From positions 1 through 64,000 of the forward strand of contig JAAOMT010000531.1 of assembly GCA_016748015.1 (NCBI GenBank): a stretch of DNA of 64,000 nt, in the 5' to 3' direction. The position numbers and the translations under genes were made by a program. The DNA comes from Geosiphon pyriformis uo1 (taxonomy: Eukaryota; Fungi; Glomeromycota). Positions 1 to 64,000 of this stretch are shown here, one piece after another; the first letter of the stretch is position 1; every line of letters starts with the position of its first letter. The notes under the pieces were generated by a model. It saw only the letters and a program-made list of their open reading frames with translations, did not search any database and had not been told where the DNA came from.

Positions 1-12
1 AAAAAAAAAAAA

Positions 13-635
13 TTAGCCACTCTATTTTTAGATAGTAATCATTGACCTGATTATTGATCTGATCATTGATCTGATCATTAACTTAGTCATTGACCTGATT
101 ATTAATTACTTTTAACAGCTATATAAGTAATGAATCTTTTAGTTGTAGAAAAGCATGTTCAAAATAATCAAGAATAAATAAAATAACAAACTTTTATCTC
201 AATTATTCTCTTATTGCTAATTTTTCTTTCCTTACCTCCAAGTGTCCGAACATCTTGGAATAAAAAATTACTTGTTGGTTATTCTTTATTCTTTTCTTGA
301 AACATATAATTGCAGCATTTAAAGATTATTGAATAAAATACGACTGAAAAGTACATCTGATATCTGCTATTGAATTCTAAGAGTGCCGATGTGAGGCATA
401 GAATTATACCAGGTGTGATCATTTGTTGACAGTATGGACTATTCTTCTATTTTCAGATTTCTGGTTATTTTTTGAAAAGTATAGTGATTGAGATATTTTA
501 TAAGACTGATCTTACACATTGAATCCATACTCATTCAATTTGCTCTTTAAAGTTGAATTTCCTTTGATTCCTTTCATTATCCTACAATCCTGTTTTCCCT
601 TGCTATCTGTTAGCTTGTTATTCCAATCCGTAACA
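13..635 (+). repeat. 5' LTR of G1 (start missing, preceded by an A run)
   Basis: Homologous to the other LTRs; 12-bp TTGACCTGATCA-type repeats; ends TAACA. Confidence 0.9.
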
Positions 636-641
636 TAAAAA

Positions 642-658
642 TGGTGCTTCCTGTAAGG
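642..658 (+). promoter_or_regulatory. tRNA primer-binding site (PBS)
   Basis: TGGTGCTTCCTGT(A/G)AGG 6 nt after the LTR; complement of a CCA-ending tRNA 3' end; conserved at 11919-11935(-), 19663-19679, 32999-33015 and ~58137-58153(-). Confidence 0.85.
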
Positions 659-1325
659 TTGTCAAAATCCACTTTGTTTCTTATTGCATAGGTAATTATT
701 TATACCTGCCACAACAATCAGAAAAACACTTTGAAGCATACAACAAAAACGATCTAAACTTTATTGAACTCAATCCTTTGCTTTCTTGCTTAATTTGCTT
801 TCCCATTGAAAAACAATCCAGCAGACAATTTTAAGACTTTTGGAACTGGTTTTTGAATAAGCATTTAGCTGAAATCTACACAGCTTATACAATCTATTAC
901 TTTGACAAAACTTATTTTGAAGACAACTTTGAAGAAAGAAACAACAGTATCAATCAGCTCTTATATTCTACAACCTTTGAACAACAGCTCCCTGATTTCA
1001 AATATCTGAATCATCAAATCCATATTTGGATTGCTGCCCATCAATCAACTGAAACTTCTCTTGAAACAGAAAAAGAAAGCTATCAAACCGCTTCCATTTT
1101 TGATTTCTTTTCAAGTAATCAGAACACTCCACACAAACAGTTACACCTGAACCAATGGCTTAAGACTCTCTACAACAAAACATTCTGATCGCCCTCCAAG
1201 ATATACAGACTGCTTTAGAACAAAGAAACAACACTCCATTACCATTATTCAGAGGTAATGCCCAAGATCCAATTAAATGGTTAGATGACTTTGAGAGAGC
1301 TGCCACAAAATAGTAAGCCTCTAAA

Positions 1326-2328
1326 AAAACTTTTTCTCTTCTAAATTTCATGACTATGAATAGAGCTAAGAGTAAAAAAGTTGCAAACGTTACTTTTTCT
1401 ATAGTGACTAATAAAGTTTCAACATGAGAGGGTCTCTCTATTATTAAAGCAGCTAGACAAAACATTCTGGTAACATTTCCTTTAAAAAATAATAGTAATA
1501 AGCTGCTTTTAGCAGCTTCTGGTTCATTTTCTTTTCAGTCAAAGTTCCTTCAAAAAGACACACTCGGATTAGTCCCAGTGTTATTTCCACTACTTCAAAA
1601 AGCCCAAAAATTTTTAATAACAGGCCAGTCAACAAGTTGGTCTTTCCTGCTCTTACCACTTCCACTATTACTTCTACTACTACTGCTTTACAAATGGCTG
1701 TGAAAGCCAAAAATTCCAAAAAACAACAGCAGGCAATCACAACTGCTATGGTCACACCGAACTCCTTTGTGGTTCTAGATGAGATCTTTTGTAAGATCTC
1801 CACAGTAGCAGCCAGCTCTCTTCTTGATATGAATGGCAACAGCAGTGGCACATCTCCCAAGATGGGCCAAGATCAACTACTGGCTGTGTTGCCTAATGTG
1901 GTAATTTCTGGCAGATCATTGCCAATTCCAGTAGCAAAACAGTCCATCAATCCAGATGATCTTAAAGATTGGGCTGATCAGATGAAAATAGAATCAACTG
2001 TCTCTCTTCCAGTTTCTGGTGCTGCTGATGGTGGTGCTTAAGAAAATGTGAATGGTTGTCAGAAGTTCTCTGGTTGGGTGGCCTCCAATCTAGTACCTGG
2101 AGCTACATTCAAGATCAAAATGGCCCTGCTTGGTTCCTTGTTTCAGTTACCACCTGGTTGTATTGGGCTTAAGTCAGTTTCACAAGATGCTGTTAAGTTG
2201 TTCTGTGTGGAATTTGCATCTTAGAAGTGTCTAAATGGTGCCACCAACTTCCGTGCTGCAAAAAGAAGTGGGGGCCCTCAAGTTGAGGAGTGGAAACATG
2301 CACTATAACATATCTGATGATGAAGACA

Positions 2329-2364
<36 letters not shown>

Positions 2365-4212
2365 GTGATGCTAAAGATTTTTTGGTCTATGATGATACAT
2401 TTGATGTGATGATGGAGTTATGGGAGGTTCAATCCTCTAATATCAAGTCCAATTCAGATCAGACTGCTAAGTGAATGAGCAGTCTTGTTAAGAGTAGTCA
2501 TGAACTTGTATGCATTATGAGTAAGATATATGAATTAGATATGTTTAATACATTAGGTAGCAAAGGTAGTACTAGCATGTAGTTAGGGCTTTCTGCTTGT
2601 GGTTAGCCACATCTTGTAATATGTATTATTGGGTGAGCTGGCTTTATAAAACCACCACATTACTGTGGAATAACTAATAAACGACTAGCATGGCTACACA
2701 TTAACAAAAAAAAAAAAAAAAAAATGGTGCCACCAAAGTGGCCATCAGTGATGAAGTGTTTTTGACCACTCTTAAGATTGCACAGTCTTCTGGTGTGGCC
2801 TCTGTTTCTTCTCCTTCCTTGTCAGTTGCATTACATGACATATCTTTGAGTACCTCTTTTGATGACATCAAAACTGCTCTTAGCATTTTTGGTGTTGTCA
2901 CTTCTGTTAAGTTGAAGTCTGCTGGCTTATGGCAATATGCTGTGGTTAATTTTAAGGACATTTCTTCTGCTGCTGCTGCTCTTTCTAACTGGTCTGTATT
3001 GGTCAGAAAAGATAGTATTAGGATTCTTCCTGTTACCAACCAAAAGAAAGTTATTTCCTTAAGAGATGTATTCAAAGCTAAGTTGGTCAATCTTCCATTT
3101 GGCTGTACTGCCTTTGAGATAAGTGATTTGGTCTCCCAAGTTGGTGGCCATACGTGTTTCATTCCTTGCTCCCCTAAATCTTATCAACGTTAATGCTTTG
3201 CTGTGGTTATCTTTGATTCTTTGGAATTTTTGAATGTTGCTGTGTTAAAAACTGGTATCTTGCATGGTTGTCATATCTGGTGGGAAACTCCTGGGTGTCG
3301 CTGCTGTTACAGGTGTCAAAACTTGGATCATTTGGCCATGGACCACAAGAAGTTGCCTCTTCTCACATCCAAACTCTCCTCCAACAATTTTGGTGGCCCC
3401 AAAATTTTCAAACCTTCGTTTGCTGGGATCTAAATCTTATGCCAAAGCTGCTGCTTTTGTGGTTCCTCTTGGTGCTGCTGCTGCTGATATGAACTTGGAC
3501 CTCTGTGGTCCTCCCAAAACTACACCACCCATGGTGCCTGTTATACCTTCTGTTCCCAATTCTACTGTTAAATCTAGATTGGCTTCTTTGGAATCCCATC
3601 TTAATGAACTCTCTGTGTTGATAAAATCCTTAATTGAATCTGTTGGTGCTCTTGTTGCATTAGTTACTAAACTACTGTCTACTCCAACTGTCATGGATGT
3701 GTTGGTTAAGAAATGTGTGAATGGTTTGGCTAAGCAAAATAAAGGCTTGGCTGCTGTTGTTTTTGTGATGCAGAGAAGCATTACACATCTTGAGAAAAGA
3801 TGTGAACAGGCTGGCTTGGAGGATAGATCAGATGTTAATGACATGGTTGATGATGATAATAATGACAATAAAGATTTTTCAGTTTATGATAATATCTTTG
3901 ATGTTATAATGCACCTATGGAAAGATCAGCCTTCCAGTATCAAATCCAGTCCTGATCAGACTGCTAAGTGGATGAATAGTATGGTTAAGAATAGTCATGA
4001 GCTTGTTAGCATTATGGGTAAGATATATGAATTAGAAATGTTTGATACATTAAGTAGCAAAAGTAGTACTAAGGCTTTCTACTAAGTAGTTAGCCGCATT
4101 TTGTAAACTTTGTATTATTGGGTGAGCTGGTTTTATGAAAGTGCTAACTTTATTGTTGGACAAAACTAATAAATGATCAGTGTGGTTACGCGTTAATATA
4201 AAAAAAAAAAAA
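1326..4212 (+). mobile_element. ORF1-only non-autonomous non-LTR retroposon (HAL1-like), subfamily A, copy H1, full length
   Basis: 5' AAAACTYTTTCTCT motif, ATG at 1350, RRM/CCHC ORF, shared 3' tail, poly(A) 4200-4212, degenerate 15-bp TSD 1293-1307 / 4213-4227. Confidence 0.85.
2248..2721 (+). mobile_element. 5'-truncated ORF1-only retroposon, subfamily B, copy H2, nested in H1
   Basis: Perfect 15-bp TSD AAATGGTGCCACCAA (2233-2247 / 2722-2736), poly(A) tail, 3' end of the element only. Confidence 0.92.
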
Positions 4213-5134
4213 GTAAAAGCTGTCACAGCAAACCAATATGATAATGAATACAAGTTTCAAATCGTTGATAGCTACCTTCAAGGCTTTTTTGCTACTTGGT
4301 TCTCACAAAAAACCAATGCCAATGCTCAGCAATGAATTATTAGATGGACACTGGCAAATGCTGGAGAAGATAACACTTTTTTCATTACCCAGTTTGAAAC
4401 AAAATTTAGAACTCCTATCTTAATATCTAAATGGCATATGAAATTGGAAAGAAGAACCCAAGGCCCAAGAGAAATAATAACTGAATACACTAAAGCCATT
4501 AGAAAACTAAATAAGTATGTAGACTCTAGTAGAAATTAAACAGAAGAGCAAATGATTCATTCCTTCACAAAAAGATTGAGAACTGATCTCTCATATGCTC
4601 TTTGGCCCCTCCTGGCCCTGAAAGATAATTTCACAATGGATATGGCTATTGAACTTGCTCAAAGAATAAAAGACAACCAAAGAATGCACCTAAAATCTAC
4701 TCTTCCAGTTTTTGCTCCTGCTTCTGCCATGGTTCCAGCTCCACAAATAACTGCTACCTCTTTTACTACTTACACTTAAGACCCCAATGAACAATTAATA
4801 GACAGACTTACTGCTAACCTTGCTTGCTATTAGAACTATTAGCCCAAGCAGTCAGAGACAACCAGCAATCCCAAAGACCCAGATTTGAACCCTGCTTCAA
4901 TCAGCCCTAACAACCACCATATCAAAGACAACAAAATCGTGGCCCACCTGTGTGCTATCACTGTGGACTAACTGGACACTTTTCCAGAGACTGCAACAAT
5001 CCTCTATTGCCCTCTCCAGCTCTTAAAAATAATAACACCCAGAATAACAGACCCAACAATAATAATGTTCCCAATCAAAGACCTAATCATGTCAACATCA
5101 ATTTTTTTGGAGAGGATTCCTTAGTTGAAGCTAC

Positions 5135-5789
5135 TGTTACGGGTTGAAGTAACAAGCTAACAGATAGCAAGGGAGAACAGGATTGTAGGGTGATGAAAAT
5201 AATCAAAGGGGATTTAACTTCAATGAGCAAATTGAATGAGTATGGATTCAATGTGCGAGATCAGTCTCATAAAATATCTCAGTCACTATTCTTTTCAAAG
5301 GTAACTGGGAAATCTGAAGGTAGAGGGATAGTCCATACTGTCAACAATTGATCACTGCTAGTGTTAATTCTATGCCTTCACATTGGCGCTCTTAGAATTC
5401 AATATCAGGTATCAACTTGTGCTCTTCAGTCATGTTTATACAAATAGTCTTCAAATACTACAATTATTCAAACAGAAAAAGGCCAACAAGTAATCTTTTA
5501 TCCTAAGATGTTCAGATACTTGAAGGTAGGGAAAGGGAAATTAGCGATAAGAGAGTGATTAAGATGAAAGTTGCTATTTTTATTTATTTGATTCTTGTCT
5601 AAGAGATGATTTTCTATAGCTAAGAGACTTATTGCTTATATAGCTATTGAAAGTGGTCAATGACCAGGTCAACGACTAGATCAATGATCAGGTCAATGAT
5701 CACTATCTAAAAATAGAGTGGCTAATTATATGACATCAGTGACTAATACATGTGATAACTAATAAAAATTATGGGTTTCAACCATAACA
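5135..5789 (-). repeat. 3' LTR of G2 (655 bp)
   Basis: TGTTA..TAACA termini; near-identical to 11942-12644. Confidence 0.95.
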
Positions 5790-6415
5790 TCATCCTTTCC
5801 AAAGAGATTAAGCTCCAGCGAAATCAAGCTATTTATAGGGTATTCTAATTGAAGGGTTTTGTCTAACTCAAAACTAACTAGTTTGTTGAAGTCTTTTGTG
5901 AATAGAGTATATAGTACTTGAGGCGAAATAAGTTTTGTATCCAAGAGACCAAATTTTTGTATAAGAGTTTTGGCTCTTCTTGCAATAGTCAAAACTCTTG
6001 GGACATCTAAACGTATAATGCCCAAAATTTCCACTTGTATCTCTGAAGTTGTTTTCTTCATGAGCTTCATTTCTTCTATAATTTCACCAAGACAACCATA
6101 GAATTCTATTTGCCTTCCATATGACAAGTTTTTGTCTATGGGCAAGATTTCCTTAATCATTTTTCCAAGTGTCATGGAAGGTGTAAGTATTGCTGCTGTT
6201 ATGCTTTCCAACAGATACTTATCCATTTTGTTATCAATTCTTTCTCTTCTGGTAGTGGTTTTCTTTGGTCTAATAACAGTATGTGTTCCACTGTTATCAG
6301 TTATGGTGGTTTGTTTTCCAATGGTCAGAGTAGCATTTGGATAATTTTTGATCCAGTACTCATGGAGAGTGTAGAAAGCGTTTTGAATGTTTTGATCTAA
6401 AAAATAATTGTTCAT
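5759..6415 (-). CDS. Gypsy ORF3, 218-aa protein of unknown function, intact
   Basis: ATG (MNNYFLDQ) just after the pol stop; open to a stop ~30 nt inside the 3' LTR; homologous intact copy at 38673-39329. Confidence 0.75.
   Translation of the reverse strand: MNNYFLDQNIQNAFYTLHEYWIKNYPNATLTIGKQTTITDNSGTHTVIRPKKTTTRRERIDNKMDKYLLESITAAILTPSMTLGKMIKEILPIDKNLSYGRQIEFYGCLGEIIEEMKLMKKTTSEIQVEILGIIRLDVPRVLTIARRAKTLIQKFGLLDTKLISPQVLYTLFTKDFNKLVSFELDKTLQLEYPINSLISLELNLFGKDDVMVETHNFY
5790..5800 (-). promoter_or_regulatory. Polypurine tract
   Basis: GGAAAGGATGA immediately before the 3' LTR; GGARAGGATRA also precedes the LTRs at 28135, 39299 and 40928. Confidence 0.8.
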
Positions 6416-6456
6416 GTCGATTGAAGATACCTCTGTTTTGGGAATGGTGCATTTAT

Positions 6457-9400
6457 TTATATCTGATTTTTGTTGATTATTTGGGTTGGTATTACTACAA
6501 CAGGTAACCAATTAGGTTGTTTGTGATATTTCTTGAGTCGTGTGCCATGAACAGGGTGATCATTAAAGATTGTTCTATATTGAGCTTGTAAGATATAAGA
6601 ACCATTGTTCAAAACTTTGTTGACTATAAAAGGTCCTTTCCACTGGCTAGAGAATTTATCACCATAGACATTGTCTTTGTCTGAACAGTATTCTAAAACT
6701 AAGTCACCAACACTTAAGGAAAGTATTTTATATGTTTTCTTTTTCTTAAGCTTCTCTTGGAATTGTTTTATTTTTTCAAAGGCAATTATCCGTGCTTCTA
6801 TTAATGAGTCAAGAATGGTACCAAGTCTTCTTTGCAAAATGTCTTTGTAATTCTTTATAGTTATTTCTTCAAAGGGTATTGTCTCAATATCAGTTTCTAT
6901 TGGTAAGGTTGTTATTTGTCCATAGAGTAGATAAAAGGGTTCATAACTTGTTATGTCATGATTCACAGTTCTATAAGCAAACAAAGCTGAAGGCAGTACT
7001 TTGTCCCATAGGTTGGTTTCTTCACTGGTTTTGGCTAGGGTTTCACATAGTGTTCTATTGAAACATTTCACTAGGCTATTTGTTTGGGGATGATAAGGGA
7101 AAGAGAGTTTATGATGTATTCCCATTTTTCTGCAAAGTTCTTCAACCAGTGTACTGAGAAAAGCTCTTCCTCTATCAGATAAAAGTTCTTTGGGGCAGCT
7201 GTGGTGACAGATAATATCTTCATAAATGAAATTGGCAATTGAGACTGCCATTTGATCTGGGGTGGCTCTTGCTTCTACCCACTTTGTAAGATAGTCGGTA
7301 GCTGTGATAATATATCTGTTGCCATCAGAAGTTACTGTTAAAGGTTTAACAACATCTATACCAATTCTGTCAAATGGTTGACCAACAGAGATTGGATGGA
7401 TATCTTCCTTGCGATTGGGTTTTCCTCTTTTTTGGCAGGTATTACAGGTTTTGATGTATTCAGCAATGTCTTTTCCCAAGGTAGGCCAATAATAGTGAGC
7501 TAAAGTTTTCTGAATCATTTTTGTTTTTCCAAAGTGTCCAGCTAATGGATCAGTGTGCATATTGTAGATCACAATTTCTCTTTCTTCAAATCTAATGACT
7601 CTCTGGGGGCGGTCAAAATCTTTTCTATTTCTTTTATATAACTGGTTCTGGCAAATCAAATAGAAATTTGATTGTTTGTGCAAATGTTCTCTTTGCTGTC
7701 AAGTATAGTCCGGCGGGTATTGTTCTTTACCCAAAAATTCCATTAAGGCAGAGTAGTTGTCCAAGTCCAATATCGTGTTTGTTTGTGAGGAAGTTACAAA
7801 TAATTAAGTTGGTTTGGTTTAGGAGGGTTTTACTATCACTGGATGGTAAGTCTGGAGAGAGTATCGGCATTTTGATGATTAGCTCCTTTGTGGTGTTGAA
7901 TGTCATAGTCGAATTCATCCAAGTGGAGTATCCAGCGAGTTATCCATTTATGTTCCAGGTTTCTTTTGTTGTGTAGCCAAACCAAAGCTTAGTGATCTGT
8001 TACCACCAAAAATTTCACACCCTTAAAATATTTGTCTCAGTAGCTGGTAGCCCAAACTACTGCTAAGCATTCTTACTCAATGACTGAGTAGTTCCATTCT
8101 GCTGGTGTAAAAGTTCTACTGACATATGCTATGACATGTTCCCTGCCATCTTCGTCTTTCTGGGAAAGAACAGCACCAAGTCCATAGCCAGATGCATCAG
8201 TATGGAGGATAAAAGGTTGATCCAGATTAAGTTGCATGAGGATGGGTTCTGTAACCAGTTTTTCCTTCAGAATTTCAAATGCTTTTTGTTGATGAGTGCC
8301 CCAGTGATAATTGATGTTTTTCCTAAGTAGCTGATTGAGAGAAGCAGCAATTTTGGAGAAATCCTTGACAAACTTGTGATAATAAGAGGCCAAACCAAGA
8401 AAAGAGTGTAGTTCATAAACATTCATTGGTTGTCTAATGTTTTGAAATTTTTCAATTTTGGCTGGATCAGGGAAGATTCTATCTTTTGTAATAAGATGGC
8501 CAAGGAACTGGGTGGATTGACGTCCAAAGAATGATTTGATTGGATTGATCTTAATGCCAACATTTCTAAGGAGGTCAAAAACCTTTTACAAATGTTCAAG
8601 GTGTTCATCCCAAGTTTTTGAGTATACCATTATGTCATCCAAGTAGACTAGAACAAAGTTTTCTTTTACTGATTCAAATACTTTGTCTATTAAGTGTTGA
8701 AAGGTGGGAGGAGCATTTGTGAGACCAAAAAGCATGACTGTAAATTCATAAGTGCCATACTTGGTGATGAAGGCAGTTTTCTTTCTGCTTTTTGGATCCA
8801 TCTCTACTTGCCAGAATTCAGCAGTTAAGTCAATGGTTGAGAAGAAAGCGGCACCATGGAATTGGTCTAGCATTGTATCAATCTTGGGAAGTAGGTACAT
8901 GTCTCTTTCAGTAATGGCATTTAATTGGCAATAGTCAACACAAAAGCATAGGATTCCTCCTTTCTTGGATACCACTACAACTGGGAATGCTCATTCACTC
9001 TTGGTTTTCTGTATGAATCCAAGGTTTTTCATTCGGGTTATTTCCTTTTTGATAAACTCATCATTGTGACAGTTGGATTGATAGGGCTTCAAATAGATGG
9101 GGTGAGTTTCTCTGGTGATAATGGTGTGTTGTATCACATGTGTATGTTCAGGAGGTTCACCTTCTTTTGAGATAACTGGGCTGTTTCTAGCCAGCAGGTT
9201 TTCAATGTCTATCTTTCTTTCTTCTGGAGAGGGTTCTCTTTGTTCTACAACCAGTAATTGGATTTCAGGTGGTTTGTTTTCAAAGGACTTTTGGACTTCT
9301 TTTATTTTCTCACAGGGTATCAAGCTGATTGGTTCCCAATCTTTGTAATAGATCAGGCAGGACATGCATTCATCACTAGGAGAATACAATGGTTTGTCGC

Positions 9401-10529
9401 ACCAGCACTGGGCACAAGGACCATGCTACCAATAACTGTATTTGGCTTTCTTGCCTGGTTTTCTGTCAAAGGTTCTTCTGAGCATGTCATAATAAGGCCA
9501 GCAGATCAGCTTGCCATTGACAATGATTCTTTCTTTATCTGCCTTGACATTATCCAGTGGTTTGCCATTGTTGGTAAAGATGGTATAGGCGAGTTTAGCA
9601 GTTTCTTCTTGTTCTTCTTGTTCTTCTTCTTCCTTACTTTCTTCATCATCTGATTCATCTGATTCATTTTCTTCTGGGCTCTGCTTGGGTACTGGGGGAG
9701 TTGTCCAATGGTAACACTTAACCACAATGGGTTTCTTACCACATCTGATGGTTAGTTCACAGAGTTCATAATCAAGCAAAGCTTTTGCTTTCTTGAGCCA
9801 TTCATTGCCAACAATGATGGTGTATTCTTTCACTTCAGATACTTCCATATCAGTTTCAATGCTGATGCCATTGATGCAGACAGGAATAGCTTTGGCTATG
9901 CCAAGCCCTTTCTTCTTATCACCATGCATATTGGTCATTGGTCATGTGGATGGTTCATCAATTTTTCTGCCAATTGCTTTAAGAAAGTGTTTAGCAATAA
10001 CACTAACAGATGATCCACTGTCTAGGATCAAATTGATGAAGTAGCCAGCCACTTGGGCTTTGCAAATTAGAGGAGTGACATTGCTATTGTCAGCAAGTCC
10101 AGCTTGGCAAGAGCGTTTGTTTGTTTTGGGTGTCTTTTTCTTTGGCATCAGAGATTTGTGAAAATCTTTTCTGAATTGTGGATGGGTCATCAATTGGCCA
10201 AAGGTTATATGTGCTGGGGTTTCCATGAGGTCTTTGACAACAGAATAGGGGTCGGATTTTTGTACTATTTCTGGGGGTTCCAACTTTGGAGAGTTCTTGA
10301 AAACTTTAGCTTTTGGGGGCTCATTGTTGTCAATAGTTGATGTAGAAGCTTTATTGGGGTCCAGAACGAAATCAACTTTGGCTTTCTTCTTCTTTCTTGT
10401 GGATTCAGAGAGGTTGATTGCTAATTCATCCATGTCATGGTCATCATCAGTTAAGTTAAAAGCATAAAAGGGGTTTTCTTCTGGTTGGCTTGCACTCTCA
10501 CCCTTTGGAGGTGCACCTACCAGTTTAAA
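6457..10529 (-). pseudogene. pol: Gypsy pol of G2 (protease, RT, RNase H, integrase)
   Basis: LILDSGSS, LVYLDDI, LHTDASGYGLGAVL, integrase HHCC, GIDVV, SDRG, WKGPF; interrupted by stops. Confidence 0.95.
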
Positions 10530-11889
10530 GGCTGATAAACAGTGGCTTCAACTAGGGGATCCTCTCCAAAGAAATTGATGTTGGCATGATTGGGTCTTTG
10601 GTTGGAAACATTGTTGTTGTTGGGTCTGTTGTTCTGGNNNNNNNNNNNNNNNNNNNNNNNNNNNNNNNNNNNNNNNNNNNNNNNNNNNNNNNNNNNNNNN
10701 NNNNNNNNNNNNNNNNNNNNNNNNNNNNNNNNNNNNNNNNNNNNNNNNNNNNNNNNNNNNNNNNNNNNNNNNNNNNNNNNNNNNNNNNNNNNNNNNNNNN
10801 NNNNNNNNNNNNNNNNNNNNNNNNNNNNNNNNNNNNNNNNNNNNNNNNNNNNNNNNNNNNNNNNNNNNNNNNNNNNNNNNNNNNNNNNNNNNNNNNNNNN
10901 NNNNNNNNNNNNNNNNNNNNNNNNNNNNNNNNNNNNNNNNNNNNNNNNNNNNNNNNNNNNNNNNNNNNNNNNNNNNNNNNNNNNNNNNNNNNNNNNNNNN
11001 NNNNNNNNNNNNNNNNNNNNNNNNNNNNNNNNNNNNNNNNNNNNNNNNNNNNNNNNNNNNNNNNNNNNNNNNNNNNNNNNNNNNNNNNNNNNNNNNNNNN
11101 NNNNNNNNNNGTGAAAGAGGTATTTTCTTCTCCAGCATTGATTGGTGTCCATCTGATTATTCTGTGTTGAGCATTGGCATCTGTTTCTTGTGAGAACCAG
11201 GTAGCAGGAGAGCCTTGGAGGTAGCCACCAACAATTTGGAACTTGTATTCTTCATCATACTGGTTGGCTGTGGCAGCTCTCTCAAAATCATCCAACCATT
11301 CAATTGGATCTTGTGCATCACCTCTAAATAGTGGTAGTGGGGTATTGTTTCTTCTTCCTAGAGCAGTTTGTATACCTTGGAGGGCGGCCAGAATGTTTGT
11401 TTGCATGGGGTTATTAGCCATTGGTTCAGGGGTAGCTGTTTGTGTAGACAAGTCTGATTCACTTGATAAAAGGTCAAAAACAGAGGCAGTTTGGTAGCTT
11501 TTTTCTTCTGTTTCAAAGGGAGTTTCAGTTGCTTGATGGGCAGCAATCCAAATGTGGATTTGATGATTTAGATATTCGAAATCAGGGGGCTGTTGTTCAA
11601 AGGTTGCAGAATATAAGAGCTGATTGATACTGTTGTTTCTTTCTTCAAAGTCGTTTTCAAAATAAGCTTTGTCAAAGTAATAAATTGTATAAGCTGTGTA
11701 GGTTTCAGCTGAATGCTCATTCAGGAACCAGTTTCAAAAGTCTTGGAATTGTCTACTGGATTGTTCTTCAAGGGGGAAGCAAATCAAGCAGGATGGTAAA
11801 GGATTAATTTCAATGAAATCTAGGTCGTTTCTGTTGTGTGCTGCAAAGTGTTCTTCTGATTGCTGTGGCAGATATGAGTAATCACCCAT
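10517..11889 (-). pseudogene. gag: Gypsy gag of G2 (spans an assembly gap)
   Basis: MGDYSY start; FRGDAQDPIEWLDDFERAATAN capsid-like region; ends YQPLNW*. Confidence 0.85.
10638..11110. other. Assembly gap
   Basis: Run of N. Confidence 1.
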
Positions 11890-11941
11890 ACAATGAAGAA
11901 ATAAGTGAATTTTGACAACCTCACAGGAAGCACCACTTTTA

Positions 11942-12644
11942 TGTTACAGGTTGAAGTAACAAGCTAATGGATAGCAAGGGAGAACAAGATTGTAGGATGA
12001 TGAAAATAATCAAAGGGGATTCAACTTCAATGAGTGAATTGAATGAGTATGGATTCAATGTGCAAGATCAGTCTCATAAAATATCTCAGTCGCTATTCTT
12101 TTCAAAGATAACTGGGAAATCTGAAGGTAGAGAAATAGTTCGTACTATCAACAATTGATCACTGCTGGTATTAATTCTATGCCTTCACATTGGCGCTCTT
12201 AGAATTCAATATCAGGTATCAACTTGTGCTCTTCAGTCACGTTTATACAAATAATCTTCAAATACTACAATTATTCAAACAGGAAAAGGCCAACAAGTAA
12301 TCTTTTATCCTAAGATGTTTGGATACTTGAAGGTAGGGAAAGGGAAATTAGCAATAAGAGAGTGATTGAGATGAAAGTTGTTATTTTTATTTATTTGATT
12401 CTTGTTTGAGAGATGATTTTCTACAGCTAAGAGACTTATTGCTTATATAGCTATTGAAAGTGGTCAATGACCAGGTCAACGACTAGGTCAATGATCAGGT
12501 CAATGATCAGGTTAATGATCAGGTCAACGGTCAGGTCATTGATCAGATCAATGATCACTATCTAAAAATAAAGTGGCTAATTATATGACATCAGTGACTA
12601 ATACATGTGATAACTAATAAAAATTATGGGTTTCAACCATAACA
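11942..12644 (-). repeat. 5' LTR of G2 (703 bp)
   Basis: Pairs with 5135-5789; 48 bp longer because of four extra 12-bp repeat units. Confidence 0.95.
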
Positions 12645-12660
12645 CTACTGTTTATCAGTC

Positions 12661-14230
12661 TTTAAACTGGTAGGTGCATCTCCAAAGGGTGAGAGTACAA
12701 GCCAACCAGAAGAAAACCCCTTTTACTTTTTTAACCTAACTGATAATGACCATGATATGGATGAACTGGCAATCAATACCTCTGACTTAACAAGAAAGAA
12801 AAAAAAAGCCAAGGTTGATTTCGTTCTAGATCCCAACAAAGTCTCAACTTCCACTGCTAACAACAATGAGCCACCAAAGGCTAAAGTTTTTAAAAATCTT
12901 TCAAAGTTGAAACCTCCAGAAATAGTACAAAAATCTGGCCCCTATTCTGTTGTTAAAGATCTTATGAAAATCCCAGCATACATTACATTTGGCCAACTAA
13001 TGACCAAGTGGCTGGCTACTTTATTGATTTGATTCTAGACAGTGGATCATCTGTTAGTGTAATTGCCAAACACTTTCTGGAATCCATTGGAAGAAAATTT
13101 GATGAACCTTCTATCCAGCCTATGACCAATGTACATGATAACAAAAAGAAAAGTCTGGGTATAGCCAAAGCTGTTTCTGTTTGCATCAATGATATCAGCA
13201 TCAAAACAGACATGGAAGTATCTGAAGCAAATGAGTATACTATCATTGTTGGTAATGAGTGGCTTAAGAAAGCCAAAGCACTACTTGACTATGAACTTTG
13301 CAAGCTAACCATTAGATGTGGTGAAAAACCCATTGTGGTTAAATGCCATCATTGAACAACTTCCCCAGTAACCAAACAGAACCAAGAAGAAGAACAATCA
13401 GATAAATCAGATGATGATGAGAGCGATGATGAAAAAGATCAAAAAGAACAAGAAGAAACTGCTGAACTTGCCTATACCATCCTTATTAGCAATGGCAAAC
13501 CACTGGACAATGTTAAAGCTGACAAAAAAAAAATCATGGTAAATGGCAAGCTGATCTGCTGGCCCTACTATGATATCCTCAGAAGAACCTTTGATAGAAA
13601 ACCTGGCAAGAAAGCCAAATACAGTTATTAATGACATGGTTCTTGTGCCAGGTACTGGTGTGATAAACCTTTGTATTCCCCTAGTGATAAATGCAAGTTC
13701 TGCCTAATCTATTACAAAGATTGGGAGCCAATTAGTTTGATATCCAGAGAAGAACTAAAAGAAGTACAAATGTTTTTTAAGAGTGAACCACCTGAAATCC
13801 AATCACTAGTTGTAGAACAAAGAGAATCTTCCCCTAAAGAAAAAAAAATGGATATTGAAAATCTGTTGGCTAGGAATAGCCCAGTTATTTCAAAAGAAGG
13901 TGACACCCCTGGACAAACCCATGTGATACAACACACCATTGCTACCAAAGAAACTCACCCCATCCATTTGAAGCCTTATCAATCCAATCGACACAATGAT
14001 AAGTTTATCAAGAAAGAGATAAACCAGATGAAAGATCTTGGATTCATACAAGAAACCAAGAGTGAATGGGCTTTCCCAATTATAGTGGTATCCAAGAAAG
14101 GTGAAACCCTATGCTTCTGTGTTGACTACCACTAATTAAATGCCATTACTGTAAGAGACATGTACCGACTTCCCAAAATTGATGCAATGCTAGATAAATT
14201 CAATGGTGCTGCTTTCTTCTCAACCATTGA
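12661..14230 (+). pseudogene. pol: Gypsy pol 5' part of G1 (protease, spacer, start of RT)
   Basis: TTTAAAC site, LILDSGSS, FCVDY; ends at the LINE poly(T). Confidence 0.9.
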
Positions 14231-14379
14231 TTTTTTTTTTTTTTTGTTAATGTATAGTCACACTGGTTTTTTATTAGTTTTGTCCCACCTGAAGGTATGG
14301 CATTTTCATAAAGCCAACTCACCCAATAATCTAAATTACAAGATGTGACTAACCACTAAGTGGTTAAGCCTAACTACAC
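14231..14379 (-). other. LINE 3' UTR: predicted multibranch RNA plus poly(A)
   Basis: GTGTAGTTA..TGACTATAC closing stem and three hairpins; homologous to the tails of all ORF1-only elements. Confidence 0.75.
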
Positions 14380-17300
14380 ACTAGTATAACCAGAAAACCT
14401 AAGGGGTATCACACTATCACATAAATTAAATCTACCACATAAACCCTCTTTAAGTATCTTATTACAACCTGTGAATCCATCACCAATTTTAACTCTGGTT
14501 TTGCCACTATTACTATTACTACACCTTACTTTTTTATGTATGTCAGACACATCTGGTATGCTTCTCTTGGCAATGTTCTTGCTTGGGCCACCACCCATTT
14601 ACACACCTTAATTAATATATTATTGTTAGTTTTCTGATCAATGTCAGCAAAAGCATTGATTCTTCCAAATTGCTTATTGATTAATCTTTTGCATAACAGA
14701 TCTATGTTGGATGTTGACTTGATGTATTCATTAGACAGGACAACTCTTTTAGCATGGTCAGAAGCTTTATGTTTTCTTCCTACAGCTTTTGACAAGCACT
14801 GTATCCACTCTTTTCTTACATCATCTATTAGTGTTTTGCCCCTTTGAGTACTTAGAGAGCATTCTCAGAAGTGTCAGTTGGTTTCAACTTTCATGTGATA
14901 TACTTTGCAAAGGTTGTTCAAATACACAAGAAGACGTCTGTTGTATAGCACCTCTGCTGTTAAAAGCATGTTGTGAAATAATTTCATGATAAATGTTCTT
15001 ATTGCTGAGGAACCAGCTGAGGTGAAGCCTGAAAACATTTTACCATCCCAGTTCCAAACTTTGGTTGTGCACTTCCAGTCTATTTCTTGGTCTAAGAACC
15101 CTAATGTTTTACATACTTTGCTGTTGCTCAATCAATCCAAAGCTGCCTGAAGCCCAGTCTGTTGGCCTAGAAAATGTCTAATGTCCAAATCCAATTCCAC
15201 ACCTTCACAAAGGGGAACGTAGCTAATGTTCTTATTGTTGTAGGCCCACCCCATTGTGTCTAAAACAGTAGCTTCTTTGGCAAGTTTGTCAGCCATCTCA
15301 TTCTCAGTTAAACCAGTGTGTGCAGTCACTTTGTTTATGGTAAGATCAATTTTTTTTTCTCTTATCACATTTTTGATTGCATTCTATGTGCACCAGTTAG
15401 AAGTTTTGAGCTAATTCCTAACAGACAGAGGAGAATTTCTGGTCAACCACTTCTGAGCTGTTGATACCACTGCTTGGCTATCCATGTTTAATGTCAGTTT
15501 ACATTTGTAAGGGACAGCTTCCAAAGTCAATAGTACAGCTTTTGCCTCAGTTTTTGTTGATGATAGTATTCTGTCAACTGCTATGCCAAAGTTGGCATCA
15601 ATTCCATGTGTCACAAAGGCAGCTGCTCCTCTAGCATCATTAGACCCAGCTTTTATCAGTGAGCCATCAGTTGATATTTCTATTTCCTTTCTGAGCCTTA
15701 ACTTTTCTCGCACGCTCCTCCATTGTGATATTAAAGTTTCTGGAATATGGATGTGAATAGAGTCTCTTTGCATCATTTCCAGATCATCTGGTATTTGATT
15801 ATCAATTTTGTGCATCTCCAATATTTCACATTGGACTATGTCAATGTTTCTGTGTTTATCCATGATGATTGTAGACTCTAATCTCTTAAACCAATTGGGT
15901 ATTCTACTACTGTTACTTTGTCTGTATCTTCTTGTGAATTCCATTTATGTCATTAATAATCCATCCCTGTTCTGCACTTGATGCAAATACAAAATGTTCT
16001 CCTTCCTTAGTAAGCCCCTAATTTTGGTGTAGATTGCACATGAAGCTATAACAGTCTCAATTAAGTGTGCTTGTGTTCTTGAAGATTCAGGTATTCCATT
16101 CGTGTTACCAGAACTTTTGAGTGAGATGCCTTTTTTCCTCATAATTTGCATAATATTGGTTATAAAATTAACCTCTGGCTTAGATTGTTCATTAGTGGAA
16201 TATTCAAGTACATTATAGACTGATCATCTCTGTGTCTGTAAGTTGGCTAGTCTGATTTTGGTAGCCATTCCAGCAATATCATTACTGTTTAATCTAACCA
16301 ACAAATCTGTAATCTTGCTTTTCGCTTGTATATCATCAATCTTGAACAAGTTGTACAAAGATGAATGATGCATGGCACTGGTTAGGAAATCTACTGAAAG
16401 TTTTGCCTTTTTCTTTACAGTGGCTGAGATCTTTGAAGTCCATCTTCTGGCCCAACTATTTGGAATATGGGTCAATTGAGATCTAAATTCTATTGCCGGA
16501 CTGAGTACACTGTTGAAAATATAGATCACCTGCTTTTCAGTAATGTGTTTCTTCCTAATAACTCCACACACTGCCTCAATGTCAGATCCAATCATTTTCA
16601 GTACAGTTTTATTTTTCTCATCAGCTCTGATCCACACCCCCAAATATCTGGTACATGTAGACAGATCCAGCAGCTTCAGAGTTTGTTTGTTTGGCCCAAA
16701 TTTTAGTGGCTCAACTGTCACTGATTTTTTTTTAGAGGATCTGACCACTATTGTTTCAGTCTTATCCAAGTTGATCTCAATATCTACCATTCTAAAGAAG
16801 GAGCTGGCTGTGTCCAGAATACTCTGCATTCCCTGTCTTGAGTTTGCTATTCACACTGTGTCATCTACAAAGGCAAGATGGTTTACTGATACCAACAGAT
16901 ATTGTGTGTCTGTTTGATTGTCCCACTTTTTCCACTCAGCTGTCAGTTTGTACCCTTGGCTATGATTGGCCTCTTTTACCTCACACAGTAAGGAGTCATA
17001 AAAAATCCTCCACATAATGGGTGAACTTGTTTCCCCCTGATCTAGCCCATCCTGTACTTGATATTCATCACTCAATCCAAACTTGGTTATGATTCTATTA
17101 TTTCTGTTGTTATGCATCAAGCCAAACAGCTTAGTAAACCTATTGTTCATCTTGATTCTCTTCAGTGCAGCTTCTATGGGTTTTCAACCAATTGAATCAT
17201 ATGCTTTTTTCATGTCCTGAAATGTGAACCAAGCCTCATTACCAAATTCTCTTGCATGCTCAGCTACAGTATTAATCACATGAATTGGCACAGCTGTAGA

Positions 17301-18979
17301 GATATTCTTCAAAACTGAGGTGTTGTAATTTTTTAAGACATTGTGTAGCTCACATGCTTTTGATATTCTTGCAGTTAGAATCTTTGTTAAGATTTTTCTG
17401 GTACTTTCAATAAGTGTGATCAGCCTGGTGATGTCAATATTGCCACTCCATTTTTTTGGCTTTGGAATCAGTATGACTTGTGCTATCCTCCACTCCTTTG
17501 GCATGTTTGCCAGTTCTATGCATGTATTAAGCAATGTTCTCAGTTTGGACTTGGTGTTAGGTCCAGCTTTCCTCCAGAGTTCAGCTTAAATGCCTGATGG
17601 GCCAGGGGCTTTGTTGAGAGGTGTGTGGCTCAATATGTGTTCAAATTCCTCATTTGTTATTTCAGTCATTACACCATCAAAGGCATGGTCTGGGATGCTC
17701 TCAATTGGCTTAAACCTGTTTTCCCAACTTTTTCATAGCTCAGGTTCAAGAATTCTTGTTCTAGTCCAATCTTGAGCTTTTTTGTTTACCAGCTTTTTGA
17801 TTTCATTAGGATCATCATGAAACTTGCCTTTTTCAATAACATGGTCCAGTACTATTTTTTGTCTTTTTCTGTTCAAAATGCTTTTGATCATTGCTCCTTT
17901 GTTTAGTTCAAAGTTTTGTTGTCTTTTGATGATATTGTCCACTATCTGTCTCTGCTGTTGTAGCCTGATCCTAGCATGCAGTGTTGATTTTTATTTTTTC
18001 TTAATGCTGATTAATTCTGTAATAAGCTTTTCTTTTGGGAGAGTCATCAGATATGCAGTTACTGCATCAGGTTTTAGCTGTTTCTATTTAGCCAACATCT
18101 GCATAACATTGTTATCATGCATATCTGCATTGTTTACTCTTATATGTTTGATTATATCAGTGTCAATCTTAACAAGTTTGTGATCCATACATTCTTTCTT
18201 TGTATGTGCAAATCGGGCTTCCACCTTTCTTTTTGGTTGGCATTCAGCAGCTTGTAACACAGTTCTCTTGATTGTAAACCACATCTGGTTTAGATCATCA
18301 TTGCAATTATTTACTGATTTTCTTTGTGCTTCATCTGTTAATCGATCAGTTTCTCTTGCATAGATCTCCCATTGTGCTCCAGATGCTTTTTTAACATCAA
18401 TCAAAGTTGTGCTACTTTTCTTTCTTCCAGATCTAGATTTCTTAGTGCCTGCCAAGATTCTGTCAGATTGGAACATTGTTACTACTGCTTTGTGATCAGT
18501 GCTAAATGATTCATTAACATCAACCACCCCAATATTTGTAATCATTGAGGCTGTAACTGCATCAGTAAACACATAGTTTAATCTTCTTTGTACTCCATTT
18601 GATGCCCATGTTTTCTTTGGATTGTTTGTTGCATAAGCTCCATGTGTCTTCACCAAATTCATATGTTGTAATGTTGTAGCAGTAGGACAGGCTTTGACTT
18701 TGTTTGTAGCAAATGTTTCTTCAAGTGAATTGGATATCAGATCTTCATTCAAATCGCCTGCAACTATAATCAACTCTTTGTTTTACACAATGTCTCCCAA
18801 AAGTCTCCTGATCTCCTTAGCTACAGCCTTCTCAGTAGGTGATTTGGAAGCAGGCATGTACAACCCTACTATATACACACTGATTCTACCACTAAATTTT
18901 AACACCAAATGTAACAGCCTCCCATGATATCTCTTGATTGTTTCCACATGGTGCATTCAACATTTTTTTACCATTATAC
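14374..18979 (-). pseudogene. LINE ORF2 (APE endonuclease, RT, RNase H, Cys-rich C-terminus)
   Basis: GDLNE / RLNYVF / TDHKAV (APE); LIPKPK, DMKKAYDS, GLDQG, LAFVDD, RYLGVWI (RT); STDGS, MDSQ, KVTAHTG..NEMADKLAK (RNase H); ends GYTSV*. Confidence 0.95.
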
Positions 18980-19656
18980 TGTTACAGTTGAAACTCATAG
19001 TTTTTATTAGTTATCACATGTATTAGCCACTGATGTCATATAATTAGCCACCCTATTTTTAAATAGTGATCATTGACCTGATCAATGACCTGACTGTTGA
19101 CCTGATCATTGACCTGATCATTGACCACTTTTGATAGCTATATAAGCAATAAATCTTTTAACTGTAGAAAAGCATATAATAACAAGCATCTGAATAATCA
19201 AGAATAAATAAAATAACAACTTTCATCTCAATCCTTCTCTTATCACTAATTTCCCTTTCCCTACCTTCAAGTATCTGAACATCTTAAAGATAAAAGATTA
19301 CTTGTTGGCCTTTTCCTGATGTATATAATTGTAGCATTTGAAGATTATTTGAATAAACATGACTGAAAAGCACAAGTTGATACTTGATATTGAATTCTAA
19401 GAGTGCCAATGTAAGACATAGGATTATACCAGTGGTAATCAATTGTTGACAGTATGGACTATCCCTCTATCTTCAGATTCCCCAGTTACCTTTGAAAAGA
19501 ATAGCGACTGAGATATTTTATGAGACTGATCTCACACATTGAATCTATACTCATTCAATTTGCTCTTTAAAGTTGAATTCCCCTTTGATTATTTCCATCA
19601 CCCTACAATCCTGTTTTCTCTTGCTATCTGTTAGCTTGTTACTCCAACCCGTAACA
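18980..19656 (+). repeat. 5' LTR of G3
   Basis: TGTTACAG..CCGTAACA, followed by the PBS. Confidence 0.93.
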
Positions 19657-22235
19657 TAAAAGTGGTGCTCCCTGTGAGGTTGTCAAAATCTACTTTGTTT
19701 CCTATTGTATGAGTGATTATTCATACCTGCCACAATAATCAAAAGAACACTTTGAAGCACATAACAAAAACAATCTAGACTTTATTGAACTCAATCCCTT
19801 GCCCTCCTGCTTGATTTGCTTCCCCATTAAAGAACAATCCAGCAGACAATTCCAAGACTTTTGGAACTGGTTCCTGAACAAGCATTCAGCTGAAACCTAC
19901 ACAGCTTAGACAATCTATTACTTTGACCAAGCTTATTTTGAAGACAACTTTGAAGAAAGAAACAACAGTATCAATCAGCTCTTATATTCTACAACCTTTG
20001 AACAACAGCTCCCTGATTCTGAATATCTGAATCATCAAATCCACATTTGGATTGCTGCCCATCAAGCAACTGAAACTCCCTTTGAAACAGAAGAAGAAAG
20101 CTACCAAACCACTACTGTTTTTGATCTCTTTTCAAGTGAATCAGAACACTCAACACAAACAGTTACACCTGAACCAATGGCTCAAGACCCTTTGCAACAA
20201 AACATTCTGATCACCCTCCAAGGTATACAGACTGCTCTAGGGCGAAGAAACAACACCCCATTACCATTATTCAGAGGCGATGCACAAGATCCAATTGAAT
20301 GGCTGGATGATTTTGAGAGAGAAGCCACAAAAAACTAAAAAATAGAAAAAACTCTTTCTCTCCTAAATTTCATGACCACAAATAGAGTTAAGAGTAAAAA
20401 AGTTGCAAACATTACTTTTCCTATAGTAACTAATAAAGTTTCAACACGAGAGGGTTTTTCTGTTATTGAAGCAGCTAGACAAAATGTTCTGGCAACATTT
20501 TCTTTAAAAAATAATAGTAATAAGCTGCCTTTAGTGGCTTCTGGTTCATTTTCTTCTCCTTTGGCTGGAAGTTCTTCTCCAGTCAAAGTCCCTTCAAAAA
20601 GGCACACTTGGGTTAGTCCTAGTGTTGTCTCTACCACTTCAAAGAGCCTAAAGATTTTTAATAACAGACCAGTCAACAAGTTGGTCTTTCCTGCTCTCAC
20701 CACTCCCACTACTACTTCTACTACTACTGCTTCACAAATGGCCGCAAAAGCAAAAAATCCCAAAAAACAGCAGCAGGCAGTCACAACTGCTATGGTCACA
20801 CCGAACTCCTTTGTGGTTCCAGATGAGATCTTCAGTAAGATCTCCACAGCAGCAGCCAGTCCTATTCCTGATATGGATGGCAACAGCAGTGGCACATCTC
20901 CCAAGATGGGCCAAGATCAACCACTAGCTGTGTTGCCTGATGTGGTACTCTTCGGCAGATCATCACCAATCCCAGTAGCAAACAGTCCATCAATCCAGAT
21001 GATCTCAAAGATTGGGCTGATCAGATGGAAATGGAATCAACTGTTCCCCCCCAGTTTCTGGTGCATCTGATGCTGGTGCTTGGGTGAATGTAAATGGACG
21101 TCAAAGGTTCTCTGGTTGGGTGGCCTCCAATCTTGTACCTGATGCTATGTTTAAGATCAAAATGGCTTTGCTCAGTTCTTTGTTTCAGTTGCTGCCTGGT
21201 TGTATTGGGCTTAAATTGGTTTCACGAGATGCTGTCAAGTTGTTCTGTGTGGAATTTGCATCTCAGGAGTGTCTAAATGGTGCTACCAAGATGGCCATTG
21301 GTGATGAGGTTTTTTTGACCACTCTTAAGATTGCACAGTCTTCAGGAGTGGCCTCTGTTTCTTCCCCTTCTTTGTCAGTTGCACTGTGCAATGTATCCTT
21401 GGGTGCCTCTTCTGATGACATCAAATCTGCTCTTGGCATTTTTGGTGTTGTCACTTCTGTTAAGTTGAAGCCTGCTGGCTTATGGCAATATGCTGTGGTT
21501 AATTTTAAGGACACTTCTTTTGCTGCTGCTGCTCTCTCTAACTGGTCTGTGTTGGTCAAAAAAGATGTTAGAATTCTTCCCATTGCCAACCAAAAGGAGG
21601 TTATCTCCTCATGAGATGTTTTCCATTTGGCTGCACTGCATTTGAGATAAGTGATCTGGTCTCCCAAGTTGGTGGCCATACGTGTTTCATTCCCCGCTCC
21701 CCTGATTCCTATTGTTATGGATGAAACACATAGTTTTTATTAATTATCACATGTATTAGCCACTGATGTCATATAATTAGCCACCCTATTTTTAGATAGT
21801 GATTGTTGACCTGATCAATGACCTGACCATTGACCTGATCATTGACCTGATTGTTGACCTGGTCATTGACCACTTTAGATAGCTATATAAGCAATGATTC
21901 CCTTAGCTGTAGAAAGATATGATCAAAGTAATGAAATAAACAATATTAATTACTTCCTCTCATAATCGCTTATTCCCCTTTCCTTACCTTCAAGTATCTA
22001 CTTGTTGGCATTCACATACCTTATCTTTTCCCCTTCTTGATTTGTATTTGTTAGAATTAGCCTGAGAAGCAATTGGCTTGCTCTTGTAATTCATTGAATA
22101 AAAAAATGATTGAAAAGTACAATGATACCTGTTATTGATTCTAAGAATTGCCGAGTTGAGGCATAAAATAATAGCAGCGGTGTTATCTTGTTGACAATTA
22201 TGGACTATTCCTCTACCTTCAGATTTAAGAAAAGA

Positions 22236-22573
22236 NNNNNNNNNNNNNNNNNNNNNNNNNNNNNNNNNNNNNNNNNNNNNNNNNNNNNNNNNNNNNNNNN
22301 NNNNNNNNNNNNNNNNNNNNNNNNNNNNNNNNNNNNNNNNNNNNNNNNNNNNNNNNNNNNNNNNNNNNNNNNNNNNNNNNNNNNNNNNNNNNNNNNNNNN
22401 NNNNNNNNNNNNNNNNNNNNNNNNNNNNNNNNNNNNNNNNNNNNNNNNNNNNNNNNNNNNNNNNNNNNNNNNNNNNNNNNNNNNNNNNNNNNNNNNNNNN
22501 NNNNNNNNNNNNNNNNNNNNNNNNNNNNNNNNNNNNNNNNNNNNNNNNNNNNNNNNNNNNNNNNNNNNNNNNN
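22236..22573. other. Assembly gap
   Basis: Run of N. Confidence 1.
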
Positions 22574-23769
22574 CAACTGAAACTCCCTTTGAAACAGAAG
22601 AAGAAAGCTACCAAACTGCCCCTGTTTTTGATCTTTTATCAAGCGAATCAGACTTGTCTACACAAACAGCTACTCCTGAACCAATGGCTAATGACCCCAT
22701 GCAAGCAAACATTCTGGCCGCCCTCCAAGGTATACAAACTGCTCTAGGGCGAAGAAACAACACCCCAATACCATTATTTAGAGGTGATGCACAAGATTCA
22801 ATTGAATGGTTGGATGACTTTGAAAGAGCCACTACAGCCAATCAATATGATGATGAGTACAAGTTCCAAATTGTTGGTGGCTACTTTCAAGGATCCCCTG
22901 CTACCTGGTTCTCACAAGAAACAGATGCCAATGCCAAGCAAAGAATCATTAGATGGACACCAGCAAATGTGGGAGAAATCAATACTTTTTTCACTATCCA
23001 GTTTGAAAACAAGTTCAGAACCCCAATATTAATATCAAAATGGCGTATGGAATTGGAAAGAAGAACCCAAGGTCCCGGTGAAGTTGTAACCGAATACACC
23101 AAAGCAATCAGAAAGTTAATCAAATGAGTAGACACTGGAAGAAATTGGACAGAAGAGCAGAAAATTTACTCCTTCACAAAAAGATTGAGAACTGATCTAT
23201 CGTATGCTCTTTGGCCCCTCCTGGCCCTGAAAGATAATCCCACCATGGATATGGCCATTGAATTAGCACAAAGAATTGAAGACAACCAAAGGATGCACTT
23301 GGGATCCACACTACCAGTTTTTGCTCCTGTTCCTGTCATGGCTCCTGCCCCTCAAATGGCTGCTACTTCTTTTGCCACTCACACTCAAGATCCAAATGAA
23401 CAGTTAATAGACAGACTCACAGTAAATTTTGCTCAGTTATTAGAACCCTTAGCCCAAGCAGTCAGAGAAAATCAGCAACCACAAAGACCCAGATTTGAAC
23501 CACGCTTCAATCAGCCCCAGCAACCACCTTATCAAAGACAACAAAATCATGGCCCACCTGTATGCTATCACTGTGGATTAACTGGACACTTTTTAAGAGA
23601 TTGCAACAATCTTCCACTGCCTCCACCAGTCCCCAGAAACAATGATGCTCAAAACAACAGGATCAACAACAACAATGTGCCCAACCAAAGACCCAATCAT
23701 GCCAACATCAATTTCTTTGAAGAGGATCCCCTAGTTGAAGCCACTGTTTATTAGTCTTTAAACTGGTAG
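22574..23769 (+). pseudogene. gag: Gypsy gag of G4 (5' end lies in the gap)
   Basis: Capsid-like region and CYHCGLTGHFLRDC knuckle. Confidence 0.9.
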
Positions 23770-26700
23770 GCGCATCTCCAAAGGGTGAGAGTGCAAGCCA
23801 ACCAGAAGAAAACCTCTTTTACACTTTTAACTTAACTGATGATGACCATGACATGGATGAATTAGCAATCAACCCCTCTGAATCCACAAGAAAGAAGAAG
23901 AAAGCCAAAGTTGATTTTGTTCTAGACCCCAATAAAGCTTCTACATCAACTGCTGAAAACAATGAGCCCCCAAAAGCTAAAGTTTTCAAGAACCCTCCAA
24001 AATTGGAACCCCCAGAAATAGTACAAAAATCCGGTCTCTATTCTGTTGTCAAAGACCTTATAGAAACCCCAGCACATATAACCTTTGGCCAATTGATGAC
24101 CCATCCACAATTCAGAAAAGATCTTTGCAAATCCCTGATTCCAAAAAAAAAGACACCCAAAACCAACAAACACTCTCACCAAGCTGAACTTGCTGACAAT
24201 AGCAATGTTACTCCTCTAATTTGTAAAGCCCAAGTGGCTGGCTACTTCATCGATTTGATCCTAGACAGTGGATCATCTGTTAGTGTTATTGCCAAACACT
24301 TTCTTGAAGCAATTGGCAGAAAAATTGATGAACCATCCACACGACCAATGACCAATGTACATGGTGATAAAAAAAAAGGGCTTGGCATAGCCAAAGCTAT
24401 TCCTGTTCGCATCAATGGCATCAGCATTGAAACTGATATGGAAGTGTCCAAAGCAAAAGAATACACCATCATTGTTGGTAATGAATGGCTCAAGAAAGCA
24501 AAGGCTTTGCTTGATTATGAACTCTGTGAACTAACCATCAGATGTGGTGAAAAACCCATTGTGGTTAAGTGTCACAATTGGACAACTCTCCCAGTACCTA
24601 AGCAGATGAATCAGATGATGGAAAAAAAAAGAACAAGAAGAACAAAAAGAAACTGCTGAACTCGCCTATACCATCTTCATCAGCAATGGCAAACCACTGA
24701 ATAATGTCAAGGCAGATAAAGAAAAAATCATTGTCAATGGCAAGCTGATCTGCTGGCCTTATTATGACATGCTCAGAAAAACCTTTGACAGAAAGCCAGG
24801 CAAGAAAGCCAAATACAGTTATTGGTGGCATGGTCCTTGTGCCTGGTGCTGGTGCAACAAACTATTGTACTCTCCTAGCGATGAATGCATGTCCTGCCTG
24901 ATCTATTACAAAGATTGGGAACCAATCAGCTTGATACCTTGAGAAGAAATAAAAGAAGTCCAAAAGTCTTTTGAAAACGAACCACCTGAAATCCAATTAC
25001 TGGTTGTAGAACAAAGAGAACCCTTTCCCGAAGAAAGAAAAGTAGACATTGAAAATCTGCTGGCTAGAAACAGCCCAGTTATCTCAAAAGAAGGTGAACC
25101 TNNNNNNNNNNNNNNNNNNNNNNNNNNNNNNNNNNNNNNNNNNNNNNNNNNNNNNNNNNNNNNNNNNNNNNNNNNNNNNNNNNNNNNNNNNNNNNNNNNN
25201 NNNNNNNNNNNNNNNNNNNNNNNNNNNNNNNNNNNNNNNNNNNNNNNNNNNNNNNNNNNNNNNNNNNNNNNNNNNNNNNNNNNNNNNNNNNNNNNNNNNN
25301 NNNNNNNNNNNNNNNNNNNNNNNNNNNNNNNNNNNNNNNNNNNNNNNNNNNNNNNNNNNNNNNNNNNNNNNNNNNNNNNNNNNNNNNNNNNNNNNNNNNN
25401 NNNNNNNNNNNNNNNNNNNNNNNNNNNNNNNNNNNNNNNNNNNNNNNNNNNNNNNNNNNNNNNNNNNNNNNNNNNNTGATCCAGCCAAAATTGAAAAAGT
25501 TCAAAACATTAGACAACCAATGAATGTTCATAAACTATGCTTTTTTCTTGGTTTGGCCTCTTATTATCGCAAGTTTGTCAAGGATTTCTCCAAAATCGCT
25601 GCTCTTCTCAATCAGCTACTTAGGAAAAACATCAATTATCACTGAGGCACTCATCAACAAAAAGCATTTGAAATTCTGAAGGAAAAACTGGTTACAGAAC
25701 CCATCCTCATGCAACCTAATTTGGATCAATCTTTTATCCTCCACACTGATGCATCTGGCTATGGACTTGGTGCTGTTCTTTCCCAAAAAAATGAAGATAA
25801 CAGAGAACATGCCATAGCATATGCCAGTAGAACTCCTACACCAGCAGAAAAGAACTACTTAGTCATTGAGCAAGAATGCTTAGCAGTAGTTTGGGCTACC
25901 AGCTACTGAGACAAATATCTTAAGGGTGTGAAATTTTTGGTGATAACAGATCACCAAGCTTTGGTTTGGCTATGCAACAAAAAAAACCTGGAACATAAAT
26001 GGATAACTCGCTGGATACTTCACTTGGACGAATTTGACTATGACATTCAACACCACAAAGGAGCTAATCATCAAAATGCCGATGCTCTCTCCAGACTTAC
26101 CATTCAGTAATAGTAAAACCCTCTCAAACCAAACCAACTTAATTATTTGTAACTCCTCCACAAACAAACATGATAATGGACTTGAACAACTACTCTGCTT
26201 TAATGAAATTTTTTGGTAAAGGACAATACCTGCCGAACTATACTCAACAGCAAAGAGAACATTTGCACAAACAATCAAATTTCTATTTGATTCGCAAGAA
26301 CCAGTTATATAAAAGAAATAGAAAAGATCCTGACCGCCCCCAGAGAGTCATTAGATTTGAAGAAAGAGAAATTGTGATCTACAATATGCACACTGATCCA
26401 TTAGCTGGACACTTTGGAAAAACAAAAACAATTCAGAAAACTTTAACTCACTATTATTGGCCTACCTTAGGAAAAGACATTGCTGAATACATCAAAACCT
26501 GTGATATCTGCCAAAGAAGAAGAAAACCCAATCGCAAGGAAGATATCCATCCAATCTCTGTTGGTCAACCATTTGATAGAATTGGTATAGATGTTGTTGG
26601 ACCATTAACAGTAACTCCTGATGGCAACAGATACATTATCACAGCTACCGACTATCTTACAAAATGGGTAGAAGCAAGAGCCACCCCAGATCAAACAGCA

Positions 26701-27489
26701 GTCTCAATTGCCAATTTCATTTATGAAGATATTATCTGTTGCCACAGCTGCCCCAAAGAACTTTTATCTGATAGAGGAAGAGCTTTTCTCAGTACACTGG
26801 TTGAAGAACTTTGCAGAAAAATGGGAATACATTATAAACTCTCTTCCCCTTATCACCTCTAAACAAATGGCCTAGTGGAACATTTCAATAGAACACTATG
26901 TGAAACCCTAACCAAAACCAGTGAAGAAACCAACCTATGGGACAAAGTATTGCCTTCAGCCTTGTTTGCTTATAGAACTGTGAATCATGACATAACAAGT
27001 TATGAACCCTTTTATTTGCTCTATGGATGAATGGCAACTCTACCAATAGAAACGGATATAGAAACAATACCTTTTGAAGAAATAACAATAGGGGATTACA
27101 AGGATATTTTGCAAAGAAGACTTGGTATCATTCTTGACTCATTAGTAGAAGCACGGATAATTGCCTTTGAAAAGATAAAACAGTTCCAAGAGAAGCTCAA
27201 AAAGAAAAAGACCTATAAAACACTTTTCTTAAGTGTTGATGACTTAGTTTTAGAATACTGTTCAGACAGAGACAATGTCTATGGTGATAAATTCTCTAGC
27301 CGGTGGAAAAGACTCTTTATAGTCAACAAAGTTTTGAACAATGGTTCTTATATCTTACAAGATCAATATAGAACAATATTCAGTGATTGCCCTGTTCATG
27401 GCATGCAACTCAAGAAATATCACAAATGATCTGATTGGTTATCTGTTGTGGTAATACTGACCCAAATGATCAGCAAAAATTAGATATAA
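23757..27489 (+). pseudogene. pol: Gypsy pol of G4
   Basis: DSG protease, RNase H TDASG, integrase GIDVVGP / SDRG. Confidence 0.93.
25102..25476. other. Assembly gap
   Basis: Run of N. Confidence 1.
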
Positions 27490-27530
27490 ATAAATGCACC
27501 ATTCCCAAAACAGAGGTATCTTCAATTGAC

Positions 27531-28165
27531 ATGAACAATTATTTCCTGGATCAAAACATTCAAAACGCTTTCTATATTCTCCATGAGTATTGGATCAAGA
27601 ACTATCCAAATGCTACTCTGACTATCAGAAAACAAACCACTATAACAGACAACAGTGGAACTTACACTGTTATTAGACCAAAGAAAACAACTACCAGAAG
27701 AGAAAGAATTGGTGGCAAAATGGATAAATATCTGCTGGAAAGCATAACAGCAGTAATACTTTCACCTTCCAGCACAATTGGAAAAACAATACAAGAAATC
27801 TTGTCTATAGACAAAAACTTGTCATATGGAAGACAACTAGAACTCTATGGTCGTCTTGGTGAAATCATAGAAGACATGAAGCTTATGAAGAAAACAACTT
27901 CAGAGATACAAGTGGAAATTTTGGGCATTATATGATTGGATGTCCCAAGAGTTTTGACCATTACTAGAAGAGCCAGAACTCTAATACAAAGCTTATTTCG
28001 TCTCAAGTACTATATACTCTATCCACAAAAGACTTTAACAAACTAGTTAGTTTTGAGTTAGACAAAACCCTTTACATAGACTATCCCATAAATAGTTTGA
28101 TTTCGCCGGAGCTTAATCTCTTTGGAGAGGATGATGTTATGATTGAAACACATAGTTTTTATTAA
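27531..28165 (+). pseudogene. Gypsy ORF3 of G4 (premature stop and small deletion)
   Basis: MNNYFLDQNIQNAFY homologue. Confidence 0.8.
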
Positions 28166-28872
28166 TTATCACATGTATTAGCCACTGATGTCATATAATT
28201 AGCCACCCTATTTTTAGATAGTGATTGTTGACCTGATCAATGACCTGACCATTGACCTGATCATTGACCTGATCATTGACCTGATCAATGACCTGATCAA
28301 TGACCTGACCATTGACCTGATCATTGACCTGATCATTGATCTGGTCGTTAACCATTTTAGATAGCTATATAAGCGATGATTCCCTTAGCTGTAGAAAGAT
28401 ATAATCAAAGTAACGAAATAAACAATATTAATTACTTCCTCTCATAATTGCTTATTCCTCTTTTCTTACCTTTAAGTATCTACTTGTTGGCATTCACATA
28501 TCTTATCTTTTCCCCTTCTTGATTTGTATTTGTTAGAATTAGCCTGAGAAGCAATTGGTTTGCTCTTATAATTCATTGAATAAAGAAACAATTGAAAAGT
28601 ACAACAATACCTGTTATTGATTCTAAGAATCGCTGAGTTGAGGCATAGAATAATAGCAGTGGTGTTATCTTGTTGACAATCACGGACTATTCCTCTACCT
28701 TCAGATTTAAGAAAAGATTAGCGACTGTGATTTTTATGAGACTGATCACGCACATTGAATTCCTACTTATTCAATTCACTCTTTTATTGTAATTCCTTCT
28801 TTGTTTATTTCCATCACCATACAATACTGTTCTCCCTTACTATCCGTTAGCTTGTTACTCCAACCCATAACA
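28135..28872 (+). repeat. 3' LTR of G4 (738 bp), with ~10 tandem 12-bp units
   Basis: TGTTATGA..CCATAACA; matches 21713-22235. Confidence 0.95.
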
Positions 28873-31800
28873 CTATCGATGTCAACGCTTTGCAGTGATG
28901 ACCTTCAGTTCCTTGGAATCTTTGAATACTGCTGTTTCAAAAACTGGTACCTTACATGGCTGCCACATCTGGTGGAAAACTCCTGGATGTTGTTGCTGCT
29001 ATAGATGTTAAAGTTTGGATTATTTGGCTGTGGACTGCAAGGTGTTGCCACCTCTCCCTCCCAAACTCTCTTCTAATTCTGCTGGTGGTCCCATTATTTT
29101 CAAGTCATCCCTTGTTGGAGCTAAATCTTATGCCAAAGCTGCCACCTCTGTGGTTCCTCTTGTTGCTGCTGCTGCTGATACAGATCTGGCTTTCAGTACC
29201 TCTCCCAAAGTTGTGGTGCCACTGTTGCCAGTTGTCTCCTCTGGTTCAGATGTTGCTGTTAATGCTAGGTTGGCTTCTCTGGAAATCCAACTTAGTGAAT
29301 TGTCTTTGTTGATCAAATCTATAGTTGAGCCTGTGGGTTTTTTGGTTGCATTGGTTACTATGTTATTGTCTACTCCACCAGTTATGGCTGAGACAATGAA
29401 GGAAAGTGTGATTGGATTGGAAAACCAAATTAAGGCTGTTTGTGCTGTGGCTTCTGTGCTGCAAAAAAAAGTGGGGGCCCTCAAGTTGAGAAGTGAGAAG
29501 GTACACTATAACATATCTGATAATGAAGACATGGATGATGATGATAATGATGATGATGATGATAATGATGATGATAATAATAGTAATGCTAAAAATTTTT
29601 TGGTTTATGATGATACATTTGATGTGATGATGGAGTTATGAGAGATTCAATTTTCTAATATCAAGTCCGATCCAGATCAGACTGTTAAGTGGATGAGCAG
29701 TCTTGTTAAGAGTATTTAGGACTTTCCACTTGTGGTTAGCCACATCTTGTAATATGTATTATTGGATGAGCTGGCTTTATAAAACTGCCACATTACTGTG
29801 GAATAACTAATAAACAACCGGCATGGCTACACATTAACAAAAAAAAAAAAAGAGAGAGCAGCCACAGCAAACCAATATGATAATGAATACAAGTTCCAAA
29901 TTATTGGTGGCTACCTCCAAGGCTCTCCTGCTACTTGGTTTTTACAAGAAACCAATGCCAATGCTCAACAACAAATTATTAGATGAGCACCAGCAAATGC
30001 TGGAGAAAACAACACCTCTTTCACAATTTGGTTTGAATTGAAATTTAGAACTCTTATTTTAATATCCAAATGACGTATGGAATTAGAAAAAAGAACTCAA
30101 GGCCCTGGTGAGATTGTGACAGAATATGCCAAAGCAATAAGAAAACTCATTAAACGGGTAGACTCTGATAGAAATTGGACAGAAAAGCAGAAAATACATT
30201 CTTTTACAAAAGGATTAAGAACTGATTTATCATATGCTTTTTGGCCTCTTTTGGCTTTAAAAGACAACCCAACAATAGATATGGCTATTGAACTGGCACA
30301 AAGAATTGAAGATAACCAAAGGATGCATTTGGAATCTACACTTCCAGTTTTTGCTTCTGCTCCTGTCATGGCTCTTGCCCCTCAAATGGCTGCTGTCTCT
30401 TTTGCTGCCCAAACTCAAGATTCAAATGAACAATTAATTGATAGACTCACAGCCAATCTTGTCCAGTTATTAGAACCTTTGGCATAAGCAGTTAGAGATA
30501 ACCAACAACCACAAAGACCCAGATATGAACCATGTTTTAATCAGCTCCAGCAACCTCCTTATCAAAGACAGCAAAATCGTGGTCCTCCTGTATGTTATAG
30601 ATGTGGATTAACTGGACATTTCTCAAGAAATTGCAACAATTCTTCTTTACCTCCTCCAGTCTCCAGAAATAATGACAATCAAAACAATAGACCTATCAAC
30701 AATAATGCTCCCAATCAAAGACCCAACCATACCAACATCAATTTCTTTGGAGAGGATCCTCTAGTTGAAGCCACAGTCTATCAGCCTTTAAACTGGTAAA
30801 TGCACCTCCAAAAGATAAGAGTACAAGCCAACCAGAAAAAAATCCCTTTTTCACTTTTAACTTAACTGATGATGACTATGACATGGATGAATTAGCAATT
30901 AACACTTCTGAATCAACCAGAAAAAAAAAGAAAGCCAAGGTTGATTTCATTCTAGATTCCAACAAAGTCTCAACTTCCACTGCTGATAACAATGAGCCAC
31001 CAAAAGCCAAAGTTTTTAAGAATCCTCCAAAGTTGGAACCCCCAGAAATTGTACAAAAATCTGGACCCTATTCTGTTGTCAAAGATCTTATGGAAACCCC
31101 AGCACACATTACTTTTGGCCAGTTAATGACCCATCCACAGTTCAGAAAAAGTCTCCACAAATCTTTAATCTCCAAGAAGAAAACACCAAAGACCAATAAA
31201 TACCCTTGCCAAGCTGGACTTACTGACAACAGCAATGTTACTCCTTTAATTTGCAAAGCACAAGTGGCTGGTTACTTCATTGACTTAATCCTAGACAGTA
31301 GATCATCTGTTAGTGTAATTGCCAAACACTTCCTTGAAGCAATTGGCAGAAAAATTGATAAGTCTTCCACCCGACCAATGACCAATGTATATGGTGACAA
31401 AAAGAAAGGTCTGGGCATTGCCAAAGCTATTCCTGTCTGCATCAATGGCATCAGTATTAAAACTGACATGGAAGTTTTTGAAGCTAAAGAATACACTATC
31501 ATTGTTGGCAATGAGTGGCTCAAGAAAGCAAAAGCCTTACTTGACTATGAACTTTGTGAGCTAACCATAAAATGTGGTGAAAAATCCATTGTGGTTAAAT
31601 GTTGCCATTAGACAACTCCTCCAGCAACCAAACAAAATCAAAAAGATGAGCAATCAGAGAAATCAGATGATGAAGAGAGTGATGAACAAGATGAACAAAA
31701 AGAACAAGAAGAAACTGCTAAACTTGCCTACACCACTTTCACCAGCAATGGCAAGCCACTAGACAATGTTAAAGCTGATAGAGAGGGAATCATTGTAAAT

Positions 31801-33044
31801 GGCAAGCTGATCTGCTGGCCCTACTATGATATTCTAAGAAAAGCCTTTGACCAAAAGCCTGGCAAGAAAGCCAAATACAGTTATTGGTGGCATGGTCCTT
31901 GTGCCTGGTGCTGGTGCAATAAACCTTTGTATTCTCCAAGTAATGAATGCAAATCATGCCTGATCTATTACAAAGATTGGGAACCAATTAGCCTAATACC
32001 AAGAGATAAATTAAAAGAAATACAGAAGTTCTTTGAGAATAAACCACCTGAAATCCAATCATTAGTAGTAAAACAAAGAGAACTCTCCCCAGAAGAAAGA
32101 AAGATAGACATTGAAAATCTGTTGGCAAGAAACAGCCCAGTTATCTCAAAAGAAGATGATACCCCAGGATGAACCCATGTGATACAACACACCATCACCA
32201 CCAGAGAAACTCACCCCATCTATTTGAAGCCTTACCAATCCAATCGCCGAAATAATGAGTTCATCAAAAAAGAAATAAACCAGATAAAAAAACTTGGATT
32301 CATACAAGAAACCAAGAGTAAATGGGCTTTCCCAATTGTAGTGGTATCCAAGAAAGATGGAACCCTATGCTTCTGTGTTGACTACCACTGATTAAATGCC
32401 ATCACTGAAAGAGACATGTACCCACTTCTCAAGATTGATGCAATGCTGAACCAATTCAAAGATGCTGCTTTCTTTTCAACCATTAATCTAACTGCTGGAT
32501 TTTGGCAAATAGAGATGGATCCAGAAAGCTGGAAGAAAACTGCCTTCATCACCAAGTATGGCACCTATGAATTCACAGTCATGCTTTTTGGTCTCACCAA
32601 TGCCCCTTCCACCTTTCAACACTTAATGGATAAAGTATTTGTTGGCCTTTTCCTGTTTGAATAATTGTAGTATTTGAAGACTATTTGTATAAACGTGACT
32701 GAAGAGCACAAGTTAATACCTGATATTGAATTCTAAGAGCACTGACATGAGGCATAAAATTATACCAGTAGTTATCAATTGTTGACAGTATGGACTATCC
32801 CTCTACCTTCAGATTCCCTTGTTACCTTTTGAAAAGAATAGCAACTGAGATATTTTATGAGACTGATCTTGCACATTAAATCCATACTCATTCAATTCGC
32901 TCATTGAAGTTGAATTCTCTTTGATTATTTCTATCACCCTACAATCTTGTTCTCCCTTGCTATTCATTAGCTTGTTACTCCAACCCATAACATAAAAGTG
33001 GTGCTTCCTGTGAGGTTGTCAAAGTCCACTTTGTTTTCTATTGT

Positions 33045-34583
33045 ATGGGTGATTATTCATACCTGCCACAACAATCAGAAGAACACTTTAAAGCACACAA
33101 CAAAAACAATCTAGACTTTATTGAACTCAATTCTTTGTCATCCTGCTTGATTTGCTTCCCTCTTGAAGAACAATCCAGTAGACAATTCTAAAACTTTTGG
33201 AACTGGTTCCTGAACAAGCATTCAGCTGAAACCTATACAGCTTATACAATCTATTACTTTGACCAAGCTTATTTTGAAAATGACTTTGAAGAAAGAAACA
33301 ACAGTATCAATCAACTCTTATATTCTGCAATCTTTGAACAACAGCCCCCTGATTTCGAATATCTGAATTATCAAATCCACATTTGGATTGCTGCCCATCA
33401 AGCAACTGAAACTCCCTTTGAAACAGAAGAAGAAAGCTACCAAACTGCCTCTGTTTTTGACCTTTTATCAAGCGAATCAGACTCGTCTACACAAACAGTT
33501 ACTCCTGAACCAATGGCTAATGACTCCATGCAAGCAAACATTCTGGCCGCCCTCCAAGGTATACAAACTGCTCTAGAAAGAAGAAACAATACCCCACTAT
33601 CACTATTTAGAGGTGATGCACAAGATCTAATTAAATAGTTGGATGATTTTGAGAGAGCTGCCACAGCCAACCAGTATGATGAAGAATACAAATTCCAAAT
33701 TGTTGGTGGCTACCTCCAAAGCCCCTGCTACCTGGTTCTCACAAAAAACAGATGCCAATGCTCAACACAGAATAATCAAATGGACACCAATCAATGCTGG
33801 AGAAAAAAATACCTCTTTCACTACCCGATTTGAGGCCAAGTTCAGAACCCCAATATTAATATCCAAATGGCACATGGAATTGGAAAGAAGAACCCAAGGC
33901 TCTAGAGAAGTAGTGACTGAATATGGCAAAGCTATTAGAAAGGTAATCAAACGTGTAGACTCTGGGAGAAACTGGACAGAAAAACAAAAGATTCATTCCT
34001 TTACAAAAGGATTAAGAACTGATTTATCTTATGCTCTTTGGCCTCTCTTGGCCCTGAAAGACAATCCTATAATGGACATGGCCATTGAACTTGCCCAATG
34101 AATTGAAGACAACTAAAGAATACACTTCCAGTTTTTGCTCCTGCTCCTGTCATGGCTCCTGCTCCTCAAATGGCTGCTGCTTTTTTTGCTGCCCAAACTC
34201 AAGATCCAAATGAACAATTAATTGATAGACTTACAGCCAATCTTGCCCGGTTATTAGAACTTTTGGCACAAGCAGTCAGAGATAACCAGCAATCACTAAG
34301 ACCTAGATATGAACCTCGTTTTAACCAGCCCCAGCAACCTCCCTATCAAAGACAGCAAAATTGTGGCCCACTTGTGTGCTATTATTGTGGATTAACTAGA
34401 CATTATTCAAGAGATTGTAACAATTTTCCACTGCCTCTTCTAGCTCCCAGAAACAATGACAACCAAAGCAACAAATCCAACAACAACAACAATGTCCCTA
34501 ATCAAAGACCCAATCATGCCAACATCAATTTCTTTGAAGAGAATCTTCTAGTTGAAGCCACTGTTTATCAGCCTTTAAACTAG
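33045..34583 (+). pseudogene. gag: Gypsy gag of G5
   Basis: ATG GGT GAT TAT start; stops and frameshifts; degenerate CCHC. Confidence 0.9.
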
Positions 34584-37500
34584 TAGGCACACCTCCAAAG
34601 GGTGAGAGTGCAAGCCAACCAGAAGAAAACCCCTTTTATGCTTTTAACTTAACTGATGATAACCATAACATGGATGAACTAGCAATCAACACCTCAGAAC
34701 CAACCAGAAAAAAGAAAAAAGCCAAGGTTGATTTCGTTCTAGACCCCAATAAAGCCTCAACTTCTGTTGCTAATAACAATGAGCCACCAAAGGCTAAAGT
34801 CTTTAAGAATCTCCCAAAGTTGGAACCCCCAGAAATTGTACAAAAATCTGTACCCTATTCCATTGTTAAAGCTCTCATGGAAACCCCAGCACATATTACC
34901 TTTGGCCAGTTAATGCCCCACCCACAGTTCAGAAAGGATCTTCGCAAATCCTTAATCCCAAAGAAGAAGACACCAAAAACCAACAAGTGCCCTTGCCAAG
35001 CTGAACTTGCTAACAACAGCAATGTCACCCCTCTGATTTGTAAAGCCCAAGTGGCTGAATACTTCATTGACTTGATTCTGAACAGTGGATCATCTGTTAG
35101 TGTCATTGCCAAACACTTCTTGGAAGCAATTGGTAGAAAGATTGATGAACCTTCTATCAGACCAATGACCAATGTACATGATGACAAAAAGAAAGGACTG
35201 GGTATTGCCAAAGCTGTTCCTGTCTGCATCAATGGAATCAGCATTGAAACTGACATAGAAGTTTCTGAAGCCAAAGAATACATCATCATTGTTGGCAATG
35301 AATGGCTCAAGAAAGCAAAAGCTTTGCTTGATTATGAACTTTGTTAATTAAGCATCAGATGTGGTAAGAAACCCATTGTGGTTAAGTGTTACCATTGAAC
35401 AACTCTTCTAGTACCCAAACAAAACCAAGAAGAAGAACAATCAGATGAATCAGATGATAAAGAGAGCGATGAAGAAGAAGAACAAAAAGAACAAGAAGAA
35501 ACTGCTGAACTTGCCTATACCACCTTCACCAGCAATGGCAAACCACTGGACAATATTAAAGCAGACAAAGAAGGAATCATTGTAAATGGCAAGCTAATTT
35601 GCTGGCCTTATTATGATATTCTTGGAAAAAAAATCTGGCAAAAAAGCCAAATACAGTTTTTGGTGGCATGGTCCTTGTGTCCAGTGTTGGTGCAACAAAC
35701 CCTTGTATTCTCCAAGTGATGAATGCAAATCATGTCTGATCTATTACAGAGATTGGGAACCAATCAGTTTGATACCCAGAGAAGAATTAAAAGAAGTACA
35801 GAAGTTCTTTGAGAATAAATCACCTGAGATCCAATCACTGGCTGTAGAACAAAAAAAACTCTCCCCAGAGAAAAGAAAAATAGACATTGAAAATTTGCTG
35901 GCTAGAAATAGCCCAGTTATTTCTAAAGAAGGTGATACCCCTGGACGAACCCATGTGATACAACACACCATTACCACCAGAGAAACTCGCCCCATCCATT
36001 TGAAATCTTATTAATCCAATTGACACAATGATAAGTTTATTAAGAAAGAAATAAAATGAATGAAAGATCTTGGATTCATACAGAAAACCAAGAGTGAATG
36101 GGCTTTCCCAGTTGTAGTGGTACCCAAAAAAAATGGAACACTACACTTCTGTGTCGACTACCACTAATTAAATGCCATCACTGAAAGAGACATGTACCTA
36201 CTTCCCAAGATTGATGCAATGTTAGACCAATTCAAAGATGCTGTTTTCTTCTCAACTATTGACTTAACTGCTGGATTTTGGCAAGTAGAGATGAATCCAG
36301 AAAGCAGAAAAAAAACTGCCTTTATCACCAAGTATAGCACCTATGAATTTACAGTCATGCCTTTTGGTCTCACCAATGCCCCTCCCACTTTTCAACACTT
36401 AATGGATAAAGTATTTGAATCAGTCAAGGAAAACTTTGTTCTAGTCTATTTGGATGACATAATGGTATACTCAAAAATCTGGAATGAACACCTAGAACAT
36501 TTGCAAAAGGTTTTTGACCTCCTCAGAAATGCTGGCCTCAAGATCAACCCAATCAAATCTTTCTTTGGAAGACAATCCACCCAGTTCTTTGGTCATCTTA
36601 TCACAAAAGATAGAATCTTTCCTGACCCAGCCAAAGTTGAAAAAGTCCAAAACATTAAACAACCAATGAACATTCATGAACTATGCTCTTTTCTTGGTTT
36701 GGTCTCTTATTATTGCAAATTTTTCAAGAATTTCTCTAAAATCGCCTCTCCTTTCAATCAGCTACTTAGGAAAAATGTCAATTATCATTGGGAAACACAT
36801 CAGCAAAAAGCCTTTGAAACTTTAAAGGAAAAACTGGTTACAGAACCTATTCTCAAGCAACTTGATCTAGATCGACCCTTTATCCTCCACACTAATGCAT
36901 CTGGCTTTGGACTTGGTGCTGTTCTCTCCCAGAAAGATGAAGATGGCAAAGAACATGCCATAGTCTATGCCAGTAGAACTCTTTCCCCAGCAGAACAGAA
37001 CTATTCAGTTACTGAACAAGAATGCTTAGCAGTAGTATGGTCTACCAGTTACTGGAGTAAGTATCTTCTTGGTGTGAAATTTTTGGTGGTAACAGATCAA
37101 GCTTTGGTTTGGCTGCACAACAAAAAGAGGCTAGAACACAAATGGATAACTCGCTAGATACTCCACTTGGATGAATTTGACTATGATATTCAACATCACA
37201 AAGGAGCTAATTATCAAAATGCCAACATTCTCTCCAGACTTACCACCCAGTGACAGTAAACCTTCTCAAAACCAAACCAACCTAATTATTAGTAACTCCC
37301 TCACAACTACACATGATAATGAACTTAGACAACTACTCTACACTAATGGAATTTTTGGGTAAAAGACAATACCCACCGAAATAAACATGACAACAAAGAG
37401 AACAATTGCACAAACAATCAAATTTTTATTTGATCCGCCAGAACTAGTTATACAAAAGAAATAGAAAAGATCCTGACTGCCCTCAAAGAATCATCAGATT

Positions 37501-38631
37501 TGAAGAAAGAGAAATTGTGATCTACAATATACACACTGATCCATTAGCTGGACACTTTGGAAAAACAAAAACAATTCAGAAAACTCTAGCTTGTTATTAT
37601 TGGCCTACCTTGGGAAAAGACATTGCTGAGTACATCAAAACCTGTGATACCTGCCAAAGAAAAAAAAACCCAATCGCAAAGAAGATATCCATCCAATCTC
37701 TGTTGGTCAACCATTTGACAGAATTGGCATAGATATTGTTGGACCTTTGACAATAACTCCTGATGGCAACAGATACATTATTACAGTTACTGACTATCTT
37801 ACAAAGTGGGTAGAAGCAAGAGCCATCCCAGACCAAACAGCAGTCTCAATAGCCAATTTCATATATGAAGATATCATTTGTCGTCATGGCTGCCCCAAAG
37901 AACTTTTATCTGATAGAGGAAGAGCTTTTCTCAGTACATTAGTTGAAAAACTCTGTAGAAAAATGGGAATATGTCACAAACTTTCCTCCCCTTATTACCC
38001 CCAAACAAATGGCTTAGTGGAACGTTTTAATAGAACATTATGTGAAACCCTAGCCAAAACCAGTGAAGAAACAAACTTATAGGACAAAGTACTGCCTTCA
38101 GCTTTGTTTGCTTATAGAACTGTGAATTATGACATAACAAGTTATAAACTTTTTTATCTACTCTATGGATGAATGGCAACCCTACCAATAGAAACTGACA
38201 TTGAGACAATACCCTTTGAAGAAATAACTATAGAGAATTACAAAGACATTTTGCAAAGAAGACTTGGTACCATTCTTGACTCCTTAATAAAGACACAGAT
38301 AATTGTCTTTGAAAAGATAAAACAGTTCTAAGAAAAGCTTAAGAAAAAGAAAACATATAAAACACTTTCCTTAAGTGTTGGTGACTTAGTTTTGGAATAC
38401 TGCTCAGACAGAGACAATGTCTATAGTGATAAATTCTCTAGCCAGTAGAAAAAACTCTTTATAGTCAACAAAGTTTTAACCAATGGTTCTTATATTCTAC
38501 AAGATCAATATGGAACAATCTTCAGTAATTGCTCTGTTCATGGCACACAACTCAAAAAATATCACAAACGACTTGATTGGTTACCTGTTGTAGTAATACC
38601 GACCCAAATGATCAACAAAAATCAGATATAA
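34574..38631 (+). pseudogene. pol: Gypsy pol of G5
   Basis: Protease, MPFGLTNAP / YLDD RT (36192-37157), RNase H, integrase SDRG / PQTNGLVERFNRTL. Confidence 0.95.
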
Positions 38632-38672
38632 ATAATTGCACCATTCCCAAAACAGAGGTATCTTCAATCGAC

Positions 38673-39329
38673 ATGAACAATTATTTTCTGGATCAAAACA
38701 TTCAAAATGCTTTCTATACTCTCTATGAGTATTGGATCAAAAACTATCCAAATGCTACTTTGACCATTGGAAAACAAACCACAATAACTGATAACAGTGG
38801 AACACATACTGTTATTCAACCAAGAAAAACTACCACCAGAAGAGAAAAAATTGGTAGTAAAATGAATAAGTATTTGCTGGAAAGCATAACAGCAGCAATA
38901 CTTACACCTTCCATGACAATTGAAAAAACAATTAAAGAAATCTTGCTCATAGACAAAAACTTGTCATATGGAAAACAACTAGAACTCTATGGTCACCTTG
39001 GTGAAATCATAGAGAAAATGAAGCTCATGAAGAAAACAACTTCAGAGATACAAATGGAAATTTTGGGCATTATACAATTAGATGTCCCAAGAGTTTTGAC
39101 CATTGCAAGAAGAGCCAAAACTCTTATACAAAGATTTGGTCTCTTGGATACAAAGCTTATTTCACCTCAAGTACTATATACCTTATCCACAAAAGACTTC
39201 AACAGACTAGTTAGTTTTGAGTTAGACAAAACACTTCAAATAGAATATCTCATAAATAGCTTGATTTTGCCGGAGCTCAATCTCTTTGGAAAGGATAATG
39301 TTATGGTTGAAACCCATAAATTTTATTAG
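38673..39329 (+). CDS. Gypsy ORF3, 218 aa, intact
   Basis: Open frame from MNNYF to ETHKFY*, ending inside the LTR. Confidence 0.75.
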   Translation: MNNYFLDQNIQNAFYTLYEYWIKNYPNATLTIGKQTTITDNSGTHTVIQPRKTTTRREKIGSKMNKYLLESITAAILTPSMTIEKTIKEILLIDKNLSYGKQLELYGHLGEIIEKMKLMKKTTSEIQMEILGIIQLDVPRVLTIARRAKTLIQRFGLLDTKLISPQVLYTLSTKDFNRLVSFELDKTLQIEYLINSLILPELNLFGKDNVMVETHKFY

Positions 39330-39961
39330 TTATCACATGTATTAGCCACAGATGTCATATAATTAGTCACTCTATTTTTAGATAGTAATTATTGACCTGA
39401 TCATTGACTTGATCATTGACCTAGTCGTTGACCTGGTCATTGACCACTTTTCATAGCTATATAAGCAATGAGTCTCTTAGTTGTAAAAAGACATTCAAGA
39501 ACAAGAATCAAATAAATAAAATAACAACTTCATCTCAATTACTCTCTTATCGCTAATTTCTCTTTTCCTACCTTCAAGTATCCGAACATCTTAGTATAAA
39601 AAATTACTTGTTAGCCTTTTTCTGTTTGAATAATTGTAGTATTTGAAGACTATTTGTATAAACGTGACTGAAAAGCACAAGTTGATACCTGATATTGAAT
39701 TCTAAGAGTGCCAACATGAAGCATAGAATTATACCAGTGGTTATCAATTGTTGACAGTACAGACTATTCTTCTACCTTCAGATTCCCTTATTACCTTTTG
39801 AAAAGAATAGCAACTGAGATATTTTATGAGACTGATCTCGCACATTGAATCCATACTCATTCAATTTGCTCATTGAAGTTGAATCCCCTTTGATTATTTC
39901 CATCACCCTACAATTCTGTTCTTCCTTGCTATCCGTTAGCTTGTTACTCCAACCCATAACA
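39299..39961 (+). repeat. 3' LTR of G5
   Basis: TGTTATGG..CCATAACA. Confidence 0.95.
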
Positions 39962-41559
39962 GTACCATTCTTGACTTATTAGTAGAGGCACAAATAATTG
40001 CCTTTGAAAAGATAAAACAGTTCCAAGAAAAGCTTAAGAAAAAAAAAACCTATAAAACACTTTTCTTAAGCATTAGTGACTTGGTTTTGGAATATCATTC
40101 AGATAAAGACAATGTCTATGGTAATAAATTCTCTAGCCAATAAAAAGAACTCTTTATAGTCAACAAAGTTTTGAACAATGGTTCTTATATTCTTCAATAT
40201 CAATCCAGAACAATCTTTAATAATCATCCTGTTCATGGCACACGATTCAAGAAATATCACAAATGATCTGATTGGTTATCTGTTGTGGTAATACTGACCC
40301 AAATGATCAGCAAAAATCAGATATAAATAAATGCACCACTCCCAAAACAGAAGTATCTTTAATCGACATGAACAATTATTTTTTGGATCAAAACATTCAA
40401 AACACTTTCTCTACTCTTCATGAGTATTAGATTAAAAACTATTCAAATACTACTCTGACCATTGGAAAACAAACTACAATAACTGACAACAGTGAAACAC
40501 ATACTGTTATTAGACCAAAGAAAACAACTACCAGAAGAGAAAAAATTGGTAGCAAAATGAATAAATATTTGCTGGAAAGTATAACAGCAGCAATACTTGC
40601 ACCTTCTATTACAATTGGAAAAACAATTAAAGAAATCTTGCCCATAGACAAAAACTTGTCATATGGAAGACAACTAGAACTTTATGGTCGCCTTGGTGAA
40701 ATCATAGAAGACATGAAGCTCATAAAAAAAACAACTTCTGAGATACAAGTGGAAATTTTGGACATTGGTCTCTTGGACACAAAGCTCATTTTGTCTCAAG
40801 TTTTATATATCTTATCCACAAAAGACTTCAACAAATTAGTTAGTTTTGAGTTAGATAAAACTCTTCAAATAAAGTATCCCTTAAATAGTTTGATTTTGCC
40901 AGAGCTCAATTTCTTTGGAGAGGATGATATTATGGTTGAAACTCATAGTTTTTATTAGTTATCACATGTATTAGCCATTGATGTCATATAATTAGCCACT
41001 CTATTTTTAAATAGTGATCATTGACCTGATCATTGACCACTTTCAATAGATATATAAGTAATGAGTTTCTTAGCTGTAGAAAAATATCAATGTAAGGAAT
41101 CAAGACAATTAAAGAAATAAAACAACAAACTTTCATCTCAAACATTCTCTTATTGCTAATTTCCCTTTCCCTACCTTCAAGTATCTGAACATCTTTTGGA
41201 TAAAAAATTACTTGTTGGCACTTTCCTGAAATTGCAGTATTTGAAGATTATTTAAATAAACATGACTGAAGAGCACAAATTAATACCTGATATTGAATTC
41301 TAAGAGCACTGACGTGAGACATAGAATTATACTAGTGGTTATCAATTGTTGACAGTACGGACTATCACTTTATCTTCAGATTCTCTTGTTACCTTTTGAA
41401 AAGAATAGCGACTGAGATATTTTATAAGACTGATCTTGCACATTGAATTCATACTCATTTAATTTGCTCATTGAAGTTGAATTTCCTTTGATTATTTCTA
41501 TCACTCTACAATCCTGTTCTCCCTTGCTATCTGTTAGCTTGTTACTCCAACCTGTAACA
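39962..41559 (+). mobile_element. Gypsy G6, 3' part (integrase end, ORF3 pseudogene 40368-40958, LTR 40928-41559)
   Basis: Resumes integrase sequence at GTAC after the G5 LTR. Confidence 0.9.
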
Positions 41560-42477
41560 ATAGTAATAAGCTGCCTTTAGCGGCTTCTGGTTCATTTTTT
41601 TCACCTTTGGCTGGTAGTTCTTCTCCAGTCAAAGTTTCTTCAAAAAGACACACTCAAGTTAGTCCCAGTGTTGTTTCCACTACTTCAAAAAGCCCAAAGA
41701 TTTTTAATAACAGACCAGTCAACAAGTTGGTCTTTTCTGCTCTTATCATTCCCACTATTACTTTTACTACTACTGCTTCACATATAGCCATGAAAGCCAA
41801 AAATTCTAAAAAACAACAGCAGGCAGTCACAACTGCTATGGTCATACCAAACTTCTTTGTGGTTCCAGATGAGATCTTTGGTAAGATCTCCACAGTAGCA
41901 ACCAGCCCTCTTTCTGATATAAATGGCAACAGCAGCAGCATATCTCCCAAAATAGACCAAGATCAACTACTGGCTGTGTTGTCTGATGTAGTAATCTCCA
42001 ACAGATCATTGCTAATTCCAGTAGCAAAACAGTCTATCAATCCAGATAATCTCAAAAATTGGACTGATCAGATGGAAATGGAATTAACTGTCTCTCTCCC
42101 AGTTTCTGGTGCTGCTGATAGTAGTGTTTGAGAAAATGTAAATGGTTGTCAAAGGTTCTCTGGTTGGGTGGCCTCCAATCTAGTACCTGGAGCTATATTC
42201 AAGATCAAAATGGCCCTGCTTGGTTTCTTGTTTCAGTTACTGCCTGGTTGTATTGGGCTTAAGTCAGTTTTACAAGATGCTGTTAAGTTGTTTTGTGTGG
42301 AATTTGCATCTCAGGAGTGTCTAAATGGTGCCACCAAAGTGGCCATCAGTGATGAGGTGTTTTTAACCACTTTTAAGATTGCACGGTCTTTTGGTGTGGC
42401 CTCTGTTTCTTCTCCTTTCTTGTTAGTTGCACTGCATAATATACCTTTGGGTATCTTTTCTAATGACATCAAAACAA

Positions 42478-44912
42478 AAAACTCTTTCTCTTCTAAATTT
42501 CATGATCACGAATAGAGCTAAGAGTAAAAAAGTTGCAAACGTTACTTTTCTTATAATAACTAATAAAGTTTTAACATGAGAGGGTCTCTCTGTTATTAAA
42601 GCAGCTAGACAAAATGTTCTGGCAACATTTTCTTTAAAAAATAATAGTAATAAGCTGCCTTTAGTAGCTTCTGGTTCATTTTCTTCTCCTTTGGCTGGAA
42701 GTTCTTCTCCAGTCAAAATTCTTTCAAAAAAGCACACTCAAGTTAGTCCTAGTGTTGTCTCTACCACTTCAAAAAGCCCAAAGATTTTTAATAACAGACC
42801 AGTCAACAAGTTGGTTTTTCCTGCTCTCACCACTTCTATTACTACTTTTACTACTACTGCTTTACAAATGGCCACAAAAGCAAAAAATCCCAAAAAACAG
42901 CAGCAGGCAGTCACAACTGCTATGGTCACACCAAACCTCTTTGTGGTTCCAGATGAGATTTTCAGTAAGATCTCCACAGTAACAGCCAGCCCTATTTCTG
43001 ATATGGATGGCAACAGCAGTGGCACATCTCCCAAGTTGGGCCAAGATCAACCACTGGCTGTGTTGCCTAATGTGGTACTCTCTGGCAGATCATCGCCAAT
43101 CTCAGTAGCAAAACAGTCCATCAATCCAGATGATCTCAAAGATTGAGCTGATCAGATGGAAATGGAATCAACTGTTCCCCCCTAGTTTCTGGTGCATCTG
43201 ATGCTGGTGCTTGGGAGAATATGAATGGGCGTCAAAAATTCTCTGGTTGGGTGGCCTCCAATCTTGTACCTGGTGCTACATTTAAGATTAAAATGGCTTT
43301 GCTCAATTCCTTGTTTCAGTTGCTGCCTGGTTGTATTGGGCTTAAATCTGTTTCACGAGATGCTGTCAAGTTGTTCTGTGTGGAATTTGCATCTCAGGAG
43401 TGTCTAAATGGTACTATCAAAGTGGCCATCAGTGATGAGGTTTTTTTGACCACTCTTAAGATTGCACAGTCTTCAGAAATGGCCTTTGTTTCTTCCCTTT
43501 CTTTGTCAATTACACTGCGTAATGTATCCTTGGGTGCCTCTTCTGATAACATCAAATCTGCTCTTAGCATTTTTCGTGTTGTCACTTCTGTTAAGTTGAA
43601 GCCTGCTGGCTTATGGCAATATGCTGTGGTTAGCTTTAAGAACATTTTTTCTGCTGCTGCTGCTCTTTCTAACTGGTCTGTGTTGGTCAGAAAAGATAGT
43701 GTTAGGATTCTTTCCATTACCAACCAAAAGAAAGTTATCTTCTCAAGCGATGCTTTCAAAGCTAAGCTGGTTAATCTTCCATTTGGCTGTACTGCATTTG
43801 AGATAAGTGATCTAGTTTTCCAAGTTGGTGGCCGTATGTGTTTCATTCCCCACTCCCCTAATTCCTATTGACATCAACACTTTGCAGTGATGACTTTTGG
43901 CTCCTTGGAATCTTTGAATGCTGCTGTTTCAAAAACCAGTACCTTATGTGGTTGCCACATCTGATAGGAAACTCTTGGATGTTGTCGCTGCTATAGATGT
44001 CAAAGTTTAGATCATTTGGCTGTGGACTGCAAGGTGTTACCACCTTTCCCTCCCAAACTCTTTTCTAATTCTGCTGGTGGTTCTATTATTTTCAAGTCAT
44101 TCCTTATTAAAGCTAAATCCTATGCCAAAGCTGTTACTTCTGTGGTTCCTCCTGTTGCTGCTGCTACTGATATGGGTCTGACTTCCAGTATCTCCCTTAG
44201 AGTTGTGGTGCTGCTGTTACCAGTTGTCTCCTCTGGTTCAGATGTTGCTGTTAATATTAGGTTGGCTTCTCTGGAAATCCAACTTAGTGAACTGTCTTTG
44301 TTGATCAAATCTATAGTTGAGCCTGTGGGTTTTTTGGTTGCATTGGTTACTATGTTATTGTCTACTCCACCAGTTATGGCAGAGGCAATGAAGAAAAGTG
44401 TGATTGGATTGAGAAACCAAATTAAAGCTGTATGTGCTATGGCTTTTATGCTACAAAAGGAAGTAGGGGCCCTCAAGTTGAGGAGTGAAAAGGTGCACTA
44501 TAATATATCTGATGATGAAGACATGGATGATAATAATGATAATAATGATGATGGTGATGCTAAAGATTTTTTGGTCTATAATAATATATTTGATGTGATA
44601 ATAGAGTTATAGGAGGTTCAATCCTCTAATATCAAGTCCGATCCAGATCAGACTGCTAAGTGGATGAGCAGTCTTGTTAAGAGTAGTCATGAACTTGTAT
44701 GCATTATGGGTAAGATGTATGAATTAGATATGTTTAATACATTAGGTAGCAAAGATAATATTAGCGTGTAGTTAGGACTTTCTGCTTGTGGTTAGCCACA
44801 TCTTGTAATATGTATTATTAAGTGAGCTGGCTTTATAAAACTGCCACACTACTGTGAAATAACTAATAAATGACCAGTGTGGCTACACATTAACAAAAAA
44901 AAAAAAAAAAAA
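42478..44912 (+). mobile_element. ORF1-only retroposon, subfamily B, copy H5, full length
   Basis: ATG at 42502; poly(A); TSD GACATCAAAAC 42465-42475 / 44913-44923. Confidence 0.92.
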
Positions 44913-45437
44913 GACATCAAAACTGCTCTTGGCATTTTTGGTGTTGTCACTTCTGTTAAGTTGAAGTCTGCTGGCTTATGGCAATATGCTGTGGTTAATT
45001 TTAAGGACATTTTTTCTGCTGCTGCTGCTCTCTCTAACTGGTCTGTATTGGTCAGAAAAAATAGTGTTAGGATTTTTCTTGTTGCCAACCAAAAGAAAGT
45101 TATTTCCTCAAGAGATGCATTCAAAGCTAAGTTGGTCAATTTTTTATTTGGCTGTACTACCTTTGAGATAAGCAATTTGGTCTCCCAAGTTGGTGGCCAT
45201 ATGTGTTTCATTTCTTGCTCCCTTGAATCTTATTGACATCAATGCTTTGCTGTGGTTACCTTTGATTCTTTGGAATCTCTGAATGTTGCTGTGTTAAAAA
45301 CTGGTACCTTGTGTGGTTGTCACATCTAGTGGAAAACTCTTGGGTGTTGCCGTTGTTACAGGTGTTAAGACTTGGATCATTTGGCTGTGAACTGCAAAAA
45401 GTTGTCTCCTTCCACACTCAAACTCTACTCCAACACT

Positions 45438-47864
45438 TTTTTTTTTTTTGTTAATGTGTAGCCACACCAGTCGTTTATTAGTTAGTCCACAGTACTGTAG
45501 TGGTTTTATAAAGCCAGCTCACTCAATAATATATATTACAAGATACGGCTAACCACAAGCAGAAAGTCCTAACTACATGCTAGTACTACCTTTGCTACCT
45601 AATGTATTAAACATATCTAATTTATACATCTTACCCATAATGCATACTAGTTCATAACTACTTTTAACAAGACTGCTCATCCACTTAGCCGTCTGATCTG
45701 GATCAGACTTGATATTAGAGGATTGAACCTTCCATAACTCCATCATTGCATCAAATGTATCATCATAGACTGAAAAATTTTTAGTATCACCATTATCATC
45801 ATCATCATCCATGTCTTCATTATCAGATATGTTATAGGGTACCTTCCTACTTCTCAACTTGAGAGCCCCCACTTCTTTCTGCAGCACAAAAGCCACAGCA
45901 CAAACAGCCTTAATTTGGTTTCCCAATCCAATCACACTTTTCTTCATTGCCTCTGCCATAACTGGTGGAATAAACAATAACGTAGTAACCAATGCAACCA
46001 AAGAACCCATAGGCTCAACTATAGATTTGATCAACAAAGACAGTTCACTAAGTTGGGTTTTCAGAGAAGCCAATCTAGTATTAACCGCAACATCTAAACC
46101 AGAGAAGGCAACTGGCAACAGTGGCACCACAACTCTAAGGGAGATACTAAAAGTCAGACCCATATCAGTAGCAGCAACAACAGAAAGAACCACAGAAGTG
46201 GCAGCTTTGGCATAGGATTTAGCTCTAATAAGGGATGACTTGAAAATGATGGGACCACCAGCAGAATTAGAAGAGAGTTTGGGAGGGAAAGGTGGCAACA
46301 CCTTGCAGTCTGCAGCCAAATGATCCAAACTTTGACATCTATAGTAGTGACAACATCCAAGAGTTTCCCACCAGATGCGGCAGCCACGTAAGGTACTGGT
46401 TTTTGAAACAGCAGCATTTAAAAATTTTAAGGAATCAAAGGTTACCACAGCAAAGCGTTGACATTGATAGTAATCAGGGGAGCAGGGAATAAAACATATA
46501 TGGCCATCAACTTGGGAGACCAGATCACTTATCTCAAATGCAGTGCAGCCAAACGGAAGATTAACCAGCTTAGCTTTAAAAGCATCTCTTGAGGAAATAA
46601 TCTTCTTTTGGTTGGCAATAGGAAGAATCCTAACACTATTTTTTCTGACCAATACAGACCAGTTAGAGAGAGCAGCAGCAGCAGAAGAAATGTTCTTAAA
46701 GTTAACCACAGCATATTGCCATAAGCCAGCAGGCTTCAACTTAACAGAAGTGACAACACCAAAAATGCCAAAAGCAGATTTAATATTACCAGAAGAGGCA
46801 CTCAAGGGTACATCATGCAGTGCAACTAACAAAAAAGGGGAAGAAACAGAGGCCACTTCTGAAGACCGTGCAATCTTAAAAGTGGTCAAAAAAACCTCAT
46901 CACCAATGGCCATCTTGGTAGCACCATTTAGACATTCCTGAAATGCAAATTCCACACAGAACAACTTGACAGCATCTCATGAAACCAATTTAAGCCCAAT
47001 ACAACCAGGCAGCAACTGAAACAAAGAACTGAGCAAAGCCATCTTGATCTTAAACATAGCACCAGATACAAGATTGGAGGCCACCCAACCAGAGAATCTT
47101 TGACATCCATTCACATTCACCTAAGCACCAGCATCAGATGCACCAGAAACTGGGGGGGAACAGTTGATTCCATTTCCATCTGATCAGCCCAATCTTTGAG
47201 ATCATCTGGATTGATGGACTGTTTTGCTACTGGGATTGGCAATAATCTGCCAGAGAGTACCACATCAGGCAACACAGCCAGTGGTTGATCTTGGCCCAAC
47301 TTGGAAGATGTGCCACTGCTGTTGCCATCCATATTAGGAATAGGGCTGGCTGCTGCTGTAGAGATCTTACTGAAGATCTCATCTGGAACCACAAAGGGGT
47401 TCAGTGTGACCATAGCAGTTGCAACTGCCTGCTACTGTTTTTTGGAATTTTTGGCTTTCACGGCCATTTGTGAAGCATTAGTAGTAGAAGTAATAGTGGG
47501 AATGGTGAGAGCAAGAAAGACCAACTTGTTGACTGGCCTGTTATTAAAAATCTTTGGGCTTTTTGAAGTAGTGGAGACAACACTGGAACTAACCCGAGTG
47601 TGTCTTTTTGAAAGAACTTTGACTGAGGAAGAACTACCAGCCAAAGGTGAAAAAAATGAACCAAAAGCTGCTAAAGGCAGCTTATTACTATTATTTTTTA
47701 AAGAAAATGTTGCCAGAACATTTTGTCTAGCTGCTTTAATAACGGAAAGACCCTCTCATGTTGAAACTTTATTAGTTACTATAGGAAAAATAATGTTTGC
47801 AACTTTTTTACTCTTAGCTCTATTTGTGGTCATGAAATTTAGAAGAGAAAAAGTTTTTTTTTTT
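45438..47864 (-). mobile_element. ORF1-only retroposon, subfamily B, copy H6, full length, inverted
   Basis: Poly(T) at the left end; 16-bp TSD ACTCTACTYCAACACT 45422-45437 / 47865-47880. Confidence 0.93.
45573..47833 (-). pseudogene. ORF1-like protein of H6 (~750 aa: S/T-rich N-terminus, RRMs, CCHC, coiled coil, acidic tail); 463-aa stretch still open
   Basis: DVPL..FGVV..WQYAVVNF and AKLVNLPFGCTAF RRM-like motifs, (C)YRCQSLDHLAADC, RLASLKTQLSELSLLIKSI heptads, poly-Asp. Confidence 0.85.
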
Positions 47865-48665
47865 ACTCTACTTCAACACTTCTGGTGGCCCCAAAATTTT
47901 CAAACCTTTATTTGCTGGATCTAAATCTTATGCCAAAGCTGCTGCTTTTGTGGTTTCTCCTGGTGCTGCTGCTGCTGATATGAACTTGAATCTCAGTGGT
48001 CCTCCCAAAACTACACCACCCATGGTATCTGCTATACTTTTTGTTCCCAAGTTTACTGTTGAATCTAGGTTGGCTTCCTTGGAATCCCATCTTAGTGAAC
48101 TCTCTGTGTTGATAAAATCTTTAGTTGAACCTATTGGTGCTCTTGTTGTATTGGTTACTAAACTGCTGTCTACTTCAACTACCATGGATGTGTCAATTAA
48201 AGAATGTATGAATAGTTTGGCTAAACAAAATAAAGGCTTGGCTGTTGTTGTTTCTGTGATACAGAAAAGCATTACACACCTTGAGAAAAGATGTGAACAG
48301 GCTGGCTTGGAGAATGGATCAGATGTTAATGACATAATTGATGATGATGATGATAAAAATTTTTCAGTTTATGATAATACTTTTGATGTTATGATGCACC
48401 TATGAGAAGATCAGCCTTTTAGTATCAAATTCAGTTCTGATCAGACTGCATTATGGGTAAGATGTATGAATTAGAAATGTTTGATACATTAAGTAGCAAA
48501 GGTAGTACTAACGTGTAGTTAAGGCTTTCCACTATGTGGTTAGTCACATCTTGTAAACTTTGTATTATTGAGTGAGCTGGCTTTATGAAAGCGCCAACTT
48601 TATTGTTGGACAAAACTAATAAACAATCAATGTGGCTACATGTTAACATAAAAAAAAAAAAAAAA

Positions 48666-50070
48666 GGTCTAATACAATTCTTTGTCTTTTTTTGTTCAAA
48701 ATGCTTTTGATTATAGCTCTTTTGTTTAGATCAAAGTTTTGTTCTCTCCTAATAATATTGTTTACTATCTGTCTCTACTGTTGTAGCCTGATCCTAGCTT
48801 GCAGTGTTGATCTGTATTCTTTTTTAATATTGAGTAATTCCATAATTAGCTTATTCTTTGGGAAAGTTATCAGATATGCATTAACTGCTTCAGGTTTCAG
48901 CTGTTTCCATTTGGCCAACAACTGCATAACATTGTTATTATGCATATCTGCATTGTTTACTCTTATTAGTTTGATTATATCAGCAACAATCCTAACAAGC
49001 TTGTGATCTATGCATTCTTTCTTTGAGTGTACAGATCGGGCTCCCACTTTCCTTTTTGGTAGGCACTTAGCAGCTTGTAACACAGTCTCCTTGATTGTAA
49101 GCCACATCTGGTTTAGATTATCATTGCTGTTATCTACTGATTTTTTTTGTGCTTTATCTGTTAGTTAATCAGATTTTCTAGCATAGATTTCTCATTGGAT
49201 TCCAGATGCTTTTTTAACATCAATCATAGTTGTGCTACACTTTTTTCTTCCAGATCTAGATTTTTTAGTGCCTGCCAAGATTCTATCAGATTGGATGATT
49301 GTTACTACTGCTTTGTAATCTGTGCTAAAAGATTCATTAACATCAATCACCCCAATATTTGTAACCAGTGATGCTGTAACTGCATTAGTAAATACATAGT
49401 TTAATTTTCTTTGTATACCATTTGATGCCCATGTTTTTTTTGAATTGTTTGTTGCATATGCCCCATATGTATCTATTAAATTCATATGTTGTAATGTTGC
49501 AACAGTTGGACAAACTTTGGCCTTATTTGTAGCATATGTTTCCTCAAGTGACTTGGATAACAGATCTTCATTCAAATTGCCTACAACTATGATAATCTCT
49601 TTGTTCTGTACAATGTCTCCTAAAAGTTTCCTGATTTCTTTAGCTACTGCTCTTTCAGTAGGCAATTTGGAAGCAGGCATGTACAGTCCTATTATGTACA
49701 CACTGACTCTTCCTCTAAATTTTAACCCCAAATACAACAACCTCTCATGAAACTCCTTGATTGTTTCTACATGGTGTATCCAACATTTTTTGACCAGTAT
49801 ACCAACACCAGTTCCTATTTGTTTCTCTGTACTTGATTTCCAAAAGGCATGATATTCATTAGAACCAAAAAATACACCTTTTTTTTTTGTTGGAGTTATT
49901 TTAGTTTCTGTAACAATCACAAAGTCAAATTGTTCTTCAATAATCCAACATAGCACCTCTTCAGCTTTACCAAGATTATTAAGCCCTCTAACATTAACAG
50001 TACCAATTTTCCAAGTGTCATTATTGGAGTAGTTCTGTTCTATGTTAGAATCAAGTGTGCTACATATCAT
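48666..50070 (-). pseudogene. LINE ORF2 N-terminus (APE endonuclease)
   Basis: IGTVNVRGLN, IVTETK, GTGVGIL, G(N)LNE, STD(Y)KAV. Confidence 0.93.
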
Positions 50071-52290
50071 CTGTTTCCATAAATTTAGATTCTCCAGCAG
50101 TAGAACTGCTCCAACTACTCTGTTTTTTCACTTGCTTCAATAACTTCAAAATAGGTTCCAAAGTTTTTTTAATTTTGTTGATTTCCAATTCTGGGTTATA
50201 TGTCTCTTTTTTTTTTGCTGGGGTAGATTTCAATGTAGTACTTTGGTTTGGTAACCCAATTTCTACCACTTTTTTTTTTTCTGAGGTGTTACTCAGCTGT
50301 TGAATAACTATTACTTTTTTACCTTTCTCTAAGTTTGGCAGCAACTGTATTCAGCAGTTTCGCCATTTCATTAACCTGCTGTTTTAGTTTATTAATTTCA
50401 CTCTTCCATGGTTGGTTAACTCTTTTTTTTGATTGTTCTTCCCTATTGTTTACTTGTGAACCAGGTTTCTGAGTATTGTTTGGATTGGTGTTGTTCCAAT
50501 TATGGGACAGTCTGAGTGCAGCCATATTAGCATATGATCTTTCACCAAAGGCCTTGATGTTTTCCTCTGGAATATTTCTCTTAACATACAGTTTTGCCAA
50601 TCTGATATTTTTTGGTATCTCCTTCTTTTTTCTTATGCAGGGTTGGACATTTTGAGACCAAATGTCCTACCTGGTAACAGAAGTGGCACTCTTTAACATC
50701 AGTAAGATCCAGTGGACCAGTGTGTCACCAATTACCAAGGGCTTTTTAGTGGTATTGTTGTGACTAGCTTTACTGTTAAATTTTATGTAAGCACAGTCTA
50801 TCCTTGTGTAATTTTTACTAGTTCTTAGGATGAAGCAGGATTGGGCTTTGATTTGATCTAAAGTAGTGTTCAAATAGTGAGCAGTACAGTTCTGTGGTAG
50901 GCCCACCAATTTAGTTTCCCAGGTTTTTCTCTGCTCAATGATTTTTTGGGTTCTAATCATTGGGTAAATTCTGACCACATATTTTTTGACCATGGTCAAC
51001 CATTGATCTACAGCTCTTGTTGCTTCTTCTTAGTTGCTATATTCTACTACTGCTAATTGCCATTTGCCAGCCACTCTGATTTGGATTTTATTGACCTTAT
51101 CAAATTCTTTCATAACAGCTCCCACCTCTTTGTTAGAGATGCCCAAGAGGATATCTCTTACCAGAACTTTTTTTTGACCAGCTATTTAAATGTTGACATC
51201 ATCAGTAGCCATCAAAAATAATTCAATTTCATTATTTGCCAGAATTTCTTTGGTTTGGTCTCTTCCAGCCACTTGGGAAAAATCAACTCTGATTTCTTGG
51301 TTTCTAGCCATTACAGCTCCAAAAGATCGTAAATTTATCCCACTTTCTTTCCCATGATTTTTTCAGGTATATCTAATGTTTGTATAAAAAGTACATGCTT
51401 TTTGGTCCCATGGACCACCGTTCTCTATTTTTCCTCCTGGTTTGCTTCCATAAGCATGGGTTTTTTGTCAAGTGACTTATTACTGTATTGTTCTGGACTT
51501 AGACTAGCCATTTTGCTTGATAGGCTTGATTCAAAGTCTTTTATGTCTTCTGCAATATCATCCGCATTAGGCTTATCTCTGTTTGCATTAAATAGATTGT
51601 CTATTTGTTCTTTATTCTCTAATGCAGAATTTTCTCTGTTGATCCTATCCAAAATATCAGAATTGCATTTTCTCAGAGCTGCTTCTATTTGTGTAGCTCT
51701 GTCTCTGTCTTCTTTAGGCACTTTGGATGGTTCATCTATTTTTTTCAGGAACTTTGAGGCTTCTTTTTTACCAGTCCAAGCTTTCATTTGAAATTTATTG
51801 CTATTTCTTCCTTTGTTGAACATTGGCTGTAAGACAAAGTTATCAGTTTGAACAGATGTGGTTTCGGGTAGGTCTTTTTTAGATATTTGGGTAAATTTCT
51901 CAATTAGCCCTTTTACACTTAATCTTTTAATGTGTCTGTATTTTTCATTGGCTTTTTCCTCCAATCTGTTAGCTGTTATCAGAGAAAAGTCTGCTGCTCT
52001 CCTATATAGAACTGTTCTTTTCGATGTGTTGGCTATTTTAAAGGGTGTATTGTCTCCACTACTTGTGTTCACACTTCCAAATGGCTTATTAATAGTTTCA
52101 AATCTAAATAGAGGTGTAATAGGTCTAGCAGTTTCCATAGTTAATGACTTTTGTGAATTAGTGTTAATGTCTTCTCCTTCAGTAGTAGAAGTTATGTTCC
52201 CTTCCACTTGGTATTCACTATCAATAATCTTTACACTTGTACTTCTTTACATGACTGTTGTCACTTTACTGTTGACATTGTTATCAGACA
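50060..52290 (-). pseudogene. LINE ORF1 (RRMs, CCHC knuckle, coiled coil); start position approximate
   Basis: KLVGLPQNCTAH, CHFCYQVGHLVSKC-type knuckle, RSYANMA; ends METDDM*. Confidence 0.85.
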
Positions 52291-52435
52291 CTTTTAAGTC
52301 TGTTGTAATAGTAATAATAATATATTTCAGTTAAAGGTTTCTTTGCAAAAACTTATTTTTCAAATTTGAGATGTAATAAATTGTGTGGTAATAGTCAAAG
52401 AGAGAAAAAAGCTTTTTTTGTGGTAATAGAGCATA

Positions 52436-52512
52436 TAAAGTGGCTAATTTATATAACATTAATGGCTAATACATGTGATAATTAATAAGAAATATAAGTT
52501 TCAACCATAACA
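52436..52512 (-). repeat. 5'-terminal fragment of a Gypsy LTR (G7)
   Basis: Reverse complement of the TGTTATGGTTGAAAC LTR start; interrupted by L2. Confidence 0.8.
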
Positions 52513-54898
52513 ATAACATTTAATTGATGGTAGTTGACACAGAAGTGTAGAGTTCCACTTTTTTTGAATATTACTACAACTGAAAAAGTCTATTCACTCT
52601 TGGTTTTTTGTATGAATCCAAGATCTTTCATCTGGTTTATCTCTTTCTTGATAAATTTATTATTATGTCAATTGAATTGATAAGGCTTCAAATGGATGGA
52701 ACAAGTTTTTTTTGTGGTGATGGTGTGTTGTATCACATGGGTTCATTCAGGAGTATTATCTTCTTTTGAGATAACTGGGCTATTTCTGGCCAACAAATTT
52801 TCAATATCCACTTTTCTTTCTTCAAAGGAAGGTTTTTTTTGTTTTACAACTAGTAATTGGATTTCAGGTGGTTTATTCTCAAAAAACTTTTGTATTTTTT
52901 TAAGTTTTTCTTAAGGTATCAAGCTAATTGGTTCCCAATCTTTGTAATAGATTAGACAAGATTTGCATTTATCACTTGGTGAATACAAAGGTTTATTACA
53001 CCAGCACTGTGCACAAGGGCCATGCTATCAATAATTGTATTTGGCTTTCTTGCTAAGTTTTTTGTCAAAAGTTCTTCTGAGGATATCATAGTAGGACCAG
53101 CAGCTTGCCATTTACCATAATTTTTTCTTTGTCAGCTTTAACATTGTCTAGTGGCTTGCCATTACTGGTAAAGATAGTATAGGTGAGTTCAACAGTTTCT
53201 TTTTGTTTTTCTTAATCTTCATTATCACTTTTATCATCATCTGATTCATCTGATTGTTTTTCTTCTTGGTTCTGTTTGGTTGCTAAAGGAGTTGTCCAAT
53301 AATGGCATTTAACCACAATGGGTTTTTCACCACATCTGATGATTAACTCGGAAAGTTCATAATCAAGTACTGCTTTGGCTTTCTTAAGTTACTTATTACC
53401 AACAATGATGGTATACTCTTTTGCTTTAGATACTTCCATATCTGTTTCAATACTAATACCATTGATGTAAACAGGAACAGCTTTGGCTATATCCAGACCT
53501 TTTTTTTGTCACCATGTACATTGGTTATAGGCTGGATAGAAGATTCATTAATTTTTCTTTCAATGGCTTCCAGAAAGTGTTTGGCAATTACACTAACAGA
53601 TGATCTACTGTCTAAGATCAAATTAATGAAGTAGCCAGCCACTTGGGCTTTATAAATCAAAGGAGTAACATTGCTGTTGTTAGCAAGTCCAGCTTGATGA
53701 GAGCACTTGTTAGTTTTTGGTGTCTTTTTCTTTGATATTAAGGATTTGTGAAAATCTTTTCTGAACTGTAAATGGGTTATTAGTTGGCCAAATATAATGT
53801 GTGTTGGGGTTTTCATGAGATCTTTAACAACAGAATAAGGGCCAGATTTTTGTACTATTTCTGAAAATTCTAACTTTGGAGGATTTTTAAAAACTTTAGC
53901 CTTTGGTGGCTTATTGTTGTCAGCAGCAGAAGTTGAGACTTTGTTGGGATTTAGAATGAAATCAACCTTGGCTTTCTTTTTTTTTCTTGTTAAGTCAGAG
54001 GTGTTGATTGCCAGTTCATCTATATCATGATTATCATCAGTTAGATTAAAAGTGTAAAAGAGGTTTTTTTCTGGTTGGCTTGTACTCTTACCCTTTGGAA
54101 ATGCACCTACCAGTTTAAAGGCTAATAAACAGTGGCTTCAACTAGGAGATTCTCTCCAAAGAAATTGATGTTGGCATGATTGGGTCTTTGATTGGGAACA
54201 TTATTACTGTTGGGTCTGTTATTCTGAGTGTCATTATTTCTAGGAGCTAAAAGAGGCAATAGAAGATTGTTGCAGTCTTTTGAGAAGTGTCTAGTTAGTC
54301 CACAGCAATAACATACAGGTGGGCTATGATTTTGCTGTCTTTGATATGATGGTTGTTGGGGCTGATTGAAGTAGGATTCAAATTTGGATCTTTGGAATTG
54401 TTGATTCTCTCTAACTGCTTGGGTCAAAGGTTTTAATAGCTGGGCAAAATTTGCTGTAAGCCTATCTATTAATTGTTCATTTGGATCTTGAGTTTGGGCA
54501 GCAAAAAAGGTAGCAGTCATTTGTGGAGCAGGAGCCATAATAGAAACAAGAGCAAAAACTAGAAGGGTGGATCTCAGATGCATCCTTTGGTTATCTTTTA
54601 TTCTCTGGACAAGTTCAATAGCCATATCCATTGTGGAATTATCATTCAAGACCAGAAGAGGCCAAAGAGCATATGATAGATCAGTTTTCAGTTCTTTTGT
54701 GAAGGAATGTATTTTCTGCTCTTCTGTTCAATTTCTTCCAGAGTTTACCTGTTTAATAAGTTTTCTTATTGCTTTGGCATATTTCGTCACAATCTTACCA
54801 GGGCCTTGAGTTCTTTTTTCTAATTCCATACACCATTTGGATATTAAGATAAGAATTCTAAATTTAGTTTCAAACCAGGTAGTGAAAGAGATGTTGTG

Positions 54899-57330
54899 AA
54901 AAACTCTTTCTCTCCTAATTTTCATGACCATGACTAGAGCTAAGAGTAAAAAAGTTGCAAACAGTACTTTTTCTATAGTAACTAATAAAGTTTTAACACA
55001 AGAGGGTTTCTCTGTTATTAAAGCAGCTAAACAAACCATTCTGGCTACATTTTCTTTAAAAAATATTAGTAAAAAGCTGCCTTTAGCAGCTTCTGGTTTA
55101 TTTTCTTTACCTTTGGCTGGTAGTTCTTCTCCAGTCAAAGTTCCTTCAAAAAGGCACACTTGGGTTAGTCTTAGTGTTGTCTCTACCAGTTCAAAAAGCC
55201 CAAAGATTTTTAATAACAGATCAGTCAACAAGTTGGTCTTTTCTGCTTTCACCACTCCCACTATCACTTCTGTTACTACTGCTTCACAAATAGCCGTGAA
55301 AGCAAAAAATTCCAAAAAACAGCAGCAGACAGTCACAACTGCTATGATCACACTAAAATTTTTTGTGGTTCCAGATGAGATCTTCAATAAGATCTCCACA
55401 GTAGCAGCCAGCCTTCTTCTTGATATAGATGGCAACAGCAGCAGCATATCTCTTAAGATGGGCCAAGATCAACCACTGGCTGTATTGCCTGATGTGGTAC
55501 TCTCCAGCAGATCATTGCTAATTCTAGTAACAAAACAGTTCATCAATCCAGATGATCTCAAAGATTGGGCTGATCAGATGGAAATGGAATCAACTGTCTC
55601 TTTCCCAGTTTCTGGTGCTGCTAATGGTGGTGCTTGGGAAAATGTAAATGGTCATCAAAGATTCTCTGGTTGGGTGGCCTCTAATCTAGTACCTGGTACT
55701 ACATTTAAGATCAAAATGGCCCTGCTTGATTCCTTGTTTCAGTTACTGCCTGGTTGTATTGGGCTTAAGTCAGTTTCACAAGATGCTGTTAAGTTGTTCT
55801 GTGTGGAATTTGTATCTTAGAAGAGTCTAAATAGTGCCACCAAAGTGGCCATCAGTGATGAAGTTTTTTTGACCACTCTTAAGATTGTATAGTTTTCTGG
55901 TGTGGCCTCTGTTTTTTTCCCTTCCTTGTCAGTTGTACTGCATAATGTACTCTTGGGTACCTCTTCTAATGACATCAGAACTGCTCTTGGCATTTTTAGT
56001 GTTGTCACTTCTGTTAAGTTAAAGCCTGCTGGCTTATGGCAATATGCTGTGGTTAACTTCAAAAACACTTCTTCTGCTGCTGCTGCTCTCGCTAATTGGT
56101 CTGTATTGGTCTAAAAAGACAGTGTTAAGATTTTTTCTATTGTCAACCAAAAGGAGGTTATCTTCTCAAGAGATGTATTCAAAGCTAAATTGGTTAATCT
56201 TCCATTTGGCTGTACTGTCTTTGAGATAAGTAATTTGGTCTCCCAAGTTGGTGGCCATACATGTTTCATTCTTTGCTCCCCTAAATCTTATTGATGTCAA
56301 TGTTTTGCTGTGGTTACTTTTGATTCTTTGGAATTTCTGAATGTTGCTGTGTCAAAAACTGGTACTTTGCATGGTTGTCACATCTAATGGGAAACTTCTG
56401 GATGTCATCGCTGCTATAGGTGTCAAGACTTGGATCATTTGGCCATGGACTACAAGAAGTCACCTCCTCCTCTACCCAAACTCTTCTCTAATACTTCTGG
56501 TGGTCCAAAGGTTTTCATATTTTTATTCACTGGATCTAAATTTTATGCCAAAGCTGCTGCTTTTGTGGGTCCTCCTGGTGCTGCTGCTGCTAATATGAAC
56601 TTGGATCTCGGTGGTCCTCCCAAAACTACAACACCCATGGTGCCTGCTATACCTTTTGTTCTCAATTCTGCTGTTGAATCTAGGTTGGTTTTTTTGGAAT
56701 TCCACCTTAGTGAACTATCTGTGTTAATAAAATTCTTAGTTGAACCTATTGGTGCACTTGTTGTATTGGTTACTAAATTGCTGTCTACTCTAACTGCTGT
56801 GGATGTGTCAGTTAAGGAATGTGTAGATGGGTTGGCTAAGCAAAATAAAAGCTTGGCTGCTATTGCTTCTGTGATGCAGAGAAGAATAACACACTTTGAG
56901 AAAAGATGTGAACAGGCCAGCTTGAAGGATAGATCAAATGTTGATGACATGGCTGATAATAATGATAATAATGATAAAGATTTTTCAGTTTATGATAATA
57001 TCTTTGATGTTATGATGCACCTATGGGAAGGTCAGCCTTCCAGTATTAAATTCAGTCCTGATCAGACTGCTAAGTGGATGAGTAGTATGGTTAAGAATAG
57101 TCATAAGCTTGTTAGCATTATGGGTAAGATATACAAATTAAATATGTTTGATACATTAAGTAGTAAAGGTAGTACTAGTGTGTAGTTAGAGCTTTCCACT
57201 AGTGGTTAGCCACATCTTGTAAACTTTGTATTATTGGGTAAGCTGGCTTTATGAAAGTGCTAACTTTATTGTTGGACAAACTAATAAATGATCAGTGTGA
57301 CTACACATTAACAAAAAAAAAAGAAAAAAA
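54899..57330 (+). mobile_element. ORF1-only retroposon, subfamily A, copy H7, full length
   Basis: 14-bp TSD GAAAGAGRTGTTGT 54884-54897 / 57331-57344; poly(A). Confidence 0.93.
54924..57185 (+). pseudogene. ORF1-like protein of H7 (753 codons in one frame, premature stops only)
   Basis: ORF-track pieces 54924-55820, 55902-56114 and 56430-57185 share one frame; ends KGSTSV*. Confidence 0.85.
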
Positions 57331-58897
57331 GAAAGAGGTGTTGTCTTCTCCAACATTTGCTGGTGCCCATCTAATAATTCTTTGCTGAGCATTGGCATTG
57401 GTTTCTTGTGAGAACCAAGTAGCAAAAGAGCCTTGAAGGTAGCCAACAACAATTTGGAACTTGTATTCATTATCATATTGGTTGGCTGTGGCCACTCTTT
57501 CAAAGTTGTCCAACCATTCAATTGGATTTTGTGCATCACCTCTAAACAAGGGTAATGAAGTGTTGTTTCTTCTTTTCAAAGTGGTTTGTGTGCCTTAGAG
57601 GGCAATTAAAATGTTCTGTTGTATAGAATCATTGGCCATTGGTTCAGGAGTTACTGTTTAAGTAGAATGATCTAATTCACTTAAGAAAAAATCAAAAACA
57701 GAAGCAGTTTGATAGCTTTTTTTTTCTGTTTCAAAGGGGGTTTTAGATAGCTGATGGGCAGCAATCCAAATGTAAATTTGGTGATTCAGGTATTTAGAAT
57801 TAATAGGCTGTTGTTCAAAAGTTGTAGAGTATAAAAGTTTGTTGATGCTGTTGTTTCTTTCTTCAAAGTTGTCTTCAAAATAAGCTTGGTCAAAGTAATA
57901 AGTTGTATAGGCTGTGTAGGTTTCAGCTGAATGCTCATTCAGGAACCAGTTCCAAAAATCTTGGAATTGTCTACTGGATTGTTTTTCAATGAGGAAGCAA
58001 ATCAAGCAGAAGGACAAAGAATTAAGTTTAATAAAGTCTAGATCATTTTTGTTGTGTGCTTTAAAGTGTTCTTCTGATTGTTGTAGCAGGTATGAATAAT
58101 CACCCATGCAATAAAAAACAAAGTGAATTTTGACAATCTCACAGGAAGCACTATTTTTATATTATGGATTGGAGTAACAAGCTAATAAATAGCAAGGGAG
58201 AATAGGATTGTAGGATAATGAAAATAATCAAAGAAAATTCAACTTCAAAGAACAAATTAAATAAGTATGGATTCAATGTGTGAGATCAGTCTTATAAAAT
58301 ATCTCAGTCACTATACTTTTCATGGATAACTGGGAAATTTGAAGGTAGAGGAATAGTTTATACTGTTAACAAATAATCACACCTGGTATAATTCTATGTC
58401 TCATGTTAGCACTCTTATAATTTAATATCAGGTATCAAATGTATTCTTCAGTCATGTTTTATTCAATAATTTTTAAATGCTGCAATTACATGTTTCAGGA
58501 AAAAAGTAGGTAAAGACCAATAAATATCTTTTATCCCAAGATGTTTGGATATTTGAAGGTAGGGAAAGGGAAAGGGAAATTAGTGATAAGAGAATGATTG
58601 AGATGAAAGTTGTTATTTTATTTATTTAATTTCTTTGATTTCTACATGCTTTTCTATAGCTAAGAGATTTATTGCTTATAAAGCTATCAAAAGTGGTCAA
58701 TAATCAAATCAACAACTAGATCAATAATCAGGTCAATGATTAGATCAATGATTAGGTCAATAGTCAGGTCAATGGTCAGTTCATTGATTACTTTCTAAAA
58801 ATAGAATGGCTAATTTATGTGACATTAGTGGCTAATACATGTGATAATTAATAAGAAATATAAGTTTCAACCATAACACTAGTGAAAGATCTAAGCC

Positions 58898-61329
58898 AAA
58901 ACTCTTTCTCTCCTAAATTTCATGACCATGAATAGAGCTAAAAGTAAAAAAGTTGCAAACATTACTTTTTCTATAGTAACTAATAAAGTTTTAACACGAG
59001 AGGGTTTCTCTGTTATTGAAGCAGCTAAACAAAACGTTCTGGCAACATTTCCTTTAAAAAATAATAGTAATAAGCTGCCTTTAACAGCTTCTGGTTCATT
59101 TTCTTCTCTTTTGGCTGGAAGTTCTTCTTTAGTCAAAGTCCTTTCAAAAAAGCACACTCGGGTTAGTCCTAGTGTTGTCTCTACCATTTCAAAAAGCCCA
59201 AAAATTTTTAATAACAGACCAGTTAACAAGTTGGTCTTTCCTGCTCTTACCACTCTCACTACTACTTCTACTACTACTGCTTCACAAATGGCTGCAAAAG
59301 CAAAAAATCCCAAAAAACAGCAGCAGGCAGTCACAACTGCTATGGTTACACCGAACCCCTTTGTAGTTCCAGATGAGATTTTCAGTAAGATCTCCACAGT
59401 AGCAGCCAGCCCTATTCCTGATATGGATGGCAACAGCAGCAACACATCTCCCAAGTTGGGCCAAGATCAACCACTGGCTGTGTTGTCTGATGTGGTACTC
59501 TCTGGCAGATCATCGCCAATCCCAGTAGTAAAACAGTCCATCAATCCAGATGATCTCAAAGATTGGGCTGATCAGATAGAAATGGAATCAACTGTTCCCT
59601 CCCCAGTTTTTGGTGCATCTAATGCTGGTGCTTAGGAGAATGTAAATAGACATCAAAGATTCTCTGGTTGGGTGGCCTCCAATCTTGTACCTGATGCTAT
59701 GTTTAAGATTAAGATGACTTTGCTCAGTTTCTTGTTTCAGTTGCTGCCTGGTTGTATTGGGCTTAAATCTGTTTCATGAGATGCTGTTAAGTTGTTCTGT
59801 GTAGAATTTGCATCTCAGGAGTGTCTAAATGGTGCTACCAAAGTGGCCATTAGTGATGAGATTTTTTTGACCACTCTTAAGATTGCATGGTCTTTAGGAG
59901 TGGCCTCTGTTTTTTTCTCTTCTTTGTCAGTTGCACTGTGCAATATACCCTTAGGTGCCTCTTTTGATGACATCAAATCTGCTCTTGGCATTTTTGGTGT
60001 TGTTACTTCTGTTAAGTTGAAGCCTGCTGGCTTATGGCAATATGCTGTGGTTAGCTTTAAAAACATTTTTTCTGCTGCTGCTGCTCTCTCTAACTGGTCT
60101 GTGTTGGTCAGAAAAGATAGTGTTAGGATTCTTTCCATTGCCAACCAAAAGAAGGTTATCTCCTCAAGAGATGCTTTCAAAGCTAAGCTGGTTAATCTTT
60201 TATTTGGCTGCACTGCATTTGAGATAAGTGATCTAGTCTTCCAAGTTGGTGGCTGTATGTGTTTCATTCTCCGCTCTCCTGATTCCTATTGACATCAATG
60301 CTTTGCAATAGTAACCTTTGGCTCCTTGGAATCTTTGAATGCTGCTGTTTTAAAAACCAGTATCTTATTGACTGCTGCATTTGGTGGGAAACTCCTGGAT
60401 GTTGTCACTGCTATAGATGTCAAAGTTTAGATCATTTGGCTGTGGACTGCAAGGTGTTGCCACCTCCCCCTCCCAAACTCTCTTCTAATTCTGCTGGTGG
60501 TCCCATTATTTTTAAGTCATTCCTCATTGGAGCTAAATCCTATGCCAAAGCTACCACTTCTGTGGTTCCTCCTGTTGCTACTACTGCTGATACGAGTCTG
60601 GCTTCTAGTACCTCCTCCAGAGTTGTGGTGCCGCTGTTGCCAGTTGCCTCCTCTGGTTCAGATGTTGCTGTTAATGCTAAGTTGGCTTCTCTGGAAATCC
60701 AACTTAGTGAACTATTTTTGTTGATCAAATCTATAATTGAGCCTGTGAGTTCTTTGGTTGCATTGGTTACTATGTTACTGTCTATTCCACCAGTTATGAC
60801 AGAGGCAATGAAGAAAAGTGTGATTGGATTGGGAAATCAAATTAAAGCTGTACATGCTGTGGCTTCCGTGTTGCAAAAGGAAGTGGGGGCCCTCAAGTTG
60901 AAGAGTGGAAACGTGCATTATAACATATTTGATGATGAAGACATGAATGATGATGATAATGATGATGATGATGATGGTGATGCTAAAAATTTTTCGGTTT
61001 ATGATGATACATTTGATGCGATGATGGAGTTATGGAAGGTTCAATCCTCTAATATCAAGTCCGATTCAGATTAGACTGCTAAATGGATGAGCAGTCTTGT
61101 TAAGAGTAGTCATGAACTTGTATGCATTATGGGTAAGATGTATGAATTAGATATGTTTAATACATTAGGTAGCAAATGTAGTACTAGCATGTAGTTAGGG
61201 CTTTCCACTTGTGGTTAGCCACATCTTGTAATATGTATTATTGGGTGAGCTGGCTTTATGAAACTGCCACACTACTATGAAATAACTAATAAATGACCAG
61301 CGTGGCTACATGTTAACAAAAAAAAAAAA
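58898..61329 (+). mobile_element. ORF1-only retroposon, subfamily B, copy H8, full length
   Basis: ATG at 58922, stop at 61194, poly(A); 17-bp TSD TCAACCATAACACTAGT 58867-58883 / 61330-61346 spanning the G8 LTR end. Confidence 0.93.
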
Positions 61330-61341
61330 TCAACCATAACA

Positions 61342-61934
61342 CTAGTAAACAAAAAAGCCTAAGGGTGGACTAGAACAAAAATCCTTGAGCCTAATCTGTA
61401 AAAAAGTTGGAAACACAGCTTTGAGCTGATTGAGAATATTCCAGACCATGCTTTTGACAGTGTAATGACTGAAATAACAAATGAGGAATTTAAACACATA
61501 TTGAGTCATACACCTTATAACAAAGCTCTTAGTCTATCAGGCATTCAAGTTAAACTCTGGAGGAAGACTGGGCCTAATACCAAGTCTAAACTGAGAACAT
61601 AATGCTTACATTAAAGCAGCAAACATGCCTAAGGAGTGGAGAGTAGCACAAGTTATACTGATTCCAAAGCCAAAAAAATGGGATGGCAATATTGACATCA
61701 CCAGGCTGATCACACTTATTGAAAGCACTAGAAAAATCTTAACAAAAATTCTAATTGCAAGAATATTAAAAACATGTAAACTCTACAATGTCCTAAAAAG
61801 TTACAATATCTTAGTGTTAAAAAATACCTCCACAGCAGTGCCAATTTATGTGATTAATATTGTTGCTAAGCATACAAGAGAATTTGGTAATGAGGCCTAG
61901 TTTACATTTCAGAACATGAAAAAGGCATATGATT
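61342..61934 (+). mobile_element. LINE copy L3, RT fragment
   Basis: MPKEWRVAQVILIPKPK..NMKKAYD, homologous to 17190-17795. Confidence 0.88.
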
Positions 61935-64000
61935 TATCACACAAAGAAGTACAAGTGTAGAGATTATTGATAGCAAATACCAAGTAGAGGGAAGCATAAC
62001 TTCCACTACTGAAAAAGAAGACATTAGCACTAATCTACAAAATTCATCAACTGTGGAGACTGCAAGACCTAGTACACCTCTATTTAGATTTGAAACTACC
62101 AATAGACTAATTGGAAGTGTAAACACAAGTAGTGGAGATGATATGCCCTTTAGAATAGCCAACACATTAAAAAAAACAGCTTTATATAAGAAAGTGGCAG
62201 ACTTTTCTCCAATAACAGCTAACAGATTAGAGAAAAAAGCCAACAAGAAATACAGACATATTGGAAGAATAAGTGTAAAAGAGCTAACTGAGAAATTCAA
62301 CCAAATAACTGAAGAAAATTCACCCGAAACCACATCTGTCCAAATCAATAACTTTGTCTTGCAACCAATGTTTAACAAATGTGAAAATAGCAACAAATTT
62401 CAAATGGAAGCTTGGACCAGTGAAAAGGGAGCCTCAAAGTCCCTGAAAAAAATAGATAAACCATCCAAAGTGCCTAAAAAAAACAGAAAAAGAGCTGCAC
62501 AAATAGAAGCAGCTCTGAGAAAGTGCAATCCTGATATTTTGGACAGGATCAACAGAGGAAATTCTGTAATAGAGAATGAAAAGCAGATGAATAATCCATT
62601 TAACACAAACAGAAATAAGCCTAATATAGATGATGTCACAGAAGACATAAAAGATTCTGAATTAAGCCTATCAAGCAGAATGGCTAGTCCAAGTTCAGGA
62701 CAATAGAGTAGTAAATTACTTGGCAAAAAACCCATGCTTATGAAAACAAATCAGGAGGATGAATGAAGAATGGTGGTCTATGGTACCAAAAGGCATGTAC
62801 TTTTTGTGCAGGCATTAGATATATCTGAAAAGATCATGGAAAAGAAAGTGGAATGGATTTATGATCTCTTGGAAAATATAAGGTACCTTTTGGGAGCTGT
62901 AATAGCTAGAAACCAAGAAATTAGAGTTGATTTTTTCCAAGTGGCTGGAAGAGACCAAGCCAGAGAAATCCTGGCAAATAATAAAATTGAATCATTTTTG
63001 ATGGCTACTGATGGTGTCAACAACCAAATGGCTGGTCAAAGAAAAGTCTTGGTAAGAGACATCCCTTTGGTCATCTCTGACAAAGAAGTGGGAGCTGCCA
63101 TAAAAGAATTTGGTGAGGTCAAAAAAATCCAAATCAGAGTGGCCAGCAAATGACAATTAGCAGTGGTTAAGTATAACAACCAAGAAGAAGCTACCAGAGC
63201 TGTAAATCAATGGTCGACTATGGTCAGAAAAAATGCAGTCAGAATTTACCCAATAATTGAAACTCAGAAGATTATTAAGCAGAGAAAAACCTGGGAAGCT
63301 AAATTGGTGGACCTACCACAAAACTGTACTGCTTACTATTTGAGCACCACTCTGGATCAAATCAAAGCCCAATTCTGCTTTATTCTAAGAACTAGTAAAA
63401 ATTATACAAAGATGGGCTGTGCTTACATAAGATTTGACAGTGAAGCTAACCACAACAATGCCACTAAAAAGCCCTTGGTAATTGGTAATATACTGGTCTA
63501 CTGGGTGCCTACTAATGCTAAAAAGTGCCACTTTTGTTACCAGATAGGGCACTTGGTTTCAAAATGTCCAACTTTGCATAAGAAAAAAGAAGGAGATACC
63601 AAGAAAGTTATCAACAACATCAGGTTGGCAAAACTGTATATTAAGAAAAATGTTCCAGAGGAAAACATCAAGGCCTTTGGTAGAAGATCATATGCTGATA
63701 TGGCTGTACTTAGACTGTCTTATAACTGGAACAACACCAATCCAAAAACCTAGTTCACAAGTAAACAATAGAAAAGAACAAGGAAAAAAAGGGGTCAACC
63801 AATCATGGAAGGCTGAAATTAATGAATTGAGAAAGCAGGTTAATAAAATGGCAAAACTGCTGAATGCAGTGGCTGCCAAATTTGGAGTAACAATAGAGAA
63901 AGAAAAAGAAGCAATAGTTGCTCAACAGCCAAGTAACACCTTAGAAAAAAAAAAAAGATAGAAAATAGATTATCAAGCCAAAGTACTACATTCAAATCTA
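61935..64000 (+). mobile_element. LINE copy L4, ORF1 region (slightly 5'-truncated, runs off the window)
   Basis: METARPSTPLFRFET, LVRDIPL, AKLVDLPQNCTA, CHFCYQIGHLVSKC. Confidence 0.88.

Follow-up and report, generated by a model that had tools for sequence, protein, structure and literature searches.

A non-autonomous, ORF1-only retroposon in the fungus Geosiphon pyriformis that probably borrowed the enzymes of a resident LINE

Positions 54899-57330 of the analysed window, a 64,000-nt stretch of Geosiphon pyriformis DNA, hold one full-length, poly(A)-ended copy of a 2.4-kb element that we call H. A blastn search with this copy as query returned 8-9 copies in the window, in line with the eight counted in the first-pass annotation. 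They occur in both orientations, lie inside other repeats and carry target-site duplications (TSDs). The H copies and the fragments of the resident LINE are laid out as follows.

54884-54897, plus strand: 5' TSD GAAAGAGATGTTGT of the copy at 54899-57330
54899-57330, plus strand: full-length H copy, subfamily B, with 5' UTR, 754-codon frame, 3' module and poly(A)
54924-57185, plus strand: ORF1-like frame of 754 codons from the ATG at 54924, no frameshift, five in-frame stops
57173-57316, plus strand: H 3' module common to the LINE tail
57317-57330, plus strand: poly(A) of the copy at 54899-57330
57331-57344, plus strand: 3' TSD GAAAGAGGTGTTGT of the copy at 54899-57330
58898-61327, plus strand: full-length H copy, subfamily A-like, TSD of about 20 nt
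41561-48665, plus strand: composite host H copy in three pieces (41561-42475, 44913-45436 and 47865-48665)
42477-44912, plus strand: full-length H copy (A) nested in another H copy, TSD GACATCAAAAC
45437-47858, minus strand: full-length H copy (A) nested in the same host copy as 42477-44912, 15-nt TSD
1325-4212, plus strand: H copy in a Gypsy leader, split (1325-2247 and 2724-4212) by the copy at 2248-2723
2248-2723: 5'-truncated H copy inserted in the H copy at 1325-4212, 13-nt TSD ATGGTGCCACCAA
20347-21714, plus strand: H copy at the same Gypsy-leader site as the 1325 copy, 3' part removed by an LTR
28874-29851, plus strand: 3' part of an H copy, 5' side cut by a Gypsy 3' LTR
14231-18979, minus strand: 5'-truncated partner LINE with APE, RT, RNase H and a 3' UTR of about 300 nt
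14231-14386, minus strand: LINE terminal module homologous to the H tail
48658-52430, minus strand: 5' part of the LINE, with 5' UTR, ORF1 (about 52207-50320) and the start of ORF2 at 50070
62392-64000, plus strand: LINE ORF1, running past the window end

The H copies bear the hallmarks of target-primed reverse transcription: they end in poly(A), their TSDs vary, and 5'-truncated and nested insertions occur, much as the first-pass annotation had described them. Across the genome, matches to a 5'-end motif reveal no fewer than 229 copies whose 5' end is intact (the reversed control gave 0), and 57 full copies are collinear and 2.2-2.44 kb long. Thirty-two of these 57 have their own TSD of 8-20 nt, different in sequence each time, where a TSD was accepted only if it scored above 95% of mismatched-flank (shuffled-pair) controls. 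An AATAAA lies about 25 nt upstream of the poly(A), and the 5' end carries AAAAACTC. A 5' UTR of about 24 nt had been proposed; in many copies, however, a further 5-20 nt separate the TSD from the canonical 5' end, thus the 5' UTR is often longer than that. The composite copy at 41561-48665, whose 5' side a Gypsy 3' LTR cuts at H position 169, carries two full H copies inside it; for the inserted copy at 42477-44912, the duplicated bases are visible in the target H copy.

Some of the window copies are not separate retroposition events, and on this point the first-pass count needs to be qualified. H1, H3 and H4 occupy one insertion site in the Gypsy leader with the same extra 17 nt, and the 3' flank of the copy at 28874-29851 is the leader site that also holds the 1325 copy. 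These three are non-independent: one insertion was spread with the Gypsy element or by duplication, and the local copy number is partly due to hitch-hiking in that element. It could be argued further that most H copies are passive, either Gypsy passengers or products of segmental duplication in repeat islands, and the packing of H copies in such islands would fit. We consider this very improbable, as the different TSDs of the 32 copies and the presence of 5'-truncated and nested insertions speak for separate events.

The first-pass annotation had assigned H an ORF of about 750 codons. A frame of 754 codons without frameshift is indeed present, but it is interrupted by five in-frame stops, and no window copy is open; the window's longest open stretch (463 aa) lies in the H copy at 45437-47858. 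The "750-codon ORF" is thus obtained by reading through stops and is no intact gene. When 27 subfamily A copies are read by majority rule, one open frame of about 757 codons results. In the H frame, Pfam finds only RRM_1 (E 3.7e-8), with no endonuclease or reverse transcriptase (RT) and no match to Transposase_22. The encoded protein is disordered at its N-terminus and contains tandem RRMs, a CCHC knuckle and a coiled coil. In an AF2 model of family C, a third ORF1-only family described below, two canonical RRMs span residues 320-397 and 399-475 (Z 11-12, rmsd 1.5-2 A), and the pair resembles RRM1-2 of PABP (Z 14). A C-x2-C-x4-H-x4-C knuckle follows directly downstream of the RRMs, and a long coiled coil comes after it. 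This tandem RRM plus CCHC arrangement is the layout of a Type I ORF1, one of the classes of Khazina and Weichenrieder (PMC4120745). A search of the ESM Atlas by features gave no usable match.

The H protein is a paralogue of the LINE ORF1 and not a copy of it, as had been supposed from shared motifs. These motifs are matched in LINE ORF1 at 63046-63576 (plus strand) and 50772-51167 (minus strand), and by tblastn the H frame is 33-35% identical to the ORF1 of the window's LINE (E 8e-29 and 3e-19); the LINE ORF1 at about 52207-50320 likewise contains an RRM, a CCHC and a coiled coil. H is also 28% identical to an ORF1 of metagenomic origin, behind which lies an ORF2 encoding RT and RNase H. One may ask whether the frame is a retro-copied host gene family of RNA-binding proteins and no transposon protein at all, given that many copies are annotated as gene models, that the RRM fold is also that of cellular proteins and that the frame was under purifying selection (see below). 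However, it is homologous to ORF1s that stand upstream of RT-encoding ORF2s, H bears a LINE tail, hundreds of dead copies with TSDs exist, and the protein has no high-identity matches outside Geosiphon; a host-gene origin is therefore extremely unlikely in our judgement.

Selection on the frame can be read from the comparison of the two subfamilies. Subfamily A copies are about 90% identical to the window copy at 45437-47858, and subfamily B copies about 85% identical to that at 54899-57330. Between the A and B majority sequences, pN/pS is 0.38 in frame, compared with 0.77 and 1.10 in the shifted frames, and over codons 191-500 (the RRM core) it falls to 0.16 against 1.08 and 1.18. When copies are compared with their own majority, pN/pS is 0.55-0.62 in all three frames, and the decay of individual copies after insertion is thus frame-blind and neutral. 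The low value between subfamilies, together with the frame-blind decay within them, means that the frame was under purifying selection while the family was active, as the first-pass annotation had expected. None of the 57 A/B copies examined is intact, and each has at least one stop. A majority stop at codon 457 of subfamily B was considered as a shared ancestral stop and rejected, as it is recurrent decay of CGA to TGA or CAA in both subfamilies. RIP-like mutation was rejected likewise, for C-to-T changes show no bias towards CpA. Among-copy identity is 80-87% both for H A/B and for the partner LINE. Every partner LINE copy seen is dead and lacks a full ORF2, with open frames of 758 aa at most. 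Like subfamilies A and B, this LINE appears to be extinct. Of three sequencing runs of one sample on record, one contains part of the stretch, and none is listed as RNA.

The link between H and this LINE is its tail. H ends in a 156-nt 3' module that is homologous to the last 156 nt of an APE-RT-RNaseH LINE, and in the window the H tail is 84% identical over 159 nt to the LINE at 14231-14386, which bears out the 3' UTR homology reported at first pass. The LINE homology starts at one and the same point in 59 of 75 H tails, at the base of a stem and 13 nt before the H stop codon, and it spans the whole H 3' UTR. Within the module there are conserved blocks, an AATAAA and a 13-bp closing stem that pairs the two module ends. 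In contrast to the tail, the coding parts of H and the LINE have no detectable nucleotide similarity. We asked whether the stem contains compensatory pairs, and the candidates, columns 8/142 and 9/141, were rejected because they are CpG sites undergoing CpG decay; the joint counts (UA 7, CG 7, UG 6, CA 7) are those expected from independent decay. No Rfam family is found in the window. A further candidate, that the LINE is ORF2-only, was also dismissed: the sharp boundary at LINE query position 1368 is a truncation against a Gypsy LTR, and the copy at 48658-52430 carries ORF1.

Two explanations compete with a borrowed enzyme at this point. First, H copies might be recurrent internal deletions of the resident LINE in which ORF2 was lost, for both share the 3' module and the first 20 nt or so are alike (AAAAACTCTTTCTC in H, AAAAAAGCTTTTTTCTCTC in the LINE). 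Against this, the H frame is only 33-35% identical to LINE ORF1 and nucleotide similarity does not extend beyond the tail. Moreover, all H copies have identical boundaries, selection acted on the frame between subfamilies, and an ORF2 between frame and tail, which the first-pass annotation named as the finding that would speak for deletions, is absent: copies throughout the genome are uniformly about 2.4 kb, the frame being followed directly by the tail. We give recurrent deletion next to no credence. Second, H may have been mobilised by another RT, from a different LINE family or from several, with the likeness of the tails due to common descent only. Indeed, the family majorities of the H and LINE tails are about 76% identical and thus differ at about 24% of positions, each with its own diagnostic bases; the genome has further LINE families, whose APE domains match that of the partner LINE at 28-33% identity; the tail of family C is a different one; and shared ancestry alone could account for part of the H/LINE tail likeness. 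Against this, conservation is far higher in the tail than in any coding part, the homology sets in at a fixed point at the base of the stem, and H A/B and the partner LINE have the same very restricted distribution and a similar age (80-87% identity). H A/B is present on 31 of the 32 contigs with the partner LINE, where both occupy common intervals of about 100 kb. This co-location could itself reflect accumulation in one repeat-rich compartment rather than a shared enzyme. We regard another RT as improbable, though the most serious of the competing explanations.

Taken together, we think it likely that H belongs to the non-autonomous non-LTR retroposons, has an RNA-binding protein of the ORF1 type as its sole product and uses LINE enzymes in trans. 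In the mechanism we propose, transcription of H would start at a defined 5' end, and its own AATAAA would direct polyadenylation. Translation would yield the protein with tandem RRMs, CCHC and coiled coil, which presumably coats, and may thus act on, its own RNA. The RNA would then enter the genome by target-primed reverse transcription, with endonuclease and RT supplied in trans by the co-resident APE-RT-RNaseH LINE, whose terminal 156-nt structured module would serve as the whole H 3' UTR. Since H carries the 3' end of the resident LINE, it probably borrowed that LINE's copying enzyme; judging from the sequences, ORF2p of the partner LINE is the candidate, and the tail is the element it may have recognised.

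Elements of this kind are known in mammals and flies, and we found no description of an ORF1-only half-LINE in fungi, which agrees with the first-pass remark. In mammals, HAL1 (half-L1) elements are non-autonomous, encode ORF1p only, are mobilised by a LINE and arose several times, according to PMC5753468, which cites Smit (1999) and Bao and Jurka (2010). H is similarly an ORF1-only LINE derivative, and the Geosiphon elements also comprise several families (A, B and C). H differs from HAL1 in several respects: its ORF1 is Type I, with tandem RRM and CCHC, whereas that of HAL1 is L1-type (Type II); it has diverged to about 33% identity from the ORF1 of its own LINE; a structured 156-nt 3' module is common to it and the LINE, in the manner of stringent SINE-LINE pairs; and its host is a fungus. 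It is commonly held that the L1 enzyme recognises little apart from the poly(A). HAL1 proper is defined by coiled coil, RRM, CTD and Pfam Transposase_22, and H has RRM-RRM-CCHC followed by the coiled coil; it would work like HAL1 but is no member of HAL1 proper.

In drosophilids, about 40% of telomeric TE families are ORF1-only, and recent ones share UTRs with their progenitor (PMC13534243). HeT-A and its telomeric Jockey-clade relatives resemble H in having a Type I-like ORF1, no RT and a need for a related autonomous element. However, HeT-A sits at chromosome ends and serves as the telomere, while H inserts with TSDs into other repeats. A HeT-A-like telomeric role for H was rejected: H forms no head-to-tail end arrays, the genome has ordinary TTAGGG arrays, which lie at Geosiphon contig ends, and no telomere repeat occurs in the window. 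In stringent SINE-LINE pairs, the non-autonomous partner carries the LINE 3' end, which is taken as recognised by the RT (PMC5786205). SINEs, in contrast to H, are short, non-coding and Pol III-transcribed; H is 2.4 kb long, protein-coding, has an AATAAA and is presumably a Pol II product. We conclude that H is a new fungal member of the HAL1/HeT-A kind, that is, of ORF1-only non-autonomous non-LTR retroposons. An early-diverging lineage of fungi has also given rise to half-LINEs, here combining a Type I ORF1 with a structured tail that is shared in SINE-like fashion, and their occurrence in a fungus besides mammals and Drosophila makes keeping ORF1 and dropping ORF2 look like a general parasitic strategy. 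With a coding part at about 33% identity and a tail that is still recognisable, H provides a natural test case for which part of a LINE RNA the RT recognises.

Family C is likewise ORF1-only. Intact frames remain in it, with a 699-aa protein followed by a short UTR and poly(A). Family C was examined with a degenerate pattern, and members lie at C651:1005200-1007431, C659:642422-644536 and C705:145693-147804. A pattern that required an H-type tail block after the stop codon gave no match, as fits its different tail. Family C and the other LINE families lie elsewhere than the H A/B islands. A wider and rather doubtful reading is that Geosiphon harbours a guild of protein-coding LINE parasites, the first outside animals, in which at least three ORF1-only families each have a tail matched to a different LINE, C is still active, and A/B and their LINE were aimed at about 40 islands of about 100 kb (roughly one per contig), possibly centromeres.

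The annotation of the genome is also affected. In Blumeria graminis, more than 1000 sequences derived from ORF1 (EKA, from the Satine LINE) are annotated as genes (PMC4641428), and the same has happened to H in this fungal genome. The EKA sequences differ in that they derive from a full LINE by truncation or degeneration and were recruited as effectors, whereas H is a self-propagating ORF1-only unit with its own ends, TSDs and tail. Mis-annotated H copies inflate the number of genes and also the proportion of genes reported to have exons with transposon sequence. More than 100 NCBI gene models named "hypothetical protein G9A89_*" are H copies, as the first-pass annotation had anticipated, and many of them contain invented introns that skip the stop codons.

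Geosiphon pyriformis is a non-pathogenic Glomeromycotina fungus that is symbiotic with cyanobacteria. Its genome (128 Mb in 792 contigs, with the window at 1-64 kb of contig C594) was searched for copies of H, the ~2.4-kb ORF1-only retroposon of which 54899-57330 (+) is a subfamily B copy. In the window, blastn with this copy recovered four full-length copies, one split by a 5'-truncated copy, two that are cut, and one composite holding two nested full copies. Genome-wide, 68 matches were scored from 1269 first-look candidates, the majority spanning query positions 1-2432 inside ~2.4 kb, and 229 sites match a 25-nt 5'-end motif with up to three mismatches, against 0 in the reversed control. 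H is real, and the first-pass annotation interpreted it correctly in its essentials. H is no virus but a retroposon, and a fungal element of an already known kind, with a mode like that of HAL1 (the half-L1 of mammals) and HeT-A (the Drosophila telomeric element).

Copies of H start with AAAAACTC and finish in ...CATTAAC(A)n, with AATAAA ~25 nt 5' of the poly(A). By automatic search, 32 of 57 copies have a TSD of 8-20 nt, no two alike in sequence; these TSDs outscore the 95th percentile of a control set pairing 5' and 3' flanks from different copies. Direct proof of target duplication comes from two copies nested in one host H copy, where host sequence is duplicated over 14 and 17 nt at the respective sites (flanks GACATCAAAAC and GTGTTG(A/G)AGTAGAGT). 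With the 5'-truncated copy at 2248-2723, which has the TSD ATGGTGCCACCAA, the poly(A), variable TSDs and 5' truncation noted in the first-pass annotation are all borne out. In many copies 5-20 extra nt separate the TSD from the canonical start, so that the 5' UTR often exceeds the ~24 nt given there.

Several H copies adjoin a 1.37-kb repeat, which is a Gypsy 5' LTR (680 bp, TGTTATGG...CCATAACA) plus leader.

Gypsy LTR/leader pieces
11-1316
5135-5789
11269-12647
18977-20346
28135-28872
32636-33665
39295-39961
40935-41559
57487-58881

The window copies H1, H3 and H4 occupy an identical Gypsy-leader site (GAGAGAGCTGCCACA) and carry an identical extra 17 nt; they are therefore descendants of a single insertion, which either travelled with the Gypsy element or was duplicated. 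Two H copies are cut, at H positions 169 and 1391, by Gypsy 3' LTRs, each LTR being preceded by a polypurine tract. An assembly gap (N run) begins at ~22226, inside the LTR adjoining the cut H3 copy.

The ~750-codon ORF described at first is right in length but not in openness. The studied copy has a frame of 754 codons with no frameshift, but it contains five stops, and no open frame was found among the window copies or the 57 full copies collected, every one of which has at least one stop. These 57 divide into subfamily A (n=27, ~90% identical to the window copy 45437-47858) and subfamily B (n=30, ~85% identical to 54899-57330). The majority reading of the 27 A copies is one open frame of ~757 codons; the founders thus had intact frames. 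Strong mutation bias in pN/pS was controlled by shifted frames. Between the A and B majorities, pN/pS is 0.38 over the whole frame (shifted, 0.77 and 1.10) and 0.16 over codons 191-500 (shifted, 1.08 and 1.18), so that the purifying selection between subfamilies on which the earlier reading had been staked is indeed present. For copies compared with their own majority, the ratio is 0.57-0.62 in the true frame and 0.55-0.58 in shifted frames. Copies thus decayed neutrally once inserted, while the founders had diverged under constraint.

The decay is strongly biased (ts/tv 6.6; C-to-T plus G-to-A make up 69% of changes), and the per-site substitution rate is 0.36 at CpG versus 0.07 elsewhere, about five-fold. 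C-to-T decay in H has no CpA bias, and the pattern fits methylation of cytosines in repeats rather than RIP. In ~90% of H copies, codon 457 (CGA) has turned TGA or CAA independently. A and B are 91-98% identical over H positions 1-1350 (window 54899-56248), with dS of 0.04 in codons 1-190, and 64-85% identical over the last third of the frame (H 1351-2250; window 56249-57148), with dS of 0.5-0.76. Recombination would explain this mosaic, as would a constraint on the 5' part at the nucleotide level, such as an internal promoter.

The window LINE encodes APE, RT and RNase H, and its copy at 48658-52430 (-) has its own ORF1 with RRM, CCHC and coiled coil. The H frame matches this ORF1 with E values of 8e-29 and 3e-19; at only 33-35% identity across 130-180 residues, the possibility that H is a deleted copy of the window LINE was rejected. 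P0231, a metagenomic relative outside Geosiphon, is 28% identical to P0084 (the intact protein of a further family, C) and has an RT/RNase H ORF2 directly downstream. From this homology and this context, the H frame is therefore a divergent LINE ORF1 paralogue, as had been proposed. The LINE 5' end at 52390-52430 (-), AAAAAAAGCTTTTTTCTCTC, resembles the H 5' end at 54899-54925 (+), AAAAACTCTTTCTCTC; besides the tail, a start-site motif may thus be common to both elements.

The homology claimed between their 3' UTRs also stands, as a module of 156 nt. The LINE 3' UTR is ~300 nt long and only its last 156 nt are common to H, where they span the entire 3' UTR and the last codons; for 59 of the 75 H tails compared, the homology starts at an identical base. 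When 27 tails were aligned, mean column identity was 84%, with long invariant blocks. Between group-majority tails, identity is 76% for LINE versus A and for LINE versus B, against 87% for A versus B; thus the tails are related but distinct. The predicted fold is multibranched and closed by a 13-bp stem pairing the module's first and last bases, and single tails fold better than shuffles (z -3.05, -2.4, -2.1 and -1.25). Compensatory stem pairs were rejected: they lie at CpG sites, with joint counts equal to the expectation of independent decay, and covariation is therefore not counted as support.

H A/B and the partner LINE family co-occur in ~100-kb intervals on the same ~40 contigs, with, for example, eight H 5' ends at 320-376 kb of C660 and seven at 1-88 kb of C594.

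Example islands of H A/B and LINE
C594:1-100000
C615:158750-225370
C660:320273-376056
C710:1236117-1319359

Of 32 contigs with the partner LINE APE domain, 31 also bear H A/B; the next-best APE matches (28-33% identity) are located elsewhere. It is well argued that H would depend on the LINE enzyme. The longest open ORF2 stretch seen in the partner LINE is 758 aa, and identity among copies is 80-87% for both; the LINE, like H A/B, looks dead, and the two are of similar age. The islands, to which H A/B and the LINE are confined, occur about once per contig, often near contig ends. They may represent centromeres or heterochromatin of another kind, or simply points at which the assembly breaks.

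Family C is represented by proteins like P0084 (699 aa), which align collinearly with the H frame at ~50% identity; at least three stop-free copies exist in the genome.

Stop-free family C copies
C651:1005200-1007296
C659:642422-644536
C705:145693-147804

A pattern combining the degenerate final codons of P0084 with ten A's 80-140 nt downstream gave 25 matches at ~16 loci, the intact C651 copy (locus 1005200-1007431) included, and 0 in the reversed control. C is thus likewise ORF1-only, a third such family. Its tail differs from that of H, its copies are dispersed, and it may still be active.

Pfam assigned RRM_1, and no other domain, to the H protein. In an AlphaFold model of P0084 (30-sequence alignment, mean pLDDT 52.8), residues 1-231 are disordered, alpha/beta domains follow at 235-300, 324-400 and 401-471 (pLDDT 70-87), and a CCHC knuckle, helices at 541-620 and a helical end come after them. 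Residues 320-397 and 399-475 each resemble canonical RRMs (Z 11-12, rmsd 1.5-2 A, ~76 residues), and the pair resembles PABP RRM1-2 (Z 14, 158 residues aligned). An RRM directly upstream of a CCHC knuckle defines Type I ORF1p, found in the clades I, Jockey, R1, Tad1 and plant L1 (PMC4120745). HAL1 is a non-autonomous L1 derivative of several origins that codes for ORF1p only (PMC5753468), and ~40% of drosophilid telomeric TE families have ORF1 only (PMC13534243). H resembles HAL1 and HeT-A in how it works but belongs to neither, as its ORF1 is Type I rather than L1-type and it is not telomeric. In fungi, truncated copies of a LINE ORF1 gave rise to the EKA family of Blumeria (PMC4641428). We found no published account of an ORF1-only retroposon in fungi, and a transposable-element survey covering arbuscular mycorrhizal fungi mentions neither ORF1 nor non-autonomous LINEs.

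When the longest open H piece was used as a protein query, the 120 matches listed were all 'hypothetical protein' entries (G9A89_ names) of Geosiphon pyriformis. As anticipated, H copies have been annotated as many hypothetical genes: the NCBI model for 54924-57185 is P0061, and more than 100 further G9A89 models cover H copies. Published models of dead copies are 30-100 aa short of the frame because introns were placed across stop codons, and in some models H is joined to the LINE or to further H copies (P0121, 1376 aa; P0125, 1845 aa).
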